From assembly GCA_030053935.1 (NCBI GenBank), contig JASGCU010000002.1, forward strand, positions 9,107 to 73,106: 64,000 nt of DNA. Reading direction: 5' to 3'. Position numbers and translations under genes: made by a program. Source of the DNA: Chitinophagaceae bacterium. GTDB lineage: Bacteria; Bacteroidota; Bacteroidia; Cytophagales; JASGCU01. Positions 1 through 64,000 of the stretch are shown here, piece after piece. The notes beneath the pieces are model-generated. The model was not told the origin of the DNA and did no database searches. It worked only from the letters and a program-made list of their open reading frames with translations. How positions within the stretch are numbered: the first letter of the stretch is position 1; every line of letters starts with the position of its first letter.

Positions 1-792
1 GATAGCTGATAATCCCAAGAGAGTAGATGCAACGGGAATGCCTGTTTTTTCGATAAAAGCTTTGAGTTCTTCTTGGGCGTTTGAAATAAGGACACCTTGT
101 CCTACTAAACAAAATGGTTTTTTAGCTGCGTTTATGATATTTGCGGCTTCTTCAATTTTAGAAATATTAATGAGAGGATAGGGGTGATAACTTCTAATTT
201 TACTTATTTTTTTATAAGAAAATGCAAGCATTCCGAATTGGGCATTTTTAGTAATGTCTATAACTACGGGACCGGGTCTTCCACTTTTTGCAATGTAAAA
301 AGCACGAGCTAAGGCATGTGGAATTTCAGATGGGATGGTTACTTGATAATTCCATTTTGTGACAGGCATAGAAATACCGATTACGTCTGTTTCTTGAAAG
401 GCATCTGTTCCTAATAGATGAGACGGAACTTGCCCTGTTATACATACTAATGGTGTAGAATCTATTTGAGCGTCAGCAATACCTGTTATGAGATTTGTTG
501 CACCTGGACCTGAGGTAGCAATGCAAACTCCGACTTTTCCACTTACTCTTGCATATCCTTGAGCCGCATGCACCGCTCCTTGTTCATGTCTGGTTAAATA
601 GTGTTTTATTTTATCTGTATATTGATAGAGTGCATCATAAATAGGCATTATAGCGCCTCCTGGATATCCAAAAATGACATCTATGTTTTCTTCTATGAAG
701 CATTTTAATACGGCTTCGCTCCCGCTTATTTTTTCCTCTGTGTTTTCCGCTTCTTTTATTTCTATTTCGAGTGTAGATGAATTTATATTCAT
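1..792 (-). CDS. ilvB: acetolactate synthase (AHAS) large subunit, N-terminal ~264 codons; gene runs off the window start
   Basis: Absent from the ORF track because no stop lies in-window. My minus-strand translation from ATG at 792 reads MNINSSTLEIEIKEAENTEEKISGSEAVLKCFIEENIDVIFGYPGGAIMPIYDALY...RHEQGAVHAAQGYARVSGKVGVCIATSGPGATNLITGIADAQIDSTPLVCITGQVPSHLLGTDAFQE, the canonical ThDP-enzyme/AHAS N-terminal domain. Confidence 0.85.
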   Translation of the reverse strand, partial: MNINSSTLEIEIKEAENTEEKISGSEAVLKCFIEENIDVIFGYPGGAIMPIYDALYQYTDKIKHYLTRHEQGAVHAAQGYARVSGKVGVCIATSGPGATNLITGIADAQIDSTPLVCITGQVPSHLLGTDAFQETDVIGISMPVTKWNYQVTIPSEIPHALARAFYIAKSGRPGPVVIDITKNAQFGMLAFSYKKISKIRSYHPYPLINISKIEEAANIINAAKKPFCLVGQGVLISNAQEELKAFIEKTGIPVASTLLGLSAI

Positions 793-1108
793 AATGAGAT
801 ATAATAATTTAAAATATGGATTAATTAAAATGTATGTATCTATTGAGTTACTTTTTTTAAGTCGGTTCTATAAAGGTGCGTCCTAAAATTGATTTTATTA
901 TTTTGAAATATACTCATTTATCTTAATAATATGGTACCACGTCGTAATTATTAATGCAAATGGGTATATAAAAAAATACTATAACCAACGATAAAATTAT
1001 ATACTTTAATGAGTACGGTGGGTAAAGATATAAAATATTGTTCTAAATAAAACAACTATTTAAGAACGTTACACTTACTAATCTCTTTTAACAATACTTT
1101 TAATAAAA

Positions 1109-1882
1109 TTATGCCGTTATTTCCAAAAGCACGGGGCAGTGGTCAGAATGTTTTGCATCTGGGAGGATAGTAACTTTTTGAATCTGTTCTTTCATATTTT
1201 CAGTTACAAAATGATAGTCAATTCTCCATCCTAAATTTTTCTCTCTAGAGTTTGCTCTAAAGCTCCACCAAGTATATTGGTGAGGAGAAGGGTTCAGAAC
1301 TCTCAGGGCATCTACAAAGCCAGTTGTAAGAAATTTTGTGAGCCATTCTCTTTCTTCGGGTAAAAATCCCGAAGAGTTTTTGTTAGATATGGGATTATGA
1401 ATATCTATTTCTTTATGGCAGATATTAAAATCCCCGCAGATAATAAGATTGGGATATTTTTTTTTGAAATCAGCAATATAACGAAAAAAGTCATCTAACC
1501 AAGCCATTTTAAAATCTTGTCTTATATCGCCTGTTGTTCCGGATGGAGCATACACGCTCATAAGGGTAAAATTATGAAAATGAGCAGTTATCACACGCCC
1601 TTCCTCATCCGATAATGGTATTTGACATCCATATACGATTTGTGTTGGTTTTATTTTTGATAGTATTGCGACCCCGCTGTATCCTTTTTTTTGAGCGGAG
1701 AAAGTATAAGAATCGTATCCCAATTCTTGAAAACTTTGTATATCTATTTGTTCTTTGAGAGCTTTTATTTCCTGGAGGCAAATTATATCGGGATTTATTT
1801 CTTTTATCCAATGAATAAGCCCTTTCTCCATTGCTGCCCGTATTCCATTCACATTATAGGTGATTATTGTAGTACTACTCAT
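1109..1882 (-). CDS. xth: exodeoxyribonuclease III (AP endonuclease, EEP fold)
   Basis: 257 aa. N-terminus TYNVNGIRAA...DIICLQEIK and C-terminus ...DAKHSDHCPV are typical of the ExoIII/Ape1 family. Confidence 0.9.
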   Translation of the reverse strand: MSSTTIITYNVNGIRAAMEKGLIHWIKEINPDIICLQEIKALKEQIDIQSFQELGYDSYTFSAQKKGYSGVAILSKIKPTQIVYGCQIPLSDEEGRVITAHFHNFTLMSVYAPSGTTGDIRQDFKMAWLDDFFRYIADFKKKYPNLIICGDFNICHKEIDIHNPISNKNSSGFLPEEREWLTKFLTTGFVDALRVLNPSPHQYTWWSFRANSREKNLGWRIDYHFVTENMKEQIQKVTILPDAKHSDHCPVLLEITA

Positions 1883-1927
1883 TTTATGTGTTTTTGTGAT
1901 ACCTGTATTATAATTGCTGTTGTTTTT

Positions 1928-2692
1928 TTATTTTGTTCCTTTTTTGTTTAATCTCCAGTCATAGTTTAAATAGGATATTTTCGTCTTATCATGTATTGTA
2001 TGGAAAGAATAGAGATTGAGAAACTGGTAAAGGGATCCTTTTCTTGTAAAGTCTTCAGCGAACCATTGAAATAATTCAGATATTTGTGCTTCTGTCTTGT
2101 TTATTTTATTTCTTTTCGGATCATTGATGAAAGAAACGGCTTGTTCTTGAAGTTGTGTCTCTAATGTAGCTGCGATAAATGCTTCATTACGAAGAGCAGG
2201 ACATGAATAAGAAGCACAGTTGATGGCAAAATGTATTCGGGGTTCTTGAAATTTTTTTCGGAGTATAGAATGTTCTATAAAATTGAGGGTAATTTCTTGA
2301 TTTCCTATTTTAATAGGAATATCCCATGCGGTGTTTATGAGAGGAATTTTTATAATACTACCAATATCTTTGATAGATTCTATGGGATAATAGTCCAATA
2401 CAATATCAAGAGTGATGGCATTATAGGCATTTATCCAGTATGCCAATTGTTCATTTTTTGACCAATGGGTATCGTTTGGCGGATTTTTTTGAATACTGTT
2501 TATATAGTTTTTCAATATATCCCTCTGTTTTTTCAATCCGTCATAATCTACCCATCCTTCTGTATCTACGTATTTTAGAAGGAGAGAGTTATATTGCTCG
2601 TGACTTATGGGTTTTGTATTTTCCTGTTGTGGAATTTGCTGAAAAGACCCACAGAGTTCAAAAAGAGCGAGTGCAAAAGTGTATATATTCAT
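1928..2692 (-). CDS. DUF547 domain protein with N-terminal signal-like segment
   Basis: 254 aa. WINAYNAITL...HFAINCASYSCPALRNEAF block matches DUF547 as I remember it; hydrophobic N-terminus. Confidence 0.65.
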   Translation of the reverse strand: MNIYTFALALFELCGSFQQIPQQENTKPISHEQYNSLLLKYVDTEGWVDYDGLKKQRDILKNYINSIQKNPPNDTHWSKNEQLAYWINAYNAITLDIVLDYYPIESIKDIGSIIKIPLINTAWDIPIKIGNQEITLNFIEHSILRKKFQEPRIHFAINCASYSCPALRNEAFIAATLETQLQEQAVSFINDPKRNKINKTEAQISELFQWFAEDFTRKGSLYQFLNLYSFHTIHDKTKISYLNYDWRLNKKGTK

Positions 2693-2734
2693 AAAAGTAA
2701 TGAGTAAGTAATTATTTGTTCATTGTAAAAGTAT

Positions 2735-4153
2735 TTATTCTTCCACTAATCCTGTTTCTGATATTCTGCTGGATTCTTGGTATTCGTAATCTGTATTTAT
2801 ATTCCAAAGGTTATGATTTTCATTTTTGAGTATATTTTCGGATGCTAATATTCCCATAAGAATGGAATGGTCCTGGTTATTATATTTAAAAGATCCGTAT
2901 CTTCCTATGAGTTGCAAGTTTGGAAGAGTGTTAAGATATTCTATTATAATATGTAAGTGTGGTTTATAATCATGAGAGTATACGGGATAACATTTAGGGA
3001 TATTATATTTTTTGAAATCGGTTATATCTTCTTGTTTCTGTATGAATCCACAATGTATAAGGTCTTTTGTGGCAATATGTAATAAATCATGTTCATTCAT
3101 TTTCCATATCTCATCTGATTCGAAGCACCAATATTCCATTGCGAGTATTGTTCCTTCACTCTTTTGAACGATTTCAGGAATCCAGTTATTAAAATTGGTT
3201 ATTCTTCCTGTTTTAATAGATTCATCTTGTATGTAAAGCCATTGGTCTTGGAATATGTTTTTTTGTTTTATTTTTACATACAAAATAATAGTATTTCTAA
3301 ATACTAATGATGTGGCTGCTTTTAGAACATTTTGAGGGGTATGTATATGTATTTTTAAAAAATCTGTTATGGGCATACTACTGATAAGGTGGTGAAATGT
3401 TTTTGTTTCACCGTTCTGAAAAGTTACTTGTATGTTTTGTTTGATGGATATTTGTGTTGCAAAAGTGTTTTTTAGAAATATTGATCCATTTTGAATAGAT
3501 TTTTCTACCATTTTAGTATAAGGATAACCACTTCCCCCGATGGGATAAGCAAATTCATCTACCAATGTTTTATGTTTTTTTTTTGATAGTTTAAATGCAG
3601 ATATAATTGCTTCGCCAAGAGAAAATTTTTTTATTCTCTGCTGTGCAAATTCTGCATTCAGCTCCGAGCAAGGTATACCCCACAATTTCTCAGTATAAGA
3701 TTTAAAAAAAATAGAATATAATTTTTTTCCGAACCTATTGCTTACCCATCCTTCAAAAGTATGAATTGCCGCATGAGGAAATATTCTCGCATATATATAA
3801 CTGATAACACATTGAATAGTAGTAAGTATTCCAAGTTTTAGGAGAGCATCAAAGGGCTTGAGAGGATAGTCAAAAAATTTATTTTTATAAAAAATTCTTG
3901 TCTTTCTGTTCACCATCTTATATTTTTTTTCCACTATTTCTAACCATAACTTATTCACTCGGGTATCAGTAGAAAAAAATCTATGTGGTCCCACATCTAC
4001 TATTTGTTCAAACAACTCAAAAGATTGTGCCATACCCCCTATAGCGGAGGATTTTTCTATAAGAGTTACTTCTATATTGATGTCTTTTGATAAAAGGTAT
4101 GCGGCAGTAGCACCCGCAGGACCAGCACCTATAACTAACACTTTACGTTTCAT
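2735..4153 (-). CDS. NAD(P)/FAD-dependent oxidoreductase (amine-oxidase / UDP-galactopyranose-mutase-like)
   Basis: Rossmann motif MKRKVLVIGAGPAGATAAY starts at the Met encoded at 4153. The ORF-track start at 4240 would add 29 atypical residues. Specific function not assignable. Confidence 0.6.
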   Translation of the reverse strand: MKRKVLVIGAGPAGATAAYLLSKDINIEVTLIEKSSAIGGMAQSFELFEQIVDVGPHRFFSTDTRVNKLWLEIVEKKYKMVNRKTRIFYKNKFFDYPLKPFDALLKLGILTTIQCVISYIYARIFPHAAIHTFEGWVSNRFGKKLYSIFFKSYTEKLWGIPCSELNAEFAQQRIKKFSLGEAIISAFKLSKKKHKTLVDEFAYPIGGSGYPYTKMVEKSIQNGSIFLKNTFATQISIKQNIQVTFQNGETKTFHHLISSMPITDFLKIHIHTPQNVLKAATSLVFRNTIILYVKIKQKNIFQDQWLYIQDESIKTGRITNFNNWIPEIVQKSEGTILAMEYWCFESDEIWKMNEHDLLHIATKDLIHCGFIQKQEDITDFKKYNIPKCYPVYSHDYKPHLHIIIEYLNTLPNLQLIGRYGSFKYNNQDHSILMGILASENILKNENHNLWNINTDYEYQESSRISETGLVEE

Positions 4154-4449
4154 TTCGGGGAAAATCATAATACGATATCTTTTTATTTTTTGAAAACTTG
4201 TTTTGGTAAATTGTAAAATAGTATTTTTTAGAAAATACAATAATTTAAAGATAAATATCTCTTTTTTTACTTTCGTTTTTCTTAAAATATAAAAATATAA
4301 TGGGATATGTATATCTTATTATTTTTTAATTAACCACCATTATAAAAGAGTGAGAAAAAACATACACCCATACGTGCAACTTTTCTCAATCTCCGATTGT
4401 CATTACATATAAATATATTTTTTTAACTTATTACATAAATAAAAAACCG

Positions 4450-6591
4450 ATGAAAATAAATAAAACACGGATGGGAAGAAAAATTTTGTTTTTGCTCTTC
4501 TATTATTCCATTTCTTTTTGTATTACTGCAAGAGAAAACAAAATAGAAAGCACTTTCTTAGTAGATAGCATAAAATTATTGATTCCGGAACCAGTTCATA
4601 GTAACCAAGCGGTTATTATATCCCAACTCATGGCAGATAATCATTATAGAAAAACCTCATTAGATGATTCCCTTTCCAAAAAAATTTTTGAAATGTATTT
4701 AGATAATTTGGATAACCAAAAAAGTTACTTCTTAGAGTCCGATGTTCATTTTTATCAAAGATTTCAGTTTGCATTTGATGATTATATAAAAACAGGCAAT
4801 TTAGACCTTCCCTTTGAAATGTTCCGTCTCTATCAACAAAGAGTATTAGAAAGAATAGAATATGTAAAAAAAGAACTGTTAGAAAAAGAACCTGATTTTA
4901 CCATACAAGAAAATGTTCCCTTAGACCGTTCAAAAGAAAATTGGGCTAAAACAAACTCCGAACTTGATGAAATATGGAGAAAAACTATTAAAAATCAAAT
5001 GTTAGGGATGAAATTAGAAGGCAAGGATTGGGCAGGCACAAAAAAAGTATTAGATGATAGATATTCTCGCATCAGAAAAAATATAACACAGTATAATAAC
5101 GAAGATGCTTTTCAAATATTTATGAACGCTTTCACAGAAAACTTTGACCCCCATAGTAACTATTTTTCTCCCGCAAACTCAGATAATTTTAACATGGCAC
5201 TCAATCAATCCTTAGAGGGTATAGGTGCCCGTCTTACACAACAAGCGGACCATACAGTCATTTATGAAATAGTAACCGGTGGCCCCGCTTATAAAAGCAA
5301 AATGATACACAAAGACGATAAAGTTATTGCTGTTGCACAAGGTGATACAGGAAAATTTATAGATGTAATAGGATGGCGTTTAGACGAAGTAGTGCAGCTT
5401 ATCCGCGGTCCTAAAGGCACTAAAGTTCGTCTCAAAACAATACCCGTATCTAATCCTACTACTACAACAGAAATAGAACTTATCCGAGAGAAAATTACCC
5501 TAGAAGACGAATCCGCAACAAAAAAAATAATACCCTACACAGAAAATAATACCCATTATAAAATAGGAGTGGTATCTATTCCTTCTTTTTATATTGATTT
5601 TGAAGATTATAGAAACGGTGTTCCCAATTATAAAAGTGTAACCAACGATGTAAAAAGAATTCTCACAGAATTAGAATCTGAAAAAGTAGATGGCATAGTC
5701 ATAGATCTACGATTCAACGGGGGAGGAGCTCTATTCGAAGCCGTCAATCTCACCGGTTTATTTATCCCCCAAGGACCTGTCGTTCAAGTAAAAGATAGCT
5801 ATGGGAACATAGACATAAATAAAGACAAGGATAATAAAGTATACTATGATGGACCTCTTTGCGTTCTCATAAACAGATTCAGTGCATCAGCAAGTGAGAT
5901 TTTTGCAGGTGCAATACAAGATTATAAAAGAGGAATAGTTTTGGGAGAAAATACATACGGAAAAGGAACAGTACAACAAATTATCGGATTAGAAGAATAT
6001 ATCCCCGAGGAAACAAAAAAACAAATAGCCCAAATGTCTCATATACAATTCAATAATAGAGTAAAATTTGGACAAATAAAACTCACCCTTTCTAAATTTT
6101 ATAGGGTAACCGGAAGTAGTACTCAACACAGGGGTGTAAAACCAGACATAGAATTTTTATCCCCTTATGACGCAGAGACAAATGGCGAAAGTGCTCAAAA
6201 AACAGCACTTCCATGGGATCAAATTCAAAGTACCACATTTACCCCTCAAAATAAATTAAACGGACAAATGATTCAAAAATTGCAAAAAATTTACGCATCA
6301 GATGAAAAAAAAGACCCTCTCTTCCAAGAATTAAAATATGATATAGATATATCAGAAAAAGAAAAAAATAAAAATTATCAATCTCTTCACTACGAAATTA
6401 GAAAACAAGAAAAAGATAAAATAAATAAAGAAAAACAAAACTTGAAAGACCTAACAAATTCTCTGAAAAAGAAAGAAACAAAAGAAGTCATCACCCCCGA
6501 AACAACAGAAAACCCTATAGAAAAAGATGCCTACCTCAAAGAAAGTGTAAAGCTTCTCTCTCTCTATCTCCAATGGATGAAAAAACAATAA
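4450..6591 (+). CDS. prc: tail-specific (C-terminal processing) protease, peptidase S41
   Basis: 713 aa with a signal peptide. S41 core LEGIGARL...IVIDLRFNGGGAL...SASASEIFAGAIQDY...GKGTVQ; Lys/Glu-rich C-terminal tail. Confidence 0.85.
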   Translation: MKINKTRMGRKILFLLFYYSISFCITARENKIESTFLVDSIKLLIPEPVHSNQAVIISQLMADNHYRKTSLDDSLSKKIFEMYLDNLDNQKSYFLESDVHFYQRFQFAFDDYIKTGNLDLPFEMFRLYQQRVLERIEYVKKELLEKEPDFTIQENVPLDRSKENWAKTNSELDEIWRKTIKNQMLGMKLEGKDWAGTKKVLDDRYSRIRKNITQYNNEDAFQIFMNAFTENFDPHSNYFSPANSDNFNMALNQSLEGIGARLTQQADHTVIYEIVTGGPAYKSKMIHKDDKVIAVAQGDTGKFIDVIGWRLDEVVQLIRGPKGTKVRLKTIPVSNPTTTTEIELIREKITLEDESATKKIIPYTENNTHYKIGVVSIPSFYIDFEDYRNGVPNYKSVTNDVKRILTELESEKVDGIVIDLRFNGGGALFEAVNLTGLFIPQGPVVQVKDSYGNIDINKDKDNKVYYDGPLCVLINRFSASASEIFAGAIQDYKRGIVLGENTYGKGTVQQIIGLEEYIPEETKKQIAQMSHIQFNNRVKFGQIKLTLSKFYRVTGSSTQHRGVKPDIEFLSPYDAETNGESAQKTALPWDQIQSTTFTPQNKLNGQMIQKLQKIYASDEKKDPLFQELKYDIDISEKEKNKNYQSLHYEIRKQEKDKINKEKQNLKDLTNSLKKKETKEVITPETTENPIEKDAYLKESVKLLSLYLQWMKKQ

Positions 6592-6619
6592 AATTAGTAA
6601 CTCATTGATATCATAGAAA

Positions 6620-7612
6620 TTAATCTTTACTCCATTTTACATAAGCGGCCCCCCATGTAAATCCTCCTCCAAAAGAAGCAAATATAAGATTATCACCTTT
6701 TTGCAAGTGTTTTTCGTAATCCCATAAACAAAGAGGTATAGTTCCGCTGGTTGTGTTCCCATATTTATAAATATTGAGCATTACTTTTTCCATCCCGATA
6801 CCCATTTTTTCTGCTGTTGCGTCTATAATTCTTTTATTTGCTTGATGAGGAACCAGCCATGCAATATCTGATGAGGAAAGGTTATTTTTTTGCATAATCC
6901 GAGATGCCACATCTGCCATATTATAAACAGCATGTTTAAAGACAGCCGTACCATCTTGGTATACAAAATGCTCTTTGTTATTTACTGTTTCCAAACTAGC
7001 GGGTCTTCTACTACCACCTGCTTTCATATGTAAATACTGTTCACCCGCACCATCGGAATGTAAAATAAAATCTTGTAATCCCGTCCCATCTGTCACGGGC
7101 TCTAATAACACTGCTCCGCCACCATCTCCAAAAATAATACAGGTTTTTCTATCTGTATAATCAATAATAGAAGACATTTTATCAACACCCACTACTATTA
7201 TTTTTTTATACCTCCCTGTTTCTATAAATTGAGATGCGGTAACAAAAGCATATAAAAAACCTGAGCATGCCGCTTGAATATCATAACTAAAAGCGTTTTT
7301 TAATCCCGTAGCATGAGATATGATATTAGCTGTAGCCGGAAAAAGCATATCAGGGGTTGTAGTTGCACATAAAAGAACATCTACTTCCAAAGGATTTGTA
7401 TTTGTCTTCTCTAATAAACCCTTTACTGCTTCTATTCCCATAACAGAACTTCCTTTATTCTCTCCTTTTAATATTCTTCTTTCTTGAATTCCCGTTCGGG
7501 ATACTATCCATTCATCCTTAGTATTTACTAAAGTTTCTAATTCAGAATTAGTAAGAATATAATCGGGAACGTATCCATTTATCCCTGTAATACCGGCATA
7601 GATTTTATTCAT
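6620..7612 (-). CDS. fabH: 3-oxoacyl-ACP synthase III
   Basis: 330 aa. Active-site context [12 protein letters not shown], ...[10 protein letters not shown]..., [10 protein letters not shown], typical FabH. Confidence 0.92.
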
Positions 7613-7642
7613 ATCTTTTTTTCTTTTTTTGAGAGAAAAAAT

Positions 7643-7831
7643 CTATGCTTTATTTTTGTCTATAACTACTTTCCCTTTATAATAAAGCTTATTGTCTTGC
7701 CAAAAAGCTCTGTGAGATAGATGGGCTGTTTTAGTAGTAGGACAAATAACAAACTGCATTTCTTTTGCTTTATAATGAGTCCTTCTTTTATCTCTTCTGG
7801 TACTAGAATGTCTTCGTTTAGGATTAGCCAT
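7643..7831 (-). CDS. rpmF: 50S ribosomal protein L32
   Basis: 62 aa. [22 protein letters not shown]-terminus is diagnostic of L32; sits in the yceD-rpmF-fabH context. Confidence 0.92.
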
Positions 7832-7864
7832 TGTATTGTTTTTTGAGTATGAGTGTATAATTTA

Positions 7865-8371
7865 TTAAGTATTTCCCATTGGGAATTTTATTTTTTCTTT
7901 AAAAGTATTTGTTGTATACACAAGCGTTACTTCTTCAGCGGAAGAATCTTCTTCTAATTTATAACGAGGGTGTATTTTTTTTAATGGAACAGCCAAGACC
8001 ATATAATAGTATATATATTGAGCAATATTAATTTTATAAGTACTATGTAAAATGGTAATAGAATCGTCTTCTAATTCTTTTTCTTCTTCACCAAAATATA
8101 TGAACATATATTCATTAATATCTATAGGATATAAAAATGATTCCAAACTTCTATCACAAGTAAATGGTAGGTTTCCTCTTATGAAAAAAGAAGATTTTAT
8201 GTAGTCATTTGTTTTATGAAGCACTACTTCTACACTTGCGTCTGCTTTATGAAGAATACCATTTTCAAAGTGCTCAAAAAAAGAGTTTTGTATGGTATAT
8301 GAAAAGGTATTATCTCCTCTATGGAGTTTTCTTATGTCAATATCAAAGGTGTTTAAAAAATGTAATTCCAC
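7865..8371 (-). CDS. DUF177 (YceD-like) protein
   Basis: 168 aa immediately upstream of rpmF, the conserved position of YceD/DUF177. Contains a ...FTCDRSLE... Cys-containing segment. Confidence 0.7.
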   Translation of the reverse strand: MELHFLNTFDIDIRKLHRGDNTFSYTIQNSFFEHFENGILHKADASVEVVLHKTNDYIKSSFFIRGNLPFTCDRSLESFLYPIDINEYMFIYFGEEEKELEDDSITILHSTYKINIAQYIYYYMVLAVPLKKIHPRYKLEEDSSAEEVTLVYTTNTFKEKIKFPMGNT

Positions 8372-8374
8372 TTA

Positions 8375-8890
8375 TTATTTTTGGTTTTTACTTTGAATGT
8401 ATATTCTTATTTTTTTGAATGCTATTATTATTTGATTTTCTACTGTTTTAATAGATATATTAAGTTCTTTTGCTACCAGTGCGTATGTCATATATTCTTC
8501 TCTACTCAAAAGAAATATTATTTTACATTTTGGTGGTAGTGTTTCTATGGCTTCTTGCACTATTTCGTATGTATTTTGTAATTCATTTTGCTTTAATATA
8601 TCGGATATATCTTCTGATATATTCATGTTTTCATATATTTTTTCTTTTTTTTGCTCTCGTTGAAATAGAAGCTTTAATTGGTTTATGGATCTGTTTCTGA
8701 CCGAAGTATAAAGATATGATTTTATAGAAATAGCTATATCTATTTTATTTCTTTTTTCCCACAGATTCACAAAAACTTCTTGCACCACATCTTCGGCTAG
8801 TTCTTCTTTTCTTACTATTTTAAGAGCATATCTACATAATGCGGGATAATACTCTTGAAATATATCTGAAAATTCTTTTTCTAGATCCAT
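8375..8890 (-). CDS. ECF-type RNA polymerase sigma-70 factor
   Basis: 171 aa. Region 2 AEDVVQEVFVNLWEKR and region 4 HTH YALVAKELNISIKTVENQIIIAFKKIR. No anti-sigma gene adjacent. Confidence 0.85.
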   Translation of the reverse strand: MDLEKEFSDIFQEYYPALCRYALKIVRKEELAEDVVQEVFVNLWEKRNKIDIAISIKSYLYTSVRNRSINQLKLLFQREQKKEKIYENMNISEDISDILKQNELQNTYEIVQEAIETLPPKCKIIFLLSREEYMTYALVAKELNISIKTVENQIIIAFKKIRIYIQSKNQK

Positions 8891-9643
8891 ATTATCTTTT
8901 GAAAGAAATAAGTAAAAAGCAAGTTATGTAGTTTTTTAAATTTGATCCCTCTCTGAAAACTCTTTTTTATATACCTATAAATTAAGATATGTTTGCCCTA
9001 AAAATGTATAATTTATTTATACTGTTTATTTTTGTTCTTAAAATTACTTCAAAATTAGTTTTAAATAAGAATAAAAAGCATTTTTTATAAATTTTTCTAA
9101 TCCGAGAATGGGTTTTTCAACTTTTTCGGCATTTCATGTTTTACTAATCTTTTATTATACATGCTCTTAGAGTTTGAATACCGGTAGGATAGTTAAAAAT
9201 TGTTGCTTCTACATTATTTTGTTTCTGTAAAATTTCGAATTGTGCTTTTTTGATTTCTTATCTTATCAAATAAATATTCTATTCTTATAATATATCCTAA
9301 TCCGAACACTTTTGTCTCTTATCTGAAAACAAATGAACAATTGCTCCTTAACAAGGATATATAAATATTAATGTTGCTCATTATAATACTCATTTTGCTA
9401 ATTGCCAATATAGAAAAATAAGCAACTATTTAGTATCTTATAAAAAAATTGTTATAAACAAAATAATAATTTAGTTATATTTTAGTATATTTGTAATAAA
9501 ATATTCAAAAAATGGAATTGCCTGAAAATATAGTGAGATAAAAAGCATTGAGCACTCACCTTTGTAGTAATAAAAAAATATTAAATCAAAACGAACGAGC
9601 GTATACTGCTCATTTTCATGTGAATAAAATAAATAAACACACA

Positions 9644-9985
9644 ATGATAATAAAAATTGGAAAAAATACTTTCTCAACCACACTCTATAAAAATGAAACA
9701 ACCAAAGCTCTCAAAGCACAGTTACCTCTCGTATTATATATGATAGAATTACATAGTAATGAAAAATATGCTCAGCTACCAACTCCCTTACCAACAAACA
9801 CAGAAGCAGTAAGAACTATTCACATAGGGGATATAATGCTATGGGAAACGAATACTCTGGTTATTTTCTATAAAACTTTTGAAACGACATACCAATATAC
9901 ACAAATCGGACATATTGATAATCCTCGTCATCTTGTTCAAGCACTCGGTAAGGGAAATGTAACGATATCCTTTTATGAAGAATAA
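9644..9985 (+). CDS. cyclophilin-like fold small protein
   Basis: Start moved to the in-frame ATG at 9644. MIIKIGKNTFSTTLYKNETTKALKAQLPL...NEKYAQLPTPLPTN...IHIGDIMLWETNTLVIFYKTF...GHIDN...LGKGNVTISF matches the cyclophilin-like family pattern from memory. Isolated between long spacers. Confidence 0.55.
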   Translation: MIIKIGKNTFSTTLYKNETTKALKAQLPLVLYMIELHSNEKYAQLPTPLPTNTEAVRTIHIGDIMLWETNTLVIFYKTFETTYQYTQIGHIDNPRHLVQALGKGNVTISFYEE

Positions 9986-10428
9986 AAAATACCAAAGAGA
10001 GTATTTATAAAAAAATAATCTGTTTTTTATTTTTTTATTCCATAAAAAACATCAAAAAATAAAATAAATAGTATGTGTTTCTATTCATAAATACATATTT
10101 TTGAAAACAAAAGTATTTTATCGCTTGTATGCTATTCCATTATCATACTATAAGTTAATTTTCAAAATTCAAATGGTAACCATACATCCATTATGATTGG
10201 TTTCCTCATTCTTATTTTATATGTATATAATAAAAACAAAAGGAACTCATAAAATACCCGATTGTGTGCAGATAAGAAATGATGATATGAGTATTCTTGT
10301 CTATTTTAGAGCGGATAGAATTATTGACAATTTAGGGAAGTATGGTTTTTCAGGGAAAGAAAAACAATTGAAAGAGATTATAGACACTATGCCTTTTGGC
10401 AAACTACAAAAACTTACTATTTAAAGAA

Positions 10429-11136
10429 ATGATTTTTTCAGATGCACCTGTTGTTTCAGTATCCCATGTAAATATCTATCAAAATGAAAAAAATATTTTG
10501 GAAGATGTTTCTTTTGAAATACAAAAAGGAGAATTTGTATATCTTATAGGGAGAACGGGATCGGGGAAAACTTCCCTTCTAAAAACATTATATGCGGACT
10601 TGCGTTTAAAAAGTGGCCAAGTAAAAGTAGCTGATTTTTCGCTTCATAACATAAAAAAGTCTCAAATACCTTTTTTACGAAGAAAAGTAGGGATAGTATT
10701 TCAAGATTTTCAACTTCTATACGATAGAACTGTTTCAGATAATCTTGTTTTCGTAATGAAAGCAAGCGGTTGGGAGGATACTCAAAAAATAAAACAGAGG
10801 GAGCAAGAAGTACTTCACGAAGTAGGATTAGGTAACGTAGGGAATAAATACCCACATCAACTTTCGGGAGGAGAACAACAAAGAGTAGTAATAGCAAGAG
10901 CTTTACTTAACGAACCATCTATACTTTTTGCAGACGAGCCGACAGGAAACTTAGATCCATACGTATCAGAATCCATCTTTAACCTTTTTATAGATATAAA
11001 TAATAGAGGAACTGCTATTTTTATGGCAACTCATAATTATCAGATTATTAAAAAATATGCTTTTAGAGTGCTTCAATGCGAAGGAAAAACATTGAAAGAT
11101 TCTCATAAAGAACCAATAGATATGTTTTTTTTTTAA
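10429..11136 (+). CDS. ftsE: ABC ATPase, FtsE-like (cell-division ABC transporter ATP-binding protein)
   Basis: Walker A GRTGSGKTSLLK, signature LSGGEQQRVVIARAL, Walker B ILFADEPTGNLD. Size about 235 aa; start chosen at the second Met (ORF-track start is 10396). No ftsX follows. Confidence 0.75.
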   Translation: MIFSDAPVVSVSHVNIYQNEKNILEDVSFEIQKGEFVYLIGRTGSGKTSLLKTLYADLRLKSGQVKVADFSLHNIKKSQIPFLRRKVGIVFQDFQLLYDRTVSDNLVFVMKASGWEDTQKIKQREQEVLHEVGLGNVGNKYPHQLSGGEQQRVVIARALLNEPSILFADEPTGNLDPYVSESIFNLFIDINNRGTAIFMATHNYQIIKKYAFRVLQCEGKTLKDSHKEPIDMFFF

Positions 11137-11231
11137 GAGGGTTTCTAAAAATTCAAATCCTAAAAACTGTATCCTTTAAAAATCAATAGTTACCAACACT
11201 TTTTTTGAATAAATCAATTTTTAGAACCCAC
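11137..11231. repeat. family-B intergenic element, copy 1 (about 93 bp, terminal inverted repeats)
   Basis: gagggtttctaaaaattcaaatcctaaaaactgtatcctttaaaaatcaatagttaccaacactttttttgaataaatcaatttttagaaccc. Ends gggt(t)tctaaaaat / atttttagaaccc are inverted repeats. Starts 1 nt after the ftsE stop. Confidence 0.85.
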
Positions 11232-11343
11232 CTTTAAGTATATGACAAAGATTTCTCTATGCGAATAGTAGAAAAATAAAAAATGTTTCTCTTTTTTAAT
11301 ATATGAATAATTACAAAAAAATCAATAATACTTATACTTTCAT

Positions 11344-12870
11344 ATGAACAACATATCAACGGAGAAGAAATTTTTAGGACACCCTTGGGGTTTATTTTAT
11401 TTGTTTTTTGCAGAATTATGGGAGAGGTTTAGTTTTTATGGGATGAGAGCATTGCTTACACTGTATATGGTGGAGCAAATGTTCGTAGCTTTAGAAAAAA
11501 GAGATTCTATAGCCATCATTATTTATGCCTCGTATGGCTCGTTAGTATATGCGGTTACTGTTTTGGGCGGAAAGATTTCAGATTCTCTCTATGGATATAG
11601 AAATTCTATTATTTTGGGAGGTATTTTCATTGCGATAGGGCATTTTATCCTTGTTTTCAATGCGGAATGGACATTTTTTATCGGTTTATCTTTCATTGTT
11701 GTTGGTACGGGTTATTTTAAATCCAATATTTCTACTTTTGTAAGCACTCTGTATTCTAAGGGGGATATTCGTCAGGACAGCGGTTTTACCATTTTTTATA
11801 TGGGTATAAATATTGGGGGATTTATAGCTCCCCTTCTCTGTGCTTACCTTGCAGTTAACTACGGTTGGCATTACGGATTTGGAGCAGCAGGAGTAGGTAT
11901 GATTTTAGGTCTTTTTTGTTTTCTTTTTGGTTTAAAATCAGGGGTATTCGGGGACAAAGGTCTCCCTCACTATCCGGAAAAACTCCAAAAAAAATATATT
12001 GGTATACCAATGAGAGTATGGATACCCCTTCTTTCTCTCTGTATAGTTCCTTTTATAACGATGCTTATCTCCAATTATGAAATATATACCATCGGAAATA
12101 TATTTGAAGGGTCTGTAGTAAAGCTTTTATTCTTTGTTCTCCTTGCGTCTATTTTACTCTATCTGTTCTTTCTTATAAGAAAACAAACGAAGGAATATAG
12201 AAATAAGCTCATAGTAGCCGTTTTACTCACTTGTTTTATGTCTTTTTTTTGGGCATTTCACGAGCTATCGGGGAGTATAATAACTCTTTTTGTGGGAAGA
12301 AATGTAAATACTTCGGGATGGATGAGTGCCGCCTCTTCTAATGCCTTAAATCCATTTTTTATTATTCTTCTGAGTTTTACAGCACCGTTTTTCTGGGGAT
12401 GGCTTTCAAAATACGGAAAAAATCCTCGAACACCTTATAAATTTGTAGGAGGACTAGCACTCATCGGCTTCGCTTTTCTCCTCATAAGCACCTCTCGTTA
12501 TTTTGCAGATGAACAAGGATACGTGCCTTTTGTTTTTGTCATCATTATGTATTTTTTTATATCAGCAGGAGAAATTTTTATGTCCCCTGTTGGCCTCTCT
12601 AAAATAAACGATCTTTCTCCAATACGTATCCGCTCCTTTATGATGGGAGTATGGTTTTTATCCTCCTCATTCGCTTTTATGATAGGGGGTATCATTGGAA
12701 AATATTTTACCATAGAGCATTCTCCTGATACTAACAATACAAACGGAATATATACCTTAGATATATATCTCAATGGGTTCGAAAAAATAGGATATGCATC
12801 ACTCGGATTTGCCGCTCTTATATTTATTCTCTCCCCTGTTATGAAAAAATGGATGAAAGAAATACATTAG
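11344..12870 (+). CDS. POT/PTR2 family proton-dependent oligopeptide transporter (MFS)
   Basis: 508 aa, polytopic. The FAELWERFSFYGMRALLTLYM motif is diagnostic of the POT family. Confidence 0.88.
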   Translation: MNNISTEKKFLGHPWGLFYLFFAELWERFSFYGMRALLTLYMVEQMFVALEKRDSIAIIIYASYGSLVYAVTVLGGKISDSLYGYRNSIILGGIFIAIGHFILVFNAEWTFFIGLSFIVVGTGYFKSNISTFVSTLYSKGDIRQDSGFTIFYMGINIGGFIAPLLCAYLAVNYGWHYGFGAAGVGMILGLFCFLFGLKSGVFGDKGLPHYPEKLQKKYIGIPMRVWIPLLSLCIVPFITMLISNYEIYTIGNIFEGSVVKLLFFVLLASILLYLFFLIRKQTKEYRNKLIVAVLLTCFMSFFWAFHELSGSIITLFVGRNVNTSGWMSAASSNALNPFFIILLSFTAPFFWGWLSKYGKNPRTPYKFVGGLALIGFAFLLISTSRYFADEQGYVPFVFVIIMYFFISAGEIFMSPVGLSKINDLSPIRIRSFMMGVWFLSSSFAFMIGGIIGKYFTIEHSPDTNNTNGIYTLDIYLNGFEKIGYASLGFAALIFILSPVMKKWMKEIH

Positions 12871-13334
12871 CAAGAGATTCCGAAAGAGTAAATAAAGAAG
12901 CAACAATAAAATGGAAATAAAAAATTTGGACCATTTGATACCTTACAGTTTCACATCAATAAAGACTTGCACCTTATCTACAGACAAAATGCCATAGTTA
13001 CAAATTTAGAACATTGAATATTTAAGATTTTTTTATCTCATTTTTGCAAGGAATGCTGAGGTCTCTTAAACATCAAAGTATTTTCCAAAAGATGTCCCCA
13101 TGCTCAAATGGGAACACAACAAAAAAAATATCCCACAATTTCAATCATTGCCTCTTTGGAAAATATATTTCTCAAAAATACGCAGAAAAATAAGAAAAAA
13201 ATAGAGGAAATGAGAAAAATGTATTGCTTTGTATTATCATTGTGAAAAAGAGTAAAAGATTTCTTGTATTCTTTTCAAAATCATACACATTAATTTTTAG
13301 ACCCTACCATTATACTAAAACAAAAGAGATATTT

Positions 13335-13682
13335 ATGGCAATAATGATAACAGATGACTGTATTAACTGCGGAGCATGCGAACCCGAATGTCCCAATACT
13401 GCAATCTATGAAGGAGGATCGGAATGGGCTTGGTCAGACGGAACAAGTCTTCAAGAGGTAACCCTTCCCGACGGAAGCATTATAAATGGAAAAACCAATC
13501 AATCCCCTGTTTCCAAAGAATTTTATTATATAGTCCACGAAAAGTGTACCGAATGTACAGGTTTTCATGAAGAACCACAGTGTGCAGCTGTTTGCCCTGT
13601 GGATTGTTGTATTCCTGATCCCGAACACGTGGAAACGAAAGGGGATCTTCTTGCAAAGAAAATATGGATGCATGGTTCTTGA
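13335..13682 (+). CDS. 4Fe-4S dicluster ferredoxin
   Basis: Start moved to ATG 13335. [20 protein letters not shown] and [22 protein letters not shown] cysteine clusters. Confidence 0.85.
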
Positions 13683-13735
13683 TTTAATTTACGAACGCAA
13701 AAAATTTGCACACATACAAAACTGAACGAATATAC

Positions 13736-14335
13736 ATGCAAACATTACCATTGATGGAGTCATTTTATTCTATTCAGGGAGAGGGTGAATTTCAGGGAGA
13801 AGCCGCTTATTTTATTCGTTTAGGGGGCTGTGATGTAGGATGCTTTTGGTGCGATGTAAAAGATTCGTGGGAAGCAAAAAAACATCCGCTTACATCTATA
13901 GAAAGCATTCTCAAGAAAGGAGAAGCATTTCCTACAAAACTATCTATTATCACGGGAGGTGAGCCGCTTATGTACGATATGCTACCGCTCACCACTGCTC
14001 TTCAAACTTTACGATATAGAACACATATAGAGACCTCAGGTAGTTACCCTCTCACAGGAATATGGGACTGGATATGCCTTTCGCCAAAAAAATTCAAAAA
14101 ACCTCTCCCCGAAATTACTAAAAAAGCAAACGAACTCAAAATAATACTCTACAATAAGTCCGACTTTCAATGGGCAGAAGAATACAAGAAATTGGTGAAT
14201 CCACAATGCAAACTCTTTCTCCAACCCGAATGGTCTGCGAAAGAAAAAATGCTCCCCCTACTCATCGAATATGTCAAGCAAAACCCACAATGGAAAATTT
14301 CCATTCAGATTCATAAATATATTAACGTAGAATAA
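13736..14335 (+). CDS. queE: 7-carboxy-7-deazaguanine synthase (radical SAM)
   Basis: MQTLPLMESFYSIQGEGEFQGEAAYFIRLGGCDVGCFWCD is the QueE N-terminal cluster motif. Start moved to the Met at 13736. Confidence 0.85.
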   Translation: MQTLPLMESFYSIQGEGEFQGEAAYFIRLGGCDVGCFWCDVKDSWEAKKHPLTSIESILKKGEAFPTKLSIITGGEPLMYDMLPLTTALQTLRYRTHIETSGSYPLTGIWDWICLSPKKFKKPLPEITKKANELKIILYNKSDFQWAEEYKKLVNPQCKLFLQPEWSAKEKMLPLLIEYVKQNPQWKISIQIHKYINVE

Positions 14336-14349
14336 GATATGAAAACCTA

Positions 14350-15504
14350 TTACTCCGAGGACTTAAAAGGATTCCTGTTTTTCCAAGTAGCCCCTATATT
14401 TTCTAAAAACCAACTACTCAAAAAGTTAAAAGTAATACGTGCTAATCCAATTCTTATCCATATATAATTATATTTCTCAACAGGCACCGCTCCTAAACTT
14501 GCTTTTGCTTCCAGAGCAGTTCTTCCTAATTCCACTATTCTATAATTCTTATGAATGGCTGTTTTCAAACCGTCGAATAATATCGCAAAATACAGGGAAT
14601 GTGTATTATTTACCTCCTCGCTATATCCAATATAATGTATCTCCATTTTTTGTTTTTCGGGATAATAAATATGTGAGGCGAAACCAATCAAAGTATTATC
14701 CAAAAAATAACCATATATACAAAAATTCTCTCGTAATAAATACTTCATCTGAATGAAATATGTCTCATTCAAAATTCCTAAAGTAATAGTTTGCTTTCTT
14801 ACTATATGAAGATACATTTCATATATTTGTTTTTGATAAAAGATAATTTCTTGTTCGCTCATATCTCTCAACAATACAGGTGCAGAATCTTTTAGAATTT
14901 TTGTGGCTCTTTGTCTATATTTTCTTGATAATTTTTGCAAATACAATTCAAAAGTTTTCCACTCTTCGGAAACGTGTAGTTCCATAGAGATGTCTTGTTG
15001 AAATGGTTTATATTGGGATGGAATTGTGGATTGAGAAAAACTAAATCCATACGAGCAATCTTTCACTAATATGCCTGAAAAATTTTTTTTCCTTCGATGG
15101 TCCATCCTGTAGAGAGACAAAAAATCAAATAATTTTTCTTCGTCTGTTTTATTTTTAAAATAAAATCCCTGAAAATTTACTCGAAACAAATTTCCACAAA
15201 TGAGTAAATTATGATTTTGTCCTTCTATGAAACATTGGAACATCCGAACGTATTTTTTCTCAAATACCCTTTTATTATAGTGTTTTTGACTAAAAACAAA
15301 TTCTTGTAAATAGAGAATCCCTATACATTCTTTGTCTTCGTAAAGATTCAAATACTTATATTGAATATCATCTATATTGCTTTTTTCTAAAACTAACAAA
15401 TCATCATTGCGTAAATGATGTGCTTGCGGTAGTAGTTCCTCCCACTTTTCTCGCACTTCATCAAAACGAGAAAAGACCTCGTAGCTTCTTTTATTTTTTT
15501 CCAA
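14350..15504 (-). CDS. hypothetical protein, possibly FemAB/BioF2-like GNAT-fold acyltransferase
   Basis: 384 aa. The C-terminal half (HIYYPEKQKMEIHYIGY...LYFAILFDGLK...VELGRTALEAKASLGAVP) resembles Acetyltransf_6-type proteins from memory only. Confidence 0.4.
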   Translation of the reverse strand: MEKNKRSYEVFSRFDEVREKWEELLPQAHHLRNDDLLVLEKSNIDDIQYKYLNLYEDKECIGILYLQEFVFSQKHYNKRVFEKKYVRMFQCFIEGQNHNLLICGNLFRVNFQGFYFKNKTDEEKLFDFLSLYRMDHRRKKNFSGILVKDCSYGFSFSQSTIPSQYKPFQQDISMELHVSEEWKTFELYLQKLSRKYRQRATKILKDSAPVLLRDMSEQEIIFYQKQIYEMYLHIVRKQTITLGILNETYFIQMKYLLRENFCIYGYFLDNTLIGFASHIYYPEKQKMEIHYIGYSEEVNNTHSLYFAILFDGLKTAIHKNYRIVELGRTALEAKASLGAVPVEKYNYIWIRIGLARITFNFLSSWFLENIGATWKNRNPFKSSE

Positions 15505-15660
15505 TCTTAATGCTGTGTTATAATTTCATTTGTTAATTTTATTGATTGTACACCAAATAAAATCTCTCCCATAAAGATATTTTTATGAGAGAGATTTGTT
15601 TGTCTTGATGAGTAAGAATTATTTATTAACAATTATTTCTTTGTTAATACCTTATAAACT

Positions 15661-16101
15661 TTATCTCCAAGCACTCAAAATTCCACACATAAGCATTACT
15701 GTAATACTCCAGTATCCCCAATTAACAAATACCCATGCCCATTTTCTCATTTCAAAAATTTTCATAGTAATAAATATTGGTAATAATACTGTGATAGAAA
15801 AAATAATACCATGTGCTACCCCATGCTTGAAAGTTACGTAGCTATGTCCATCTATTGGGTCAACGACTTGTAATTGCTCTTGACCACCAACCCCTGTAGT
15901 CCAAGCCCATAAAAAAGAGGTAAACAGACAAGATACTAATAGTGCCAATAAATAAAGCACAGGTTTAGGACCATTCCCTAAACTCTCTTTTGTAAAACCA
16001 TTCGCTTTCATCCATACATTTCCTAATAAAGCGGGATGATAATAAATATACCCCATAACTAAGGGAACAAACACTGAAATAAAAAAAGATATATAATTCA
16101 T
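15661..16101 (-). CDS. DUF1761 family membrane protein
   Basis: 146 aa with four hydrophobic segments. N-terminus ...VMGYIYYHPALLGNVWMKANG is typical of DUF1761. Confidence 0.6.
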   Translation of the reverse strand: MNYISFFISVFVPLVMGYIYYHPALLGNVWMKANGFTKESLGNGPKPVLYLLALLVSCLFTSFLWAWTTGVGGQEQLQVVDPIDGHSYVTFKHGVAHGIIFSITVLLPIFITMKIFEMRKWAWVFVNWGYWSITVMLMCGILSAWR

Positions 16102-16409
16102 TTTTTTGATTAGATAAATAATTAATTTGTAGGTTGTAATGTATTGTCTGTAAATATAGATTTTAATTCACAGTGACGCAAAAGCAAAAATATAATAAAA
16201 ATTTTATACCTTTCCCTTTTACATTGTGAATACACTTTTTGAATATAATGTTTGCATAAGCTGAGAGCGTTATTCTCGGTGTTAATGGTGAATTATAATT
16301 TCCATCGGTACTCATTTTAAGTATTTTGAAAATGTATGGGAAGCAATAGAATAAATTTTTTTGGAAAAAAAGAGAGTATTGATAGTATGCTCTCTTTGAG
16401 TATTCCAAA

Positions 16410-17068
16410 TTATTCTCCCTCTGCTAATAAAATATCGGGGTGATATAGTTTTTTGTTATGGGAGTTAAATTCATATTTCACATCGCATTCTAAATAACAA
16501 GCATCTATTATCATCCATCTCTTTACTTTATAGAGATTTTGAGATTCTATTTGCTTTTCTACAAATACTTCAAAACTTATAATAAAATGTAATGCATCAT
16601 AATTTACTTTAAAATTATTTGAAGGGGAAAGAAAAAAAGATCTTTGAGTAGAATGAATATTTTCTTTATTGTAGGTTTTACATTCTATATAACAAAAAGA
16701 ATTTTTTGCATATTGAAGTTCTATATCAGGGTATCCTGCTGATTGATGTATACTCCTGATGTTTTTGGAACTTGAGAATGAAAGGAATCTATTTGATTGA
16801 GAGAATTTTTAAGAAACGGTTCTATTTTATTTCCTACTTCGTTAGGTCTTTTTTCTATAATTCCTTTTTCATTTATGGATTGAAAAGCAGATTCTACTGC
16901 AATAATAATGTTTTTTAAAAGATGTATATGAATTTGGTTTTTTTTATCAAATGTTATAACCTCCTTTTTACTGATAGCTTCTATAATAAGCTTGAGAGGA
17001 ATATTTTTTACAGGAGTTAACATTTGTTTTATAATGTTTTCTAATGTATGTATGTAATGCTCGTTCAT
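16410..17068 (-). pseudogene. frameshifted type II restriction endonuclease candidate (PD-(D/E)XK-like), partner of the adjacent methyltransferase
   Basis: A 115-aa ORF (17068-16721) starts in an ATGA overlap with the methyltransferase stop. A second frame is open without any ATG/GTG/TTG start for about 132 codons (16808-16413). It reads ...NIRSIHQSAGYPDIELQYAKNSFCYIECKTYNK...KRWMIIDACYLECDVKYEF...HPDILLAEGE. One missing A in the A5 run (plus-strand T5 at 16762-16766) would fuse both parts into about 220 aa. Confidence 0.6.
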
Positions 17069-18300
17069 TTTTTTAGTATAACAATTCTGTTAGAGTTCGT
17101 GCCTTTATTATTATTATCTACGCCCCAAATGTTTGATGTCTTGGTAAATACTTGCTCATTTATCAGTATCCCTAAACATATAAATCCCGCCTTTATACCT
17201 ATATCTACTATATGTTCATCTAATTTTATAGTGCCATTCCTTACTTCGCCTACCTCAAATGCTACATATCCTTCCTGTTTTGTAATGCGATAAAGCTCTT
17301 TAAATACCTTCGTCATAATAATAATCCAGTCACTTAATTTTTTAGTAATGGTAATATGTTTGGCAATTTCTTCTGTGTCAATACCATTAAACCAGCATCG
17401 TAACCAATTATCATCCGTATACTGAACTACATCTAAAAATGGAGGCGAGGTTACCGTGAGTTGGATAGATTCATTTGGTATTTCGGGGGTATCAGAGGCA
17501 TCTTTTGTTAAGAATAATGATGCCTCCGCTTTGTTTTTGAGAATTTGTATTTGAGGGGTAGTAATGTCTCTGAGCAGTTGCTTCGATTTCTTAAAAATAA
17601 TTTCTTTCGTATTTCTATATTCGGGGATTTGGTTCTTTTGTTCATTTATTTTCAATTGCCTCTTAGGGCTTACCGCTTGATTAGGGGGGAGAGTATAAAC
17701 AGAAAAGAACCCTTTGGAATGCCCCGTCAATCTATTGGTAGCAACCATTTGTATCCAAAAATCCAGAGCATCTGCTTTTGCGTTTATAATTCTTTCTTGA
17801 ATAGAGTGCTTCAAAGAAAGTATCTCTTTCATCGTTTCTGTATGATAAAACATAGAAAGGTCTCTATCGGGCAGTATATTTTTATATATAGGTATGGAAA
17901 AAAGCCGTTCTTTCAATTCAAAAACATGGGGGATATGGAGCCGTCCCCTACAGAATATCTTGCTGATGGGATTTATATCATTAGAAATAATGTTTCTATT
18001 GAGCAAAGCCGCTTCTATAATAGTAGTTCCCCTGCCTGTAAAAGGATCGTAAACAATATCGTTTTCTTTTGTAAATCTTTGTATAAAAAATCGTGGAAGC
18101 TGTGGCTTAAAGCAAGCCCTGTAAGATATTTCGTGGAGAGAGTGTGCCTGCCTTTGCTGAGAAGTCCAAAACTCATTGATAATCTTTTTGATAGTATGCC
18201 CATTTATCAATATACTTTCTTCCCTTGTTTCTTTGGGGTAGAAATTGGATTGGTTTGTATTCAGAAAAGAATTGTTTTCTAATAAAATATTTGTGAGCAT
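17065..18300 (-). CDS. DNA methyltransferase, N4-cytosine/N6-adenine class
   Basis: 411 aa. AdoMet motif I DPFTGRGTTIIEA (about aa 85) and catalytic motif IV TSPPF (about aa 285). S-P-P-F is the variant usually seen in m4C enzymes; the specificity assignment is inference. Confidence 0.8.
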   Translation of the reverse strand: MLTNILLENNSFLNTNQSNFYPKETREESILINGHTIKKIINEFWTSQQRQAHSLHEISYRACFKPQLPRFFIQRFTKENDIVYDPFTGRGTTIIEAALLNRNIISNDINPISKIFCRGRLHIPHVFELKERLFSIPIYKNILPDRDLSMFYHTETMKEILSLKHSIQERIINAKADALDFWIQMVATNRLTGHSKGFFSVYTLPPNQAVSPKRQLKINEQKNQIPEYRNTKEIIFKKSKQLLRDITTPQIQILKNKAEASLFLTKDASDTPEIPNESIQLTVTSPPFLDVVQYTDDNWLRCWFNGIDTEEIAKHITITKKLSDWIIIMTKVFKELYRITKQEGYVAFEVGEVRNGTIKLDEHIVDIGIKAGFICLGILINEQVFTKTSNIWGVDNNNKGTNSNRIVILKK

Positions 18301-18678
18301 ATGGGATTCGGTTTTTTTTTAGTAAGAACCCTGATAATAAAAAATGAAACTATACAATAATACATATTGTAACCATTTGAAAACTATCAGGAGCAAAAAA
18401 CAAATTTACTACTTTTTTCATTCTTACTAATATCGTAATAATTATCTGCAAATTATTCTCAATTTCTATTCCTTTTTTTGTAATAATACATAGAAAAAGA
18501 GAGAGCTGCTTTTTACAGCCGCTCTCTTTATTGGGCTGACCAAAAAGTATTCCTAAAAAATTATGAGAATATATTTAGAAACTATATTAAAACACAAAGC
18601 AATTCATTACTACTATTCTATTATATTTTTCGCTCTTAATAGAATTTAGACTGGTAAAAAAATAAAAATAATAACATA

Positions 18679-18773
18679 AGAGGGGTTCTAAAAATTCAAA
18701 TCCTAAAAACTGTATCTCTTAAAAATGAATAGTTACCGACACTTTTTTTTTGAATACATCCATTTTTAGAACC
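18679..18773. repeat. family-B element, copy 2
   Basis: gaggggttctaaaaattcaaatcctaaaaactgtatctcttaaaaatgaatagttaccgacactttttttttgaatacatccatttttagaaccc. About 90% identical to copy 1 by eye, same orientation. Confidence 0.85.
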
Positions 18774-18886
18774 CTTCTATTGATATTTATTTACAGTGGC
18801 TGTAGATGTAGCTTCTCTTATTCGGGTAGATACTACGCATATTTTTGTGTTTAACACTTGAATTCAAGCGAAGAGTATCTGAGTAG

Positions 18887-20314
18887 TTAGGAATAATTAT
18901 AAGGTTTTACCAATGTAAGTTTTTTTTGTTCGGCTATTGTAAGCATAAAGTTATAGGCATCGTGAAAGTTATTTTGGATTATTCCTTCTAATATGGCTTC
19001 TTTTATGGCTTCTTTTATTTCGCCGATGATTTTAGAGGGTGGTAAATTATATACTTGCATAATAATTTCTCCTGATATAGGGGGTTGGAAGTTACGTATA
19101 TGGTCTTTTGCTTCTACCTCGATAATTTTTTGTTCTACGTATTGAAAATTTGCAAGGTATTTTTGAACTTTGTTATGGTCTTTGCTGGTAATATCTGCTT
19201 TGCAAAGTTTCATAAGGTCATCTATGTCTTCGCCTGCTTCGAATAAGAGTCGTCTGATAGCAGATTCTGTTACTTCTTTTTTTACGAGAGCTATCGGGCG
19301 GAGGTGAAGGCGGACTAGTTTTTGGACGTATTGCATTTTAGAATCCATGGGTAATCTCATTCTGTGAAATAATTTTGGTACCATTCTTGCTCCTTTTTCT
19401 TCGTGTCCATGGAATGTCCATCCGATTCCGGGATAGAATTTTTTAGTGAGAGGTTTTGCAATATCGTGTAATAAGGCAGCCCATCGGAGCCATATACCAT
19501 CACTTACTTTTGATATATTTTCTACCACTTTGAGGGTATGGTAAAAATTATCTTTATGTCCTTTTCCTTCTACTTCTTCTACTCCTTGGAGGTTTGCCAT
19601 TTCAGGAAATATAATTTGTAAAACACCGGCGCTGTATAATAGTTTGAATCCTAATGATATTTGGGGTGATAGAATGATTTTATTGAGTTCTTCTGTTATT
19701 CTTTCAGCAGATACAATTTTTAATCGTTCTTTATTATGAATGATACCGTTCATAGTTTCGTGGGATATATCAAAATTGAGTTGTGAGGCAAATCTTATAG
19801 CACGCATTATTCTGAGAGGATCATCGGAAAAAGTGATATTAGGGTCGAGGGGTGTTTTTAATATTTTTTTTTGTATATCTTCTATTCCGTTGAAAGGATC
19901 TATAACCTCTCCGAGTGTTTTTTTTTGTAGGCTGATAGAAAGAGCATTTATAGTAAAATCGCGTCTTTTTTGGTCATCTTCTAATGTTCCAATTTCTACT
20001 GTTGGTTTTCGGGAGTTTTTTTGGTAGCTTTCTTTTCGGGCGGTTACGATTTCTAATTGGTATTCTTTCCATTTTATTTGTGCTGTTCCGAAGTTTTTAA
20101 ATATAGAAATATGGACATCTTTTCCTAATTGTTTTGCTATATTTTCTGCTATTTTTATACTGTTTTCGGTGCATACCAAATCAATATCTTTAGATCCTTT
20201 ATTAAGGAATATATCTCTTACATATCCGCCTATTATGAAACATTCTTCTTCGTCTATAGCATTTGTTATAATTTCAAATATGGGGTCTTGTTGTATTCGT
20301 TCTCTCAGGTTCAT
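18887..20314 (-). CDS. cca: tRNA nucleotidyltransferase (CCA-adding)/poly(A) polymerase family with HD domain
   Basis: 475 aa. GGYVRDIFL..SKDIDL head domain, RRDFTINAL, and HD region ALLHDIAKP. Confidence 0.8.
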   Translation of the reverse strand: MNLRERIQQDPIFEIITNAIDEEECFIIGGYVRDIFLNKGSKDIDLVCTENSIKIAENIAKQLGKDVHISIFKNFGTAQIKWKEYQLEIVTARKESYQKNSRKPTVEIGTLEDDQKRRDFTINALSISLQKKTLGEVIDPFNGIEDIQKKILKTPLDPNITFSDDPLRIMRAIRFASQLNFDISHETMNGIIHNKERLKIVSAERITEELNKIILSPQISLGFKLLYSAGVLQIIFPEMANLQGVEEVEGKGHKDNFYHTLKVVENISKVSDGIWLRWAALLHDIAKPLTKKFYPGIGWTFHGHEEKGARMVPKLFHRMRLPMDSKMQYVQKLVRLHLRPIALVKKEVTESAIRRLLFEAGEDIDDLMKLCKADITSKDHNKVQKYLANFQYVEQKIIEVEAKDHIRNFQPPISGEIIMQVYNLPPSKIIGEIKEAIKEAILEGIIQNNFHDAYNFMLTIAEQKKLTLVKPYNYS

Positions 20315-20324
20315 TGAGTATTTT

Positions 20325-23300
20325 TTATTTTTTATTAAGCATTTTTATTTTTTCTGCTTCTTTAAAAAATTGATTTGCTTTTTCGGATTCTCCTTTTTCT
20401 AAATAAATATTTCCGATGTTCTTATGAGGGTCGGGATAATTTTTTTTTATTTGGATAGATTTATTAAAACATTCTATTGCGTTATAGTATTCTTTTTTTT
20501 TATGGTAAATAAGTCCTAATTGGTTATATGATTCCGCAGATTTAGGATCTGTTTCTAATATTTTTTTATAACATTTTATTGCTTTATCATATTCTCCTTT
20601 ATAAAAATGTATTAACCCTATATTAAATATAGGGAGTATAAGGTTTTGTTGGTTGTGGGATACTTTTTTAAGGTACTCCATAGATTTATCATATTCTTTC
20701 GTAAGTAAAAGAATATTTCCCATTTTTAGTGTGATGGATTCGGAGTTTGGAAATAGTTCCATGCCTTGTGTGTAATATTTTATTGCATTATCATAGTCGG
20801 ATATAGTTTCGTATATTTCTCCTATTTTTTCTAATATTTCGTAGAAAGTAGGGTCTAATTCTATTGTTTTTTTATAATACAAGAGAGCTTTATGTGGTTC
20901 TTTTTTCTGTTCGTATGTTTTTGCAATTTGAAAAATGGATTCTTTATGATTTGGATTTATGGATACTATTTTTGTAAAAAACTCTATTGCTTTATCGTAT
21001 TCAGATTTTTCTAGATGTATTACTCCTAATGCAAAAAGTGTATCTACATTTTTAGGATCTATTATAATGCTTCTTTTGCAATACCTCATAGCATTAACAT
21101 AATCTTGTCTTTTAAAGTAAGCGATTCCTATTTTACTTATGGCGGAAATATTATCGGGAGATATATCTAATATTTTTTTATAAAAGTTTATTGCATTGCT
21201 TGGGTCGGACATTTGAAACATATACATATTTCCTATTTCTTGTAGTATTGTTATATTTTTAGGTTCTAATACTATTATTTTTTTATAAGCAATAGTAGCT
21301 TTCTCATACTGTTTTTGTTGGGTGTATATAAAGGCAATATCTTTGAGTACTTCTTTTGCATCGGGTCTTCGTTCTACGTAGTTTTCTAGATATTCTATGG
21401 ATTTTTCATAATCTTGTTTTTTAAGATAGAGTTTACCAACGTGGCAGTATGTTTCGTGAAGATTAGGGTTAAGAGATATTATTTTGAGGTAGTATTCTAT
21501 TGCTTCGTCTATTTTATCATTTTGAGAATATATCTGTGCTATAGAATATAAAATATCATATTTATAGGTGTTGAACTCTAAAAGTTTTTCGTAAAAAAAG
21601 AGTGCTTTTTCTTGTGTTTCTTTATCTTGTGAAAAGACGAGAGCAAGTTTTTGATATACTTCGTGTAATATTGTTTCCTTTGAAGTAGGGGGTATGCTTA
21701 TATCTGTATCTTTTGGGGATTCTGATAGTTCATAAAAGTATTCTCCGAAGCCAAGAGTAGTATTTCCTATTTTTTTATAGTATCCTAATGCTTTTTGTTT
21801 GTATCCTTTTTCAAAAAATATGTTTCCTAGATAAAAAAGTGCTTCGGTGTTTTCAGGTTCTATTTCTAATGATTTTTCAAAGAATTCTATTGCTTTATCA
21901 TACGACTTAGATCTATAATAAATAAACCCAATTTTATTATAGGCATCGTAAAAATTGTTTTTTTGCTGAATAGATGTTTCATAAGAGGCAATGGCTTTTT
22001 CAAATTCTTTTTCTTTTAAGAAAATACTTCCTATATTAAAAGAAAGTATGTGCAATTCGGCGTGCATTTTAATATGAGTGATATACTCTATTGCGTGAGC
22101 ATAATCTTGTTTTTCTGCGTATACAATGCCTATTGTATTCCATATAAAAATATTTTGTGGGTTTGTGGATAAGTACTTTACATAGCATTCGATGGATTTT
22201 TCGTGGTTTTTAGACAAAAAAGCCATCTTTCCTATCTTTCGGAGAGTGTTCGAATGATTATTTGTGATATAGTATTTTTCCATCCATTCTATTGCTTGTT
22301 TATATTCTGCTTTTTCCCAATATACTAAAGATATATAGTAGTAAGATTCGGTCAAGGAAGGGTCTAATAAGTAGCTTTGTTCTAAATTTTTGTAGGCATC
22401 TTCATACATTTTTTTATAAAAATAGATAGTGCCTATTTGAAAAAAAACAAAAGGAGATATTTTTGATTCTTTTATTTGCTCATAGAAATATAATGATTCT
22501 TCGTATTGATTGAGCTTGTAGTAACAAAGTGCTATTTGTATTTTTGCATCTATGTGGTCTGATTTTTGCTCTAGTATGGTTTTATAATAATCTATTGCTT
22601 CATTATATGTTTCTTTATGAAAGCATATCATTCCCATATAGTACGCAGCGGAATAAAAAGTATTATTTAAACGAAAAGTTTCTTGAAAATAAAAAAACGC
22701 TTTATCATATTGATTTTTTTTATAATAAAGTAATCCGATGTAAAAAAAAGCACTGTAGAAAGTGTCATTGAGAGATATAATTTTTTTAAACTTTTCTAAT
22801 GCCTGGTCATTCATTCCTTTTCTAAAAAAAGAAAAACCCATATAGTAGAGGCAATCCACGCTGTTAGATTTTATTTCTAGAGCTTTTTTATAATAAATAA
22901 GTGCATTATCGTCATCTTCTTTTTTAAAATATATAAGCCCAATGCTATAAAGAGCATCGTAGTTATTAGGTACAATATCTATAACTTTTTTGAAACATTC
23001 TAAAGATTCCTCATAATTATTTTGATTGAGGTGTGCGAGTCCCTTTTGAAAATACGCGGAATAAAAAACAGGGCTTATCTCTATCACTTTATCAAAATAG
23101 TATATCGATTTTGAATATTCGTTCAATTTTATATAGGAAGTTCCTAAATGATAGTATGCTGGGTAGTGTCTTGGTTTATGGCTTATGACTGTTTGGTAGT
23201 ATTGTATAGATTTATCATATTCTTGTTTTTTAGAGTATACTAATCCTATTTGGTAGAGAGTATCTATGTTTTTAGAAATATCATATGATTTTTGAAAATA

Positions 23301-24095
23301 TTCTATCGCTCGGTCATAATCTTTTTTTTGAAAATAAGTACTGCCAATGTGGTAAATTGCTTCAGATTCTTCAGGCGAATAGTGGAGGATTTTTATATAT
23401 ATATCCATTGCTTCATCTAATTTGTACATATCAAAATAGATAAGCCCTATTGCATAGAGAGCTGGTAAAAAATTAGGAGTATTTTTAACAATGGTATGGA
23501 GTACATCTAAGCTTTTATTTGTTTGTCTAAGTTCAAAAAGACATATACCTATACCATAGCATGCTGATGGAGAATGAGGATAATCTTTTATTATTACCTC
23601 AAAACAACCCATAGCTTTTTCATACTCTCGCTTACGCATAAGATCCATTCCTTGATTATATTTTGGGTCAAATATACGCAGCTCAGATTCTAAACCCTGT
23701 TCGTTTTTTTCTAAATATAATGCAGGCATTTTTGGAAAATATACTTTTCTATTTTTATTTTTTTTGAAGGAAGTGTCTTCAAAAGACATTGTTTTTTCAT
23801 TCCCTATAGATTTAATAGAAGCATCTTCTAGTTTGTCAGTTTTTGTTATATCGTTTTTTTTAGAGTATGTTTGGTATTTTGAAGTAACGACTGTTGTATT
23901 ACTCTTTACTCTTTTTAATACATTTTTTTCTTCTTTTTCTGCAAAGGGAGTATCAGAACTATTAGTAGGATATTGATTATTATTTGTAGAAATTTGTTTT
24001 GCATCATTTTCTTTGATAGAGTTTTTCCTAAAAAAGAAATGATAGAGCATAATAAGCGCTATGCATAAAATTCCGGATATTATTATAGTTGTCAT
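20325..24095 (-). CDS. membrane-anchored giant TPR-repeat protein
   Basis: 1256 aa. N-terminal TM helix (TIIISGILCIALIMLYHFFF), an about 130-aa polar linker, then a near-uninterrupted run of 34-residue TPR units (..YDKAIEYF.K.L.I.P....A.Y.IG..Y..) down to the C-terminus. Ends 10 bp before cca. Confidence 0.85.
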   Translation of the reverse strand: MTTIIISGILCIALIMLYHFFFRKNSIKENDAKQISTNNNQYPTNSSDTPFAEKEEKNVLKRVKSNTTVVTSKYQTYSKKNDITKTDKLEDASIKSIGNEKTMSFEDTSFKKNKNRKVYFPKMPALYLEKNEQGLESELRIFDPKYNQGMDLMRKREYEKAMGCFEVIIKDYPHSPSACYGIGICLFELRQTNKSLDVLHTIVKNTPNFLPALYAIGLIYFDMYKLDEAMDIYIKILHYSPEESEAIYHIGSTYFQKKDYDRAIEYFQKSYDISKNIDTLYQIGLVYSKKQEYDKSIQYYQTVISHKPRHYPAYYHLGTSYIKLNEYSKSIYYFDKVIEISPVFYSAYFQKGLAHLNQNNYEESLECFKKVIDIVPNNYDALYSIGLIYFKKEDDDNALIYYKKALEIKSNSVDCLYYMGFSFFRKGMNDQALEKFKKIISLNDTFYSAFFYIGLLYYKKNQYDKAFFYFQETFRLNNTFYSAAYYMGMICFHKETYNEAIDYYKTILEQKSDHIDAKIQIALCYYKLNQYEESLYFYEQIKESKISPFVFFQIGTIYFYKKMYEDAYKNLEQSYLLDPSLTESYYYISLVYWEKAEYKQAIEWMEKYYITNNHSNTLRKIGKMAFLSKNHEKSIECYVKYLSTNPQNIFIWNTIGIVYAEKQDYAHAIEYITHIKMHAELHILSFNIGSIFLKEKEFEKAIASYETSIQQKNNFYDAYNKIGFIYYRSKSYDKAIEFFEKSLEIEPENTEALFYLGNIFFEKGYKQKALGYYKKIGNTTLGFGEYFYELSESPKDTDISIPPTSKETILHEVYQKLALVFSQDKETQEKALFFYEKLLEFNTYKYDILYSIAQIYSQNDKIDEAIEYYLKIISLNPNLHETYCHVGKLYLKKQDYEKSIEYLENYVERRPDAKEVLKDIAFIYTQQKQYEKATIAYKKIIVLEPKNITILQEIGNMYMFQMSDPSNAINFYKKILDISPDNISAISKIGIAYFKRQDYVNAMRYCKRSIIIDPKNVDTLFALGVIHLEKSEYDKAIEFFTKIVSINPNHKESIFQIAKTYEQKKEPHKALLYYKKTIELDPTFYEILEKIGEIYETISDYDNAIKYYTQGMELFPNSESITLKMGNILLLTKEYDKSMEYLKKVSHNQQNLILPIFNIGLIHFYKGEYDKAIKCYKKILETDPKSAESYNQLGLIYHKKKEYYNAIECFNKSIQIKKNYPDPHKNIGNIYLEKGESEKANQFFKEAEKIKMLNKK

Positions 24096-24244
24096 CTGTT
24101 GTTATTTTATTAAAAAATTAAATGTATAGAGATATGGTTATTTTGTTAAAAAAAAGTTTTTTACTCTTTTATGTTCTCATGCGTGAAATGAAAACATGGA
24201 TTTGATGCTATAAGTTTTTAGATTCAATGGAATATAATTAAAAA

Positions 24245-24464
24245 TTGACCGAGAGTATATTTTTCAGAGAAAATATAATTGAGCCACCCCGAAAAGTCAA
24301 TTTTACAGAAATAATATTGAGTTTTAAAACTATTGATAATCAAACAGTTACAAAATTATAAATGTGTCAAAATTGACTTTTCGGGGTGGACTCATAATTA
24401 ATAAGCTATTTACAGCTAAATATTCTTACTCCTTAGAATTTTCAAAATGTATACTCTCGGTCAA
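24245..24464. repeat. outer inverted repeat enclosing family-A copy 1 (nested palindrome)
   Basis: ttgaccgagagtata (24245-24259) and its reverse complement tatactctcggtcaa (24450-24464) bracket the A1 element. Confidence 0.7.
24281..24393. repeat. family-A intergenic palindromic element, copy 1 (about 113 bp, MITE/REP-like)
   Basis: Terminal inverted repeats ccaccccgaaaagtcaatttt / aaaattgacttttcggggtgg flank the core gagttttaaaactattgataatcaa..ttacaaaattataaatgtgtcaaaa. Confidence 0.85.
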
Positions 24465-24714
24465 ACTTATGGGTTTAAAACAAAAAAGAATCTAAAAGTG
24501 AGATGGTATCATGACTACCTTATTTTTTATATATTTTGGTAAATTATTTTTCTAAAATTACTTTGTTAGCAATAATTCTATTTATTGCATTTGCATTTTT
24601 TATTGATAAATTGCAAAATATATAAAAATAATATTTTTTCTCATTATTATGCTATTTACTTGCATAAAATCATAAAATTTATCAAAATACTATTAAAATA
24701 GATCTAAGAAAAAA

Positions 24715-25773
24715 ATGAATTTTAGAAAAATAATTCTTATCACAGGGGGGGCGGGATTTATCGGATCGCATGTAGTTCGTCATTTTGTCAAAAAGTACCC
24801 TGACTACCTTATTATAAATGTAGATGCATTAACATACGCAGGAAATTTAGAAAACCTAAAAGATATAGAAAATGAACCACATTATAAATTTATAAAAGCA
24901 GATGTAAGAGATGAAGAGAAAATAAATCAAATATTTGAGATTTTTGAAATAGACGGCATTATACATTTAGCCGCAGAAAGTCACGTAGATAGATCTATTT
25001 CTGACCCTCTTATTTTTATAAATACGAACATTATTGGAACCGTTACCCTCTTAAATATCGCTAAAAAACATTGGACGCATTCTTCAAAAAAAAAACTTTT
25101 TTATCATATTTCTACAGACGAGGTCTTTGGTTCCTTAGGAAATGAGGGTTTTTTTACAGAAGAAACCCCCTACAATCCTCAATCGCCTTACTCTGCTTCC
25201 AAAGCAGCTTCCGACCATTTTGTAACATCATACTATAATACTTATAAAATACCTGTTGTTATATCCCATTGCTCTAATAACTACGGACCGCATCATTTTC
25301 CCGAAAAACTTATCCCCCTTTGCATTCATAATATTAAAAATATGAAGCCCATCCCTATTTATGGAAATGGAAAAAACATCAGAGATTGGTTATTTGTAGA
25401 AGACCATGCGAAAGCAATAGATATTATTTTTCATTTTGGAAAAATAGGAAGTTCTTACAATATAGGTGGAAATAACGAATGGACAAATATAGATGTAGTG
25501 CGTCTGCTCTGCTCTATTATGAATAAAAAATTGGGAAGGGCAGAAGGAATATCAGAATCTCTGATTACTTTTGTGAAAGACAGAGCAGGACATGATTTAC
25601 GATATGCAATAGATTCTTCTAAAATTCAACAAGAATTAGGATGGGAACCACAAGTACCTTTTGAAGAAGGCATAGAAAAAACAGTAAATTGGTACTTACA
25701 AAATGATGAGTGGCTCAAAAATGTAACATCAGGAGAATATCAAAAATATTATAACGAATACTATCAGAAATAA
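24715..25773 (+). CDS. rfbB: dTDP-glucose 4,6-dehydratase
   Basis: 352 aa. GGAGFIGSHVV, the YSASKAASD catalytic triad context, ...TDEVFG..., typical RfbB/RmlB. Confidence 0.9.
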   Translation: MNFRKIILITGGAGFIGSHVVRHFVKKYPDYLIINVDALTYAGNLENLKDIENEPHYKFIKADVRDEEKINQIFEIFEIDGIIHLAAESHVDRSISDPLIFINTNIIGTVTLLNIAKKHWTHSSKKKLFYHISTDEVFGSLGNEGFFTEETPYNPQSPYSASKAASDHFVTSYYNTYKIPVVISHCSNNYGPHHFPEKLIPLCIHNIKNMKPIPIYGNGKNIRDWLFVEDHAKAIDIIFHFGKIGSSYNIGGNNEWTNIDVVRLLCSIMNKKLGRAEGISESLITFVKDRAGHDLRYAIDSSKIQQELGWEPQVPFEEGIEKTVNWYLQNDEWLKNVTSGEYQKYYNEYYQK

Positions 25774-25786
25774 AAAACATACAACC

Positions 25787-26545
25787 ATGTTCAACGGAAA
25801 AAAAATTGTAGTAGTAATGCCCGCTTATAATGCTGAAAAAACACTCAAGAAAACTTATGAAGAGATTCCATTCGATATAGTAGACGATGTCATATTAGTA
25901 AATGATGCCAGTAAAGACAGCACCGATGAAGAAGCACGAAAAATAGGAATAAAACACATTATTAATCACGCTGAAAATAAAGGATACGGAGGAAATCAAA
26001 AAACCTGCTATAAAAAAGCTTTAGAAATCAATGCCGATGTCATCATAATGCTTCATCCTGATTATCAATATACCCCGCTTCTTATACACGCTATGGCAAG
26101 TATTATAGCCACAGGTTTATACCCCGTAGTTTTTGGATCCCGCATACTAGGAAAAGGTGCTTTACGAGGAGGAATGCCTCTTTACAAATATATTTTTAAT
26201 AGGTTTCTTACCCTTACTCAAAACATCCTTATGAATGAAAAACTCAGTGAATATCATACAGGTTATAGAGCGTTCCACAGAGACGTTCTATTAAAAGTAA
26301 ATTATGAAAATAATAGTAACGACTTTGTCTTCGATAACGAAATGGTAGCACAGATATTTGCTGCGGGATATAATATTGCAGAAGTAACTTGTCCCACTAA
26401 ATACTTTGAAGATGCCTCCTCCATCAGCTTTCAAAGAAGCATAAAATATGGAATGGGTGTATTAAATGTTTCTTTTGGGTATTTTCTCAAAAGATTGAGA
26501 ATATACACTCCCGCCATTTATAAACCTGCCCACTCTCAAAAGTAA
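25787..26545 (+). CDS. family 2 glycosyltransferase
   Basis: 252 aa. VVVMPAYNAEKTL...VNDASKDST...HPDYQY pattern of the GT2 (DPM1-like) family. Confidence 0.8.
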   Translation: MFNGKKIVVVMPAYNAEKTLKKTYEEIPFDIVDDVILVNDASKDSTDEEARKIGIKHIINHAENKGYGGNQKTCYKKALEINADVIIMLHPDYQYTPLLIHAMASIIATGLYPVVFGSRILGKGALRGGMPLYKYIFNRFLTLTQNILMNEKLSEYHTGYRAFHRDVLLKVNYENNSNDFVFDNEMVAQIFAAGYNIAEVTCPTKYFEDASSISFQRSIKYGMGVLNVSFGYFLKRLRIYTPAIYKPAHSQK

Positions 26546-26566
26546 GTGGGGAGTATTTATCGTTTA

Positions 26567-27748
26567 TTACAAAAAAAGCCCGCAGAGTAACCCGAAAACA
26601 ACTATAAAATATATGCGGACTTTTGTGTATTTAAGGAGTATAAAAGTAGAAACTATAATACAAGGATCATACCATACAAATAAAAAAGGATTTTTGAGTA
26701 AAAAAATAGAGCTAATGAGAATCCCCGTACTGGTAGCATTAATTCCCTCTATAGAAGCACGGACGAATCTATATTTTTTTAATTGTTCCCAAAAGGAATA
26801 GATAAAAAAAATAAAAAAAGTACCTGGCAAAAATATCCCCATAGATGCCATAAAACCTCCTACTATCTGCCAATATATGTTTTCTCCTCTCATAGAGAGC
26901 GTTCCTATAAAAGCACTAAATGAAAAAAAAGGTCCAGGAAAAATTTGTTGAAGAGCATATCCCGTTAAAAACTCATCCGATGTTATATATTTTTTTAATT
27001 CTACAAATTCAGAGAATAAAAAAGGTATAAGTACGTGCCCTCCTCCAAAAACCATACTTCCATTTCTGTAAAAGTTTTCAAACAAAAGTATCGGTAATGA
27101 ATTCGTTGCATTTCCAGTAATTGCCACAATTATTAACACTACTACCCATAGGATAAAGTTTTTCCAAGAAATATGTACGTGCTCTTTTATCTGTTTTTCA
27201 TAATTTTTATACTTCAAACCTGTAAAAGCACCTCCTAATAATAATAAAACGGGAAAAACATACGGCGAACCGAAGAAAAAAGATATGAGAATAGATACCA
27301 GAGCAAGACAGAAAGATGACTTTGTGGTAATAGTTTTTTTTGATATTTCTACAGCAGTGTAGGATACCATCCCAATGGCTATTGGTTGCACAAACCGAGT
27401 AAAATGCAGAGCATCTGCCGTTTTTATTTGAATAAAGGTAATGCAGATTGCCGAACAAATCATCAAAAATACCGCAGGAAAACACCAGATGAGCAAGCAG
27501 AGGTAAGAAAGTTTTGCTTTCCCAATTTTATATGCTATTAATACGAGAGTTTGTGTGGAAGTGGGACCGGGGACAAGCTGACAGAGAGCATTTATTTCTA
27601 ACAATTCTTTTTCAGTCAGATATTTTTTTTTTATAACTAATTGATTGAGAAATAAAGAAAGATGGGAAGAAGCCCCGCCAAAAGAAAAAATAGATAGATA
27701 CAAAATATCCTTTAAAAAAGAAAGAGATTTTATCGGGATGGGAAGCAT
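26567..27748 (-). CDS. chrA: chromate transporter (CHR family)
   Basis: 393 aa, polytopic and duplicated. FGGASSHLSLF...QLVPGPTSTQ and FGGGHVLIPF...QIFPGPFFSF CHR motifs. Confidence 0.85.
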   Translation of the reverse strand: MLPIPIKSLSFLKDILYLSIFSFGGASSHLSLFLNQLVIKKKYLTEKELLEINALCQLVPGPTSTQTLVLIAYKIGKAKLSYLCLLIWCFPAVFLMICSAICITFIQIKTADALHFTRFVQPIAIGMVSYTAVEISKKTITTKSSFCLALVSILISFFFGSPYVFPVLLLLGGAFTGLKYKNYEKQIKEHVHISWKNFILWVVVLIIVAITGNATNSLPILLFENFYRNGSMVFGGGHVLIPFLFSEFVELKKYITSDEFLTGYALQQIFPGPFFSFSAFIGTLSMRGENIYWQIVGGFMASMGIFLPGTFFIFFIYSFWEQLKKYRFVRASIEGINATSTGILISSIFLLKNPFLFVWYDPCIIVSTFILLKYTKVRIYFIVVFGLLCGLFL

Positions 27749-27751
27749 ACA

Positions 27752-28474
27752 TTAAAAATATCGAGAGAGAACCTCTCCTACGTAATATGCTATTGCAGCA
27801 GCTAAGCCCCCTAATAATAAGGTCTGCATAACACATATAAATCTATTTGTTTTAGTAGCTATGCCCCGTAAATAACCCACAAATAAAAGAGCGAAGCCCG
27901 TAGATACACATGATAAAGAGAATAAAAAAGAACTCTCTTTCATATCCATTAACCACGCTCCAAGATACGCCAACAAAGGAATCAACCCTACTATATTGAA
28001 AGAAAAAAAGGTCATAAGTGCGTTCTTAATCGGAGTCTTTGATTCCTGTGTCATCTGTAGTTCTTCCTTCATCATAGTATCCACCCAAACTTTTTTATTG
28101 GAAATAATAACTTCCACCACCTGCTCTAATAATTTCCCCGAAAACCCTTTGTTTTCATAAATTTCCCTGATTTCTTGTATTTCTTTCTCTCGCAGATGCT
28201 CCACTTCCCAATATTCAATATCCTCATGCTTTTTGTAGTTATCAATATCCGATTTGGTAGAAAAAAAACTCCCCACAGACATAGAAAAACCGTCTGCTAT
28301 CAAATTAGCAAAACCAAATATCAGCACCCATCTGATATCCGCTCCAGCTCCTGCCGCACCCGCCACTACCGCAAAGGTTGTAACCGCTCCGTCTACTCCA
28401 CCATATACGAACTCTGAAATATACTCTTTATCAAAAAAGAATACCTTTGTAGAATGTAGTTTTTGCTCTATCAT
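27752..28474 (-). CDS. VIT1/CCC1 family iron/manganese transporter
   Basis: 240 aa. YGGVDGAVTTFAVVAGAAGA motif, cytoplasmic Glu-rich helical insert, C-terminal TM bundle. Confidence 0.85.
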   Translation of the reverse strand: MIEQKLHSTKVFFFDKEYISEFVYGGVDGAVTTFAVVAGAAGAGADIRWVLIFGFANLIADGFSMSVGSFFSTKSDIDNYKKHEDIEYWEVEHLREKEIQEIREIYENKGFSGKLLEQVVEVIISNKKVWVDTMMKEELQMTQESKTPIKNALMTFFSFNIVGLIPLLAYLGAWLMDMKESSFLFSLSCVSTGFALLFVGYLRGIATKTNRFICVMQTLLLGGLAAAIAYYVGEVLSRYF

Positions 28475-28498
28475 TATTAAAAAAAATTATTTGAAATA

Positions 28499-28608
28499 TG
28501 AATCCTCCCCGAAAAATCGTTTTTACAGAAATATTGAGTTTTAAAACCATTTATAACCAACTATTCACAAAATTATAAATGTATCAAAAGTATTTTTTGG
28601 GTGGACTC
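28499..28608. repeat. family-A element, copy 2 (degenerate right arm)
   Basis: cctccccgaaaaatcgtttttacagaaatattgagttttaaaaccatttataaccaa..cacaaaattataaatgtatcaaaagtattttttgggtggactc. Same orientation and core as copy 1. Confidence 0.8.
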
Positions 28609-28717
28609 ACCATTGTATTCAAAAATAACATTTAAAATTACCAACACGCATTTAAAACACATTTTTAAAAGCGAAATCTTTTGTTTTATAAACAGTAAAA
28701 ATTAAAAATCATACGTA

Positions 28718-28784
28718 TCAATCAAAACCAGAATATTTATAAAATGGTTACAAAAAAAATATCATTTTAGGACAACCCCTTTTT
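28718..28784. repeat. family-C short element, copy 1 (possibly a half-copy related to family B)
   Basis: atcaatcaaaaccagaatatttataaaatggttacaaaaaaaatatcattttaggacaacccctttt. Lies 24 bp beyond the 3' end of the 28809-30116 gene. Confidence 0.45.
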
Positions 28785-28808
28785 TGGTATTCTTTCTCGC
28801 ACAAAAAA

Positions 28809-30116
28809 TCATTTTTTAGAATCAACTTTTAAATACGTATTTTGTTGTTCTACCCACGATAATTTTTTTAAAAAATAAATAAGAGATGCTACCATAAGAA
28901 TACTCCCGATGAAAGATAAAACATATCCCGATGAAATAAAAAAATGTAACCAGCTCGTATTTCTCTGTCCGAATTGTTTATAAAAAAGAACATTCACACT
29001 TGCTAAATATCCAAAAGCATCTGCAAGGTATATCAAAAAACCCACATTACTTACATAACGAAATGCTGCTATTATTCTTTCAAAAAAGATACTGTTAAAA
29101 GGAACGTATCCCATATAAAGTCCCATCCCTATGAGTGTCATCCACCAAAATGAATTTATTACACCATATTCAAAAGCAACATTAGAAATCCCTACCAAAA
29201 AAATCCCAAAAATAACAATAAGATGGTTTATTATCATTGCATTCTTATTATTTTTTATGAACATAACACTTCCGCAGATAATAAGAGTTCCTATAGCAAT
29301 TATAGTTTCTGTATATGCAAAGAGAGAAGTATCATTTTCTCCTAATTCTTTCCATATCTCTGCCATAAAATTATCTCTAAATTCTCTAAAAGCTGTTAGA
29401 AGCATATATGCTATTATCAAAAGGATAAGCCCATGTGAGAGAGAAACGAAAAAATCTTTTCGGCTTTTTTTGTTCATCGGGATCCTTTTAGTTCTTTCTT
29501 TTTCGTCTAACTCATCGGGTGGCGGCAACAAATTCAACATGAATAAAAAAACACAAAGTGGCGCCATAAACAAAAGCGCTACGACAAAAGGCATCCAGAA
29601 TTCATCCACACCCCAATTTACTATTACAAATTTTCCGATACTTTTTGCCAGCCCTGATCCAAATATAAAACTTGCAGAAACCCCCGCTCCTAATATTTCA
29701 GTACTTCGTCTTCCTTCTAAATATCCAAATACTAATCCCCATACCATTCCAAGGGGTAATCCATTAAAATACATAAAAATAATATTATACGGAGGTGGGG
29801 TAATAGCAAACAAAAAGAGAGATAACATTGCTATTATCATCATAAAAAGAATGGTAAATGCTCTTTTTTCAGGGGGAGACTCGGATACGTATTTTATTCC
29901 TAAAAACTTAGAAGTCATATAACCAACTACTTGAAAAGTAATCAGCCATACTTTATAATCAATATTCCAATACATGAGGCCTTCATACGTAGAAACAGAA
30001 AATGCTTTTCTAAAAGCAAAAGCACAAGAATATAAACAAAAAGAAGAAATCACTGCATATATAATAAACCATACGCCGCGGTCTTTCCCTATGTATTTGG
30101 TTATATCTATTTTCAT
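28809..30116 (-). CDS. MFS-like membrane protein (DUF5690-type)
   Basis: 435 aa, about 12 TM. N-terminal FCLYSCAFAFRKAFSVSTYEG resembles DUF5690 from memory. Confidence 0.55.
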   Translation of the reverse strand: MKIDITKYIGKDRGVWFIIYAVISSFCLYSCAFAFRKAFSVSTYEGLMYWNIDYKVWLITFQVVGYMTSKFLGIKYVSESPPEKRAFTILFMMIIAMLSLFLFAITPPPYNIIFMYFNGLPLGMVWGLVFGYLEGRRSTEILGAGVSASFIFGSGLAKSIGKFVIVNWGVDEFWMPFVVALLFMAPLCVFLFMLNLLPPPDELDEKERTKRIPMNKKSRKDFFVSLSHGLILLIIAYMLLTAFREFRDNFMAEIWKELGENDTSLFAYTETIIAIGTLIICGSVMFIKNNKNAMIINHLIVIFGIFLVGISNVAFEYGVINSFWWMTLIGMGLYMGYVPFNSIFFERIIAAFRYVSNVGFLIYLADAFGYLASVNVLFYKQFGQRNTSWLHFFISSGYVLSFIGSILMVASLIYFLKKLSWVEQQNTYLKVDSKK

Positions 30117-30168
30117 TTTCTAATATATGGTTATGCTTGTTTCATTTTCTAATATATGGTTATGCTTG
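30111..30168. repeat. perfect 29-bp tandem duplication (x2) covering the start codon and leader of the 28809-30116 gene
   Basis: tttcattttctaatatatggttatgcttg occurs at 30111-30139 and again at 30140-30168 with no mismatch. Confidence 0.95.
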
Positions 30169-30361
30169 CATCTTTAGTATTGTTAAAATACACTTGCATG
30201 AAAATAAAAAGGTATTGTTAATGTAATATAGATTTTATAAAATTAGTGTTTTTTATGTTTTAAAAAGTTTGGTTTTCAATTGTTTAAACAATGGAAGCTC
30301 TACTAAGAATTTACTAAAACTATATCAAATTAAGAATACCAAATAAAAAAGTATTTTGTAA

Positions 30362-30829
30362 TTATAATCTAAAGTGGGAGAAAGCTTTATTGGCTTCCGC
30401 CATTTTATGAACATCGTCTCGTTTTTTGACAGATGCTCCTTCTTTTTTAGAAGCAGCTATTATTTCAGCTGCAAGTTTATCGGTCATGGTTTTTTCACCG
30501 CGGGACCTTGCGTATTTAATAAGCCATTTTATGCTCAGGGATATTTTTCTTTCGGCTCTTACTTCCACTGGTACTTGAAAGGTAGCTCCTCCTATTCTTC
30601 TGCTTTTTACTTCTACAGAGGGTGTTACATTATTGAGAGCTTTTTTCCATACCTCTATTCCATTTTCATTTGTTTTTTTTTCTATTATACTGATAGCATC
30701 GTAAAAAATGGAGTAAGAGATGCTTTTTTTTCCATCATACATAAGGTTATTTACAAATTTTGTAATCAGTGTATCACCAAACTTAGGGTCTGGTAGTACG
30801 TATCTTTTTTTTGGTTTTGTTTTTCTCAT
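30362..30829 (-). CDS. rpsG: 30S ribosomal protein S7
   Basis: 155 aa. ...[14 protein letters not shown]..., ...[19 protein letters not shown]... typical S7. Confidence 0.95.
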
Positions 30830-30832
30830 GGT

Positions 30833-31258
30833 TTATTTTTTAGTTTTTTTATTATCTTTAGTTTTAGTGTCCGGTGTGTTTTTTTTTGCTTTAGGTTTTT
30901 TAGCACCATATTTAGAACGGCTTTTGTATCGTTTTTCTACACCTGCTGTATCTAAGGTTCCTCTAATGATGTGATATCTTACACCTGGTAAATCTTTTAC
31001 TCTTCCTCCTCTTATGAGAACTATAGAGTGCTCTTGCAAATTATGTCCTTCACCTGGTATATAAGCATTTACTTCTTTTTTATTTGTTAAACGAACTCTT
31101 GCAACTTTTCTCATTGCAGAATTTGGTTTTTTAGGAGTAGTAGTATAAACTCTGGTACATACTCCTTTTCTTTGCGGGCAAGATGTTAATGCAGGGGATT
31201 TTGATTTCCATTTTAATCCTGCTCTTCCTTTACGAACTAATTGTTGAATAGTAGGCAT
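30833..31258 (-). CDS. rpsL: 30S ribosomal protein S12 with Lys-rich C-terminal tail
   Basis: 141 aa. [12 protein letters not shown]...[15 protein letters not shown]...; extra tail [22 protein letters not shown]. Confidence 0.95.
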
Positions 31259-31291
31259 TTAGTATTTATTTAGTATTATTTTATCTATAAA

Positions 31292-31618
31292 TTATGCTTC
31301 GGCTATTTCCCCGCCGAAATGAAAAGGTATCTTTGATATGTCTTCTGTATTGTCTATTTCTCCAAATGTATATTCATATTTTTTGATGTTCTCTTGGAGA
31401 GCATGTAAAAGTCTTTTTGCATGTTCTGGTGTAACTATTATTCTAGATTTTACTTTTGCTTTAGTAACACCTGGCAAAAGAGAAATAAAATCTATTACAA
31501 ACTCTGTTTGAGAATGGGATATCATAACAAGGTTAGAATATATGCCACCAGCAATGTCTTCACTTAATTCAATAGTTATTTGCTGTGATTGATTTATTTT
31601 TTTTTTATTTTCTTCCAT
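31292..31618 (-). CDS. DUF3467 domain protein
   Basis: 108 aa. YSNLVMISHSQTEFVIDF...RIIVTPEHAKRL. Conserved position between rpoC and rpsL in Bacteroidota. Confidence 0.7.
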   Translation of the reverse strand: MEENKKKINQSQQITIELSEDIAGGIYSNLVMISHSQTEFVIDFISLLPGVTKAKVKSRIIVTPEHAKRLLHALQENIKKYEYTFGEIDNTEDISKIPFHFGGEIAEA

Positions 31619-31621
31619 TGT

Positions 31622-34600
31622 TTATTGTAAGTTATGTGTTTTTGTATTATATTCTTTGTTATAGAGGTAGAGATAAGTACTGTTAGAGCCAACGGCGTAT
31701 TCGTTAAATTTTTTAACTCCTGTTCCTGCAGGGATGAGATGTCCAATCAACACATTTTCTTTTAACCCATTTAAAGTATCTGTTTTAGATTTTATAGCGG
31801 CTTCACTTAATACTTTAGTAGTTTCTTGAAAAGATGCGGCAGATAAGAAGCTTTCTGTATCTAAAGAAGCTTGGGTTATTCCTTGTAGTATTGGTCTAGA
31901 AACAGCAGCATTAACATTTCTTACTGTAACAGGTTCGAGTTCTTTACTTTTAAGAAAAGTGTTTTCATTTCGTAACATTTTTAATGAAATTATTTGTCCC
32001 GCTTTTAAATTTGTAGAATCTCCCGTATCTACTACTATTTTTTTATCCATAATAGATTCATTTTCTTTTCTAAAAAGTATTTTATCTATAATTTGGTTTG
32101 GTAAAAGTGTAGTATCTCCAGAATCTACTATTACAACTTTTTGCATCATCTGTCTAACAATAACCTCTATGTGTTTATCATTTATCTTTACTCCTTGTAA
32201 TCTATATACTTCTTGGATTTCATTTACTAAGTATTCTTGAACAGCTGTAGTGCCTTTTATTGCTAAAATATCCGCCAAACTAATAACTCCGTCTGTAAGC
32301 GATCCTCCAGCTTTTACAAAATCATTATCTTGAACTATTATGTGTTTTGTAAGAGGAACCATGTATTTTTTCTTGTACCCATCCTTAGATTCTACAATTA
32401 TTTCTCTGTTTCCCTTTCTGAGTTGTCCATAAGATATTACTCCATCTATTTCGCTTACTACTGCAACGTTAGATGTATTTCTGGCTTCGAATAGTTCTGT
32501 TACACGTGGAAGTCCTCCGGTTATATCTCTGTATTTAGAAGTAACACGAGGTATTTTGGCTATAATTTCTCCTTTGTATATGATTTGTCCATCTTCAACT
32601 GTAAGATGGGCACCCACTGGCAAACTGTATTCTTTTGTGACCTGTTCTTCTTTTAATATGAGTATTGTAGGAGTTTTATTTTTATCTTTTGATTCCGTTA
32701 TTATTTTTTCGGTTCTTCCGGTCTGCTCATCATAATCTTCTTTAAAAGTTATTCCTTCTTCTATGTGGATCAGTTGTACCTTTCCATTATATTCTGAGAG
32801 AATGACAGCATTGTACGGATCCCAGTAACAAAGTTCTTGCCCTTTTTCTACTTTTTCGTTTTCATTTACTCGTAATATAGTACCGTAAGGTACATTTTGA
32901 CTTATGAGTATTTTACCCGTTTTTTCATCTTTAATTTTTATTTCACCTGAACGTCCTAATACTACTGTATTTTTTTGATTCCCTTTATCTAACACGACAG
33001 ATCTCAGTTCTTCAAATTCTACAATACCAGGGAATTTTGCTTTAATAGTATTTTCTACAGCTATATTGGATGCAGCTCCTCCCACGTGAAATGTTCTTAG
33101 TGTAAGCTGAGTACCTGGTTCCCCTATAGATTGTGCGGCGATTACTCCAACAGGTTCTCCTATTTCTACCATTCTTCCACTTGAAAAATTTCTTCCATAG
33201 CATTTACTACATACTCCTTTTTCACTTTCACAAGTAAGAACAGATCTTGTTTCCACTTCTTCTATATTAGATTTTTCTATTTGCATAGCAATATCTTCTC
33301 TTATTTCTTGTCCTGCAGATATTATAAGTTTACCTGTTAATGGTTCGTAAATATCATGGAGAGATACTCTTCCTAAAATTCTATCTGAAAGTGATTCTAT
33401 AACTTCGTCATTTGTTTTATCTACCACTGCAGAAATAGTGATACCCCTCAGTGTGTCACAATCTACTTCATTTATAATAACATCTTGAGTTACATCTATA
33501 AGACGGCGTGTAAGATAACCCGCATCCGCTGTTTTTAAAGCAGTATCGGCTAATCCCTTTCTTGCTCCATGTGTAGAAATAAAATATTCCCAAACTTCCA
33601 ATCCTTCTTTAAAATTAGATATGATAGGGTTTTCTATAATTTCTCCTATGGCTCCTTGTATATTTTTTTGAGGTTTTGCCATTAATCCTCGCATTCCTGC
33701 TAATTGTCTTACTTGTTCTTTACTTCCACGAGCTCCGGAGTGCATCATCATATATATGGAGTTGAATCCTTGGTTATCTTCTTCTAAATTTTTTAAAAGT
33801 TTTGCCGTAAGATCAACATTTACCCGTGTCCATATATCTATAACTTTATTATATTTTTCATTCTCACCAATAAGACCTCCATAATAATTGGTTAAAACAT
33901 TTTCTATTTGTTTTTGAGCATTTTCTATAAAATCTTTTTTCTCATTTGGAATATTAATGTCACTCAATCCTATAGATAAGCCACCTTGGTATGCATACTT
34001 AAATCCTAACTCTTTTATATCATCTAAAAACTGTGAGGTGCGAGACATTCCACATACCTTGAACACTAAGCTAATAATTTGTTGGAGTTTCTTTTTTGTT
34101 AATAATTCATCTAAAAAACCAACTTCTTCGGGGATGCATAAATTAAATAATACTCTTCCAGCAACTGTTTCTATAATACTTGTTTTGAGTTCTTCATTTT
34201 CATCTCTCACTTTTACCCGTACTTTTATATAAGCGTGCTTAGATAATTTTTTCTCGTTAAAAGCTATAACAACTTCTTCGGGGGAATAGAAAGTTATTCC
34301 TTCCCCTAAAATTTTTTCATTGGGAGTACTTTTACGCCCTTTTGTCATGTAGTACAGCCCTAGTACCATATCTTGCGATGGAACACAAATGGGAGCACCA
34401 TTAGCCGGATTTAAAATATTATTAGAAGCTATCATTAAAAGAGATGCTTCTAATATAGCTTCTTGCCCTAATGGTACGTGAACAGCCATTTGATCCCCAT
34501 CAAAATCAGCATTAAAAGCGGTACAAACCAGGGGATGTAATTGAATAGCCTTGTGTTCTATAAGTTTTGGTTGAAATGCTTGGATTCCCATTCTATGAAG

Positions 34601-35929
34601 CGTGGGAGCGCGATTGAGTAAAATTGGATGTCCCTTTAGTATATTTTCTAATATATCCCAAATACGAGGATCTTTTAAATCTATGATTCTTTTAGCATCT
34701 TTTACTGTAGTAGTTATTCCTCGTTCTATTAATCTTCTTATAATAAAAGGTTTAAATAATTCAGCAGCCATTTCTTTTGGTAATCCACATTCATGTATTT
34801 TGAGCTCCGGACCTACTACTATAACAGATCTACCTGAATAGTCGACTCTTTTTCCAAGTAGGTTTTTTCTAAATCTTCCTTGTTTTCCTTTCAGCATATC
34901 TGAAAGTGATTTTGTTGTACCTCCTCCTTCTGATCTGCCCGAGGTTCCTACTTTTCTAGAATTATCTAATAACGCATCTACTGCCTCTTGGAGCATTCTT
35001 TTTTCGTTTCTTAAAACAACTTCTGGAGCTTTTATATCTATAAGTTTTTTTAATCTATTATTACGAATAATAACTCTTCTGTAAAAATCATTCAAATCAG
35101 ATGTTGCGAATCTACCACCGTCCAAAGCTACCAAAGGCCTCAGCTCAGGTGGAATAACCGGAATAACTTTTAGTATCATCCATTCTGGTTTATTTTGTCT
35201 TTTCCCTTTGGAAGTACGAAATGCTTCTATAACTCGTAATCTTTTTAGAGATTCTATTTTTTTTTGCTGTGATGATTCAGAATGTATACTTTGCCTTAAT
35301 GTATAAGAAACACTATCTAAATCAACTTTTTTTAAGAGAGTTTCTATTGCATCAGATCCTGTCTTAGCAATAAATTTATGAGGATTAGAATCATCAAAGG
35401 TCTGGTTATCAGTTGGAATATTTTCCATTATATTTATATACTCATTTTCGGTTAAAAAATCTAGTTCATTTAATCCATTTTGAGCACATACACCTGGTTG
35501 TATGACTACATATTTTTCGTAATAGATAATTTGATCTAATTTTTTAGAGGGTATTCCTAAAATATAGCCTATTTTGTTTGGAAGACATTTAAAATACCAA
35601 ATATGAGCTACAGGGACTACCAACTCTATGTGTCCCATTCTTTCTCTACGAACTTTTTTTTCCGTAACCTCTACCCCACACCTATCACACGTTACTCCTT
35701 TATATCTTATTCTTTTATATTTTCCACAGTGGCATTCCCAATCTTTTATAGGTCCAAAAATCCGTTCACAAAAAAGACCATCTGTTTCAGGTTTATAAGT
35801 TCTATAATTAATAGTTTCGGCTTCTTTCACTTCTCCAAAAGAATTTTCTAAAATAGATTCTGGGGAAGCAATGCCTATCGATATTTTTGTAAAATCGGTA
35901 TTTATACTTTTATTTCTTTTGAATATCAT
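31622..35929 (-). CDS. rpoC: DNA-directed RNA polymerase subunit beta prime
   Basis: 1435 aa. Zn-finger [23 protein letters not shown] and catalytic [12 protein letters not shown]. Confidence 0.98.
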
Positions 35930-35962
35930 AACAAATAATTTATTTTTGAAATTATATTATTT

Positions 35963-38900
35963 TTATTTCTCTAAATTTATTTCTAATCCCAATCCTCTTA
36001 ATTCTTGAATAAGAACATTGAAAGACTCAGGGATTCCAGGAGTACGTAAACTTTCACCTTTTACAATGGATTCGTATGCTTTAGCACGGCCTACCACATC
36101 ATCAGATTTTATAGTTAATATTTCTTGGAGTATATGTGATGCTCCAAAAGCTTCTATAGCCCATACTTCCATTTCTCCAAAACGTTGCCCCCCGAATTGT
36201 GCTTTACCACCTAAAGGTTGTTGTGTAATAAGTGAGTAGGGACCTATAGATCTTGCATGCATTTTATCATCAACTAAATGTCCTAATTTAAGCATATAGA
36301 TAACACCCACTGTAACAGGTTGTTCAAACTTTTCCCCGGTCAGTCCATCATATAGATAATCTCTCCCAAAGGGAGGTAACCCTGCTTTTTTTAATTCATT
36401 TGACACTTCTTGCAATGTTGCTCCGTCAAATATATGGGTTGTATATTTTATTCCTAATTTCAATCCGGCCCATCCCAAAACAGTCTCGTATATTTGACCT
36501 ATATTCATACGAGATGGAACACCAAGTGGATTTAAAACTACATCTACAGGGGTCCCATCTTCCATAAAAGGCATATCTTCCTGTCTTACTATTTTTGCTA
36601 CTACGCCTTTATTTCCGTGTCTTCCTGCCATTTTATCTCCTACTTTTAATTTCCGCTTTTTGGCAACATATACTTTTGCTAATTTTACTATTTCCGTGGG
36701 AAGTTCGTCTCCTGTTTCTAAAATATATTTATTTTTTTTAAAATTTGCAGATATTTCAGCCCATTTTTTAGAATAATTATTTAGTAGCGTAACTATTGCT
36801 TTGTTTGTTTCTATATCATCTGTCCAATTTTCAAAAACAACATCTGCTATAAGATTTGTTTCCTCAGGAACAGAATAACCGCTTTCATCTCTATAATTAT
36901 TTTTATTAGGGAATAGCATTTCTGTTATTAGATTTCCATTCAATTTTACACCATGTGAAATCACATCATTACTATATCTATGTTTTATTCCTTGGCAAAT
37001 TTTACCATCAAGCAATAATGTTAATTTTTCTATGCATGCACGTTTTAACTTCGATAGATTTTGACTGTACTTATCTTTCAATAAATCCATATCTTTTTTT
37101 ATCTTAGTTTTATTATCTTTCTTTATACGTGAAAAAAGTTGAGTATTTATCACCACTCCTCTTAAAGAAGCAGGGGCTCTAAATGAAGCATCTTTCACAT
37201 CTCCTGCTTTATTGCCAAAAATAGCTTTTAGTAATTTTTCTTCCGGAGAAGGATCAGATTCTCCTTTTGGGGTTATTTTTCCTATAAGTATATCACCTTC
37301 TTTTACAGGGGAACCAACCCTTACTATTCCGTTTTCGTCTAAATTTTTTATAACCTCATCGCTCATATTCGGTATCTCAGAAGTTAATTCTTCTTCTCCT
37401 CTTTTCATATCTTTTACTCCTAATCTAAATTCTTCTATATGAACAGAAGTAAAAATGTCTTCTGAAACAACTTTTTCTGATATAACAATAGCATCCTCAA
37501 AATTATAACCTTGCCATGGCATAAACGCAACTTTTAGATTGCGTCCTAAAGCAAGCTCTCCTTTTTCGGTAGCAAAACCTTCGCATAAAATTTGTCCTTG
37601 TTTCACTTCATCTCCTTTAAAAACAATAGGTCTCATATTTAAGACAGTATCTTGGTTAGTCCGTCTATATTTAGGTAGAGAATAAACCTGTTCATCATCA
37701 TCAAAAGAAACTTGTTTTTCGAAATCAGTTCTATAATTTTCTATAATAATTTTCGTAGAATCTACATATTTTACAATTCCATCTTTTTCAGATATTATAA
37801 AATTTTTAGAATCCATGATAAGCTTATGTTCAAAACCGGTAGCAACAATAGGGGCTTCTGGTAATATTAAAGGAACTGCTTGCCTTTGCATGTTAGACCC
37901 CATAAGTGCTCTATTTGCATCGTCATGTTCTAAAAATGGAATAAGAGACGCACCTATAGAGACTATTTGATCGGGAGCAATATCCATATAAGAAATTTTA
38001 TCTGGGGATACTAATGGAAAATCCGCACCGTATCGTGATTTGATTTTCCCATCTAAAAAGAACCCTTTATTATCTAATTTCATGTGGGACTGGGCAATAT
38101 AACAATTTTCTTCTTCTTCTGCAGATAAATAAACTATATCATCCGTGACCTTACCATTTTTTACCTTTCTATATGGGGTTTCTATAAATCCCATAGGATT
38201 AATTTTTGCATAAACACAAAGAGAAGAGATGAGTCCTATGTTAGGACCTTCGGGGGTTTCGATGGTACATAAACGTCCATAATGTGTGTAATGAATATCA
38301 CGCACCTCAAACCCAGCTCTATCTCGAGAAAGCCCACCAGGCCCCAAAGCCGTTAGTCTTCTTTTATGTGTGATTTCTGCTAAAGGATTGGTTTGATCCA
38401 TAAATTGAGAAAGCTGACTCGTACCAAAAAAAGAATTTATAACCGTGATAAGAGTTTTAGGGCTTACTAAATCAATAGGTTTAAACTCTTCAACATCTTT
38501 CATATTCATTTTATCCGCAATAATTCTTGCCATTCTGGATAATCCTACATAAAAAAGATTATATAATTGTTCACCAACAGTTCTTACTTTTCTATTCCCC
38601 AAATGATCTATGTCATCAACTATTGCTCTAGAGTTTACTAATCCTACAAGATACTTTATTATTTCAATAATATCATGAACAGTAAGAACAGATTCTGAAT
38701 GTTTTTTTGAATCCATTTTGAGTTTTTTATTAATTCTATAGCGACCTACTTTGCCCAAATCATATCTTTTTTCGCTAAAAAACAAATTATGGATTATATC
38801 TTTTGCAGTTTGTTCATCTGGCGCTTCTGCATTTCTCAACTGTCTATATATTTGTTCAACTGCTTCTTTTGTAGAATTAGAACTATCTTTTTGTAAAGTA

Positions 38901-39841
38901 TTATAAATAATAGAATATTCACTCAAGTTTATATCTTCTCTATGAACGATAATATAAGAAACTTTTGATTCTAATATTATAGATATGTCTTCTTCCTTTA
39001 GTATATAATCTCGTTCTAATTTAATCTGGTTCCTTTCAATAGAGATTACTTCGCCTGTATCTTCATCAATAAAGTCTTCCATATAAGTGTGTATAACTCG
39101 TGCTGCAAGCTTTCTTCCTATATTTTTCATCAAATCATCTCTCGTTGCAGGAACATCTTCAGAAAGTCCAAAGATATCTAATATACTTTTATCCGTACTA
39201 TATCCTATAGCACGTAATAGAGTAGTTATTGGAAACTTTTTTTTTCTGTCAATATAAGCATACATTATATTATTGGCATCTGTAGCAAATTCTATCCATG
39301 CTCCTGTAAAAGGTATAACACGAGCAGAATATAATTTTGTTCCATTCGTATGTCTGCTTTGAGCAAAAAACACACCAGGAGATCTGTGTAATTGTGAAAC
39401 TATGACTCGTTCAGCTCCGTTAATAACAAAAGATCCTCTCTGAGTCATGTAAGGTATGTTTCCTAAAAAAATCTCTTGTTCATAAATAGTAGGTTCTTTA
39501 TTGTCAAAAGAATAAGAGGTTACTTTGAACTTGACTTTGAAAGGAACAGAGTAGGTCAGCCCTCTATCTATGCATTCCTCTATTGAATATCTAGGAATGT
39601 CAATAGAATAATCTACAAATTCTATAGTAAAATTTTTCCTTGCATCAGAAATGGGAAATATATCACAAAAAAGCTGGTATAAACTTTGCTTTTTTTTATC
39701 TTGATTTGCTATGTCTAATTGAATGAATTCTTGAAACGAGGAAGTTTGAATATCTAAAAAATTAGGGTAGTTAAATTCTGTTTCTTTCGGAATCTTTACT
39801 TTAGCAAAATTTATTCTTTTAGTGTTATGTAATGTATTCAA
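35963..39841 (-). CDS. rpoB: DNA-directed RNA polymerase subunit beta
   Basis: 1292 aa. [31 protein letters not shown] motifs. The start codon appears to be TTG, so the exact start is uncertain. Confidence 0.97.
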
Positions 39842-39960
39842 AACAATGTTATTTTAGAAGTATGAGTACTAATTTCTCTATAATTTTATAGTGAAAATAA
39901 AATATATTTCACAAACGCAATAATTCAATAAATATTTTTGACCTTTCACAACATTTAGTT

Positions 39961-39987
39961 AAAAGATCCGTATTATTCGGATCTTTT
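39961..39987 (-). terminator. intrinsic terminator/attenuator hairpin between rplL and rpoB
   Basis: Perfect 10-bp stem aaaagatccg / cggatctttt with a 7-nt loop. On the minus strand a GATCCG..CGGATC core is followed by TTTT, 19 nt after the rplL stop. Confidence 0.7.
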
Positions 39988-40005
39988 AAACTAAAAAACA
40001 CATTA

Positions 40006-40389
40006 TTATTTTACTTCTACCTCAGCTCCTAATTCTTCTAATTTGGTTTTTAGTGCAGCGGCTTCGTCTTTTTGTACTCCTTCCTTTAAAGGTTTAGGAG
40101 CATTATCAACAAGATCTTTTGCTTCTTTTAATCCTAATCCTGTCAGATCTTTTACTAGTTTTATAACACCTAATTTATTCGCTCCCGCTGCTTTTAAAAT
40201 CACATCAAAAGATGTTTTTTCAGGTACTGCTGTCGCTGTATTACCACCAGGTGCAATGCCTCCTGCCATTACAACTGGAGATGTAGCTGCCTCTATGCCA
40301 TATTCGTTTTTAAGAATTTTTGCTAATTCATTTACTTCTTTTACTGATAAATTTACTAATTGTTCAGCTATTGCTTTTAAATCTGTCAT
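40006..40389 (-). CDS. rplL: 50S ribosomal protein L7/L12
   Basis: 127 aa. Ala/Gly hinge, ...[12 protein letters not shown]...[12 protein letters not shown]. Confidence 0.97.
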
Positions 40390-40426
40390 TTTAATTATTA
40401 CTTATATTATTATTATTTAAAAATTA

Positions 40427-40954
40427 TTATTTTTCTGACAGTGTTTTTAAAACTCCTGTCAATGTATTATTACCACTCTGAATAGTGGTAACTAACTTTT
40501 TCATCGGGGATTGTAAGAGTGTAACAATATCTCCTACTAACTCATTCTTAGATTTAATATTAAGGAGTATTTCTAAATTTTCTTCCCCAATAAAAAAATC
40601 TGATTCTATGGAAGCAGCCTTAAACGTAGGTCTTTTATTTTTATCTTTCTGTTGAAATTCTTTTATCACTTTTGCAGGTATTTTTGCAGAACTATTGCAA
40701 AAAATAATCCCAGAAAATCCTTTTAACACTTTTTTATTCCATGAAGAATAATCTACATTTTGTGTATCTAATGCTTTTTTTATAATAGTATTTTTAAATA
40801 CTTTATATTCAAGACCATTTTGAAAACAAATACGTCTAAAAGAATTTATTTCTGATACTGTAAATCCTGAAGTATCTGTTACATAAAAATAAGGTGTTTT
40901 TGCAAATTTTTCTTTGAGTTCTTCTATCAAAACTCCTTTTTTTTCTCTGTTCAT
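40427..40954 (-). CDS. rplJ: 50S ribosomal protein L10
   Basis: 175 aa, in the position between rplA and rplL; N-terminus MNREKKGVLIEELKEKF is L10-like. Confidence 0.9.
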   Translation of the reverse strand: MNREKKGVLIEELKEKFAKTPYFYVTDTSGFTVSEINSFRRICFQNGLEYKVFKNTIIKKALDTQNVDYSSWNKKVLKGFSGIIFCNSSAKIPAKVIKEFQQKDKNKRPTFKAASIESDFFIGEENLEILLNIKSKNELVGDIVTLLQSPMKKLVTTIQSGNNTLTGVLKTLSEK

Positions 40955-40959
40955 GTTTA

Positions 40960-41658
40960 TTATATTCCTATTATTGTGTTTTTATCTATTTGAATACTCT
41001 TACTCATAGTACTAGATAAGTAAATACTTTTAAAATATATACCTTTAGAAGAAGATGGTTTTAATCGGGCTACTGTTTGAAGTATTTCTAATGCATTTTC
41101 TTTAATTTTTTCAGATTCAAAGGATGTTTTCCCGATACTTGTATGAATTATTCCTGCTTTATCTATTTTAAAATCTATTTTTCCTGCTTTTACTTCTTTT
41201 ACTGCTTTTCCTACCTCTAATGTTACCGTTCCTGATTTAGGATTTGGCATCAGTCCCCTTGGTCCTAGTATTTTTCCAAGTTTTCCTACTTTTGCCATAA
41301 TAATAGGCATAGTGATTATAACATCTATATCTACCCATCCCCCTTCTATTTTCTTTATATATTCTTCTAATCCTACATAGTCGGCACCAGATTCCCTCGC
41401 TTCATCTTCTTTTTCTGGAGTACATAAAACTAATACTCTTACAGATTTTCCTATTCCATGCGGTAAAGAAACAACTCCTCTTACCATTTGGTCAGATTTT
41501 TTAGGATCCACACCTAATCTCATATCTATATCCACAGAAGAATCAAATTTTGTAAATGTTATTTCTTTTACTATTTTGCAAGCTTCTTCAAGAGAATATA
41601 TTTTATCGGCATCGTATTTTAGAATAGATGTTTTTTGGTTTTTTGTTAATTTTTTCAT
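40960..41658 (-). CDS. rplA: 50S ribosomal protein L1
   Basis: 232 aa. ...[16 protein letters not shown]... L1 signature. Confidence 0.96.
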
Positions 41659-41676
41659 TATTTTTAAAGTATCTAT

Positions 41677-42117
41677 TTAATTCCAAGGTGCTTTTCCGGT
41701 GACAGTAATTCCCATGCTTCTAGCTGTTCCACTTATCATTTTCATAGCAGATTTAAGAGTAAAAGCATTGAGATCGGGCATTTTTATTTCTGCTATTTTT
41801 TGCACTTGATCCCATGTAATGTTTCCTACTTTATTACGGTTTGGTTGCGCAGAACCTAATTTTGATTTACTTGCTTCTAGTATCAGCAGTGGTGCTGGTG
41901 GTGTTTTTACAACAAAATCAAAGGTTTTATCGTTATAAACAGTTATAAGAACTGGTATTAAACTCCCTTTCTTATCCTGAGTACGAGCATTAAATTGTTT
42001 ACAAAACTCCATTATATTTAATCCCTTGCTCCCTAAGGCAGGCCCTACGGGTGGAGATGGGTTTGCTTCTCCTCCTTTTACTTGTAATTTTATATATCCT
42101 GTTATTTCTTTTGCCAT
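41677..42117 (-). CDS. rplK: 50S ribosomal protein L11
   Basis: 146 aa. ...[26 protein letters not shown]... Confidence 0.97.
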
Positions 42118-42131
42118 ATAATTCTTTGGTT

Positions 42132-42683
42132 TTATGATTCTTTTTCTGCTTGTGAGTAATTTAATTCTACTAATGTATTACGTCCAAAAATTTTTACAGT
42201 AACATTTATTTTTTTTCTTTCTTCAAATACTTCTTGCACGGTTGCAAAAAAACCGGTAAAAGGTCCATCTATCACTTTCACAGATTGGCCAGGAGAAAAT
42301 GAGATATTTTGTTTTACCAGGGCTTCCTCTGCTTCTTCCATTTTTCCTAGTATACGATTAATTTCATTTTGTCTTAGTGGAGTTGGATTTTTATCTGTTT
42401 TATCTTTAGATCCAACAAATCCTAAAACGCCAGGTGTATAATTTACTGTATGCAACACCTCGCCATGACTTACATCTGCAAATATAAATATATAACCTCC
42501 AAATATTTTTTTTTCTCTTACATATCTTTTTCCTTTTCTTTCCTCATATACTTTTTCAACTGGTATAAGTATTTCGGAAATATAATTTTGCAATTTTTGT
42601 CTACTAATTTCTGTTTCCAAAAATGTTTTTATTTTCTTTTCTTGCCCTGTAATTGCTTTTATTGCATACCAATTTAACTGCAT
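42132..42683 (-). CDS. nusG: transcription termination/antitermination factor NusG
   Basis: 183 aa. NGN domain [13 protein letters not shown] and [24 protein letters not shown]. Confidence 0.95.
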
Positions 42684-42700
42684 CGTAATTATAGTTTACA

Positions 42701-42892
42701 TTAAACGGTGTTATAAATAAATTGTAAAATTTGTTCAAAAACTCTATCTACAATACCTACTAATATTGCAAAAATTATAGCAGATATAAGTATCATAGTA
42801 GCGTTTTTTCGTAAAGAAATATAACTAGGCCAAGTAACTTTTGTCATCATTTCTTCGTATGAAGATATAACAAAAAATTTTATTTTATTCAT
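42701..42892 (-). CDS. secE: preprotein translocase subunit SecE
   Basis: 63 aa from the Met at 42892 (MNKIKFF...EMMTKVTWPS...single TM). The longer ORF-track version (to 42976) overlaps tRNA-Trp and is rejected. Confidence 0.85.
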   Translation of the reverse strand: MNKIKFFVISSYEEMMTKVTWPSYISLRKNATMILISAIIFAILVGIVDRVFEQILQFIYNTV

Positions 42893-42926
42893 ATTTTTTT
42901 TAGTAACCAATATATTGAAAGAGAAG

Positions 42927-42999
42927 CACGGGAGGAGGGACTCGAACCCCCAACCTACGGTTTTGGAGACCGGCACTCTACCAATTGAGCTACGCCCGT
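42927..42999 (-). tRNA. tRNA-Trp (anticodon CCA)
   Basis: Hand-folded cloverleaf: acceptor ACGGGCG/CTCCCGT (one C-U mismatch at 6:67), D arm GCTC-AATTGGTA-GAGT, anticodon loop CTCCAAA, T arm GGGGG-TTCGAGT-CCCTC. Canonical tuf-tRNATrp-secE position. Confidence 0.85.
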
Positions 43000-43033
43000 A
43001 TCTCAGATTTTATACCGAGTATATATCTCTTTT

Positions 43034-44221
43034 TTAGTCAAGTATTTCCGTTACTTGTCCTGCACCTACTGTCCTTCCTCCTTCTCGTATTGCAAACCTA
43101 AGACCTACTTCTAATGCTATTTTACTGAGTAGTTTTACGTCTATAGTAAGATTGTCTCCTGGCATAACCATTTCTCTTCCACTTGGAAGTGTTATTTCTC
43201 CTGTAACGTCTGTGGTTCTAAAATAAAATTGAGGTCTATATTTGTTAAAAAATGGAGTATGTCGTCCTCCTTCTTCTTTAGACAAAACGTATACTTCTGC
43301 TTTAAAATGAGCATGTGGTTTTACGGATCCTGGCTTACATATAATCATACCGCGGCGTATTTGAGTTTTTTCAATACCACGTAATAATAATCCTACATTA
43401 TCGCCTGCTTCACCTCTATCTAATATCTTACGAAACATTTCTACCCCAGTAACGGTAGATTTTAATCCTTCTGCTCCCATTCCTACTATTTCTACTGTTT
43501 CCCCACTATTAATAACTCCTCTTTCTATTCTTCCTGTTCCTACTGTTCCACGACCTGTTATAGAGAACACGTCTTCCACAGGAAGTAAAAAATCTTTTTC
43601 AGTAGAACGAACTGGTTGTGGAATATAAGAATCTACTTGTGCCATGAGTTCTTCTATTTTAGAAACCCAATTTGCATCTCCATTCAGTCCTCCTAAAGCA
43701 GAGCCGCGAATAACAGGTATTTTATCCCCGGGGAACTTATAAAATGTAAGAAGATCTCTTATTTCCATTTCTACGAGGTCCAATAATTCGGGGTCATCTA
43801 CTAAATCTACTTTATTCATAAAGACAACTATTGCTGGTACTCCTACCTGTCTTGCAAGAAGAATATGTTCCCTTGTTTGAGGCATAGGTCCGTCTGTTGC
43901 TGCTACTACTAATATTGCTCCGTCCATTTGTGCAGCTCCAGTAACCATATTTTTCACATAATCAGCGTGACCAGGACAGTCAACGTGTGCATAGTGTCTA
44001 TTATTTGTTTGATATTCTACGTGAGCAGTATTGATGGTAATACCTCTTTCTTTTTCTTCGGGTGCATTATCTATAGAGGAAAATTCTCTTACTTCTGCTA
44101 ATCCTTTTTTTGCTAATACTTTAGTTATAGCGGCGGTAAGGGTAGTTTTACCGTGATCTACGTGTCCTATTGTTCCGATGTTGACATGCGGTTTATTTCG
44201 GTTAAAATTTTCTTTAGCCAT
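43034..44221 (-). CDS. tuf: elongation factor Tu
   Basis: 395 aa. [24 protein letters not shown] motifs. Confidence 0.99.
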
Positions 44222-44322
44222 TATTTGATATTTTGATATATGTTAAAATATGAATTGAGTTATAATAATTTAAAAATATATTTATATATTTATAGTAAAA
44301 AAAATACAAATATTTAAATATG

Positions 44323-44394
<72 letters not shown>

Positions 44395-44441
44395 ATTCAT
44401 CTTACAAAAAGATATAAAAATGCTCTTTTATTAGTATTAAG

Positions 44442-44514
44442 AGCGGACAACGAGGTTCGAACCCGCGACCTGCAGCTTGGAAGGCTGCCGCTCTACCATC
44501 TGAGCTATGTCCGC
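44442..44514 (-). tRNA. tRNA-Gly (anticodon TCC)
   Basis: Hand fold: acceptor GCGGACA/TGTCCGC, anticodon stem GCAGC/GCTGC with loop CTTCCAA, T loop TTCGAAC. Confidence 0.88.
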
Positions 44515-44536
44515 CTTTATTTTATTTTTTTATTTT

Positions 44537-44654
44537 GTCTACTCCGAAAAGTGATTTTACAAAAATCAAAAGTACTTAAAGTTTTAAAACTATTAATAAT
44601 CAACTTTTTACAAAATTATAAATGTATCAAAAGTGATTTTTCGGAATGGATTCA
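44537..44654. repeat. family-A element, copy 3
   Basis: ctactccgaaaagtgatttt...aagttttaaaactattaataatcaa..ttacaaaattataaatgtatcaaaagtgatttttcggaatgg. Lies 23 bp upstream of the tRNA-Gly 5' end. Confidence 0.8.
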
Positions 44655-44852
44655 TTTTTTGATATTATAATCATAATTATTTAGGTTATAACTAAAATAT
44701 AATCTTTGCAATTATATACTTTTTTTAAAATTATAGTTTTTTTTAAAATTATTTGCTTTTTTACAAAGCTATTTTGCACTTTTTATTAAAATAATGATTA
44801 TTTTATTGAGTGTTTTAATGAAAAATTTATTTCGTGCATATTTTTTGTTTTT

Positions 44853-46274
44853 TTATATCATTTCAGGCATAAAAAATAAAAGTATAAGTAATATTGTCAA
44901 AATATATAAAATATAATCTTTTTCAAAAGAAAGAGGGATTTTTTTTACAGTATCTTCTGTTTTTTTTAAAAAAAGATAATAAGGGATTTTTATGTAATAA
45001 AAAAGAGAAAGTATCGTATTTAAAACAGCTGCAAAAAATATAATAAGTGAAAAAATATCTCCGTGTATATAATTTTTCCAAAGAAATAAAAACACGTAGA
45101 GCTTTGCAAAAAAACCAGCTGTGGGTGGTAACCCTGTCAAAGAAATAAGTACTATTATAAAGAATAGAGAAAGTAATATATTTTTTTTTCCAATCCCGCT
45201 TATAGATTCAAAGGTTTTTTTATGGAAAAGTTCCAATTTATCTATTAGTAAAAAAAAAAGAAAGTTCATACCTATTAATGCTATGGAGTAATAGCAAAAA
45301 ATATGAAAAGAAAAGTTACTTATAGAAGAAAGAAGTAAGAATAAAAAGCCCGAATGGGATATAGAAGAGTAAGCGAACATTTTGCGAATATCTGTTTGAA
45401 TAAGTGCTAATACATTTCCGCTTGTTATACTTACGATACCGATAAGAAGAAGTATTTGGGAAAAATATGGTATCGCTAAAAAAATAGAAAGGATTCTGAA
45501 AAGAACTAAAAAGCAGGCGATTTTAGGAATGGTAGATAATATAGCAACAAATGGAAGAGAAGAATTTTGAAATACATTTGGCATCCATATATGGAATGGG
45601 AATATTCCTATTTTAAAAAATAATCCTACCAAAAAAAGTAATGTAAAAAATAAAACTACTTTATAATTTTGACTACTGAGAGATGTTATAAATTGATAAT
45701 CCATATAGTACATACTGCCTGCCATACCGTATAAAATACTCATCGCATATAGCATAACTCCTGAAGCAAGAACGCCGTATAATAAGTAATTAAAAGCGGA
45801 TTCCGTACTTTTTTTATTATCAGAAAAACATGCTAATATATAAGAACAAACGGATAGCATTTCTAAAGAAATAAAAAGAGAAATAAAATGAGACGAGGTG
45901 ATTAATAAAAGGGACGAGGTTAATAGGGCAAGAAAAACATAAAAATATTCGTGCTTTGTTTTTAAAAAAGAGTAGGAGAAAAAAACACTCAAAAAGCAAC
46001 ATATTGTTATAGAAATAAGTCCGAACTCTGTATATATGTCGTATATAAAAGTTCCGTCAAAAAGTATATAAACGTCTGTGGTTTTTGTTTTTGTGAGGAA
46101 AAAGAATCCAGAAAAAATGCAATTCAATACGAGAATAGAAAGATTTATAAAAAGAGAATATTTATTTTTTGGGATGGAAATATCTATGAGAAAGAGTAAT
46201 AATATTCCTAGTATGCTTATTATTATAGGGGTAAAAAAGAATAAATCTTTGATAATTGAGGGGTAAAGGTTCAT
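44853..46274 (-). CDS. nuoN: NuoN/ND2-type proton-conducting membrane subunit (PF00361-like), orphan
   Basis: 473 aa, about 14 TM. ...FKIGIFPFHIWMPNVFQNSSLPFVAILSTIPKIA... matches the NuoN/ND2 core. No other nuo genes adjacent. Confidence 0.7.
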   Translation of the reverse strand: MNLYPSIIKDLFFFTPIIISILGILLLFLIDISIPKNKYSLFINLSILVLNCIFSGFFFLTKTKTTDVYILFDGTFIYDIYTEFGLISITICCFLSVFFSYSFLKTKHEYFYVFLALLTSSLLLITSSHFISLFISLEMLSVCSYILACFSDNKKSTESAFNYLLYGVLASGVMLYAMSILYGMAGSMYYMDYQFITSLSSQNYKVVLFFTLLFLVGLFFKIGIFPFHIWMPNVFQNSSLPFVAILSTIPKIACFLVLFRILSIFLAIPYFSQILLLIGIVSITSGNVLALIQTDIRKMFAYSSISHSGFLFLLLSSISNFSFHIFCYYSIALIGMNFLFFLLIDKLELFHKKTFESISGIGKKNILLSLFFIIVLISLTGLPPTAGFFAKLYVFLFLWKNYIHGDIFSLIIFFAAVLNTILSLFYYIKIPYYLFLKKTEDTVKKIPLSFEKDYILYILTILLILLFFMPEMI

Positions 46275-46310
46275 TATTATTACTTTTTTTAAGTGTGATT
46301 ATAATATAAA

Positions 46311-46687
46311 TATAGGTCTATAAGCCGGATTCTGTTCTCTTGAGAGTTTCTATCATTTATCTGGGTTATTTGTTGCCAAACAACTCTATCGACCTACCCA
46401 ATCCGAATTTATTTGAAACAAATAAACAAGCGAGCAGCTTTTTTTCGGATCCTATTTGGTCTTTCAACTCGTAAGGTTTATCATGCTTTTGATATCACTA
46501 TCAAAACGGTAAGCTCTTACCTCACCTTTTCACCCTTATCTTAAAAAGACGGTTTTCTTTTCTGTGATACTGTCTGTTATTTTGTTTTGATGACAAAATA
46601 CCTTCCCGTTAGGAAGTACGATGCTCTGTGTTGTCCGGACTTTCCTCTTCATTTATGAAGCGATAGAACGACCTATATTTAATATTA
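46311..46687 (-). ncRNA. rnpB: RNase P RNA, bacterial type A
   Basis: The minus strand contains GAGGAAAGTCCGGAC (P4 5' strand), GATAAGGGTGAAAAGGTGAGGTAAGAGCTTACC (P10-P12 region) and ACAGAATCCGGCTTATAG (P4 3' strand). Terminal P1 pairing tataggtc/gacctata. Ends approximate. Confidence 0.92.
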
Positions 46688-47007
46688 TATGTGAATAATG
46701 TTAGTATCTATTGAGTGTATGGAAGAAAACTATGTTTTTTTTAGTTTAAGTTTCTTGTGGTGGTATGGTGGTGTTTTTAAAATTTACTTTATTATAAGAG
46801 GGTATTTATATTACAAATATATTTTGAAAACGAAAATAATTGGGGTAAAAATTATTTCATTGAGATGTAAGTATTTATATTTTATAAGTAAATCAATTAT
46901 TATGGTTGGTATAAATTAAGAATTGCTTGTGTTTTAAATGAAAGTATACTTTACTGATGGATTCAAGAAATATTTCTCAATATTTTATTTTATATCTATT
47001 AAAAAAA

Positions 47008-47073
47008 TCAATCAGAATCAAAATATTTATGAAAAAATTGTGTAAAAAAGATCCGTTTTTAGGAACCCCTTTC
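47008..47073. repeat. family-C short element, copy 2
   Basis: atcaatcagaatcaaaatatttatgaaaaaattgtgtaaaaaagatccgtttttaggaacccctttc. Lies 17 bp beyond the 3' end of the 47091-48131 gene; about 75% identical to copy 1 by eye. Confidence 0.45.
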
Positions 47074-47090
47074 TGTAGTTTGTAAGCGTT

Positions 47091-48131
47091 TTATTTAATT
47101 TTTTTTATGCTATAAATAGATGCTACGGCTCCAAATGAGAGAGTTGCTAAGTTCACTCTAAAGGTATCATCTACATAAGATCCTTTTTGTATCAGAGTTT
47201 GATTATTGTATCTCTCACTAGGGTTCATAAAATCAGTAGTCATATGTTGGTATTGAAATTCGGTAAACAGATGCCATTGTTTATTGATGGGTATTTTTAT
47301 CCCTATTCCTGCAAAAATGCTGATATTTATAGATTTTCTGAGGGTGGCTTCTTGTTTCAGTAAGTTTTCTCCGAATATATTTTGGATTTTTCCTCCGCCT
47401 GCTCTGTTTTGTAGGTCTGCTGTTGATGCGAATAGGTAATTAAGGTTTGCTCCGATGTTTATATAGGGTTGTATTTTTTTAAGACTTATAGTATATTCTA
47501 AAAATAATGGGGTTTGGAGTATATAATCTGTTTCTGTGAGGTCTGTTTTGTAATCTATAGGTATTGATATGATAAATTGTTGCCACATAAATCCTATTCC
47601 TGTTCCTATGGTGATGTTTTTTAGAATATCTTTTTTTATGAAAAGATTTATTCCTGCTCTGAAAGAAGGTTGAATTTGTTTTTGAATTTCGTTGGTGTTG
47701 TGTAATCCGAAAGAAGCGTATGAAATGATATGTGGATAGTTTCCTATGGCTTTCATTCCTACCTTGAGTATTGGTTTGTATCTAAAAGTTTCTTTTAAAA
47801 AAAAGAGTTCTTTTTTATCTATATCGGGATTAAATTCGTGTTCTTTATCCCTTTGGAGGATTTTTTTCATCCATTTGTCTGCTTCTGCATATTTGTCTTC
47901 ATATAAAAGAGACATTATTACGATTTTAGTGGCATTTATAAGTTCTTCTTTTGTTAATACATTTTTAGAATCGTTGAGGCAGTTTTCGAGTTTTTTAGGT
48001 ATTTCAGATATATGTCCAGTGATATAAAGTTTTTCTGCGTCTTCTATTGTTTGAATGCAAGATATTTGTTCTTGTGCAAATGCATTATAAATAAAATGAA
48101 GGGATAGAAATGTTATTGCTAATGTTCTCAT
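47091..48131 (-). CDS. outer-membrane beta-barrel protein (OMP_b-brl_2-like) with N-terminal helical/TPR-like domain
   Basis: 346 aa. Signal peptide MRTLAITFLSLHFIYNAFA-QEQ, an about 110-aa helical region, then alternating-hydrophobicity strands (ITIGTGIGFMWQQF, IQPYINIGANLNYLFA, ISIFAGIGIKIP, WHLFTEFQYQHM). Confidence 0.65.
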   Translation of the reverse strand: MRTLAITFLSLHFIYNAFAQEQISCIQTIEDAEKLYITGHISEIPKKLENCLNDSKNVLTKEELINATKIVIMSLLYEDKYAEADKWMKKILQRDKEHEFNPDIDKKELFFLKETFRYKPILKVGMKAIGNYPHIISYASFGLHNTNEIQKQIQPSFRAGINLFIKKDILKNITIGTGIGFMWQQFIISIPIDYKTDLTETDYILQTPLFLEYTISLKKIQPYINIGANLNYLFASTADLQNRAGGGKIQNIFGENLLKQEATLRKSINISIFAGIGIKIPINKQWHLFTEFQYQHMTTDFMNPSERYNNQTLIQKGSYVDDTFRVNLATLSFGAVASIYSIKKIK

Positions 48132-48140
48132 ATAGTTTAT

Positions 48141-51100
48141 TTATTGTTTATTAGGACATGTTTTTTCGTATAAAATATTTTCTCCTACATATTGTTTCCA
48201 TTCATTTTGGGTGAGGTTTCTGGATTTTGCACAGAGTTTATCTGCTATAAAATCAGGTTCTATCGGCCATACTTTCATAAAATCATCGTTACTTCCTGTG
48301 ATAATTTGTTTTGTTTTTTCATGAAAAATTCCATCGAATACCCATTCTTCTGATTCTTTTAATACTATTGGTGGGTCAGATATGTATTGCAACACCCATA
48401 GTTTTGTAGTATGATCTAATCCAGTGCTGATTAATAACGAGTTGTCAGAATTAAATTCTATATTGCTTACTCTGCTGGAGTGAGCATTTATATCAGAAAA
48501 TAATTTATTTGTTTCCATATCCCATATATATATTTTTCCGGATTTATCACCAAAAGCGATATATTTTTTATTTTTACTCATTGATACGCATGTAATAGCG
48601 TTGTTATTCACAGTATTTTTTGCGATAGGGATTGTGTATTTATAACGGAGGGTGTTTTTTTCTGTTATATCCCATATCATAATTTTTCCATCTGCAGAGC
48701 CGCTTATTAACATTTTATCATCACTGCTCATATCTATAACTTTTACATCTTCATGTTCTTTTAGTATTTCTATTGGTGGGATTGTAGAGTTTTCATAGTT
48801 GTATATGCGAATATATTGATCTTCTCCGATAGATATAAATTGTGGTTTATTTTTGAAGAATACTATATCATTAATATTTCCGTGGTGTTCTTCTAGTATG
48901 GTTGATTTTTCTGTTTTTAGGTTTACGAGTATTATATTTTCTTTAGTTCCTACGGCGAGGTATTTATCATCTTTACTAATAGCGAGAAATTTATTTTCGA
49001 ATTTATTTTCTAAAATTACTTTATAGCTTCTTTTTGGGTCTTGTATATTCCATTTTATTATTTTTCCATCACCTCCTGTGGAATAAACAGAATTTCCTTC
49101 ATTTGTTGCGACTATACTGTATACTCCAGATCCTCTAGAATGCCCTTTCCATCTTATAATATCTATTCCTTCGGTTGTTTGCCAAGCGTTAAATAATCCC
49201 ATGTATACATCGGGGTTATATTTTTTATAAGAATATTTGCGGTCGTAGAGAAATGCTTGTTTTGCAATAGCAGATTTTAGTTCGGGGTCTCTTATTTGTT
49301 CTACTCTCACGGCAAGAGATTGTGCGAGAGATTGGAATCTTAGTTTTTCGGCAATTTCTCTTTCTCGGCGGGCTTCGTTTGCACTTTGTTCTGCTTGTAA
49401 TTGTTGTATTCGGGCTTCTTCTTCTTTTTGTTGAGCAATGAGTGCGGATTTTTGGGCTTCTTCTTCTTTTTGTTGGGCAATTTTACTTTGCCGAGTAGCT
49501 TCTTCTTTTTGTTCTTGTGCTATTTTCGTTTGTTTTTCGGCATATAAGCGAGCTTCTTGTGCTTTTTTAGTTTCTTCTTCTGCTTTTTTTTTGGATATTT
49601 CTGCAGCTTTTGCAAAGCTAATTGCTTTTTCAGATTCTATCACTGCTTTTTTTCTTTGGATTAGTGCTTCTTTTGTAGCTTCTGTAGATATTTTTAACTG
49701 ATCTCTGGAATAGATAACTAATCCTACTAAAACTATTGCAACAGCAGCGCATATTATAGATGTTATTCTAAAAGCTCTAATTTTATTTTTTTGTTTTATG
49801 AGTTTTATTCTTTGTTCTTCTTCAAATTCTCTTTGTGAGGTTTCTAAAAACACCATAACTCTTTCGTATGCTTTATGGTATCTTCGTCCCCAAAAGGGGG
49901 TAGGATTTATTTCTTCTTTCCAGTTGAGAGCGGCTTGTAGATGAGGCATTTTCCAGAGGTCTCCTTCTCCTGTTACAAATTTTTCAGCGGCATCGGATAA
50001 TCGCAAATACATATCTACGGATTTTGATTCTTCTTCTAACCATACTTTTAGTCTTGTCCATATTCTCATAATACTTTCATGTGAAATATCTATAAGAGTT
50101 TCTCCATCAATAGGGTAGTTATGGGGAGGCATGAGAAGAGATCTGGATGGGTCTCTGAATAGATTGATGACGTTTATAACTTTTATTGGGGTAGTATTAG
50201 CTATTTTTGCGATGGTTTTTAGTTTTGTTGGTCTTCTAATCCCTTTATTTTCTGCGTTTTTTTCGGTGAGGGTTTTGAATAGTACTTCACATATTTTTTT
50301 TTCTTCTTGAGTAAGAGAATCGTATGCCTCATTGGCATGTTCGGATAGGGCTTCTTTTACGGTACCAATTGCTATGTATTCAGATATGTCTATTGGATCA
50401 TTTGTATGTCCTTTAGTATCATTCCAATATTGCCATGTGCGCATCAGGGCATGTTGGAGGACAGGGAGTTGGTCGGGGTTATCGCCGATATCATTCAAAA
50501 GTTGTTGTGTGAGCCGAGGAGTTATAGATCCTCCGACGACTAAAATAGGACCTTCTATGGCTAGTTTTTTTTGTTCTCGATTCATTTGTGGTATAAGATA
50601 ATGGCTTTCGTTTATTTTCTGTGTGAGATTTGGGAAAAAAGCACATTCACCTATAAAATCGGAACGCATTGTTAATGCAATATAAATAGATTCATTTTGA
50701 ATTTCTAATGCTTCGGTGATGAGGGATATAAAGTTATTCGCTTCTTCTTGTGAATAGGCTGAATTATCAGTAGTTCTGTATCTAAAAATTTCTTCAAACT
50801 GATCTATAAGTATAAAATAGTTTGTGTTTTTATCTTTTTTTAAATAATTAATAGCATCTACAAGTCCTAATGAGCTATTTCTTAATATGGAAGAGATGAC
50901 TGTTTGTTTTGTCATTTTTTCTTCATTTGATTTTTTTTTATACTCGGGATGTAGAGAGCTGATAAGTGCTTCTGCCATATTTTCTATTGGTGATATACCG
51001 GGTCTAAAAATAATAATATCCCAAGAAGCGCCTGCTTTTGTAACAAATCCTCCGTATAAAATTGGAAGAAGTCCACAATACATAAGAGAAGATTTTCCAC

Positions 51101-51296
51101 TACCGGATGATCCTAGTATTGCTACAAATCTATGTTCTGCTAATCTCATAAGTACTTCATCACTTTGTCCTTCTCTTCCAAAAAATAAATGAGATTCGTT
51201 AATAGTAAATGGTCGTAATCCTGGAAATGGGTTTATTCCCTTTACTTGAATAGATATATTTTCCGTAGTGTACGATGTCGTTTTTGGATTATTCAT
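48141..51296 (-). CDS. nSTAND-type P-loop NTPase - single TM helix - coiled coil - WD40 repeat protein
   Basis: 1051 aa. N-terminus NPFPGLRPFTINESHLFFGREGQSDEVLMRLAEHRFVAILGSSGSGKSSLMYCGLLP (Walker A) and YFILIDQFEEIF (Walker B), as in the novel-STAND-1 family. Hydrophobic ITSIICAAVAIVLVGLVIY (DNA 49712-49768). Lys/Glu/Gln coiled coil. At least 5 WD40 units (e.g. LISGSADGKIMIWDI, IAFGDKSGKIYIWDM, STGLDHTTKLWVL). Confidence 0.8.
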   Translation of the reverse strand: MNNPKTTSYTTENISIQVKGINPFPGLRPFTINESHLFFGREGQSDEVLMRLAEHRFVAILGSSGSGKSSLMYCGLLPILYGGFVTKAGASWDIIIFRPGISPIENMAEALISSLHPEYKKKSNEEKMTKQTVISSILRNSSLGLVDAINYLKKDKNTNYFILIDQFEEIFRYRTTDNSAYSQEEANNFISLITEALEIQNESIYIALTMRSDFIGECAFFPNLTQKINESHYLIPQMNREQKKLAIEGPILVVGGSITPRLTQQLLNDIGDNPDQLPVLQHALMRTWQYWNDTKGHTNDPIDISEYIAIGTVKEALSEHANEAYDSLTQEEKKICEVLFKTLTEKNAENKGIRRPTKLKTIAKIANTTPIKVINVINLFRDPSRSLLMPPHNYPIDGETLIDISHESIMRIWTRLKVWLEEESKSVDMYLRLSDAAEKFVTGEGDLWKMPHLQAALNWKEEINPTPFWGRRYHKAYERVMVFLETSQREFEEEQRIKLIKQKNKIRAFRITSIICAAVAIVLVGLVIYSRDQLKISTEATKEALIQRKKAVIESEKAISFAKAAEISKKKAEEETKKAQEARLYAEKQTKIAQEQKEEATRQSKIAQQKEEEAQKSALIAQQKEEEARIQQLQAEQSANEARREREIAEKLRFQSLAQSLAVRVEQIRDPELKSAIAKQAFLYDRKYSYKKYNPDVYMGLFNAWQTTEGIDIIRWKGHSRGSGVYSIVATNEGNSVYSTGGDGKIIKWNIQDPKRSYKVILENKFENKFLAISKDDKYLAVGTKENIILVNLKTEKSTILEEHHGNINDIVFFKNKPQFISIGEDQYIRIYNYENSTIPPIEILKEHEDVKVIDMSSDDKMLISGSADGKIMIWDITEKNTLRYKYTIPIAKNTVNNNAITCVSMSKNKKYIAFGDKSGKIYIWDMETNKLFSDINAHSSRVSNIEFNSDNSLLISTGLDHTTKLWVLQYISDPPIVLKESEEWVFDGIFHEKTKQIITGSNDDFMKVWPIEPDFIADKLCAKSRNLTQNEWKQYVGENILYEKTCPNKQ

Positions 51297-51306
51297 AATT
51301 TTGTGT

Positions 51307-52794
51307 TTATTTAGATTCTATAGTATCTATAAAAGGAAATAATATACTTTGGTAAAAATCGCTGTTGTTATAAGTAACGTGTAGTAATTTGTTTTCAAAT
51401 TTTTTAGGGTCGCTATTATTGTTAATGTAAATTCCGTGTTTTTTTGTAGAATATGTTCCTTCAAAAGCTGGGGTCCTGTGGATATCTTGTATTTTGGATA
51501 AAACCCATTGTTCGTTTATTTTTCCATATATTATAAAAGAAGCATCACATTGCTGTAGGTATATTCTATGTAGATTTCGCATTTCTATTATATTTGTTTC
51601 AAAATTAGGTGTAATAATATGAAAGTCCATATCTTTAAAAAACTTTACTATAGGAATAGCAATATCGGTATCTATTTTGTCAAAAATAACATAAATACTT
51701 TTTTTTTTTTCTATAGCAGATGTTTGGTGTCTTTTTTTTTTAAATTGCTCACCTAAAAAGTGTATTTCTTTTTTTATTAATTCTTTAAGTTCGGCAATAT
51801 TTCCTTGGAATATATCTAAAAAATAGTCTGTATTAATATCTGTTTTTATTCTATCTATAAAAATATCTTGTTTTTCATAGTGGTTTTGAAAATTTTGTGG
51901 TATCCATATTATTTTTTTTAAAAAGTGATTTGTTTGTTTTCGTATATTTTGAGAATAGGATTCTACTATGTTGTATTGTAGTTCTGCAATAGATATTTTA
52001 TTTTCTTGTGCTTCTGTTCCATAATATTCGCCTATTAGATGGATAGACATAATGCTTTTTTGTATATTCTCTATAATAAATGATTCAATTTCTTCATTTT
52101 TTTGGGGTAAGGGAGTTGTTGGTAAAACATTATACCCATAACGTACCAGTTCTCGTTTTATAGTATCTCTTTGATTTACAAGGTCATGTTCTGTAATTGA
52201 TAAGTATATTGTTTTTTCTTTTTCAAGTTCTTCTTTTTCTGGATATGTATTTTTTGATTGTTGATTTTCGTGTTTTAAATTATGGTAAATATATTTTATA
52301 TGGTTTGCAATATCTAACATGTTCATCCAGTAAGGGTTTTTTGACCCTTTTCCTAAAAAAGGAATAAGTTCTTCTATTTCCCTTGTAATGTTATTTATTA
52401 TATAAAATTCATATTTTTGTGTGTTTTTATACTCATTTAGGAATACATCTTCTTCTATTGGTTTTTTTAATACTTCAATTATTGGATATAATTTTTCAAG
52501 AGAGCGGTTTTCTTCTGTGTGGTATTTTTCTCCAAATTCTTTTATTTTTTGAACAAGAGTATTTTTTTTATTATAACCAGTGGATACAATAATTATACAA
52601 ACAAGTGTGTTTTTCCATGTTTCTTTTTCAATAAAAGCATCAGATACTAGTTTTATTGTAAGTGGGACAGGCATTATTTGTATCAAATAAGATCTTAAAA
52701 TATCCTCAAAACTTTCTATCCATAGAATTTCTTCTTTTTTAGTGTTTCTTTCTGGTTCTGTATAACATATAATTATTTCTGTTCCTATCTGCAT
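51307..52794 (-). CDS. hypothetical protein with three tandem TIR/DUF4062-like modules
   Basis: 495 aa. A thrice-recurring strand-acidic-helix-strand pattern (TEIIICYTEPE.., TIYLSITEHDLVNQRDTIKRELVRYGYNVLP.., SIYVIFDKIDTDIAIPIVKFFKDMDFHIITP..). The fold assignment is inference from pattern only. Confidence 0.45.
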   Translation of the reverse strand: MQIGTEIIICYTEPERNTKKEEILWIESFEDILRSYLIQIMPVPLTIKLVSDAFIEKETWKNTLVCIIIVSTGYNKKNTLVQKIKEFGEKYHTEENRSLEKLYPIIEVLKKPIEEDVFLNEYKNTQKYEFYIINNITREIEELIPFLGKGSKNPYWMNMLDIANHIKYIYHNLKHENQQSKNTYPEKEELEKEKTIYLSITEHDLVNQRDTIKRELVRYGYNVLPTTPLPQKNEEIESFIIENIQKSIMSIHLIGEYYGTEAQENKISIAELQYNIVESYSQNIRKQTNHFLKKIIWIPQNFQNHYEKQDIFIDRIKTDINTDYFLDIFQGNIAELKELIKKEIHFLGEQFKKKRHQTSAIEKKKSIYVIFDKIDTDIAIPIVKFFKDMDFHIITPNFETNIIEMRNLHRIYLQQCDASFIIYGKINEQWVLSKIQDIHRTPAFEGTYSTKKHGIYINNNSDPKKFENKLLHVTYNNSDFYQSILFPFIDTIESK

Positions 52795-52815
52795 TTATGT
52801 GTATTTATAAATGAT

Positions 52816-55800
52816 TTAAATTATTTGAATGGTATTTTCAAATACTTTTAGATGTTTGGTTTCTAAAAATATTGCGGTTACTATCTCTTTATATTTTCCT
52901 GCTGCTTCAAAAAAGTCTACTGCGGGTAGCACTAAAAGTTCTGTTTTTTCTTGTGCAATATATCTATGTTGATTCGCTTGATATTCTAGTATGGTATCCA
53001 ATCCTATAACAGAACCTGAGTATAAAGTATCTAATATTTGTTCGCTATCATTATATAAGAGAACTTCTCCATGTAACAATATGTAAATAAACTCATTTTT
53101 TTTTATGTTTTGATCTACGAGTATTTTTTTTTCGTTTAGTATTACGTATTTAAAAGATTCTATTATATTTGCAAGAATGTCTTCGGGAATATGTTTAAAT
53201 AGGAAAATTTTGCTGATAAATAATATTTTTTCGGATAGGAGCATTATTTTTTTTTTGGTATTTTCTTTCCCATAGGATTGTATTTCTGTACGTGTGTTAT
53301 TTGATAATAAAACTTTATCTAATTCTTTTTTGATGTTTATATCTAATAATTGAGAATAGTATTCGTATGCTCGTTTATCCTTACTATAAATTATATAAGC
53401 GCTTGTCTCGTATATTAATTTGTTTTTATGGAATATACAAGCAGATATACTTTGATTCAGAGGTACGTGTTCCATTTCTTTTAGTGCTAATAGTGCTAAT
53501 ACTTTTATCCAGTGGTTTATATTATTGTATCCTCTGTTTATGATAGATAATAAAATATCTTCATTATTTTTAAAATGTATTATTGGATAATATGTTGATA
53601 ATTTGTCTACTTTATTAGATATATGGTTATCATCAAAAATAATAAATGCTACTTCTTTTAATTCTACGTCTAAAAAAATATCTAGCATTTCTAATGCGAA
53701 AGTTATACCTTCTATATTTTTTTCATTGATATTTTCTTTTACTAAAATAACAGATTGAGTATCGTATAGTAGTATCATGAGATTAAATATTTGCTCATTA
53801 TTTTTCTCATTTTCGTTTTTTAATGATTTTATTATTAATCGTGTTAGATATTCTGTTTCTTCGTGATGACGGAATTTTATAAGGGATTGTATGCAATTGA
53901 GATTCCATACTATTTTAGAAAACAGAGATTGAATTTCTGTTTTTATTCGTTCTCTTTGAATTCCTTTTGCTTTATAGTTTAAAAAGCTTAACCAATAAAA
54001 AACTTCATTTACAATAATTTTATCATGAAAATCTGTTTTTTTCCATAATCTATTAACACAATCTTGGTTTCCAATGCGTCCTAATATTTGAACTATGAGA
54101 AGCATGGTTGCTCTATTTTGTTCTGTTCTATAGAAGGCGGCGTCTATCAAATGAACGACGTTTTCTTGAAGTATAAGGGAAGATTTTGCGAGAAGCGAGT
54201 AAGTATGGGTAGAAAGGTTGTCTATAAGTAAATGGTATAATTCGTTGTAGTGTAGAGATGTGGTGCTGATAATGGCTGCTTTTCTTACATCAGGGTCTGA
54301 ATCTTTTAGGAGATCTATGAGTAAGAGCAAATGCTTATCGTCTTTTTTTATTTGTGAAAGCAATTGAGATAAAAATATTTTGTTTTTTTTGTTAGTTGAT
54401 TGTGTTATTTTTTTTGATTCCGTATAATCTAAAAGGTATGATCTATTATGAGCGAGGTATTCTACTAATTTTTTAGATTGTTCTTTTAATACGGGTATTG
54501 TTTCTTTTTCAGCAAAGATTTTAATTTCTTCTAAATAATGGAAATTATTATACTCAAAGCATTTGGTGTATATAAATTCTCTTATTTTTATATTATCAAA
54601 TTCCAAAAGATATATGAGGTATTTTTTATAGAGAATAACATCTATTTTTTCTAATATATTGAGTCCTATAATAGCATTATTGTAGTGATTTTCTTGTAGG
54701 TTCAGAATAATATTATTCATTATATATGCCTCTATATTATTTTTATTGACATTTTCTATTTCTTGTTTTTGAGACATAAGAGACCGCTTAATAGCTATTT
54801 TATATTCATCATACAAGAGTGATGCTAGGATTAATACGGTTACTAAAAGGATAATATTTATGTAAAAATAATGGATAGTTGTAAAAAAATTTAAGGATCC
54901 TAATCCTAATAGTATAATTCCTAAAATAAAACTCGATGATTCATTTACAACTCCTTCTATTCTGGACTGGATGTTTAACCGTATTTTGGGATTTAATGGG
55001 AGAAAACAATTCTTAAAAGAGAGTGTTTCTATGGCATCCTTTGTAGAGCTGCCAAGAACTCTTCCTATAGCAGTAAATAAGAAGAAAAAAAGATAGTCAC
55101 TATCATTTTCTTGATAACCGTATATATGCCCTGTGATAACAGAACCTATACAAAATATGGATAGGACAAAGGGCATAATCATAAGAGATGTTTTTATTCC
55201 AAAATTGGTTAATATATAATCACTGACTGTTGTTTGAATAATAAATGTCATCCCCACGACAGCGGCATCGTAAAAGGATAGAAAAATGGAAAGGTCTTTT
55301 TCTTCTGTGTATCTGATGTCCATCGCTCCTAAATATGCGTTTTCCATCAGCAATTTTGTAGCGGTGGATGCTATGAGAAAAAAACAAAGAATCTTCAAAT
55401 AATTATTACTGAATAAAAAACTATACGATATTTTATTATTTAATTGGGTGCTCTTGTTTTGTATTTTTGTATCTATATTAAAATCTCGAACCAATATAAT
55501 TGAGGTAATAAAGAGGCATAGTATTCCAACCACAGATACATTTAATAGGTTCTCAGTTCTAATGAGGTCAAAATTTTTGAGAAAAGCAATAACCATAAAA
55601 GTAATAAAAGTAGCAGTGAGCTGCCCCGAATCTATCCCTCCTATAAGTCGCTTCGCCGAACGAATATCAAAAATTCTTCCGAAAGCTCCCCAAAAAACTA
55701 AAAATGTTAATGCTTTTATAGGTGATAAAAGAGTAAACATAATAAAGGTTATCCGAACATCACCCGTTAGTTTCAGAATAATCTGTAGTCCGAATACTAA

Positions 55801-56076
55801 TAAAAAAATAAAAAAAAGTATAGTGATAGTTATGGAAGAATATTTTAAGGTATTTTGATAGTGGACAAAGCATAAAGTTCCCATTACTCCTAATACTCCA
55901 CTCACTATTAAAGCAGGAACTAAATATTCTTTCCCTATACTAAGAAGGAATAGAGTTTCTACTCCTACTTGGTACATGGCAATAAATACGCCCATAAAAA
56001 ATCCCATTAAGAGGAGAAGTATGATTTGGTATTGTTGTTCGGGTCTCCCCCCTAAGAATATGATTATTTTTTTCAT
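52816..56076 (-). CDS. TLC (ATP:ADP antiporter)-like MFS membrane domain fused to HEAT repeats and a C-terminal cNMP-binding-like domain
   Basis: 1086 aa. About 11-12 TM in the first 430 aa, with FWGAFGRIFDIRSAKRLIGGIDSG resembling the TLC FW..an.....AKR motif. HEAT-type LLKDSDPDVRKAAIISTTSL. C-terminal FKHIPEDILANIIESFKYVILNEKKILVDQN...FIYILLHGEVLLY...LYSGSVIGLDTIL...TELLVLPAVDFF reads as a CAP-effector (cNMP) fold with an atypical phosphate-binding cassette. Confidence 0.7.
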   Translation of the reverse strand: MKKIIIFLGGRPEQQYQIILLLLMGFFMGVFIAMYQVGVETLFLLSIGKEYLVPALIVSGVLGVMGTLCFVHYQNTLKYSSITITILFFIFLLVFGLQIILKLTGDVRITFIMFTLLSPIKALTFLVFWGAFGRIFDIRSAKRLIGGIDSGQLTATFITFMVIAFLKNFDLIRTENLLNVSVVGILCLFITSIILVRDFNIDTKIQNKSTQLNNKISYSFLFSNNYLKILCFFLIASTATKLLMENAYLGAMDIRYTEEKDLSIFLSFYDAAVVGMTFIIQTTVSDYILTNFGIKTSLMIMPFVLSIFCIGSVITGHIYGYQENDSDYLFFFLFTAIGRVLGSSTKDAIETLSFKNCFLPLNPKIRLNIQSRIEGVVNESSSFILGIILLGLGSLNFFTTIHYFYINIILLVTVLILASLLYDEYKIAIKRSLMSQKQEIENVNKNNIEAYIMNNIILNLQENHYNNAIIGLNILEKIDVILYKKYLIYLLEFDNIKIREFIYTKCFEYNNFHYLEEIKIFAEKETIPVLKEQSKKLVEYLAHNRSYLLDYTESKKITQSTNKKNKIFLSQLLSQIKKDDKHLLLLIDLLKDSDPDVRKAAIISTTSLHYNELYHLLIDNLSTHTYSLLAKSSLILQENVVHLIDAAFYRTEQNRATMLLIVQILGRIGNQDCVNRLWKKTDFHDKIIVNEVFYWLSFLNYKAKGIQRERIKTEIQSLFSKIVWNLNCIQSLIKFRHHEETEYLTRLIIKSLKNENEKNNEQIFNLMILLYDTQSVILVKENINEKNIEGITFALEMLDIFLDVELKEVAFIIFDDNHISNKVDKLSTYYPIIHFKNNEDILLSIINRGYNNINHWIKVLALLALKEMEHVPLNQSISACIFHKNKLIYETSAYIIYSKDKRAYEYYSQLLDINIKKELDKVLLSNNTRTEIQSYGKENTKKKIMLLSEKILFISKIFLFKHIPEDILANIIESFKYVILNEKKILVDQNIKKNEFIYILLHGEVLLYNDSEQILDTLYSGSVIGLDTILEYQANQHRYIAQEKTELLVLPAVDFFEAAGKYKEIVTAIFLETKHLKVFENTIQII

Positions 56077-56118
56077 TGCTTTAATACGTTATTTTTATTT
56101 TTATGGTATCAGTTTTAT

Positions 56119-57234
56119 TTAATCCAATAGAGAATCTACATTTTTATAAGGGGTATGAAATGCCTCTGATACGGCTTTATACACAACATGAGAATGGATA
56201 ATATTAAGTCCTAATTTGAGTTCTTTTTGGTCTTTACATGCTTGTTTCCATCCTTTATTTGCTAAATTAACCGCATAAGGAATGGTAGCATTAGTAAGTG
56301 CAATGGTAGATGTATAAGGAACTGCTCCTGGCATATTAGCAACACAATAATGAATTACTCCACTTACTTCATAAATAGGGTTTTGATGGGTGGTAGGATA
56401 GGTAGTTTCAAAACATCCTCCTTGGTCAACAGCAACATCTACCATAACCGTTCCTTTTTTCATAAACGCAAGCATCTCTTTGGTAATAAGCTTGGGGGCT
56501 TTTGCTCCCGGTATAAGAACAGCTCCTATAATCAGATGATGATCTTTGATAAGTTCTCGGATGTTATATTCATTACTCATAAGGGTCTTTACATTTTTTG
56601 GCATTATATCATCTAAATAACGTAATCTTTCCAAACTTATATCAAGTATAGTAACATCTGCGTTAAAACCTGCTGCCATCTTTGCTGCTTCTGTTCCTAC
56701 CACACCTCCTCCTATGATTAATACTTTTGCGGGTCGTACGCCGGGGACTCCTCCAAGTAAAATTCCCATTCCTCCCATTGGTTTTTCTAAATATTTTGCA
56801 CCTTGTTGGATAGACATTCTCCCCGCTACTTCAGACATTGGTACGAGGAGCGGAAGTGATTTGTCTTCTTTTTCGACTGTTTCGTAGGATAAACATACTG
56901 CTCCATTATCTATCATAGCTTTAGTAAGTTTTTGATTGGATGCAAAATGAAAATATGTAAATAACAGATGGTTTTTTTTTACTAATGTATATTCTTCTTC
57001 AATGGGTTCTTTTACTTTTATAATCATTTCAGATTTTTCATATACGGAATCTATAGTAGGTAATACAGATGCTCCTCCTATCCGATAATCTTCATCACTA
57101 TAACCACTTCCCGAACCTGCTGACTCTTGAACGTACACATCATGTCCTCTTTTTATTAATTCTGCAACACCACTCGGAATAGCGCCTACTCTATTCTCAT
57201 TGTTTTTTATTTCTTTTGGTATTCCTATAATCAT
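56119..57234 (-). CDS. ald: alanine dehydrogenase
   Basis: 371 aa. MIIGIPKEIKNNENRVG..., NAD motif VLIIGGGVVGTEAAKMA, ...VDVAVDQGG... Confidence 0.92.
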   Translation of the reverse strand: MIIGIPKEIKNNENRVGAIPSGVAELIKRGHDVYVQESAGSGSGYSDEDYRIGGASVLPTIDSVYEKSEMIIKVKEPIEEEYTLVKKNHLLFTYFHFASNQKLTKAMIDNGAVCLSYETVEKEDKSLPLLVPMSEVAGRMSIQQGAKYLEKPMGGMGILLGGVPGVRPAKVLIIGGGVVGTEAAKMAAGFNADVTILDISLERLRYLDDIMPKNVKTLMSNEYNIRELIKDHHLIIGAVLIPGAKAPKLITKEMLAFMKKGTVMVDVAVDQGGCFETTYPTTHQNPIYEVSGVIHYCVANMPGAVPYTSTIALTNATIPYAVNLANKGWKQACKDQKELKLGLNIIHSHVVYKAVSEAFHTPYKNVDSLLD

Positions 57235-57811
57235 TGTATTATTTGTTTTTTATTGTTAAATAGTGTCTGCAACAAACTTTTTAGTTTTTATTCAATTTTT
57301 CGAAGTGTTTTTTTTGCTCCCTTCAAATAAAAAATCTTTTTTCTTCTTACTATGAAATACCAAACCCTTGTTGGTTTGTCTTTATTTTCATAATTATTTG
57401 TTTTGCTTATTTTATTGCTAAAATAAGCATTTTTTATTTATTTATGTATAATAAGCCATACAATGATTCTTTTTGATAGAAATAAATAGTTTTTTTTATG
57501 TAGTTTCACAACAGTATCGTTTTGTGCTATATTTGTTTTGCTGAAATATTTAGGTTATGAATATATTAACATTACCTCTTTTTCTATTAGTTGATGACTT
57601 TTACTGAATATGGTATTGGTAATATCATCAAAATATATACTACAGCTTTTACAATAGTAAGTTTAGCAATGGGCTTCTATTTACCATTTCCTTTTTTACG
57701 ACAATTGCTTCCTCAACAGTGGGGACATATAACTTTATCTTTTCCTCAATGCAATTTACGTAAACAATCCCGGCATTCTGAAGTATTTATCATTTTTACA
57801 AGTTTAATTTT

Positions 57812-57967
57812 AAAAAAAATTGAACATATATCAAAAATGACTAAAATAAATATTATGTTATTATTTTACCATTCTAAACGCTCTTAAGAGCGAAAAAAAT
57901 ATGAACACATATCAAAAATAACCAAAATAATATTATGTTATTATTTTATTTTTTTACCAATCTAGAA
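57812..57967. repeat. imperfect about 70-bp direct duplication flanking a 14-bp palindrome; the second copy carries the start of the 57935 gene
   Basis: Copy 1 is 57812-57877 (aaaaaaaattgaacatatatcaaaaatgactaaaataaatattatgttattattttaccattctaaa). The palindrome cgctcttaagagcg is at 57879-57892. Copy 2 is 57892-57967 (gaaaaaaatatgaacacatatcaaaaataaccaaaataatattatgttattattttatttttttaccaatctagaa). Confidence 0.8.
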
Positions 57968-59689
57968 TCTACTAAGATAGTTATTTTTTATAGTATACTC
58001 TATTTATTTTGTTCTTGTGCAAGCCAGTCATCTCTCACCGGAGGAAAAAAAGACACCATTCCACCGACTCTTATTGCTTCCATTCCCAAAAACAACTCTA
58101 CAAATTTCAAAAACAAAAAAATTATACTTACCTTTAGTGAAAGTATTCAAGAAAAAAACCTAAAAAATAATCTTATCATAACCCCAAACTATGATAATAC
58201 TTTTCAACAAACCATATCAAATAAAACTCTCATACTTTCATTTCGTAAAAACTGGAAAGACAGCACTACCTATACCTTAAATTTTAATAATACTATTGCT
58301 GATACGAGAGAAAAAAATGAAGCAAAAAACCTAACTCTTTCTTTTTCCACAGGAAATACTATTGATACTCTTTCTATAAACGGAGTAGTAACGGATTTAA
58401 TGAACAATAAATCTATAAATAATGCCACCGTCTCTCTTTTTTACTCCAAAGACACCTGTAATATCCTAAACTGCAAGCCCCTTTACCTTGCTTATACGAA
58501 TGAAAAAGGTTTCTTTCGTATTACAAATATAAAAAAAGGATATTACATTCTATTTGCTTTTGAAGATAAAAATAAAAACTCAAAAGCCGAACCCGATACC
58601 GAACCATCCGGTTTTATAAAAGATACATTACAAATAGAACAAAATACTGACTCATTAAAAATAAAACTATCCACCATAGATATACGTCCAATAAAAAAAA
58701 TATTCAGCAAAGCCAACGGAACATATTTTGATGTAAAATACAATAAACCACTTGTAAAATGCAAAGTAATTATTGCAAAACAAGATTCTCTCAAGCAACC
58801 TAAATACAGATATGCCTTTGTAGAGAATAAAACAACTGTAAGATTTTATAACAGAACCAAAAAATTTGATAGTGCTAAAATTATCTTACAGGTATTTGAT
58901 ACTACTTTTTGCACAAAAATAGATACTTTTTTTCTAAAATTTCAACCCTCCAAAAAGCAAAAAACACCATTTTATTACTCTCTCAATCCTAACAATAAAA
59001 CCGAAGAACTTCAAAAAATATTTATTACTTTTTCAAAACCACTCCTTCTTTTTAATTGGAACAAAGTTTTTATCACTTACGATAGCGTCCCATATAAACA
59101 ACCATTAGACACATCTCACGTTATATGGAACGAAAATAAAAACATAGTTTCTTTTATGCTCAAACTCAATAAAAATTTCATACGGTATAAAACGGACTCT
59201 CTCAAAAAAGAATTTTCAAAAATAGAAAAGGATACCGCTTCCCCATACTATACCACAATAAAAAAAAAAATAAATACCTTTTCAAAAATAAAAGAAAATT
59301 CTTTTTACATCTCTTTCCAAAAACAATGTATTATTTCTATAGATTTAGATACTCCAAAAACCCAATCTTTCCTTTATTCTTTTTATGAAACAGAAAACTA
59401 TGGTATTATTTCAGGAAAAATAAACACTTCTCAAAAAAAATATATTTTACAACTTATAAATAAAGATTACAAAGTAATACAAGAGATCCCTCATACAAAA
59501 GATTTTACATTCTCTCTTATTCCACCCGGTGATTATTCATTTCGTATATTAATAGATAGTAATGAAAATGGAATATGGGAAAATGCGAATATAATAGAAA
59601 AAAGACAGCACGAACCTGTCTTTTTTTATGATACATTTATAAATATACGAGCTAATTGGACCATTGATAATATAAATATAACTTTCTAA
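57935..59689 (+). CDS. Ig-like (Big_5/SbsA-type) domain lipoprotein
   Basis: 584 aa. Lipobox-like ...YLFCSC followed by DTIPPTLIASIPKNNSTNF...ILTFSESI, typical of Bacteroidota Ig-like domain proteins. The start sits in a duplicated segment, so the exact start is uncertain. Confidence 0.65.
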   Translation: MLLFYFFTNLESTKIVIFYSILYLFCSCASQSSLTGGKKDTIPPTLIASIPKNNSTNFKNKKIILTFSESIQEKNLKNNLIITPNYDNTFQQTISNKTLILSFRKNWKDSTTYTLNFNNTIADTREKNEAKNLTLSFSTGNTIDTLSINGVVTDLMNNKSINNATVSLFYSKDTCNILNCKPLYLAYTNEKGFFRITNIKKGYYILFAFEDKNKNSKAEPDTEPSGFIKDTLQIEQNTDSLKIKLSTIDIRPIKKIFSKANGTYFDVKYNKPLVKCKVIIAKQDSLKQPKYRYAFVENKTTVRFYNRTKKFDSAKIILQVFDTTFCTKIDTFFLKFQPSKKQKTPFYYSLNPNNKTEELQKIFITFSKPLLLFNWNKVFITYDSVPYKQPLDTSHVIWNENKNIVSFMLKLNKNFIRYKTDSLKKEFSKIEKDTASPYYTTIKKKINTFSKIKENSFYISFQKQCIISIDLDTPKTQSFLYSFYETENYGIISGKINTSQKKYILQLINKDYKVIQEIPHTKDFTFSLIPPGDYSFRILIDSNENGIWENANIIEKRQHEPVFFYDTFINIRANWTIDNINITF

Positions 59690-60018
59690 ATAATGCATAA
59701 GTTATTGTATTTCAAATTGTTATATTATTGTTCAAAATTATTTTATAATGTTAATAAAATAAATAATATCTATTTTTATCCACATTTTTTTGTTTTTATG
59801 TGTATAAAGTACTACTTTATGTGTATTATTATAAATAACTGATAATCAATTACTTATGATTTTTTAATAATTATTTTGTTTTATGAAACTACCATAAAGA
59901 GTTATGTTACAAAATACTACAATAATATATTAACATATTAACATATATAATAATAACAACAATTCATATATATACTATATAATTATAAATACTACTCACC
60001 TATAAATGTGAATAAAAA

Positions 60019-61833
60019 ATGAAAAAAAAAATATTAGTATTATTGATACTATTGTTATCATTCAAAAATATATACCCACAAGATTATAAAAAAATACAAT
60101 TAGCAGAGGAATATCACAAAAAAGACGATTTTAAAAAAGCAATAGATATTTATAAAGAACTCGCTATAAATGACAAAAATATTCCATTTATTCATGAAAA
60201 TTATATGGATATAATGATACAAAAAGCACTTTATAAAGATGCCATTCAGTATATTCAAAAACAGATAAAAAAAAATCCCATTTTATATAACTATAGAGTA
60301 GAAGAAATTACTATATATATAAAACAAGAGAACGATAACAAAGCAAATATCAAATTTGAAGAACTTATAGAAAAAGTGAAAAATGATGAGAATACAGTAA
60401 AAACAGTCGGAAAATATTTAATAAACAAAGGATTGAGAGAATATGCCGAAAAATTGTATCTCACTGCAAGAGAAGCAAGTAAAAAAAAAGATTCCTATTC
60501 TTTGGAACTAGCAAATATATGGAGCATACTAAAAAAAATAGAACCCATGCTTAACGAATACATATTTTTTTTAGAACAATACCCCGAACAAATAGAATAT
60601 GTAGAAAATAATTTACAAAATATGCTTACCGAAGAAGAACACAGACAACAATTTCAAATGCTTTTGTTAGAAAGAATACAAAAAAATCCACAAATAAAAG
60701 TGTTTTCAGAACTACTTATATGGCTTTATATTCAAGAAAAAAAATACGAAGACGCTTTTATTCAAGTAAAATCATTAGACAGGAGAGAAAAAAACGGAGG
60801 AACTCGTGCTTTTCATATAGCACAAATAACATTTGAAAATAAAAAATATCAAGAAACTATTCACATAGCAGAATGGATATGTAATAATTTTAAAAATGGA
60901 GTACACTCTATACCCGCAAAACATCTTATTATAAAAAGCAAAGAACTTTTAGTAAAAGAAAAATACCCCATTTCAAAAGATAGTATTACAATGGTTATAC
61001 AAGAATATGATTCTTTGTTAAAAGAAGTGAAAAATATTGCATTGACTCATGAAATAAAAAGAGAAAAAGCATTACTCTACGCTTTTTACTTAGATGAATT
61101 GTTAACAGCAAAAAAAATAATAGAAGATATCATCCAAAATGGAAATAGAGACAAAAAAAATTACGCATACTGTAAAATGGATTTAGGGGATATATTCATA
61201 TTATTGAACGAACCATGGGAAGCATCGCTTTTATATTCACAGGTAGAAAAAGAAAATAAAGAAACACCCATAGGATACGAAGCAAAACTCAAAAATGCAA
61301 AACTCCACTATTACCAAGGGAATTTTGAATTAGCAGAAGCACACCTCAATATATTAAAAGCAGCTACAAGCAGAGAAATATCAAATGATGCTCTTTTTTT
61401 AGCATCTATGATACATAATAATACTGTTTCAGATACATCTGAAAAACCAGTAAAAAAATTTGCAGAGATAGAACTTTTATTATTTCAAAATAAAAAAAAA
61501 CAAGCAAAAGAAAAATTAGAATTATTGCTCAAAGAATACCCATATCATGAAATAAGAGATGAAGTATGGTTTCAACTCGCTAAGATAGAAATAGAATTTC
61601 AAAATTATATGAAAGCCATAGAATATTATGACCTTATAATAGAAAATTTTGCGGATGATATTTTATCTGACGATGCACTTTTTTTGAAATCAAAAATATT
61701 AGAAGAATACATACAAGACCAAGAGAATGCTAAAAAATATTATACAGAATTAATACACAAATATCCAGGAAGTATGTATGTAACGGAGGCAAGGAAACGT
61801 TATAGAATACTACGAGGTGATATACAAAAATAA
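60019..61833 (+). CDS. secreted TPR-repeat protein
   Basis: 604 aa with a signal peptide (MKKKILVLLILLLSFKNIYPQ). TPR-like helical repeats throughout; the C-terminal YbgF-like unit ends ...YPGSMYVTEARKRY. Confidence 0.7.
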   Translation: MKKKILVLLILLLSFKNIYPQDYKKIQLAEEYHKKDDFKKAIDIYKELAINDKNIPFIHENYMDIMIQKALYKDAIQYIQKQIKKNPILYNYRVEEITIYIKQENDNKANIKFEELIEKVKNDENTVKTVGKYLINKGLREYAEKLYLTAREASKKKDSYSLELANIWSILKKIEPMLNEYIFFLEQYPEQIEYVENNLQNMLTEEEHRQQFQMLLLERIQKNPQIKVFSELLIWLYIQEKKYEDAFIQVKSLDRREKNGGTRAFHIAQITFENKKYQETIHIAEWICNNFKNGVHSIPAKHLIIKSKELLVKEKYPISKDSITMVIQEYDSLLKEVKNIALTHEIKREKALLYAFYLDELLTAKKIIEDIIQNGNRDKKNYAYCKMDLGDIFILLNEPWEASLLYSQVEKENKETPIGYEAKLKNAKLHYYQGNFELAEAHLNILKAATSREISNDALFLASMIHNNTVSDTSEKPVKKFAEIELLLFQNKKKQAKEKLELLLKEYPYHEIRDEVWFQLAKIEIEFQNYMKAIEYYDLIIENFADDILSDDALFLKSKILEEYIQDQENAKKYYTELIHKYPGSMYVTEARKRYRILRGDIQK

Positions 61834-61835
61834 AA

Positions 61836-64000
61836 ATGGATTACTTAGAAGAATTAAATGAAAAGCAGAGAGAAGGGGTTTTAGAAACAGAAGGACCTAC
61901 TATAATAATAGCAGGAGCAGGTTCAGGAAAAACAAAAGTATTAACAACTCGTATAGCATATCTTATTAAAGAAAAGGGAGTAGATGCTTTTTCTATAATG
62001 GCACTTACATTTACCAATAAAGCAGCAAAAGAAATGAAAAAACGCATAGAAACTATATGTGGAACAGAAGCATATAATATATGGATGGGAACTTTTCATT
62101 CACTTTTTGCAAAAATTTTGAGAATAGAATCTGAAAAAATTGGATACCCCCGTAATTTTACCATTTACGATACCGAAGATTCAAAAACACTCATCAAAAA
62201 TATACTGAAAGAACAAAATTTAGATGATAAGGTCTATAAACCCAATAGTGTATATTCCCGTATTTCACATTCTAAAAATAATCTCATAGATTGGAAAACA
62301 TATCAAAACGACGCATACTCCACTGAAAACGATGCAAAATTTGGAAAACCGATGATGGGAAAACTCTACCAAATGTATTGCGAAAGATGTTTTAAAGCAC
62401 AGGCAATGGACTTTGATGACTTGCTTTTCAATACCTATATTTTATTCAGAGATTATCCAAACACATTAGAAAAATACCAAAATAAATTTAAATACGTATT
62501 GGTAGATGAATTTCAAGATACAAATATGTGCCAATACCTCATAATAAGATTATTAGTAGATATATATAAAAATATATGCGTAGTAGGAGATGACGCACAG
62601 AGTATATATTCTTTTAGAGGAGCTACTATTGAAAATATTTTAAACTTCAATAAAGATTTTCCCAACACAAAAATTATAAAATTAGAACAAAATTATAGAT
62701 CTACTCAAAACATAGTAAATATAGCCAACTCTATTATAAAGAAAAATATACACCAAATACACAAAGAAGTATGGACAGAAAATGAACGCGGAGCATCCAT
62801 AGAACTTATAAAAGCAATGACAGAAACAGAAGAAGGAAGGTTAATAGCCAGTAGTGTTTTTGAAACTAAAATGAATAATCAATATCAAAATAAAGAAATT
62901 GCTATATTGTACAGAACACATTCTCAATCCCGTGTAATAGAAGAATCTCTCCGAAAAATAAATATAAAATATAAAGTGATAGGGGGTATATCTTTTTACC
63001 AACGAAAAGAAATCAAAGATTTATTAGCATATTTTAGATTTACCTTGAATACAAATGATGAACAGGCAATGCGAAGGATTATTAACTTCCCAAAGAGAGG
63101 GATAGGGGATACTACCATAGATAAAATAATAGTATCCGCAGACGAACAAGGGCTGAATATATGGAATGTAATGGAAGAAAATATTCACAATGTATTGAGT
63201 AAAAGAAATGCAGAAACTATAAGCCATTTTGTAACCCTTATAAAAACATTTCAAATAAAAGAAAAAGAATTAGATGCATATGAACTCGCTCATTATATAG
63301 CAAAACATTCCGGTATTTTTAGAGAATTGTATGATGATAAGACCCCCGAAGGTATTGCAAGAGCAGAAAATATACAAGAATTACTCAACGGTATAAAAGA
63401 ATTTGTAGAAAATAATGAAAGTATAGATAAAAGCCTCTCCTCTTTTTTACAAGAAATATCTTTATTAACTGACACCGATATGAAAAACGAAAAAAACGAT
63501 GATTATGTATCCCTTATGACCGTTCACAGTGCAAAAGGTTTAGAGTTTAAAGCAGTGTATGTGGTAGGCTTAGAAGAGGAACTCTTTCCATCGGCTCTTT
63601 CTATGGGGAAAAAAGAAGAAATAGAAGAAGAAAGAAGATTATTTTATGTAGCACTTACACGAGCAGAAAAATATCTGTATTTAAGCTACGCACAAAGTAG
63701 ATTCTCATTTGGCTATTCAAAACATTCCGAACCCAGTAGATTCTTAAAAGAAATAGACCAACAATACATAAAAATGTATAAACCACAGTATAGTAATAGA
63801 ACAGAAAATAATATAATAACAGTAGCATCCAGCGTTCAAAATTTTGAAAGAAATAACTTTAATACTCATAATAATAGTAGTATTCTCAATAAAATAAACA
63901 ATGCTCCATCAAAAAATTTTGTTCATAGTGATACATCTAAACTAGAATTGGGTATGAGAGTAGAACATCAAAAATTTGGAATGGGGAAAGTAATAAAAAT
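61836..64000 (+). CDS. uvrD: UvrD/PcrA/Rep-family ATP-dependent DNA helicase, 3' end beyond window
   Basis: Not in the ORF track (no stop in-window). My translation from ATG 61836: MDYLEELNEKQREGVLETEGPTIIIAGAGSGKTKVLTTRIAYL...ALTFTNKAAKEM. Later motifs VDEFQDTN, VGDDAQSIYSFRGA, LEQNYRST, VHSAKGLEF, RRLFYVALTRAE. Confidence 0.92.
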   Translation, partial: MDYLEELNEKQREGVLETEGPTIIIAGAGSGKTKVLTTRIAYLIKEKGVDAFSIMALTFTNKAAKEMKKRIETICGTEAYNIWMGTFHSLFAKILRIESEKIGYPRNFTIYDTEDSKTLIKNILKEQNLDDKVYKPNSVYSRISHSKNNLIDWKTYQNDAYSTENDAKFGKPMMGKLYQMYCERCFKAQAMDFDDLLFNTYILFRDYPNTLEKYQNKFKYVLVDEFQDTNMCQYLIIRLLVDIYKNICVVGDDAQSIYSFRGATIENILNFNKDFPNTKIIKLEQNYRSTQNIVNIANSIIKKNIHQIHKEVWTENERGASIELIKAMTETEEGRLIASSVFETKMNNQYQNKEIAILYRTHSQSRVIEESLRKINIKYKVIGGISFYQRKEIKDLLAYFRFTLNTNDEQAMRRIINFPKRGIGDTTIDKIIVSADEQGLNIWNVMEENIHNVLSKRNAETISHFVTLIKTFQIKEKELDAYELAHYIAKHSGIFRELYDDKTPEGIARAENIQELLNGIKEFVENNESIDKSLSSFLQEISLLTDTDMKNEKNDDYVSLMTVHSAKGLEFKAVYVVGLEEELFPSALSMGKKEEIEEERRLFYVALTRAEKYLYLSYAQSRFSFGYSKHSEPSRFLKEIDQQYIKMYKPQYSNRTENNIITVASSVQNFERNNFNTHNNSSILNKINNAPSKNFVHSDTSKLELGMRVEHQKFGMGKVIK

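Follow-up and report, generated by a model that had tools for sequence, protein, structure and literature searches.

The four genes A-B-C-D of the window (the whole 64-kb stretch of DNA that was analysed) may be the retained core of a trans-envelope signalling module that is inherited vertically and includes a non-enzymatic TIR-type adaptor, with a physiological role being the likelier one; we hold this reading tentatively, at a probability of about 0.4. The module was found mainly in Cytophagales-type Bacteroidota, where the ancestral cluster has six genes: A-D, E (a β-propeller lipoprotein) and F (a giant T9SS surface protein). No published description of an A-F cluster was found, and no known defence system matches the arrangement, which the first-pass annotation had not recognised either: it matched neither PADLOC nor the named DUF4062 systems. 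The A-F cluster is undescribed, and the A-D genes of the window are its trimmed-down form.

The ORF coordinates confirm four minus-strand genes with gaps of 21, 10 and 9 bp (Table 1), and no intrinsic terminator was predicted between them, in a scan whose coverage leaves out Bacteroidota promoters. The cluster is flanked by ald, rnpB, tuf and rpoBC in the window and by queA, gcvP and similar genes in other lineages. The calls of ald and rnpB as neighbours stood; the "repeat element" placed downstream of D did not, since this AT-rich non-coding region holds no significant repeats, only short ones at chance level.

Table 1. Features of the A-D cluster and its immediate surroundings (positions within the window).
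Feature	Positions	Strand	Description	Basis
Gene A, 1086 aa	52816-56076	minus	inner-membrane NTT(TLC)-like domain, HEAT-repeat solenoid, C-terminal cyclic-nucleotide-binding-fold domain	ORF call
A, aa 1 to ~440	54757-56076	minus	NTT/TLC-like multi-TM domain	profile alignment to 9j3n
A, aa ~470-940	53257-54669	minus	HEAT-repeat region	Pfam HEAT_2/HEAT; alphaRep/HEAT matches in PDB
A, aa ~950-1075	52852-53229	minus	cNBD-fold domain; phosphate-binding cassette degenerate	PKG CNB match
Gene B, 495 aa	51307-52794	minus	cytoplasmic; degenerate TIR, DUF4062, DUF4062-like	ORF call
B domain 1, aa 1-112	52459-52794	minus	TIR; S..WC..E hallmark lost (K77, T79, L80, K83)	
B domain 2, aa 193-332	51799-52218	minus	DUF4062; Gln273 at catalytic "E-Y" position	
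B domain 3, aa 365-495	51310-51702	minus	DUF4062-like; W430...K434 in place of TIR W...E	
Gene C, 1051 aa	48141-51296	minus	bitopic inner-membrane STAND NTPase; WD40 propeller predicted periplasmic	ORF call
C, aa 1-505	49782-51296	minus	cytoplasmic nSTAND1 NTPase and conserved juxtamembrane helices	Pfam, motif conservation
C, aa ~506-532	49701-49781	minus	TM helix, N-in/C-out	hydropathy, charge bias
C, aa 533-700	49197-49700	minus	periplasm-spanning helical/coiled-coil linker	composition
C, C-terminal part	48144-49196	minus	WD40 β-propeller and C-terminal tail with Cys pair C1022, C1047	Pfam WD40, β-propeller families
Gene D, 346 aa	47091-48131	minus	signal peptide, helical periplasmic N-domain with C...C motif, outer-membrane β-barrel	ORF call
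Spacer	46680-47090		AT-rich, non-coding; place of genes E and F in relatives	synteny comparison
ald	56119-57234		neighbour of A-D cluster	
rnpB	46305-46679		neighbour of A-D cluster	

Since the window alone is incapable of proving co-function, a fortuitous adjacency of four unrelated genes had to be considered, with nothing else in its favour. It is refuted, and its probability is negligible, because (i), A-B-C-D occur in identical order and strand in ~60 of the 80 fetched genome loci, which belong to different species and share 25-45% identity, so that the adjacency is not due to chance, (ii), pairwise distances are correlated between the genes from A to E (r 0.84-0.99), meaning that the genes co-diverge as a unit and, (iii), one protein (P0078) is a direct B-nSTAND1 fusion. 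The four genes do therefore co-occur widely outside the window genome, contrary to the outcome that the first-pass annotation had named as refuting its reading, and A-B-C-D is supported as a real functional unit. The scan matched 315 species, and the fetched ones, almost all Cytophagales, have one cluster locus per genome; the cluster is inherited vertically. Comparison with a 75%-identical relative gave dN/dS values of 0.12-0.23 for A-D at dS ~0.55, indicating that their function is retained in the window lineage. The longest contig of the window genome is 1.2 Mb, and the cluster is kept there under purifying selection.

The envelope-spanning layout suggested for the cluster is well supported by gene C. 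The first-pass call of a transmembrane nSTAND-WD40 NTPase holds for its product: an nSTAND1 NTPase (Pfam, residues 23-441, E 5e-92; Walker A GSSGSGKS, Walker B FILIDQFEE) is followed by a TM helix, then by a coiled coil and finally by a WD40 propeller (Pfam, residues 714-1025). The TM helix has a Kyte-Doolittle mean of 2.72; it is preceded by 15 residues with a net charge of +7 and followed by 15 with a net charge of 0. All 62 C sequences examined have the helix, its positive-inside bias and Walker A (Walker B is recognisable in 61), the helix and charge pattern being repeated in all orthologs and in proteobacterial homologs. The linker, rich in E, K, Q and A with 1 Pro/Gly in 158 residues, would reach ~22 nm if its ~150 residues formed a helix, and the tail cysteines are near-invariant (C1022 and C1047 each kept in 58/61 sequences). 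The WD40 domain is predicted to be periplasmic. Mean identity to orthologs is 58% for the nSTAND1 domain, 56% for the juxtamembrane helices and 26% for the WD40 domain (ω 0.15); ω ranges from 0.07 to 0.30 over all sub-domains of B and C. Gene D was rightly taken for an outer-membrane β-barrel: OMP_b-brl_2 is marginal in the window protein (30.5 bits, cutoff 27), but 27 of 30 orthologs match it, with a best E of 1e-19. D also carries a signal peptide and a conserved C.Q.L..A...Y..G....P..L..C motif; its AF2 model is usable for the helical N-domain only.

Gene A encodes, again in line with the initial calls, an NTT(TLC)-HEAT-cNBD membrane protein, a class already described (PMC5381601). Pfam places HEAT_2 at residues 558-623 and cNMP_binding at 984-1058, both of which are detected in 18/18 A orthologs. 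The NTT/TLC homology is invisible to Pfam and emerged from the family profile, which matches solved structures of ADP/ATP carriers (9j3n_A, E 3.5e-17; 9j3j_A, E 7e-13): the aligned stretch runs over profile positions 112-428 and over residues 147-494 in the ADP,ATP carrier 9j3n, and it includes the FWG...KR motif. The cNBD matches PKG CNB domains (E 1.6e-23), although the residues aligned to their phosphate-binding cassette FGE...R[ST]A (FGE...RSAT in PKG) are not conserved, which argues against the cNMP gating of A put forward in the first-pass annotation. Two loci, L007 and L045, lack A, which may therefore be non-obligatory.

The triple TIR-like nature of B is borne out, as TIR, DUF4062 and DUF4062-like domains, and its AF2 model shows three alpha/beta domains (pLDDT 75). 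The canonical TIR motif is the consensus of the domain 1 family (Pfam TIR_2 is detected in relatives), and a weak match to a plant TIR in the PDB aligns the plant catalytic Glu to K83. In domain 2 (mean identity 64% among operon orthologs), Pfam DUF4062 covers residues 196-275, profile positions 2-80 of 82; the catalytic position is Gln in 124/137 family members and Glu in 12. Q273 was assigned to this position from motif register, secondary-structure position and residue spacing (76 from Y197 to Q273, as from F11 to E87 in Eva01), not from a solved structure. Domain 3 is related to domain 2 (hhalign probability 95%, E 2.6e-8), and its K434 is kept in 125/137 family members. Over the operon loci, the domain-1 Glu is found in 1/61, the domain-2 Gln in 60/61 and the domain-3 Lys in 61/61; in 60/61 loci no domain of B retains the catalytic Glu. 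The E-to-Q change at the catalytic residue inactivates PsAvs2, Vulcan and Vesta and has killed every DUF4062 enzyme tested so far. Without a canonical catalytic Glu, B is predicted from its sequence to be a pseudoenzyme or adaptor. It may be likened to the animal TIR adaptors and to the inactive TeTIR of NPHP3, most mammalian TIRs being inactive too; an assembly role without enzyme activity is what we propose for B.

The original suggestion that B makes or degrades a nucleotide thus fits poorly with the K83, Q273 and K434 of the window protein. It would require B to be active via non-canonical residues, a NAD-derived or cyclic nucleotide then binding the cNBD of A and gating the transporter. 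We consider this very unlikely, even if the B domains are strongly constrained (dN/dS 0.22 for B; ω 0.30 for domain 1 and 0.12 for domain 3) and contain invariant polar residues (H252, Q273, W297, R406, H409, D417 and K434), R209 apparently corresponds, judging by residue spacing, to the NAD-contacting R914 of TEP1, the cNBD fold persists in 18/18 A orthologs and the PDB matches of A include the PycTIR cNBD. Besides the missing Glu residues, the effect of E-to-Q changes and the degenerate cassette of A, the cluster has no cyclase.

B+C pairs without the rest of the cluster exist in apparent Proteobacteria, one of them on a mobilizable Caballeronia plasmid beside a DUF4231 protein; D, E or F do not adjoin these pairs. 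The TIR (domain-1) Glu is present in 9/9 of them, in contrast to the operon loci. The module may derive from a simpler two-gene pair, an active TIR protein and a TM-STAND-WD40 protein, which still occurs by itself, apparently in Proteobacteria. The conservation of B+C pairs alone in distant bacteria and the P0078 fusion speak for a coupling of B to C. For other B modules the fusion partner is a Ser/Thr kinase or CHAT, which would suit an adaptor.

That a dedicated outer-membrane barrel closes the operon holds for the window genome only: relatives add the propeller lipoprotein E (lipobox; propeller profile, CylK, E 5e-15) and F, with Ig/cadherin domains and a Por_Secre_tail. No E homolog was found anywhere in the 64 kb, and homology to locus L088 stops ~30 bp past the D stop codon, so that, judging by synteny, the spacer is the site of E and F loss in the window lineage. 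Conservation drops toward the cell surface, down to a hypervariable F, a pattern also compatible with an arms race. In 18 of the 19 loci sampled F comes after E, and it bears a T9SS sorting domain, E is an outer-membrane-type lipoprotein propeller and D has a weak PorG-like match; the cluster might hence mainly serve F, by secreting or anchoring it, controlling its quality or regulating it (for adhesion or gliding), the window genes being a leftover that would eventually decay or that has been re-used. This seems quite unlikely: A to D are clearly under purifying selection where the locus lost E and F, D shows no match to PorP/SprF and stays below the PorG cutoff, and the stand-alone B+C pairs have no D, E or F beside them.

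In the signalling module that we favour, C would be the transducer. With its nSTAND1 NTPase in the cytoplasm, the single TM helix and ~22-nm linker would bring the WD40 propeller, with its disulfide-stapled tail, across the periplasm to the outer membrane, on whose inner face C would contact D and read the state of the barrel via its periplasmic helical domain; in relatives, C possibly reads E and the giant fast-evolving F too. An envelope or cell-surface cue would make the C NTPase switch or oligomerise and then engage B. Since its TIR domain and both its DUF4062 domains have lost the catalytic Glu, B would serve as an adaptor for assembly without enzyme activity, or might sense a nucleotide without hydrolysing it, and would relay the signal by contacting the HEAT/cNBD cytoplasmic arm of A, the presumed output, whose NTT-type nucleotide transporter would be modulated. 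If true, the state of the envelope or surface controls nucleotide or energy exchange, which we consider likelier than abortive-infection immunity.

TIR, DUF4062, STAND and WD40 parts are overwhelmingly tied to immunity in the literature; the majority of STAND clades have no defence association. If the cluster served in anti-phage defence or abortive infection, with an extracytoplasmic sensor, the giant F would act together with D and E as receptor or decoy for phages, the WD40 domain in the periplasm would detect phage attack at the envelope, and STAND-B assembly would open or reverse the NTT-like A, draining nucleotides and halting infection. Such a role is unlikely, although the components belong to the immune toolkit (DUF4062/NIR effectors, Avs-type STANDs), the fusions of B modules to kinases and CHAT resemble those of conflict systems, one B+C pair is carried by a mobilizable plasmid next to a DUF4231 protein, the surface-exposed parts diverge fastest and the WD40 sensor has a mere 26% identity among orthologs. 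The defence reading of the first-pass annotation is not supported, given the lack of a PADLOC match, the absence of copies among the contigs of the viral collection, the loss of the catalytic Glu in 60/61 operon loci and the vertical inheritance of co-diverging genes at a single locus per fetched genome, with housekeeping flanks in every lineage inspected. The purely physiological envelope-signalling role that it had also offered is better supported: the WD40 domain is itself under purifying selection, and the genes were kept in the window genome, with its 1.2-Mb longest contig, although the locus lost E and F.

The four minus-strand genes, here called A to D in transcription order, lie exactly where the first-pass annotation had drawn their ORFs, with the same intergenic gaps of 21 (A/B), 10 (B/C) and 9 bp (C/D). 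Their neighbours in the window (ald, rnpB, a NuoN-like ORF, tRNAs, tuf and rpoBC) are housekeeping genes. The repeat element that the annotation had placed downstream of D was not found: positions 46680-47090 are an AT-rich spacer in which repeats occur only at chance level. Sigma-70-like promoter sites were fewer than in shuffles in a promoter/terminator scan whose model does not cover Bacteroidota promoters. The GC skew of the plus strand is positive over 44500-55500, though the operon genes are on the minus strand, and negative at rpoBC and tuf, which are likewise minus-strand genes; the coding strand of the operon is therefore richer in C than in G and strongly richer in A than in T, unlike that of its neighbours.

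Coordinates of the four genes under study
Gene	Position in the window	Strand	Product
A	52816-56076	-	1086 aa ORF
B	51307-52794	-	495 aa ORF
C	48141-51296	-	1051 aa ORF
D	47091-48131	-	346 aa ORF

The grouping of these four genes, seen at first in one genome, is borne out in many others. Word-indexed homolog searches badly under-reported the families (18 matches for B and 2 for D). An exhaustive profile search recovered at least 1502 clusters (50% identity) of the B family at E <= 1e-30, and when one genome per species was scanned by alignment, 315 genomes proved to contain a relative of B. Of these 315, the best 80 are nearly all Cytophagales, with Ekhidna, Marinoscillum, Reichenbachiella, Roseivirgaceae, Cyclobacteriaceae and Ohtaekwangia among them, and they include cultured strains (Marinoscillum furvescens DSM 4134, M. 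luteum KCTC 23939, Ekhidna lutea DSM 19307 and Ekhidna sp. To15). By tblastn and ORF chaining, the A-B-C-D order and strand are kept in essentially all loci with enough flank, at identities of 25-36% (A), 27-31% (B), 38-45% (C) and 22-30% (D).

In these relatives the cluster is longer than in the window. D is always followed by a fifth gene, E (399-494 aa); its product is a lipoprotein, as shown by the lipobox Cys, and the profile of this protein matches the CylK β-propeller (E 5e-15). In 18 of 19 sampled loci E precedes a giant ORF, F, exceeding 1340 aa. Ig/cadherin/Big domains occur in F, and copies whose end can be seen have a Por_Secre_tail of the type IX secretion system (T9SS). Pairwise distances of A to E correlate across 59 loci (r 0.84-0.99), and mean identity drops from the cytoplasm to the surface, from 56% for C, 52% for B and 48% for A to 36% for D and 26% for E. 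No trace of a gene 5 homolog was found anywhere in the 64-kb window. In relatives, exactly the place of the 46680-47090 spacer is taken by the propeller-lipoprotein gene and, in most cases, the giant T9SS gene after it; L088, the locus of a 75%-identical relative, retains gene 5, and its homology to the window stops about 30 bp past the D stop codon. Despite the missing gene 5, A to D are under purifying selection in the window, with dN/dS against L088 of 0.15, 0.22, 0.12 and 0.23, respectively, at a dS of about 0.55.

We assign C to the nSTAND1 clade on its match to Pfam PF20703 (E 5e-92), accompanied by WD40 propeller families, and on intact Walker A (GSSGSGKS) and Walker B (FILIDQFEE) motifs; its N-terminus had rightly been read as a STAND NTPase. 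The Walker A motif (GxSGSGKS) is present in all 62 C sequences examined and the Walker B motif (hhhhDQFEE) in 61. All 62 also have a strongly hydrophobic helix at about residues 500-530, preceded by 15 residues with a net charge of +2 to +7 and followed by 15 with a net charge of -3 to +2. Because of this charge bias, the NTPase is predicted to be cytoplasmic and everything after the helix periplasmic. The helix leads into a linker (533-690) with one Pro/Gly in 158 residues, which if helical would measure about 22 nm, as computed from helix geometry, and the C-terminal tail has two Cys, each kept in 58 of 61 sequences. From its transmembrane helix, the charge bias around it and the two conserved Cys, the sensor of C is predicted to be periplasmic, unlike the cytoplasmic phage-protein sensor of Avs-type systems. 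Identity among C orthologs is 58% in the NTPase and only 26% in the WD40 part; against the close relative, every sub-domain has an ω of 0.07-0.15.

B had been proposed to have a TIR/DUF4062-like fold, which holds. A protein 100% identical to it is encoded in a MAG that is labelled Chitinophagaceae and has a longest contig of 1.23 Mb. It matches Pfam PF13271 (DUF4062) over residues 196-275 (34.9 bits vs a cutoff of 24.7), and its AF2 model (pLDDT 75) has three α/β domains linked by long helices. A Foldseek search of the whole-chain model against PDB gave noisy flavodoxin, SIS and TIR matches, the model being multidomain with a pTM of 0.42, and supports a generic flavodoxin/TIR-like fold only. 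In the wider family, domain 1 is a canonical TIR (motif DIFISY...SP.Y..S.WC..EL), and Pfam TIR_2 matches relatives of B; domain 1 is called TIR solely on this family consensus and the TIR_2 matches. An hhalign comparison of domain 1 with domains 2 and 3 was not significant. Domain 3 is homologous to the DUF4062 domain 2 (hhalign 95%, E 2.6e-8).

DUF4062, also named NIR or TeTIR, is a TIR-like NADase reliant on one Glu, and E-to-Q mutants are inactive (2026 preprints); this Glu belongs to an 'E-Y' motif at the start of helix αC and corresponds to E87 in Eva01, E97 in KpSwz and E108 in PsAvs2. The window B has K83, Q273 and K434 at the equivalent positions of domains 1, 2 and 3, so that the enzymatic TIR step suggested earlier is not supported. 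Domain 1 also lacks the TIR S..WC..E pattern (K77, T79, L80, K83), and domain 2 reads Q273-Y274. The register of Q273 is supported in several ways: (i), Pfam residues 196-275 cover profile positions 2-80 of 82; (ii), Q273 lies at the start of helix αC in the AF2 model; (iii), Y197 to Q273 spans 76 residues, equal to F11 to E87 in Eva01; and (iv), Y197 to R209 spans 12 residues, equal to F902 to R914 in TEP1. Among 137 full-length family representatives, the domain-2 residue is Gln in 124 and Glu in 12, and the domain-3 Lys is present in 125. The 61 Cytophagales operon loci have the domain-1 Glu in 1, the domain-2 Gln in 60 and the domain-3 Lys in all. L007, a fetched locus and one of two without gene A, is the sole operon-type locus in which B (549-2027) has Glu, not Gln, at the DUF4062 catalytic position. 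The three domains stay constrained (ω of 0.30, 0.20 and 0.12 for domains 1, 2 and 3), and domain 2 is 64% identical among operon orthologs. Because the catalytic Glu is replaced while all three domains remain under constraint, B is a conserved predicted pseudoenzyme and not a decaying gene.

B-like and C-like genes also occur as a stand-alone pair. On plasmid pSBC2-4 of Caballeronia sp. SBC2 (NZ_CP049320.1, 3095-10495; locus L090), a B-like gene lies directly upstream of an nSTAND1-TM-WD40 gene. The first protein has TIR_2 with the catalytic Glu intact and Gln in domain 2; the second shares 34% identity with C in the NTPase part, and its TM helix, at residue 525, comes after RRRRRR. This pair is on a mobilizable plasmid, adjoins a gene for a DUF4231 transmembrane protein and is near an IS3 transposase. 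More relatives of the L090 protein (one labelled Paraburkholderia, others on metagenome contigs) belong to just such a pair, with A, D, E and F missing and in varying contexts; one copy is fragmented. Locus L093 (9001-14655) has a truncated B-like gene (366 aa), an nSTAND1 region broken into two ORFs and a further ORF for the WD40 part, and so resembles a stand-alone pair that has become a pseudogene. In each of the nine stand-alone pairs, B has retained the domain-1 Glu and carries Gln in domain 2. Within the family, B is also found fused to nSTAND1, Ser/Thr kinases or a CHAT protease. We propose that the module may derive from such a TIR + TM-STAND-WD40 pair, which in Cytophagales would have gained the transporter-like A and the outer-membrane/surface module D, E and F, with loss of TIR catalysis. 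This would make an evolutionary series, from a TIR Glu kept in the stand-alone pairs (9/9) to one lost in the operon (60/61), that parallels the conversion of animal TIRs into scaffolds.

The profile of the A family (18 orthologs) matches the ADP/ATP carriers 9j3n (E 3.5e-17) and 9j3j (7e-13) from TM3 to TM12. The 'TLC-like' label in the first-pass annotation was therefore sound even though Pfam misses it: a scan of the 18 members gave no Pfam TLC match at E<=1. The window protein also carries Pfam cNMP_binding (984-1058, 31.4 bits vs a cutoff of 27.5) and HEAT_2, and both are present in 18 of 18 orthologs. On these NTT structure matches and domains, we assign A to the NTT-HEAT-cNBD fusion class described by Major, Embley & Williams in 2017 (PMC5381601), whose three-part architecture is exactly the same; we found no later functional work on the class in the literature. 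That paper gives neither partners nor function, whereas the cluster provides one branch of the family with a conserved genomic partnership, a TIR-like adaptor and a STAND protein. The cNBD fold of A is clear (PKG match, E 1.6e-23). Classical cAMP or cGMP binding is nevertheless doubtful, because the residues aligned to the phosphate-binding cassette of PKG (FGE...RSAT) are not conserved: no Glu or Arg is constant there, and G1003 is the only invariant column of the family in the cassette region. In cyclic-nucleotide receptors of the CAP/PKA/PKG type this cassette (FGE...R[ST]A) makes contact with the cyclic phosphate. The cNMP gating of A that had been suggested is not supported.

D has a signal peptide, as do its relatives, and belongs to Pfam OMP_b-brl_2, which matches 27 of 30 orthologs (best E 1e-19); we class it as a predicted Bacteroidota OMP_b-brl_2-type outer-membrane β-barrel with an N-terminal signal peptide. 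Two T9SS candidates were rejected, PorG at 26 bits vs a cutoff of 130 and PorP/SprF for want of a PorP_SprF match in the 30 orthologs. The D profile found no match among PDB sequences, and a structure predicted from a two-sequence alignment was unusable (pLDDT 35).

Taken as a unit, A-D fits a trans-envelope signalling module, that is, a predicted STAND/TIR signalling system of unusual topology that could be tested in cultured strains. How the proteins touch each other, which way the signal runs and that A is its output are inferred. B would link the NTPase to A, either as an adaptor for assembly or as a ligand sensor that does not hydrolyse; non-catalytic TIRs have precedents in mammalian TIR proteins and in the inactive TeTIR of NPHP3, a non-immune STAND protein. 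In its most novel form, to which we tentatively give a probability of about 0.3, the system would be an 'outside-in' receptor assembled from immune components: the barrel D, the propeller lipoprotein E and the polymorphic giant F would form an outer-membrane/surface complex read by the periplasmic WD40 domain of C, which would signal through the non-enzymatic TIR/DUF4062 scaffold to the NTT-HEAT-cNBD transporter.

The first-pass annotation had offered a defence role beside a physiological one, and the immune ancestry of the parts and the fast evolution of the surface components leave defence standing as a rival. Against this, no known defence system is called for A-D: a PADLOC scan of the four proteins returned only P-loop noise (mad3 E 8e-4, mad8 E 0.012), and an NCBIfam scan of the same proteins gave nothing meaningful. 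Nor does the distribution look patchy, mobile or island-borne: in the lineages inspected the cluster is flanked by housekeeping genes, its members have diverged together, and no relatives were found in a viral-contig collection. We favour a physiological role over abortive infection because: (i), the cluster is vertically inherited, with one locus per genome among those fetched; (ii), its flanks are housekeeping genes; (iii), it is under purifying selection; and (iv), the genes have been kept although the longest contig of the genome reaches only 1.2 Mb. What stands of the original interpretation is the architecture and its novelty; its enzymatic step, cNMP gating and defence framing do not.

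A description of the A-F cluster was not found in the nSTAND/conflict-system papers, the 2026 STAND survey, the DUF4062/TeTIR preprints or the NTT paper. The nearest known systems include Avs/NLR-like STANDs with a DUF4062 (NIR) effector, such as PsAvs2 (bioRxiv 10.64898/2026.09.04.749371), which likewise join a STAND NTPase, a C-terminal repeat sensor and a DUF4062 module; the direct B-nSTAND1 fusions inside the B family add to this likeness. The system differs from the PsAvs2 type in several respects. Its TIR-like module is a separate three-domain protein that lacks the catalytic Glu, and its STAND protein is bitopic, the WD40 sensor being predicted to be periplasmic. The module is accompanied by the transporter-like A, the OM barrel D, the lipoprotein E and the T9SS cargo protein F, and the cluster has a housekeeping, vertically inherited context without a PADLOC match. 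Swarozyc, Evangelion, Vulcan and Vesta, single- or two-gene DUF4062 NADase defence systems, have the Pfam DUF4062 core fold in common with B, and Vulcan is a NIR-HEAT fusion, whereas HEAT repeats here are on the adjoining protein A. These four systems need the Glu of E-Y, their E-to-Q mutants being dead, but the same position is Gln in about 90% of the B family, and their gene content is wholly unlike that of the cluster. Identity with any of them or with Avs2 was rejected.

Animal TLR-MyD88 signalling, an analogy of mechanism only, similarly combines an extracytoplasmic sensor, one TM helix and cytoplasmic TIR domains that lack the catalytic Glu and signal by assembly, and NPHP3 uses its inactive TeTIR as a scaffold in a way that B and C may resemble. 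In the cluster, sensing would fall to a WD40 propeller carried by a STAND NTPase instead of an LRR ectodomain, and direct descent is unsupported. Tol-Pal and TonB likewise have an inner-membrane anchor, a long periplasm-spanning helical region, a periplasmic β-propeller and OM barrel and lipoprotein partners, but a sequence relationship is absent, and the energy here would be supplied by a STAND NTPase in the cytoplasm, not by a stator driven by the proton-motive force.

If the 'outside-in' reading is true, C would be, to our knowledge, the first STAND protein with an extracytoplasmic sensor, B a prokaryotic example of NADase-type TIR domains exapted as pure adaptors, and the cluster the first functional context for NTT-HEAT proteins. 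The reach of STAND/NLR-type switches, so far one of sensing in the cytoplasm, would then include cues sensed across the bacterial envelope. The NTT-HEAT-cNBD family, found also in Chlamydia trachomatis, cyanobacteria and oomycetes and uncharacterised since 2017, gains testable conserved partners, and the cultured carriers make the cluster open to experiment. For the mining of defence systems there is a caution: TIR, STAND and WD40 together are not in themselves proof of immunity.

Several other features of the window deserve mention. Between rnpB and the tRNA cluster is a lone NuoN/Mrp-type ORF (44853-46274, minus strand; Proton_antipo_M), outside any nuo operon in the window. A 411-aa ORF (17065-18300, minus strand) matches the N6_N4 DNA methylase model over its last third only (profile 134-213 of 221) and is overlapped by a plus-strand ORF (17545-18282); the 411-aa ORF could be what is left of a methylase gene or else encode a divergent enzyme. 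Upstream of ald, and in divergent orientation to it, a gene for a 584-aa protein (57935-59689, plus strand) encodes Big_5 Ig-like domains, as do some giant gene-6 proteins of relatives; no clear relationship to these and no Por_Secre_tail was seen in it. A full-length DUF5690 protein (28809-30116, minus strand; E 6.5e-157), of a family without known function, lies amid housekeeping genes. Finally, a 1256-aa protein (20325-24095, minus strand) consists nearly entirely of TPR repeats (TPR_1 E 3e-154); together with the window GC of about 29% and the 1.23 Mb of the longest contig of the source MAG, it may point to a streamlined or host-associated lifestyle.

Follow-up and report, generated by a model that had tools for sequence, protein, structure and literature searches.

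A 64,000-nucleotide stretch of a Chitinophagaceae bacterium genome (the window; contig JASGCU010000002.1, assembly GCA_030053935.1) encodes a 1051-residue protein, the product of gene C, which is best explained as a bitopic inner-membrane STAND (NLR-like) NTPase that would act as an outside-in receptor within a nucleotide-signalling module of the Cytophagales. We place the probability of this reading at roughly 0.6. Gene C (48141..51296, minus strand), as delimited by the open reading frame list, its Pfam domains and an AlphaFold2 model, comprises an nSTAND1 NTPase, a membrane helix, a stalk and a WD40 propeller. The protein is an ordinary example of the widespread and already catalogued nSTAND1+TM+BetaPropeller layout rather than a protein of a new kind, and the four-gene context in which it is found in Cytophagales appears to be so far undescribed.

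Gene C encodes an nSTAND1 NTPase with intact P-loop motifs

Gene C starts with ATG. The NTPase and its helical module occupy aa 23-441 (49974..51230, minus strand) and match the Pfam nSTAND1 family (PF20703) with an E-value of 5e-92 and a score of 309.9 bits (cut-off 27.1 bits) over model positions 1-372 of 379. The first-pass annotation had assigned the protein to the nSTAND1-type NTPases from an opening block, PFPGLRPFTINESHLFFGRE...RFVAILGSSGSGKSSLMYCGLLP, and a Walker B block, YFILIDQFEEIF; these lie at aa 23-78 and aa 160-171, inside the Pfam match, which bears the assignment out. Gene C is a member of the nSTAND1 family with its P-loop motifs intact: Walker A (GSSGSGKSS, aa 62-70) and Walker B (ILIDQFEE, aa 162-169) are both complete, and residues G62, G65, G67, K68, S69, D165, E168 and E169 are unchanged in 38 homologues. 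Between the module and the membrane helix lies a conserved, predicted cytoplasmic extension (aa 442-510; 49767..49973, minus strand), delimited from the AlphaFold2 model, identity and charge statistics, which closes with the K/R-rich flank RIKLIKQKNKIRAFR. Mean pairwise identity is 73% in the NTPase module and 75% in the extension. No sequence match of gene C to solved STAND structures was found, and its product would be predicted to oligomerise in an NTP-dependent manner.

A single helix predicted to cross the inner membrane

A single transmembrane helix, ITSIICAAVAIVLVGLVIY (aa 511-529; 49710..49766, minus strand), is indicated by hydropathy and positional conservation. The hydrophobic segment had been noticed after the NTPase by the first reading of the sequence, which placed it two nucleotides away, at 49712-49768. 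Its mean Kyte-Doolittle hydropathy is 2.72 in a 19-residue window and its summed Hessa-scale value is -2.4 kcal/mol. Because the second-best hydrophobic window anywhere in the product scores only 1.21, gene C contains exactly one candidate helix; an N-terminal signal sequence is absent, and the first 21 residues are hydrophilic. Across the family the hydrophobic core is uncharged and 21.5 ± 1.1 residues long. The 15-residue flanks hold 6.7 K/R on the N-side compared with 2.7 on the C-side in the homologue set, and the N-side flank is the more positive one in 254 of 262 homologues (Wilcoxon p 3.5e-43). The segment itself is only 38% identical between homologues, yet its position and hydrophobicity are kept. 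Since position, and not sequence, is conserved across hundreds of homologues, the segment is no chance feature, and variable sequence combined with fixed position and hydrophobicity is typical of a lipid-facing helix. Identity falls along the protein, from 73-75% in the cytoplasmic module to 34-37% in the predicted extracytoplasmic part.

In the AlphaFold2 model, an unbroken helix of 191 residues (aa 477-667) spans the membrane segment, with aa 477-510 running into it without interruption. Hydropathy, charge bias and this structure model, on which the topology call rests, make it very probable that the NTPase (aa 1-510) is cytoplasmic, that one helix crosses the membrane and that the propeller is periplasmic. 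The same three lines agree with the earlier proposal that the NTPase and the propeller lie on opposite sides of the membrane, and we infer that the propeller acts as a sensor. That proposal would have fallen if the segment were a buried helix of the STAND helical domain, and the model places it outside that domain, exposed and not packed into it. A buried or peripheral segment, leaving the whole protein cytoplasmic like a classical NLR, is accordingly a highly improbable arrangement. Model confidence leaves it some room, with pLDDT values of 73-82 around the segment and low values in the first half of the stalk, as in aa 1-89. It is at odds with a hydropathy far above that of every other window, with the uncharged core and its strongly basic N-side, with a sequence that is free to vary while position and hydrophobicity are kept, and with the place of the segment in the exposed model helix; the catalogue of Kaur et al. 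2021 (PMC8195603) likewise annotates the segment as TM.

The architecture is widespread and already catalogued

The helix had at first been taken for a special insertion into a family of normally soluble proteins. A survey of homologue architectures, suggested at the same time as a check, overturns this view and identifies the TM helix as the rule. Among close homologues, 117 of 120 have the helix, the three exceptions being truncated sequences; so do 142 of the 149 representatives at 50% identity and eight of ten distantly related nSTAND1 proteins of Streptomyces, cyanobacteria and Burkholderiales. Effectively all 149 representatives carry it; the two "helix-less" cases have Ala/Gly-rich helices just below the threshold. 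The NTPase is matched by 40,021 cluster representatives at E below 1e-3.

The layout is already contained in published source data: Kaur et al. 2021 (PMC8195603; eLife 10:e70394, Figure 2-source data 1) enter "nSTAND1+TM+BetaPropeller" 278 times, often preceded by a "TIR+DrHyd" gene. Their entries include Cytophagales proteins of similar length (e.g. HAA18104.1, 1014 aa) and a Flammeovirgaceae operon written as '12xTM+cNMP->?->nSTAND1+BetaPropeller', and their main text is silent on the membrane helix, the resulting topology, the stalk and the outer-membrane gene. Gene C shares with these entries the Pfam family, the domain order including the helix, and the type of upstream partner, and it almost certainly belongs to the catalogued two-gene module with an upstream TIR/DrHyd(DUF4062)-type gene, a pairing shared by most of its relatives. 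An experimental study of any such membrane-spanning member was not found in the literature searched.

Stalk, propeller and the neighbouring outer-membrane protein

Beyond the membrane segment the model helix continues as a predicted periplasmic stalk (aa 530-667; 49296..49709, minus strand), recognised from the AlphaFold2 helix and its heptad pattern. The Lys/Glu/Gln coiled coil of about 130 residues that had been described here stands as a helical stretch, and its length becomes 138 residues, reaching aa 667. Ala recurs at each seventh residue over about 17 heptads, with position 0 being Ala in 96% of cases and position 3 being Q, A or N. Stalks in homologues are either 116 or 123 residues long, and thus differ by whole heptads. 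At 0.15 nm per residue, 138 helical residues would measure about 20 nm, which is comparable to the width of the Gram-negative periplasm. The Ala-rich heptad core recalls the alanine zipper of Lpp.

Two cap helices (aa 668-711) and a WD40 propeller (aa 712-1012) follow (48261..49295, minus strand; AlphaFold2, Foldseek and Pfam WD40, E 1e-29). The WD40 array had been given at least five blades; the model resolves 28 strands in seven blades, with pLDDT mostly 84-94. Foldseek matches it to the WD40 domains of G-beta, LIS1 and PkwA with target-normalised TM-scores of up to 0.90, and its surface is weakly conserved (37%). Conservation also marks a C-terminal tail (aa 1013-1051; 48144..48260, minus strand) with the motif LCxxxxRNMxxxEWxxYVGxxIxYxxTC. 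The cysteines C1022 and C1047 are each 95% conserved and occur in an all-or-none manner (both in 134 sequences, neither in 10, a single one in 0); the stalk is devoid of Cys and the propeller almost so. Judging from this covariation, the tail is probably stapled by a C1022/C1047 disulfide. The paired cysteines and the whole-heptad steps in stalk length both fit the predicted periplasmic placement.

Gene D (47091..48131, minus strand) begins 9 nt downstream of gene C and encodes a 346-residue outer-membrane protein with a helical N-terminal domain and a beta-barrel (Pfam OMP_b-brl_2, 30.5 bits), a signal-peptide-like N-terminus and weak similarity to PorG. Its synteny holds in 76 of 80 related Cytophagales loci, and the short gap, the barrel match and the synteny together uphold the earlier suggestion of a co-transcribed outer-membrane barrel beside gene C. 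Next to the Runella homologue, the gene that follows encodes a TonB-dependent receptor.

These features bear on a reading in which gene C serves inside-out signalling or as a structural tether, the nucleotide state of the NTPase setting the position or assembly of the stalk and propeller. The propeller would then dock on the outer-membrane protein, forming a TolA/TonB-like bridge driven by the STAND module without proton-motive force. A post-helix stretch of about periplasm width, a conserved stalk length that changes in whole heptads, an outer-membrane gene in the adjacent and syntenic position and the TonB-dependent receptor gene after the Runella homologue would all suit a bridge. As in TolA, TonB and Lpp, a long Lys/Glu/Ala-rich helical spacer of approximately periplasm length carries an end domain that could touch outer-membrane proteins. 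STAND NTPases, however, are known as switches and not as motors, the outer-membrane partner is missing from most non-Cytophagales contexts, and weak conservation of the propeller surface is more in keeping with a variable sensor than with a fixed docking module. Moreover, the anchor helix lies in the middle of the protein (aa 511) and not at its N-terminus as in TolA and TonB, any energy or switch input would have to come from the NTPase, and a TolQR/ExbBD partner is absent from the conserved four-gene module. We regard the inside-out or tether reading as unlikely.

Four genes in conserved order in the Cytophagales

Gene B (51307..52794, minus strand) is located 10 nt upstream of gene C and encodes 495 residues with three TIR-like alpha/beta domains, as indicated by Pfam, AlphaFold2 and Foldseek, including DUF4062 at aa 196-275 (34.9 bits; cut-off 24.7). 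PF13271 and PF13676 are found in its homologues. The three alpha/beta domains are resolved in the AlphaFold2 model, for which Foldseek returns TIR and BcmB with weak E-values and probabilities of up to 1.0. A gene B homologue is located directly upstream of the STAND gene at 75 of 80 Cytophagales loci, at five of five distant metagenome loci (profile E-values 1e-90 to 1e-129) and on two plasmids; on a Caballeronia plasmid, the protein directly upstream is a TIR protein with a weaker resemblance to gene B (E 1e-38). DUF4062 has been described as a TIR-like NADase fold (preprint 10.64898/2026.05.01.722283). Among 92 gene B homologues, the candidate catalytic positions hold Asp in 67 and Glu in 17 (aa 271), and Gln in 87 and Glu in 4 (aa 273), and the equivalent position of the N-terminal TIR-like domain is variable. 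None of the candidate positions of the TIR-like domains showed a catalytic Glu that is clearly conserved in this set.

Gene A (52816..56076, minus strand) encodes a 1086-residue protein composed of an NTT (TLC-type nucleotide transporter), HEAT repeats and a cyclic-nucleotide-binding domain, as identified by profile search and by Pfam HEAT_2 and cNMP_binding. A profile built from 17 homologues matches the NTT structures 9j3n (E 3.7e-15) and 9j3j (E 1.4e-11) in the PDB, as well as the cyclic-nucleotide-binding domains of PKG/PKA (E 1e-24). By profile and Pfam, gene A is the same three-domain fusion as the NTT-HEAT-cNBD proteins, which the accessible passages of Major, Embley & Williams 2017 (PMC5381601) present as widespread and uncharacterised; those passages carry no mention of a linkage to a STAND/TIR pair or an outer-membrane protein. 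Gene A is syntenic in 72 of 80 Cytophagales loci, and the order A-B-C-D is kept in about 70 of the 80, with flanks that are not kept.

Defence or envelope signalling

Kaur et al. 2021 treat the family as conflict systems, and an anti-phage or conflict role for a protein of the same topology is the most serious competing account. Under this account, the periplasmic propeller would detect a part of the invader on its way through the envelope, for example a tail or ejection protein, upon which the NTPase would oligomerise and the TIR/DrHyd partner would drain NAD+/nucleotides, leading to abortive infection. The nSTAND1 family was defined within counter-invader systems (PMC8195603), its relatives carry caspase, CHAT or TIR fusions or follow EACC1, and DUF4062 proteins are NADase defence effectors. 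In addition, Caballeronia plasmids carry the two-gene pair next to IS3 and DUF4231, distant plasmid copies adjoin IS elements, integrases and DUF4231, and a caspase+TIR gene follows the pair at locus L085.

The Cytophagales copy, in contrast, appears to have been inherited vertically and lies in a region of core genes. In the window it is flanked by alaDH, RNase P RNA, tuf and secE-nusG-rplKAJL, and neither a defence island nor a mobile element with patchy spread was found around this copy, its gene order being kept in most Cytophagales loci. Many Cytophagales genera share the four-gene synteny and the protein length, which, along with the high identity of the NTPase, is unlike fast-turnover immune sensors. 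The PADLOC models give no real match for genes A-D: a search with the four proteins returned only a 19-residue P-loop match to mad3 (E 8e-4) for one of them and nothing for the other three. The positions at which gene B would be expected to carry its catalytic Glu are instead D/Q or variable. The defence account seems possible but doubtful, and we lean, weakly, towards envelope-to-cytoplasm nucleotide signalling rather than a mobile anti-phage system. For a non-defence role as such, we see the chances as evenly balanced.

A possible outside-in relay

In the preferred reading, the gene C protein would be an outside-in receptor, a logic to which we give an even chance. The propeller would be held close to the outer membrane by a presumably rigid stalk, of which it forms the tip, and the input might be ligand binding at the propeller or an altered contact with the co-encoded outer-membrane protein. 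The signal would pass through the register-preserving stalk and the unbroken cytoplasmic-TM helix to the NTPase, which would change its nucleotide state and then oligomerise at the membrane, and the NTPase oligomer may organise the three-domain TIR-like partner encoded by gene B.

Soluble STAND/NLR proteins (bacterial Avs, including DUF4062-Avs2, plant TIR-NLRs such as RPP1, and animal Apaf-1/NWD1/TEP1) share with gene C a P-loop STAND switch, C-terminal WD40/TPR repeats and a TIR-like partner domain, together with the expected logic of ligand-triggered oligomerisation. They are cytoplasmic single polypeptides with their repeats folded back onto the NTPase, whereas the repeats of gene C would lie across the membrane and its TIR-like protein is a separate gene. 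Since the propeller could not fold back onto the NTPase in this topology, the relay would be without precedent in canonical STAND proteins. Closer in layout are the bitopic N-in/C-out bacterial receptors PknD and PknB of M. tuberculosis and ToxR/CadC, among which PknD joins a kinase through a membrane helix to an extracellular beta-propeller. Gene C resembles them in its large cytoplasmic signalling module, its one helix and its predicted extracytoplasmic sensor, which is a propeller in PknD as well; it differs in that its module is a STAND NTPase and not a kinase or DNA-binding domain, and in the long alanine-heptad stalk ahead of the propeller.

Implications

The window does not uncover the architecture, which had already been tabulated, but it provides a clean and conserved example, present in single copy, whose partners (a TIR-like protein, a nucleotide transporter and an outer-membrane protein) are defined. 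To our knowledge, the STAND/NLR proteins studied so far sense their ligands in the compartment of the NTPase itself, and their autoinhibition depends on the sensor folding back onto the NTPase. A sensor positioned beyond the membrane in a very large family would require a different relay, a question that could become testable in cultivable Cytophagales, e.g. Fulvivirga, Marinoscillum and Chryseotalea. More speculatively, and with the odds against it, the TIR/DrHyd and membrane-spanning nSTAND1 pair may have become fixed in the Cytophagales within a vertically inherited trans-envelope module, in which the barrel and the propeller, kept near the outer membrane by a stalk of quantised length, would inform the STAND switch beyond the inner membrane of events in the envelope or periplasm, and the TIR-like partner and the NTT-HEAT-cNMP-binding transporter would lead on to nucleotide signalling or transport. 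If true, this would give the NLR-like switches their first demonstrated case of signalling through a membrane and of linking both membranes, in the service of physiology and not immunity.

Gene C is predicted to span the membrane once, with the NTPase in the cytoplasm

Gene C (48141-51296, minus strand) was called as an ORF of 1051 aa, in which Pfam assigns aa 23-441 to the nSTAND1 NTPase (E = 5e-92; 309.9 bits against a cut-off of 27.1) and aa 714-1025 to many WD40 and beta-propeller models. The two blocks from which the first-pass annotation had recognised the family, the N-terminal NPFPGLRPF...GSSGSGKSS and the Walker B motif ILIDQFEE, are both found and show no variation across 38 aligned homologues. 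The hydrophobic segment described in that annotation is also present, although its DNA coordinates had been placed 2 nt off: ITSIICAAVAIVLVGLVIY occupies aa 511-529, corresponding to 49710-49766 on the minus strand. The Kyte-Doolittle mean of this segment is 2.72 over 19 residues. Since the next-best window of the protein, located in the P-loop domain, reaches only 1.21, gene C has one candidate membrane helix, neither zero nor two.

An AlphaFold2 model built from the 38-sequence alignment (mean pLDDT 73.8; poor at aa 1-89 and in the first half of the stalk) encloses the segment in an unbroken helix from aa 477 to 667, followed by two short helices, 28 strands and two C-terminal helices. The propeller has seven blades (aa 712-1012, pLDDT mostly 84-94), and G-beta, LIS1 and the WD40 domain of bacterial PkwA are structural matches of the model in the PDB; Foldseek with the whole model returned generic WD40 propellers only. 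The segment might alternatively be a buried helix of the STAND helical domain, or one of an even number of helices that would leave both halves in the cytoplasm. In the model it does not pack into the helical domain of the NTPase, and both alternatives were rejected on hydropathy, the continuous modelled helix and the charge statistics of its flanks.

Topology was judged from family statistics on 262 homologues with a helix. The uncharged helix core measures 21.5 +/- 1.1 residues; the 15 residues on its N-side hold on average 6.7 K/R (net +5.0), and the 15 on its C-side 2.7 (net -0.1). In 254 of the 262 the N-side exceeds the C-side in basic residues; in 7 the two sides tie, and in 1 the order is reversed (Wilcoxon p = 3.5e-43). 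Because of this charge bias, the lack of an N-terminal signal sequence in gene C and the requirement of the NTPase for cytoplasmic nucleotide, the orientation is read as N-in/C-out. The split between cytoplasm and periplasm that had been proposed for gene C is therefore well supported in silico by the single helix, the charge bias and the continuous modelled helix, with a predicted cytoplasmic NTPase and a predicted extracytoplasmic C-terminal half. The cytoplasmic module is conserved far more than the remainder of the protein, with mean pairwise identities of 73% for the NTPase and 75% for the pre-helix extension, against 38% for the helix, 34% for the stalk and 37% for the propeller.

In the stalk (aa 530-667; 49296-49709, minus strand), which runs through about 17 heptads, one heptad position is 96% Ala and the position three residues further along is Q/A/N. 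The stalks of 38 homologues come in two lengths only, 116 and 123 residues, exactly one heptad apart. The heptad pattern and the whole-heptad length change fit an extracytoplasmic C-terminal half, as do the length of the helix and the distribution of cysteines. In the model, 138 helix residues follow the membrane segment; at 0.15 nm per residue they would extend for about 20 nm, close to the width of a Gram-negative periplasm. Cysteines are absent from the stalk and almost absent from the propeller. Two occur in the C-terminal tail (aa 1013-1051; 48144-48260, minus strand), within the motif LCxxxxRNMxxxEWxxYVGxxIxYxxTC; both are present in 134 sequences, both are missing in 10 and a single one is found in none, one apparent exception having its first Cys just beyond the search window. 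This all-or-none pattern is what would be expected of a putative disulfide. A motif of the form CxxxxR[ND]hTxxEWxxY...C, its two cysteines kept or lost together, is found repeatedly at the C-terminus of nSTAND1-WD40 proteins, in organisms ranging from Bacteroidota to Streptomyces (Streptomyces locus L089, 4689-8402).

A membrane helix is the rule among nSTAND1 relatives

The first-pass annotation had regarded nSTAND1 proteins as normally soluble, a premise that is incorrect because the helix is the rule in close and distant homologues. Exactly one helix lies at the same place in 117 of the 120 closest homologues, the remaining three being truncated sequences. When the NTPase alone was searched exhaustively against 1.84 billion cluster representatives, 40,021 matched at E of 1e-3 or better, 8,029 of them at 1e-30 or better. 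The best 149 of these, with lengths of 592 to 1805 aa and WD40 or TPR C-terminal parts, include 142 with one helix at aa 475-630 and five with additional helices. Two, the high-GC homologues P0200 and P0214, were scored helix-less at a hydropathy threshold of 1.8; inspection proved this wrong, both having an Ala/Gly-rich helix just under the threshold and behind an Arg-rich flank (RRRRR).

The distant sample comprised ten plasmid-borne relatives from other phyla, 25-43% identical. In eight, a single helix follows the NTPase match closely, located where the match ends or up to about 100 residues beyond: proteins from Streptomyces (HTH-fused), Acaryochloris (WD40), Gloeothece (CHAT-fused), Nostoc (caspase-fused), Runella and Hymenobacter, and two from Caballeronia, one fused to TIR and one unfused. 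The Chlorohelix FGE-type protein and a short Microchaete protein lack it. Among the relatives sampled, the membrane helix is thus the rule and no insertion peculiar to gene C.

The architecture has been catalogued in supplementary tables. In Kaur et al. 2021, nSTAND1 appears a single time in the main text, with no discussion of a membrane helix, while Figure 2-source data 1 lists 'nSTAND1+TM' 412 times and 'nSTAND1+TM+BetaPropeller' 278 times (PMC8195603). Its entries include 'TIR+DrHyd-> nSTAND1+TM+BetaPropeller' from Cytophagales (HAA18104.1, 1014 aa) and 'CASPASE+nSTAND1+TM+BetaPropeller' from actinobacteria and cyanobacteria. The Flammeovirgaceae operon given there as '12xTM+cNMP->?->nSTAND1+BetaPropeller' is the operon of the window, its helix missed by the annotation. 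Some STAND proteins were predicted to have periplasmic sensor domains in a PNAS 2024 paper on DGR targets. Full-text searches for transmembrane STAND proteins, periplasmic WD40 domains and this operon returned no discussion, and the literature searched contained no text analysing the topology, stalk or mechanism of nSTAND1+TM proteins. Since the split topology is a standard feature of a very large architecture that has already been tabulated, gene C is no new kind of protein. The four-gene Cytophagales module, on the other hand, has apparently not been described so far.

Gene C belongs to a conserved four-gene module

The conserved unit consists of exactly four genes (47091-56076, minus strand) separated by gaps of 21, 10 and 9 nt. 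A genome-collection scan with the single gene C protein as query found no relatives; an alignment-based scan yielded 80 related loci in Cytophagales and neighbouring Bacteroidota, with gene A present in 72, gene B in 75 and gene D in 76, and with the same gene order in nearly all of these. None of the genes that flank the module in the window is conserved in the 80 loci.

Gene A (52816-56076, minus strand) encodes an NTT/TLC-type nucleotide transporter with HEAT repeats and a cyclic-nucleotide-binding domain. Its profile matches the NTT structures 9j3n and 9j3j and the cyclic-nucleotide-binding domains of PKG/PKA, and Pfam concurs. The accessible part of Major et al. 2017 (PMC5381601) describes this fusion family as widespread and uncharacterised, and no mention of linkage to STAND, TIR or outer-membrane genes was found in it. 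Gene A is syntenic with the TIR-like protein, the membrane-spanning STAND and the outer-membrane protein in 72 of the 80 loci. Beside a distant TIR-like/STAND pair in locus L082, a divergently transcribed gene (6008-8257, minus strand) encodes RyR, TPR-S and adenylate/guanylate cyclase domains, which may be relevant to the cyclic-nucleotide-binding domain of the Cytophagales module.

Gene B (51307-52794, minus strand) encodes three TIR-like alpha/beta domains according to Pfam DUF4062 and AlphaFold2, and its homologues additionally carry TIR_2. The protein is 100% identical to one from an NCBI MAG labelled Chitinophagaceae bacterium. In Foldseek, the TIR domains of plants, SARM1 and SPARTA matched weakly, as did BcmB, and the first domain has a weak profile match to plant TIRs. 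DUF4062 has been shown to be a TIR-like NADase with a catalytic Glu (2026 preprints, including 10.64898/2026.05.01.722283). Across 92 homologues the expected position of this residue in the DUF4062 domain reads S-[VI]-[VI]-[D/E]-[IL]-Q-N, and the N-terminal TIR-like domain has no fixed residue at the corresponding position. Because the candidate catalytic positions read D/E and Q, the activity of gene B is uncertain, and its sequence suggests that it may be a non-catalytic scaffold or have altered chemistry. The B-C pair persists outside Cytophagales and neighbouring Bacteroidota: in five of five distant metagenome contigs, the gene directly upstream of the STAND gene, and often overlapping it, is a full-length homologue of gene B (profile E 1e-90 to 1e-129), and weaker gene B-like proteins (E 1e-38 and 4e-17) occupy this position on Caballeronia and Hymenobacter plasmids.

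Gene D (47091-48131, minus strand) encodes a signal peptide, a helical N-terminal domain and an OMP_b-brl_2 barrel, and a PDB profile search with it gave no match. Another link to an outer-membrane protein is seen in L087, a Runella rosea plasmid, where a TonB-dependent receptor gene begins 25 nt after a helix-bearing homologue (5977-11794). That homologue lacks an upstream TIR-like gene and is preceded by STAS/anti-sigma-antagonist and anti-sigma-kinase-like genes.

NCBIfam has no meaningful match for any of the four proteins. With the NTPase as query, a sequence search of the PDB matched ABC ATPases and only through the P-loop. This similarity is probably the source of 'EcfA2' and similar database names of homologues, and nothing in our analysis backs them. 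A sigma-70 promoter and terminator scan of the operon found fewer promoter-like sites than shuffled sequences, and Bacteroidota use other promoters.

A possible outside-in receptor

With its observed domain order, single helix, charge bias, TIR-like gene pairing and four-gene synteny, gene C could act as an outside-in receptor. We infer that a register-keeping stalk positions the propeller close to the outer membrane, where it would bind a ligand or the periplasmic domain of gene D, and that the change would run down the continuous helix to the highly conserved juxtamembrane region. The NTPase would then switch and, within the membrane plane, assemble into an oligomer that would arrange the TIR-like partner, gene B. 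In Apaf-1 and Avs the sensor folds back on the NTPase, whereas the sensor of gene C cannot, and its mechanism of autoinhibition must therefore differ. Clustering is one obvious candidate; another is that a dimeric or trimeric stalk rotates or moves like a piston.

For the output, immunity and conflict on one side and a domesticated physiological signal in Cytophagales on the other appear about evenly balanced. The associations of the family with caspase, TIR and EACC1, and its plasmid and IS contexts, argue for conflict. The Cytophagales copy points instead to a domesticated signalling role: it shows strict synteny and length, 73% NTPase identity and a core-genome location, the catalytic residues are doubtful, and the PADLOC defence-system models gave no match. 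In the window (about 30% GC) the module is flanked by core genes, with alanine dehydrogenase (56119-57234) on one side and, on the other, RNase P RNA, a NuoN/Mrp-type subunit and a standard cluster (38138-44514, minus strand) of tRNA-Gly, tRNA-Thr, tuf, tRNA-Trp, secE, nusG, rplK, rplA, rplJ and rplL, followed by a long ORF that is probably rpoB. The bacterial class A RNase P RNA (46305-46679, minus strand; Rfam RF00010, 257 bits, full length) sits in the 816-nt gap between gene D and the NuoN/Mrp-like gene. The literature searched contains no experimental study of a membrane-spanning STAND, and the four-gene Cytophagales module offers concrete partners for one.

Follow-up and report, generated by a model that had tools for sequence, protein, structure and literature searches.

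The 495-aa protein encoded in the window, i.e., the stretch of 64,000 nucleotides of Chitinophagaceae DNA which was analysed here, consists of three modules of the TIR superfamily and of no other domain, as judged from profile and structure evidence, and it is a member of a large, so far undescribed family with a fixed order of modules (TIR, DUF4062/NIR, DUF4062-like). The protein is called TIR3 in the following. Since none of its three modules carries the catalytic glutamate and since it is paired with a membrane-anchored NLR-like ATPase, TIR3 is most likely not an enzyme but a scaffold or a sensor of nucleotides. As a subunit without catalysis, which serves as scaffold or binds a ligand, it would take the effector position in an NLR-like system that spans the envelope, a reading to which we assign a probability of about one half. 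The genes of the operon and the features within them, all on the minus strand, are:

52816..56076, minus strand: upstream operon gene, 1086 aa, probably of the NTT-HEAT-cNBD fusion class
51307..52794, minus strand: TIR3 gene, 495 aa, an open reading frame with ATG start
52225..52794, minus strand: N module of TIR3 (aa 1-190), a degenerate TIR_2-type TIR domain
52546..52548, minus strand: codon of K83, where catalytic TIR domains have their Glu in alphaC ('WCxxE')
51715..52224, minus strand: middle module of TIR3 (aa 191-360), a DUF4062/NIR domain with a C-terminal helical extension
51976..51978, minus strand: codon of Q273, which aligns with the DUF4062 catalytic Glu
51310..51714, minus strand: C module of TIR3 (aa 361-495), a divergent DUF4062-like/NDT-like flavodoxin-fold domain
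48141..51296, minus strand: partner gene, 1051 aa, with nSTAND1 (E 5e-92) and WD40
49707..49784, minus strand: transmembrane (TM) helix of the partner (aa ~505-530), predicted from hydropathy, with a K/R-rich flank on its N-side
47091..48131, minus strand: downstream operon gene, 346 aa, with signal peptide, an N-terminal domain of ~145 aa and an OMP_b-brl_2 outer-membrane beta-barrel

The TIR3 sequence is identical to that of a database protein annotated as 'DUF4062 domain-containing protein [Chitinophagaceae bacterium]'. A preliminary description, made from the DNA sequence alone, had read it as three tandem TIR/DUF4062-like flavodoxin-fold modules and nothing else, and this was upheld by profile and structure matches. 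In the AF2 model (mean pLDDT 80) all three modules are modelled confidently, with low-confidence linkers at aa 179-190 and 356-362; the segments aa 5-75, 196-270 and 366-440 are the betaA-to-betaC portions of three separate beta-alpha-beta units. From the N-terminus, a TIR_2-type module, degenerate in this protein, is followed by the DUF4062/NIR module and the divergent DUF4062-like module. The same pattern had been said to recur three times, which holds for the three units and for the homology between C and middle modules (hhalign of 154-sequence family profiles, probability 94%, E 9e-8, 125 columns), but not for the N module, which in the same type of comparison gave no significant alignment with the middle (E 0.46) or the C module (E 0.16). 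No significant repeat was seen either when the three segments of the window protein were compared pairwise by BLASTP; thus, the recurrence is a superfamily-level repeat. Three equivalent repeats by recent triplication were ruled out, the modules being different families of the clan. The C module is, as judged from the profiles, a divergent duplicate of the middle module. Searches of the 495-aa protein against PADLOC and NCBIfam gave no match.

The middle module had been described as close to the DUF4062 consensus, and it did match Pfam DUF4062 (PF13271) at aa 196-275 with E 1.8e-8 and 34.9 bits, above the cut-off of 24.7. Comparison with bona fide plasmid DUF4062 proteins by hhalign yielded a probability of 96% and E 3e-9, and 36 of 37 homologues matched DUF4062 in Pfam. 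The module is the most conserved one, with a mean pairwise identity of 58% versus 44-48% for the N and C modules.

The window N segment matched no Pfam family; it gave no TIR match even at E <= 10 and did not reach the gathering score of TIR_2 (PF13676). TIR_2 was matched by 29/37 aligned homologues (of six inspected individually, five had the match at the N-terminus), and the window N module aligns with the homologues over its full length; its membership in the TIR family would be one by homology transfer only. With a family profile of 111 sequences, of which the window protein was the first, solved plant TIR domains were found in the PDB (E 9e-6 to 1e-3); the narrower alignment of 37 sequences, when run against PDB sequences, yielded weak TIR matches only (E 0.18-0.4). 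The order of secondary structure elements in the AF2 model, with an inserted beta-hairpin and a long helix at the C-terminal end, fits the flavodoxin-like beta-alpha fold of TIR domains. The family motifs DxFISYAxxDN and SPxYxxSxWCxxEL are eroded in the window protein, and S, W and C of the WCxxE-region motif are missing there.

No Pfam family was matched by the window C module, and its profile found nothing significant among PDB sequences; a sub-threshold TIR_2 match at the C module was obtained with one homologue (P0020). The model of this module (pLDDT 89, pTM 0.85) was similar in Foldseek to MilB, NDT, DNPH1 and BcmB and to TIR domains (RRS1, SPARTA, TIR-STING, SARM1), with TM scores of 0.6-0.67 and a probability of 1.0. 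Foldseek matches of the whole TIR3 model included the TIR domains of RRS1, L7, Roq1 and TIR-STING; these matches were given for the model as a whole and not by module.

The triple array, which had been regarded as unusual, is undescribed, but it is not rare, the family having thousands of clustered members. A search with the TIR3 profile gave 5,933 representatives (clusters at 50% identity) with an E-value of up to 1e-3, of which 1,840 reached 1e-30 or better; the best-scoring 150 of the matches were mostly full length. All but one of 38 close homologues have a size of ~475-520 aa.

The distance of 10 bp between TIR3 and an nSTAND NTPase gene, which had been reported earlier, was confirmed by measurement, and the partner proved to be an nSTAND1 protein. 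The next gene after TIR3 encodes an nSTAND1 NTPase in every locus examined (window, L001, L004-L006, L007, L095-L097). In the three loci checked for spacing, the two genes are close together or overlap: 10 bp lie between them in the window, and their boundaries are shared or overlap in L001 and L006. A fusion protein from one lineage (P0155) carries the cassette at the N-terminal end of the NTPase, i.e., in the effector position of an NLR. No effector-associated domain (EAD) adaptor was detectable in the TIR3/nSTAND1 system. The window partner contains nSTAND1 at aa 23-441, a TM core at aa 511-529, a charged, coiled-coil-like region at aa ~530-690 and a WD40 propeller at aa ~700-1051. With the exception of the fused variant, every full-length partner examined possesses a single TM helix, located between its NTPase and a WD40, TPR or other C-terminal region. 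This applies to 73/73 full-length Cytophagales partners, and also to the partner from Caballeronia, the TPR partner linked to P0034, and those of L095, L096 (acidobacterial) and L097. Because a single helix separates the NTPase from the C-terminal region, the WD40 or other sensor is probably periplasmic, as judged only by hydropathy and by the positive-inside rule; in the window partner, aa 498-510 contain six positive residues, which fits an N-in, C-out orientation.

The operon in Bacteroidota has the order NTT-HEAT-cNBD transporter, TIR3, nSTAND1-TM-WD40 and OMP, which the window shares with 66 of 80 Cytophagales loci. Isolates of Marinoscillum, Reichenbachiella, Ekhidna and Imperialibacter are among the Cytophagales with this operon. 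All four window genes are intact and are separated by gaps of 21, 10 and 9 bp, and the order is kept between Cytophagales and the window Chitinophagaceae genome at a protein identity of ~30%. A scan for promoters and terminators was uninformative, with fewer promoter-like sites than in shuffled sequence. The gene for AlaDH, which is located 42 bp upstream in the window, was rejected as a part of the system, since other genes are found there in the Cytophagales loci.

In the window transporter, ~10-12 TM helices, which would form a divergent TLC/NTT-type domain, are followed by HEAT repeats, and a cNMP-binding-like domain is found at the C-terminus. This domain scored above the Pfam cut-off for cNMP_binding; HEAT_2 (cut-off 27.7) reached 28.9 bits when the HEAT segment was scanned alone and 25.7 bits with the whole protein. 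Orthologues, which are named ATP:ADP antiporter or Npt1/Npt2, match TLC, HEAT_2 and cNMP_binding, TLC being above the Pfam cut-off in P0217 and P0222; the window transporter had no TLC match. The phosphate-binding Arg of the cNBD is not conserved, at the position which we take to be the equivalent of that in CRP. A linkage of TIR3 with NTT-HEAT genes was seen only in operons of the Bacteroidota type, i.e., in the window, the 66 Cytophagales loci and one metagenomic locus (L097). The non-Bacteroidota TIR3 loci examined contained no NTT-HEAT gene, and distant NTT-HEAT loci contained no STAND or TIR genes; neighbours of the distant NTT-HEAT proteins were signalling genes, such as those for PilZ, STAS and response regulators. 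In the acidobacterial locus, too, an OMP-like gene follows that of the NTPase.

No PADLOC model matched TIR3, the transporter or the OMP, and for nSTAND1 there were only short and weak matches, at the level of the P-loop. The window locus is flanked by housekeeping genes and its GC content equals that of the surroundings, by which a recent horizontal acquisition of the operon was ruled out; no defence-island context was present around TIR3 in the window. An immune role is therefore not established. With Avs-like STAND/NLR defence the TIR3 system shares the linkage of a TIR-type module to a STAND NTPase with a C-terminal repeat sensor, here nSTAND1-WD40, but in the window it fits neither the known defence models nor a defence-island context. 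Such data could also be explained if TIR3 were an input or regulator, i.e., a cytoplasmic sensor of NAD+ or nucleotides which gates nSTAND1 or the NTT-type transporter, in an operon for housekeeping of the envelope or nucleotide homeostasis and not for immunity. This would agree with the gene order kept at low protein identity, the housekeeping context with its even GC content, the scarcity of PADLOC matches and the signalling neighbours of NTT-HEAT proteins elsewhere, as well as with a pseudo-catalytic middle module being the most conserved part. However, in other lineages the cassette was found near toxin-antitoxin genes, transposases, patatin and SLATT-like proteins, on a plasmid, and together with CHAT and kinase fusions, which are contexts typical of conflict systems, and the fusion to the nSTAND1 N-terminus puts it in the effector position. 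We regard a role as input as rather unlikely.

The question if any module retains a catalytic Glu for NAD+ cleavage, which the preliminary description had left to further work, was answered by column alignment: the residue is absent from all three. That DUF4062/NIR is a TIR-like NADase was shown only in 2026 (three 2026 preprints), and all characterised members depend on one Glu (E87 in Eva01, E97 in KpSwz, E108 in PsAvs2); its exchange to Gln or Ala led to the loss of NADase and defence in PsAvs2, Vulcan, Vesta, hTEP1 and KpSwz (2026 preprints). The reference sequences used here are plasmid proteins, retrieved by means of a DUF4062 consensus sequence and recognised by annotation and by their F11/E87/Y88/W162 numbering; a plasmid reference protein has these four residues exactly as described in the Evangelion preprint. 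The solved DUF4062 chain of KpSwz gave only a weak match (E 0.045 and 0.27), which extended up to betaC and was unusable for mapping of the Glu. Two methods, hhalign and MAFFT, aligned Q273 with Eva01 E87 ('SIAELQY' in the window protein, 'SYTEMEY' in Eva01). Gln occupies this column in 144/154 family members (94%), including all 79 Cytophagales copies, and Glu in 9/154. The three other DUF4062 landmark residues examined are kept in the middle module, Y197, D204 and R209 corresponding to Eva01 F11, D18 and R23 (the betaA aromatic and the D and R of 'DLxxER'). E271 is the equivalent of Eva01 E85, with D or E in 108/154 family members, and H252 is found in all 79 Cytophagales copies and in 151/154 members of the family. 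A conserved Gln with an acidic neighbour, E271, could support non-canonical chemistry, which counts against a non-catalytic reading.

In the N module, the column of K83 contains E in 84/154 family members (55%) and in none of the 79 Cytophagales operon copies. A metagenomic protein (P0055), encoded in an operon of the same type as in the window, has Glu at this column; therefore the loss is not absolute for the NTT-HEAT/TIR3/nSTAND1/OMP operon. Caballeronia WP_165106803.1 and proteins of the P0034 type are examples of Glu-bearing members. In branches which keep the Glu of the N-terminal TIR domain, the cassette probably does cleave NAD+. The C module has H439 at the corresponding column (start of alphaC), where other residues in the family are L, Q or R.

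TIR3 might still be an enzyme, i.e., a NADase or a producer of an NAD-derived signal, by means of non-canonical residues such as E271 and H252 or of a composite site between modules, and its product could be read by the cNBD of the transporter, following the logic of Thoeris or Pycsar. The retention of Y197, D204, R209, E271 and H252, the strong constraint on the middle module, the N-terminal Glu in more than half of the family and the co-encoded cNBD, a domain of ligand-binding type, or SLATT-type membrane proteins speak for this. Yet every DUF4062 enzyme tested was inactive with an E-to-Q exchange at the position equivalent to Q273, the window N module has K83 and an eroded motif, the Cytophagales operon copies are uniformly devoid of the N-terminal Glu, and the phosphate-binding Arg of the cNBD is not conserved; an enzymatic function is, on balance, unlikely. 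A decaying relic, in which the N module drifted from the consensus and function was lost, is highly improbable, since the many departures of the window protein at columns which are at least 80% conserved (D15E, G24L, S77K, R104P, K107E, P119L, D165H, G390D, G443A, G445E, R446G) are outweighed by an intact reading frame with three confidently modelled modules, by four intact and tightly spaced operon genes, and by an orthologue (P0002, 75% identical), which keeps the same substitutions and is not less similar in the N module (74% identity) than in the middle module (72%).

If TIR3 is a non-catalytic scaffold or ligand-binding subunit, the following sequence of events can be envisaged. A cue on the envelope side would be sensed by the WD40 propeller in the periplasm, perhaps with the help of the OMP, and this would cause NTP-dependent oligomerisation of the cytoplasmic nSTAND1 domain and clustering of TIR3. 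In the window lineage TIR3 would act as a TIR-type assembly scaffold without cleavage of NAD+, being probably a pseudoenzyme which binds NAD+ or nucleotides, i.e., a natural E-to-Q NIR. The signal might then be passed on by TIR3 to the NTT-HEAT-cNBD transporter, whose HEAT repeats would offer a putative docking surface, and the outcome would be an altered flux of nucleotides across the inner membrane. Animal TIR adaptors and scaffolds of the TLR and MyD88 type are examples of TIR folds which signal by assembly and not enzymatically. Signalling by assembly, as proposed for the Glu-less TIR3, would resemble these by analogy only, since, unlike in TLR/MyD88, there is no homotypic TIR partner on the nSTAND1 receptor. 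In its widest form, the proposal is a tentative and somewhat doubtful one: a widespread and undescribed trans-envelope NLR-like system could exist, with a periplasmic WD40 or TPR sensor on an inner-membrane nSTAND1 protein, often with an OMP, and with a TIR-NIR-NIR cassette of E-to-Q pseudo-NADases, which would bind NAD+-type nucleotides without cleavage and, in Bacteroidota, gate the NTT-HEAT-cNBD transporter.

With the NIR NADase effectors (PsAvs2-NIR, KpSwz Swarozyc, Eva01 Evangelion, Vulcan, Vesta, human TEP1) TIR3 has in common a DUF4062 module, as found by Pfam and profile-profile alignment, with the betaA aromatic, D and R of 'DLxxER' and the 'S..E.x[YF]' region, and its gene, like those of many NIR proteins, is linked to a STAND/NLR-like NTPase which ends in repeats. 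It differs from them by Gln in place of the catalytic Glu in nearly the whole family, and by a DUF4062 domain which is the middle one of three modules, on a polypeptide separate from the NTPase, the latter being anchored by a TM helix. Tandem DUF4062 arrays or Gln variants are not mentioned in the 2026 NIR preprints. The TIR3 system follows the plan of bacterial and plant TIR-NLR and TIR-STAND receptors, in which a STAND NTPase is combined with a WD40 or TPR sensor and, at the place of the effector, with a TIR-type module; the family N module aligns with TIR domains of plant TNL, including 'SxWCxxEL', and a fused form exists in the one lineage. In contrast to these receptors, the TIR3 system has split genes, a cassette of three modules, no catalytic Glu in the window lineage, a sensor predicted to be extracytoplasmic beyond the TM helix, and a co-encoded OMP. 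The partner NTPase belongs to the nSTAND1 clade of the conflict systems of Kaur et al. (2020/2021, Aravind group), in whose scheme nucleotide-type effectors likewise co-occur with SLATT membrane proteins; in the passages searched, no description was found of a TIR-NIR-NIR cassette, a TM-anchored nSTAND1 protein with external WD40, or an NTT-HEAT/OMP operon. The upstream 1086-aa gene probably has the architecture of the NTT-HEAT-cNBD fusions of Major et al. (2017, PMC5381601), for which neither a function nor a link to STAND or TIR proteins was reported.

In at least 1,840 clusters (50% identity) the DUF4062 Glu is systematically replaced by Gln, and yet the domain is the best-conserved part of a cassette tied to STAND proteins; the family is therefore a natural test case for non-catalytic roles, i.e., binding or scaffolding, of bacterial TIR-superfamily domains. 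A partner with its sensor outside the cytoplasm, as predicted, would bring NLR-like sensing into the periplasm. With the operon of Bacteroidota, there is now a testable functional partner for the orphan NTT-HEAT-cNBD proteins, which occur also in Chlamydia, cyanobacteria and oomycetes. If the reading of trans-envelope gating is true, it would provide the first functional context for NTT-HEAT fusions, and NIR/TIR folds would have been repurposed as receptors or scaffolds in bacteria as in animals. In other branches of the family the partners of the cassette include SLATT/DUF4231-type membrane proteins and patatin, which fits a membrane output.

The gene for TIR3, a protein of 495 aa, is a genuine open reading frame and the third of five co-directional genes, which are, in the order of transcription:

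56119-57234, minus strand, alanine dehydrogenase (AlaDH)
52816-56076, minus strand, membrane protein of 1086 aa
51307-52794, minus strand, TIR3
48141-51296, minus strand, nSTAND1-WD40 protein of 1051 aa
47091-48131, minus strand, OMP beta-barrel protein of 346 aa

The last four are separated by 21, 10 and 9 bp, which confirms the 10 bp noted previously between TIR3 and the NTPase gene. They form an operon of Bacteroidota, found in the same order in the window and in 66 of 80 Cytophagales loci. The AlaDH gene, on the same strand and just 42 bp upstream, probably lies outside the system, because its position is taken by other genes (histone-deacetylase-like, QueA) in Cytophagales loci. Behind the OMP gene follows a gap of 816 bp (46275-47090), whose sole content is an opposite-strand ORF of 73 aa; the gene for a lipoprotein of about 447 aa, located 3' of the OMP gene in 71/80 Cytophagales loci, is absent from the window. 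Directly downstream (31622-44514) lies a housekeeping block with EF-Tu (43034-44221) and tRNA-Trp, tRNA-Thr and tRNA-Gly, as well as large ORFs of RNA-polymerase beta/beta' size and small ones of ribosomal-protein size, both assigned by size, only EF-Tu and the tRNAs being identified. The GC content is 28-34% throughout and the operon is no outlier; this uniform value of about 30%, together with the housekeeping block, therefore indicates that the operon is embedded in the core genome.

The sequence of TIR3 is identical to a Chitinophagaceae MAG database entry annotated as DUF4062 domain-containing protein. The AF2 model, for which 37 homologues were used (mean pLDDT 80), contained three beta-alpha-beta units with low-confidence linkers at 179-190 and 356-362, in agreement with the preliminary description of three TIR/DUF4062-like modules and nothing else. 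The middle unit (aa 196-275), already thought to be close to DUF4062, matched this Pfam family above the gathering score (E 1.8e-8); the N and C units of the window protein, scanned alone, gave no match. TIR_2 was matched in 29/37 homologues, in the N unit for 5 of 6 inspected individually, and a family profile of 111 sequences, with the window TIR3 as first row, matched solved plant TIR domains (SNC1, RPP1, RUN1 and others; E 9e-6 to 1e-3), the TIR motif aligning with the family motif SPxYxxSxWCxxEL. A pattern recurring three times had been proposed; sequence profiles show the C and middle units to be homologous (profile-profile Prob 94%, E 9e-8, 125 columns), and comparison of the N unit with either was not significant. 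BLASTP among the three segments likewise found nothing significant. A separate AF2 model of the C unit (pLDDT 89, pTM 0.85) matched MilB, nucleoside 2'-deoxyribosyltransferase, DNPH1 and BcmB, and the TIR domains of RRS1, SPARTA, TIR-STING and SARM1; this agrees with the types of matches published for DUF4062 itself (a CMP hydrolase, ribosyltransferases, and TIR domains including SPARTA). From these profile and structure results, TIR3 therefore consists of a TIR, a DUF4062/NIR and a DUF4062-like unit, in this order and with no further domain, i.e., of three members of one superfamily and not of copies of one repeat.

Catalytic residues were located with bona fide DUF4062 proteins taken from plasmids; in one of these, from Staphylococcus aureus, F11, E87, Y88 and W162 match the numbering used for Eva01 in the Evangelion preprint. 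Mapping by hhalign (Prob 96%, E 3e-9) and by an independent, near gap-free MAFFT alignment agreed.

Positions of Eva01 and their TIR3 equivalents (hhalign and MAFFT)
F11: Y197
D18: D204
R23: R209
E85: E271
E87 (catalytic Glu): Q273
Y88: Y274

Since both alignments place Q273 in the E87 column, the middle module has, by sequence, Gln instead of the catalytic Glu, as have 144 of 154 family members and all 79 Cytophagales copies. In KpSwz, PsAvs2, Vulcan, Vesta and human TEP1, replacement of this Glu by Gln or Ala leads to complete loss of NADase activity or of defence. The TIR Glu column of the N module, Glu in 84/154 family members and in 0/79 Cytophagales copies, is K83 in the window protein; in the C module the corresponding residue is H439, in a column with L, Q or R across the family. 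The question of a catalytic Glu, previously left open, is thereby settled: the canonical residue is absent from all three modules. P0055, a metagenomic homologue from an NTT-HEAT-cNBD/OMP operon (L097), has Glu at the N-TIR column ('VSGEFIKEAE'), in contrast to the 79 species representatives of Cytophagales, and may be an intermediate state. Mean pairwise identity is highest in the middle module (58% vs 44-48% for N and C); the window N module is distant from the family consensus, and in comparison with a 75%-identical orthologue it shows no less conservation than the middle module. TIR3 is therefore under constraint, yet non-canonical. Catalysis of a non-canonical kind is a rival reading.

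At every locus examined, the nSTAND1 NTPase is encoded by the next gene or fused to the cassette, and across these loci, apart from the fused variant, the pairing of TIR3 with a TM-anchored nSTAND1 is obligate. A single strongly hydrophobic segment, near residues 505-535, lies between NTPase and WD40 propeller in all 73 full-length Cytophagales partners; one TM helix is present also in the Caballeronia partner, the TPR partner linked to the homologue P0034, and the partners at L095, L096 (acidobacterial) and L097. Besides Cytophagales, the helix is conserved in three further lineages. In the window protein a single strong TM helix (aa ~505-530) with a K/R-rich N-side flank is followed by a charged, coiled-coil-like stretch and then WD40. 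The predicted orientation is N-in, C-out, and the position of the helix between NTPase and WD40 would make the propeller, the sensor, periplasmic.

The 1086-aa protein combines about 10-12 TM helices with HEAT repeats and a cNMP-binding-like domain; its orthologues score above threshold for TLC, a family of ATP/ADP transporters, and are annotated at source as ATP:ADP antiporter or Npt1/Npt2. It probably belongs to the NTT-HEAT-cNBD fusions, a class for which the 2017 description gave no function (PMC5381601). The distant NTT-HEAT loci examined were without TIR3 and nSTAND1. The Arg that binds phosphate in E. coli CRP has no conserved counterpart in the cNBD-like domain of the orthologues, so the domain's ligand may be something other than cAMP or cGMP. 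Further companions of the cassette-NTPase pair, seen in other lineages, are a DUF4231/SLATT-type membrane protein, patatin together with a weak SLATT-like protein, or an OMP-like protein.

For the mechanism as a whole we infer that the cassette would hold the effector or adaptor position in an NLR-like receptor with a sensor facing the periplasm, and that oligomerisation of the NTPase would gather cassettes together. In Glu-bearing lineages NAD+ would probably be cleaved by the N-TIR; in the window lineage the cassette would more likely be a scaffold and nucleotide-binding pseudoenzyme, by which receptor and NTT-HEAT-cNBD membrane protein would be coupled. Contexts in other lineages suggest an immune role, which in the window itself is not supported by PADLOC matches, gene context (housekeeping) or GC content; a rival reading is that TIR3 serves as input or sensor and that the nucleotide or envelope system around it is a housekeeping one. 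The window copy is unlikely to be decaying.

Of the systems already known, TIR-STAND receptors come closest, as do the NADase effectors of NIR/DUF4062 type in Avs and other NLR-like proteins. The TIR3 system differs from both in its triple cassette, conserved Gln, split genes, TM-anchored NTPase, and NTT-HEAT and OMP partners. Tandem arrays, Gln variants and this operon are not described in the accessible text of three 2026 DUF4062 preprints or in searchable nSTAND1 papers.

In a full HMMER scan, 5,933 cluster representatives matched the family profile at E<=1e-3, of which 1,840 did so at E<=1e-30; most of the 150 best-scoring matches are full length. Members were found in Bacteroidota, Acidobacteriota (Vicinamibacterales) and on one Caballeronia plasmid. 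Whole cassettes are fused to Ser/Thr kinases, a CHAT protease or the N-terminus of nSTAND1. In P0085, P0067, P0088, P0137, P0131 and P0052 the full three-module cassette is joined to a Ser/Thr kinase (N- or C-terminal) or a CHAT caspase-like protease, a hint that its use extends to other types of effector. At locus L092, the neighbour of the TIR3-nSTAND1 fusion P0155 is a protein of 1072 aa (4780-7998, plus strand) with a DUF4062-like N-terminus ('VRIFLSSPGDV'), a faint NACHT match, one TM helix and, at its C-terminus, an FGE-sulfatase (C-lectin-type) domain; the surroundings include genes for toxin-antitoxin and transposase proteins. Some family members, P0029, P0043, P0047, P0094 and P0095 (640-690 aa), align with the profile over two separate stretches, and DUF4062 was matched twice each in P0029 and P0043, which suggests a cassette version with four modules.

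Follow-up and report, generated by a model that had tools for sequence, protein, structure and literature searches.

The gene at 52816..56076 (minus strand) of the 64,000-nucleotide stretch of DNA analyzed here, referred to as the window, belongs to the NTT-HEAT-cNBD family, of which its product is a divergent representative: a carrier domain is followed by a HEAT solenoid of ∼480 amino acids and, at the C-terminus, by a CNB fold. In Cytophagales this gene heads a co-inherited envelope operon. The three-domain architecture has already been published (Major, Embley & Williams, 2017, Genome Biol Evol 9:480; PMC5381601), whereas the operon context is, as far as the literature found extends, the previously undescribed part. 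There is about an even chance that the fusion protein works as a carrier or transceptor under regulation, coupled to a STAND switch in the envelope by a mechanism that we infer below. The conserved operon thereby offers the NTT-HEAT-cNBD family its first testable functional context.

The 2017 paper describes NTT-HEAT-cNBD fusions, proposes that they bind cAMP and counts the Bacteroidetes among the NTT-bearing taxa; the sections consulted mention no STAND/TIR-like operon context. The window protein has the same domain order in one polypeptide, comes from a free-living Bacteroidetes bacterium and is likewise uncharacterized, while being at most 40% identical to any sequence in the databases searched. 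No functional study of such fusions was found in the literature, which agrees with the original prediction that the domain combination exists in databases but has not been characterized.

The gene and its product

The features of the gene are as follows.

52816..56076, minus strand: NTT-like/HEAT/CNB-like fusion protein, 1086 aa (ORF list and translation)
54757..56076, minus strand: MFS-fold membrane domain, NTT/TLC-homologous, aa 1-440 (family profile, AF2, Foldseek)
55624..55695, minus strand: NTT signature region FWG...AKR, FWGAFGRIFDIRSAKRLIGGIDSG, aa 128-151 (alignment to CpNTT1 and AtNTT1)
53296..54735, minus strand: HEAT/ARM-type alpha-solenoid, predicted cytoplasmic, aa 448-927 (Pfam HEAT_2, profile, AF2)
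52822..53238, minus strand: CNB-fold (cNMP-binding-like) domain, beta-roll and C-terminal helices, aa 947-1085 (PF00027, profile, AF2)
52954..53016, minus strand: degenerate phosphate-binding cassette GSVIGLDTILEYQANQHRYIA, aa 1021-1041 (alignment to PKG2 and E. coli CRP)

The minus-strand frame listed for 52816..56076 runs from an ATG start through 1086 codons to a stop, and plus-strand translation of the same interval meets many stops. The peptides quoted in the original prediction, which did not state the strand, are all real and are found in the minus-strand translation: FWGAFGRIFDIRSAKRLIGGIDSG (aa 128-151), DPDVRKAA (aa ∼592-599) and LLVLPAVDFF, together with FIYILLHGEVLLY, LYSGSVIGLDTIL and IGLDTILEYQANQHRYIAQ. 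The databases searched yielded 51 homologs of the protein, the closest at 40% identity, and a 100% identical copy on two Logan metagenome contigs. Distant NTT-HEAT proteins (P0043-P0051) are among the homologs. Full-length NTT-HEAT-CNB homologs form at least 150 clusters at 50% identity; because of this number and of the length of the frame at 30% GC, a chance ORF or protein is excluded. The AF2 model of the fusion protein has a pLDDT of 83.8 and a pTM of 0.71.

The membrane domain

The assignment of the N-terminal part to a TLC/NTT-like domain with 12 transmembrane helices, made from its signature motif, was upheld by profile and structure searches. Neither the whole protein nor its isolated N-terminal 449 residues matched TLC (PF03219) or any other membrane domain in Pfam at E ≤ 10, and phmmer of the single sequence against the PDB left the membrane domain without a match. 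A family profile built from 40 full-length homologs, in contrast to the single sequence, matched the solved ATP/ADP translocases 9j3n (E 1.8e-18 / 2.5e-16) and 9j3j (3e-12 / 5e-14), and no other transporter was among its PDB matches. Pfam recognized TLC in only 3/40 of these homologs (best 5.4e-11) and MFS_1 in 11/40. The domain is helical in the AF2 model, consistent with 12 transmembrane helices, and the first four Foldseek ranks in the PDB were 9j3m, 9j3l, 9j3n and 9j3j, all AtNTT1/CpNTT1 (TMt 0.60-0.74 over 470-489 columns; 0.73-0.74 for the AtNTT1 structures), with the remaining MFS proteins ranking lower with weaker E-values. Profile and predicted fold, although not the single sequence, identify the membrane domain as homologous to NTT/TLC.

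Compared with AtNTT1 and CpNTT1 (PDB 9j3j-9j3o; TLC PF03219), which are its best structural and profile matches and share its MFS fold, the window protein is only ∼15-17% identical, has no Pfam TLC match on its own and adds ∼650 cytoplasmic residues. The FWG...AKR and PLD...K..GK..ID signature regions nevertheless align: the FWG...AKR motif pairs with FWGFANEITKIHEAKRF of CpNTT1, and FWGAFGRIFDIRSAKRLIGGIDSG as a whole with LMFWGFANEITKIHEAKRFY of CpNTT1 and LFWGFANQITTVDEAKKFY of AtNTT1. Within this region W129, G130, R134 and R143 are invariant across the carrier family, and the invariant or near-invariant charged residues within helices are R134, K142, R143, D149, D286, D347, K355, R366 and E374. 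The domain also carries a PLD...R...Q...E loop common to NTTs.

Exchange of ATP and ADP by AtNTT1 depends on four charged transmembrane residues, K155, E245, E385 and K527, a set that reportedly goes back to work by Trentmann and coworkers in 2000. An offset of 84 in chain 9j3j puts E, E and K at the expected positions, so that this numbering validates itself. Three of the four residues could be mapped, K155 falling in the unaligned part. The E245 equivalent is Pro119, a proline in 65/65 sequences, in contrast to the glutamate of AtNTT1; the E385 equivalent, family position 245, is D/E in 41/65 and Glu in the window protein; and the K527 equivalent, family position 382, is mostly uncharged, being R/K in only 16/65 and Ser in the window protein. 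A conserved charge is thus missing at two of the three mapped residues (E245 and K527), and the ATP/ADP/NAD+ transport of TLC-type carriers, which the original prediction mentions, should not be assumed for this protein. The fusion protein is best read from these alignments as something other than a canonical ATP/ADP exchanger.

The same two losses would suit a membrane domain that is dead in transport and acts as an anchor or ligand sensor (transceptor), placing the HEAT-CNB scaffold beside the STAND NTPase. Gene neighborhoods in other phyla point the same way, in that NTT-HEAT genes there adjoin signalling rather than metabolic genes: distant NTT-HEAT genes adjoin a cNMP-binding protein and a response regulator, Pkinase-propeller/PilZ/STAS/SpoIIE genes, or TBDR/histidine kinase/SpoIIE/response regulator genes. 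However, the membrane domain is the best-conserved part of the fusion protein (56% mean identity), and its invariant charged and polar helix residues and its PLD...R...Q...E loop resemble a working substrate cavity, so that loss of transport is judged distinctly unlikely. A still-working polar cavity is instead predicted from the conserved charged residues.

The HEAT solenoid and the CNB-fold domain

Since the termini of MFS proteins face the cytoplasm, the HEAT and CNB domains are predicted to be cytoplasmic. HEAT-type repeats had been proposed for the middle of the protein and were recovered: against a cut-off of 27.7 bits, Pfam HEAT_2 reaches 25.7 bits with the whole protein and 28.9 bits when the middle region is taken alone, and the match spans aa 558-623 and takes in DSDPDVRKAA. 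HEAT_2 was found in 40/40 homologs, the family profile matches alphaRep/HEAT proteins at E 1e-12 to 1e-25, and the AF2 model shows an all-alpha solenoid of ∼30 consecutive helices at aa 448-927.

The C-terminal domain likewise proved to have the cNMP-binding-like fold and the non-canonical cassette that had been described for it. PF00027 (cut-off 27.5) covers aa 984-1058 with 31.4 bits in the whole protein and 35.8 bits in the isolated C-terminus, and is present in 35/40 homologs. The family profile matches PKG/PKA CNB domains at 1e-27 and also the Pycsar effector PycTIR (8jsk, 4.5e-9), while the single sequence matches PKG2 (5bv6) at 1e-3, followed by the cyclic-nucleotide-binding domains of AKT1/KAT3 channels, which are not known to be gated by cNMPs. 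In the AF2 model the beta-roll strands occupy aa 976-1051 and are accompanied by alphaP, alphaB and alphaC helices. The membrane domain thus did not fall to an unrelated MFS family, nor did the C-terminus lack a cNMP-binding fold.

In a canonical cassette, Gly-Glu contacts the ribose 2'-OH and Arg-Ser/Thr-Ala contacts the cyclic phosphate. Aligned with PKG2 and E. coli CRP, the window protein keeps the glycine (G1025) but has L1026 at the position of the FGE glutamate and N1035-Q1036-H1037 in place of Arg-Ser/Thr-Ala. Across the window protein and 64 orthologs (65 sequences, Cytophagales), Gly is present in 62/65, Glu in 39/65 and Arg in 0/65. Gating of the fusion protein by cNMPs is unlikely because the arginine that contacts the cyclic phosphate is missing, and the earlier suggestion that the ligand may not be cAMP or cGMP therefore holds. 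AKT1/KAT and KCNH channels are not known to carry this arginine either. In contrast to the cAMP binding proposed in PMC5381601, the Cytophagales cassettes examined have no Arg, and that of the window protein has no Glu either. The CNB domain is the least conserved of the fusion protein (34% mean identity). With the cassette Arg missing, Glu changed to Leu in the window protein and two AtNTT1 charges unconserved, a cAMP-gated ATP/ADP antiporter is not the favored reading.

A membrane transport domain followed by a cytoplasmic CNB fold is also found in the sperm Na+/H+ exchanger SLC9C1, in HCN, CNG and SthK, and in AKT1/KAT; Foldseek returned structures of SLC9C1, CNG and HCN, and the sequence search returned AKT1/KAT3. 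Their transport domains are unrelated to that of the fusion protein, however, in which ∼480 residues of HEAT repeats separate the carrier from the CNB fold.

The operon

Four co-directional genes follow one another with gaps of 9-21 nt, and the fusion gene stands at their 5' end, in keeping with the prediction that it heads a STAND/TIR-like operon. The three genes that follow it are listed below.

51307..52794, minus strand: gene 2, 495 aa, three TIR-like alpha/beta modules with DUF4062/NIR in the middle (Pfam, AF2, Foldseek)
48141..51296, minus strand: gene 3, 1051-aa nSTAND1 NTPase with single TM, coiled coil and WD40 propeller (Pfam nSTAND1, WD40)
47091..48131, minus strand: gene 4, 346-aa outer-membrane beta-barrel with signal peptide (Pfam OMP_b-brl_2)

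The TIR-like gene begins 21 nt after the fusion gene. Its product matches DUF4062 at aa 196-275 (34.9 bits, cut-off 24.7), its orthologs also carry TIR_2, and its AF2 model contains three beta-alpha units and retrieves TIR domains, among others, in Foldseek. DUF4062 proteins act as NADase effectors in Swarozyc, Evangelion, Vulcan, Vesta and Avs2 (2026 preprints), where the catalytic glutamate lies in an SYT...E-Y motif (Eva01 E87, PsAvs2 E108, TEP1 E1008) and its change to Gln kills the characterized systems. The 495-aa protein has the motif S268-I-A-E-L-Q273-Y (S-x-x-[DE]-x-Q), which places Gln at the catalytic position in 38/38 orthologs, as mapped by motif, Pfam coordinates and eye rather than by structure-based alignment. 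D/E271, which is invariably acidic and lies two residues before Q273, might restore activity.

Gene 3 follows after 10 nt. Its product matches nSTAND1 at 5e-92 as well as WD40, and has Walker A at ∼aa 62-70, Walker B at ∼aa 162 and a single TM at ∼aa 510-532, a layout (TM at ∼aa 509) seen in 48/48 STAND orthologs checked. The N-terminal flank of the TM is the more basic; from hydropathy and this charge bias, a periplasmic location is predicted for both the coiled coil and the WD40 domain. Gene 4, after a further 9 nt, encodes a beta-barrel protein with the signal peptide MRTLAITFLSLHFIYNAFAQ and a weak PorG-like NCBIfam match besides OMP_b-brl_2.

The modules DUF4062, STAND, WD40 and HEAT are shared with the DUF4062/NIR-STAND-WD40 proteins (human TEP1 and NWD1/2; bacterial Avs2-DUF4062, Swarozyc and the NIR-HEAT protein Vulcan) of the 2026 preprints. 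In contrast to these proteins, the operon spreads the modules over separate genes, its TIR-like protein has Gln for the catalytic Glu, its STAND protein is membrane-anchored with the WD40 domain predicted outside the cytoplasm, and it appears to be vertically inherited rather than patchy.

Conservation and inheritance

Among the 67 Cytophagales loci of the fusion gene with enough flank, a single-pass-membrane nSTAND1-WD40 gene lies downstream in 59 (37-53% identity over the best aligned segment), an outer-membrane beta-barrel gene in 51 and a DUF4062 TIR-like gene in 45; a lipoprotein is the fifth gene in 36/43 loci. The other neighbors in the window adjoin the fusion gene in 0/80 loci, the flanks changing elsewhere. 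Coupling of carrier and STAND is not obligatory, because in one group of closely related genomes, which accounts for eight of the 67 loci, no STAND partner lies nearby, and 14 STAND-linked loci have no DUF4062 gene. The original prediction that the fusion protein could be the regulated output of the STAND operon is strengthened by this synteny, while the output role itself is something that we infer.

An ordinary salvage importer for nucleotides or NAD+ of the classical NTT kind, its uptake tuned by the extra domains and its STAND neighbor without function, would account for the homology to NTTs in profile and Foldseek searches, for the JGI/NCBI annotation of relatives as ATP:ADP antiporters or Npt1/Npt2 transporters and for the subclade without STAND partners. 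Major et al. (PMC5381601) suggest cAMP-based tuning of uptake to the energy state. This explanation is very unlikely, as STAND adjacency is kept in 59/67 loci over several families while other flanks change, the arginine that would contact cAMP is missing in 65/65 sequences and the AtNTT1 E245 and K527 equivalents are unconserved.

Defence systems typically use the vocabulary seen in the operon, namely STAND, a WD40 sensor, a TIR-like/DUF4062 protein and a membrane effector bearing a CNB domain. In a conflict system (abortive infection or programmed death), the STAND protein would sense an invader and a TIR-like nucleotide signal would be made or relayed; on binding it, the CNB-like domain would open the NTT-like carrier, and ATP, NAD+ or another nucleotide would drain from the cell. 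The NADase activity of DUF4062 effectors in the five systems named above fits this scheme, as do the fusion of DUF4062 to HEAT in Vulcan (2026 preprints), the original definition of nSTAND1 in predicted conflict systems and the PycTIR match of the CNB profile. The WD40 part, with a mean pairwise identity of 41%, also evolves faster than the NTPase module, but the latter is unusually conserved at 74%. Inheritance speaks against conflict as well: the carrier family is present, collinear and co-diverging, in at least 526 species genomes, whereas just one of 72,556 plasmids carries a relative, at 25% identity, and none of the 2.9 million viral contigs searched does. Pairwise identities of carrier and STAND correlate at r=0.97 over 47 genomes, which vertical inheritance of any two genes also predicts. 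None of the four operon proteins matched a defence model in PADLOC (release 2023, older than the DUF4062 systems), the only match being one of 19 residues to a P-loop (E 8e-4), and in composition the operon does not stand out from the remainder of the window. With Gln at the catalytic position of the TIR-like protein and the WD40 sensor predicted to be periplasmic, a conflict system is considered unlikely.

Proposed function

For the regulated carrier or transceptor, the following scheme is proposed. An anionic or nucleotide-like solute may be carried by the membrane domain or, if the domain is a transceptor, sensed by it; the solute probably does not undergo exchange of the canonical ATP/ADP kind. 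The cytoplasmic HEAT-CNB module would set the activity of the membrane domain: the TIR-like adaptor and the oligomerizing STAND NTPase may dock on the solenoid, and the WD40 domain of the NTPase would relay a cue from the periplasm or the outer membrane. For the CNB-like domain, the role would be that of a self-regulating lid or the binding of some ligand that is neither cAMP nor cGMP. The signalling genes beside distant NTT-HEAT genes in other phyla are also in line with this scheme. The literature searched contained no description of the carrier/TIR-like/STAND/beta-barrel operon. Relatives of the fusion protein are labelled 'AAA family ATP:ADP antiporter' or 'Npt1/Npt2 family nucleotide transporter' by the JGI and NCBI pipelines.

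The carrier and its membrane domain

The carrier is encoded by an ATG-initiated ORF of 1086 aa at 52816..56076 on the minus strand, as determined from the ORF list and its translation. Every peptide quoted in the original prediction was found in this translation, and a plus-strand reading of the interval was rejected owing to stop codons throughout. The prediction described a TLC-type (ATP/ADP translocase, NTT) membrane domain fused to HEAT repeats and a domain of the cNMP-binding fold (CNB); this interpretation is essentially right and the finding is real. The TLC assignment, however, was impossible to make from the carrier sequence alone, as the N-terminal 449 aa gave no Pfam match even at E<=10, no meaningful NCBIfam match and no phmmer match to PDB sequences. 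The kinship of the membrane domain to the NTTs became apparent only from family profiles and from a comparison of folds.

In the databases searched, 51 homologs of the carrier were found, the best with 40% identity and nearly all of 1050-1095 aa, from Cytophagales (Imperialibacter, Marinoscillum and Cyclobacteriaceae); several are labelled by JGI/NCBI as 'AAA family ATP:ADP antiporter' or 'Npt1/Npt2 family nucleotide transporter'. In a search of the PDB, a profile of 40 full-length members matched the ATP/ADP translocases of Chlamydia pneumoniae (CpNTT1, 9j3n; E 1.8e-18) and Arabidopsis (AtNTT1, 9j3j; E 3e-12), and no other transporter was matched. The motif highlighted in the prediction (aa 128-151) is aligned with LMFWGFANEITKIHEAKRFY of CpNTT1 and LFWGFANQITTVDEAKKFY of AtNTT1, and the NTT loop PLD..K.KGKAAID with PLD..R...Q...EG of the carrier family. 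When the 40 members were searched singly against Pfam, TLC was found in 3, MFS_1 in 11, cNMP_binding in 35 and HEAT_2 in all 40.

An AlphaFold2 model of the carrier calculated from the family alignment (mean pLDDT 83.8, pTM 0.71) contains a helical membrane domain at aa 12-440 that is consistent with 12 spans. The top four Foldseek matches of this model in the PDB were structures of AtNTT1 and CpNTT1 (target TM-score 0.60-0.74 over 470-489 columns), with other MFS carriers ranked after them; SLC9C1, CNG and HCN structures were retrieved via the CNB domain. The membrane domain is thus an NTT homolog at the family level, and the identity of the protein as a whole can be regarded as nearly certain.

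The HEAT and CNB domains

The predicted HEAT-type middle and cNMP-like C-terminus were both recovered. The Pfam model HEAT_2 matched aa 558-623 with 25.7 bits in the whole protein and 28.9 bits in the isolated middle region (cut-off 27.7), and the AlphaFold2 model forms an unbroken alpha-solenoid over aa 448-927. The cNMP_binding model matched aa 984-1058 with 31.4 bits in the whole protein and 35.8 bits in the C-terminus alone (curated cut-off 27.5), and aa 976-1051 are modelled as a beta-roll followed by two helices. Furthermore, the family profile matched the CNB domains of PKG and PKA with E about 1e-27, and the CNB domain of the window protein alone matched PKG2 (5bv6, E 1e-3), followed by the cyclic-nucleotide-binding domains of the plant channels AKT1/KAT3.

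In alignments of the phosphate-binding cassette with PKG2 and E. coli CRP, the Gly of F-G-E is retained (G1025), the Glu position is occupied by L1026 and the Arg-Ser/Thr-Ala triplet is replaced by N1035-Q1036-H1037. The non-canonical cassette noticed earlier is therefore genuine, and it extends throughout the Cytophagales family: among 65 sequences (the window protein and 64 Cytophagales orthologs), the Gly is present in 62 and the Glu in 39 (His in 16), and the Arg in none. Within the carrier, conservation is also lowest in the CNB domain, with 34% mean identity. The domain is real and its cassette is degenerate; judging from these residues, canonical binding of a 3',5'-cyclic phosphate is unlikely across the whole Cytophagales family.

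Relation to the known family

NTT-HEAT and NTT-HEAT-cNBD fusions are widespread and have been reported previously (Major, Embley and Williams, 2017; PMC5381601). There, the NTT-HEAT fusions form a monophyletic, broadly distributed bacterial clade, 43 Bacteroidetes NTT sequences are included in the data set, ATP uptake tuned by cAMP is proposed and the function is stated to be unknown. A literature search on 'NTT-HEAT' otherwise returned only two papers mentioning the term. In a search of 1.84 billion representatives, the family profile matched 3,634 at E<=1e-30; 150 or more full-length clusters scored above 800 bits. From the published architecture and this large set of matches, the carrier can be placed as a new and divergent addition to a large family that is known but uncharacterised, just as the original prediction had guessed in supposing that the architecture existed in databases without characterization. 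The fusion architecture is already known; what the present analysis adds is the family-wide loss of cNMP contacts, the lack of conservation of the AtNTT1 charge set and the conserved operon, in which the carrier is joined by a STAND NTPase of the membrane and by pseudo-TIR adaptors.

Charged residues and the likely solute

Four charged residues of AtNTT1, namely K155, E245, E385 and K527, are reportedly important for transport, according to work of Trentmann and co-workers from the year 2000. With an offset of 84, positions 161, 301 and 443 of the 9j3j chain are exactly E, E and K, which validates both the residue numbers and the mapping.

Equivalents of the four AtNTT1 residues in the carrier family (65 sequences)
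K155: within the unaligned N-terminal part
E245: Pro119 in 65/65
E385: Asp or Glu in 41/65; Glu in the window protein
K527: Arg or Lys in only 16/65; Ser382 in the window protein

The charge set of AtNTT1 is not conserved. Even so, no part of the carrier is better conserved than the membrane domain (56% mean pairwise identity). This domain contains many invariant charged residues within its helices (R134, K142, R143, D149, D286, D347, K355, R366 and E374), and it therefore resembles a functional cavity for a polar solute that is probably anionic. On the basis of the sequence, the specificity or mode probably differs from that of the plastid and chlamydial NTT1 proteins, and the carrier is probably not a canonical ATP/ADP exchanger. 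Given such a cavity, the alternative that the membrane domain has become a non-transporting scaffold or sensor, with which the loss of the AtNTT1 set might be reconciled, is considered to be quite improbable.

The operon and its conservation

Downstream of the carrier, three genes follow on the same strand at very short distances.

Genes of the operon
52816..56076 (-): carrier, 1086 aa
51307..52794 (-): DUF4062 gene, 21 nt after the carrier; product of 495 aa
48141..51296 (-): nSTAND1-WD40 gene, 10 nt after the DUF4062 gene; product of 1051 aa
47091..48131 (-): outer-membrane (OM) beta-barrel gene, 9 nt after the nSTAND1-WD40 gene; product of 346 aa with a signal peptide

A scan with one genome per species found carrier relatives in at least 526 species, and the best 80 loci, nearly all of which are labelled as Cytophagales or its families, were analyzed. 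Of these loci, 67 have 6.2 kb or more of sequence downstream, and in them the same gene order follows the carrier, with the nSTAND1-WD40 gene in 59/67, the DUF4062 gene in 45/67 and the barrel in 51/67, whereas the other neighbours in the window (AlaDH, Big_5, TPR and NuoN-like) recur in 0/80 related loci. The pairwise identities of the carrier and STAND proteins are correlated with r=0.97 (47 genomes). The cluster is present in cultured strains such as those of Marinoscillum, Reichenbachiella, Ekhidna and Imperialibacter, and no description of this conserved carrier–STAND operon was found in the literature searched.

ORF clustering of the 43 loci with full flanks identified two further genes that are absent from the window: a fifth gene encoding a lipoprotein of ~440 aa (36/43) and a small OM barrel directly upstream of the carrier (22/43; for example L006:9024-9839, in one of the related genomes). 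The fifth gene, as in another relative (L004:19152-20576), is co-directional and 3' of the OM barrel, and encodes beta-propeller-like repeats without a Pfam match.

The carrier lacks a STAND or TIR-like partner in 8/67 loci (L053, L057, L059, L064, L066, L070, L073 and L078), which belong to closely related genomes including Chryseolinea and Chryseosolibacter; their flanks encode a hexapeptide transferase, OmpH/Skp, two YceI proteins and a DUF5777 outer-membrane barrel. A plain salvage importer, a role that these partnerless loci would suit better than the 59 with a STAND gene, is held to be very improbable for the carrier.

In the window, an alanine dehydrogenase gene (56119-57234, minus strand) lies on the same strand as the carrier gene, with its end only 42 nt upstream, and may be co-transcribed with it; this adjacency was found in 0/80 related loci. 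A scan for promoter and terminator consensus sequences gave 49 promoter-like sites compared with 65 expected by shuffling, the sigma-70 consensus being inappropriate for Bacteroidota, and Rfam gave no riboswitch or other regulatory RNA near the operon.

The STAND and DUF4062 proteins

The STAND protein carries the Walker A motif GSSGSGKSS and the Walker B motif ILIDQFEE, followed by a single strongly hydrophobic segment (aa ~510-532) between the NTPase and a coiled coil of ~150 aa with a high content of K, E, A and Q, and then by a WD40 propeller. This layout is shared by 48/48 orthologs checked. There is no N-terminal signal peptide, and the N-terminal flank of the transmembrane (TM) segment is its more basic side, from which the NTPase is predicted to be cytoplasmic, and the coiled coil and the WD40 'sensor' periplasmic. 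The NTPase module is strikingly conserved, with 74% mean identity compared with 41% for the WD40 part.

The AlphaFold2 model of the DUF4062 protein (pLDDT 74.7, pTM 0.42) contains three beta-alpha modules at aa 6-142, 195-331 and 366-475. TIR_2 is annotated in its orthologs, Foldseek gave weak matches that include TIR domains (E about 1e-2), and in a profile search of the PDB the N-terminal module gave only marginal matches to plant TIRs (E 0.07-0.6) and the DUF4062 module gave none. With such weak matches, a description of the modelled protein as three tandem TIR-like modules is only moderately supported. According to three 2026 preprints, DUF4062 ('NIR') is a TIR-like NADase whose catalytic Glu belongs to an S-Y-T...E-Y motif, and replacement of this Glu by Gln or Ala abolishes activity. 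The DUF4062 protein of the window instead has S268-I-A-E-L-Q273-Y; Gln is found at the catalytic Glu position in 38/38 orthologs, the same substitution as in the published dead E-to-Q mutants, with an invariant acidic residue (Asp/Glu) two residues upstream at position 271. Read by eye, the equivalent position is variable in the N-terminal module and an invariant Lys in the C-terminal module. We infer that the protein acts as an adaptor or ligand binder and not as an NAD+ hydrolase.

Defence or housekeeping

The operon shares its domain vocabulary with conflict systems, and Vulcan is likewise a DUF4062-HEAT fusion, so that the carrier might be the effector of such a system. However, the cluster is collinear and co-diverging across several families, its GC content is unremarkable, the sensor domain is predicted to lie on the periplasmic side and every ortholog checked has Gln for the catalytic Glu of DUF4062. 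Furthermore, a single plasmid among 72,556 carries a member of the carrier family (a relative in Runella with 25% identity), none of 2.9 million viral contigs does, and a match to a PADLOC model was not obtained, although that database, of 2023, is older than the DUF4062 systems. A conflict system is therefore considered to be unlikely. The STAND/DUF4062 module behaves as a conserved chromosomal system and not as a mobile defence island, which bears on the reuse of immune-type modules. Recent horizontal acquisition was also rejected, as the GC content of 26-32% over 47-56 kb is like that of the rest of the window.

Our preferred reading is of a regulated carrier or transceptor coupled to a membrane-anchored STAND switch, for and against which we hold the case to be evenly balanced. 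The operon-coupled mechanism itself is proposed tentatively, with a little less than even confidence. In this mechanism the carrier or transceptor would take an anionic or nucleotide-like solute, the membrane-anchored STAND switch would read a periplasmic or outer-membrane cue, the cytoplasmic HEAT-CNB tail of the carrier would be the target of the switch, and the pseudo-TIR (DUF4062) protein would be the adaptor. What the analysis shows is the domain identities, the degenerate cassette, the unconserved charges of AtNTT1, the conserved gene order with co-divergence and the STAND layout; the topology, the physical coupling, the direction of signalling and the nature of the solute are inferred. 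The Cytophagales operon supplies concrete partners (the STAND NTPase of the membrane, the pseudo-TIR adaptors and the protein of the outer membrane), and two negative predictions follow from the operon and carrier: no binding of cAMP/cGMP and no canonical ATP/ADP exchange.

A bolder reading, which we regard as rather unlikely, is that the operon, of four genes here and five in most relatives, encodes a STAND signalling machine that spans the envelope, is inherited vertically, is specific to Cytophagales and has a housekeeping role. The OM barrel (with the lipoprotein in most relatives) would connect to the periplasmic WD40/coiled-coil stalk, one TM segment would anchor the stalk to the cytoplasmic nSTAND1 NTPase, and catalytically disabled TIR-like adaptors would couple oligomerization of the NTPase to the HEAT-CNB tail of the carrier. 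If true, a STAND/TIR 'immune-type' module would have been co-opted for housekeeping envelope physiology, and a first functional context would be provided for the NTT-HEAT fusions of cyanobacteria, Chlamydia and oomycetes.

Among more distant NTT-HEAT genes, one in a Zixibacteria MAG adjoins a separate cNMP-binding protein and a response regulator; one on a metagenome contig adjoins a Ser/Thr kinase with a beta-propeller, PilZ, STAS and FHA-GAF-SpoIIE; and one on the Runella rosea plasmid NZ_CP030852.1 (locus L086) adjoins a TonB-dependent receptor, a histidine kinase, SpoIIE and a response regulator. Such signal-transduction operons were seen at loci L083, L084/L085 and L086, with tandem NTT-HEAT paralogs in L084. 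The theme that recurs is a carrier-HEAT module connected to signal transduction, together with an envelope component.

The organism and other features of the window

The best non-self matches of RpoB (rpoB at 35966-39841, minus strand) have 68-71% identity, and nearly all of those with names belong to Cytophagales. The NCBI MAG label 'Chitinophagaceae' was rejected as the organism for this reason; to judge from RpoB, it looks imprecise. Together with a GC content of about 30%, these identities place the window in a deep-branching, low-GC lineage related to Cytophagales, which fits the low identity (≤40%) of the carrier to all of its relatives.

Other features of the window
17065-18300: N6_N4 DNA methylase
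18887-20314: PolyA_pol/HD (CCA-adding-type) gene, adjoining the TPR gene
20325-24095 (-): TPR-repeat protein of 1256 aa, almost entirely TPR
42927-42999, 44323-44394 and 44442-44514 (-): tRNAs
46305-46679 (-): RNase P RNA class A (RF00010), 257 bits, in the 816-nt gap downstream of the barrel gene of the operon
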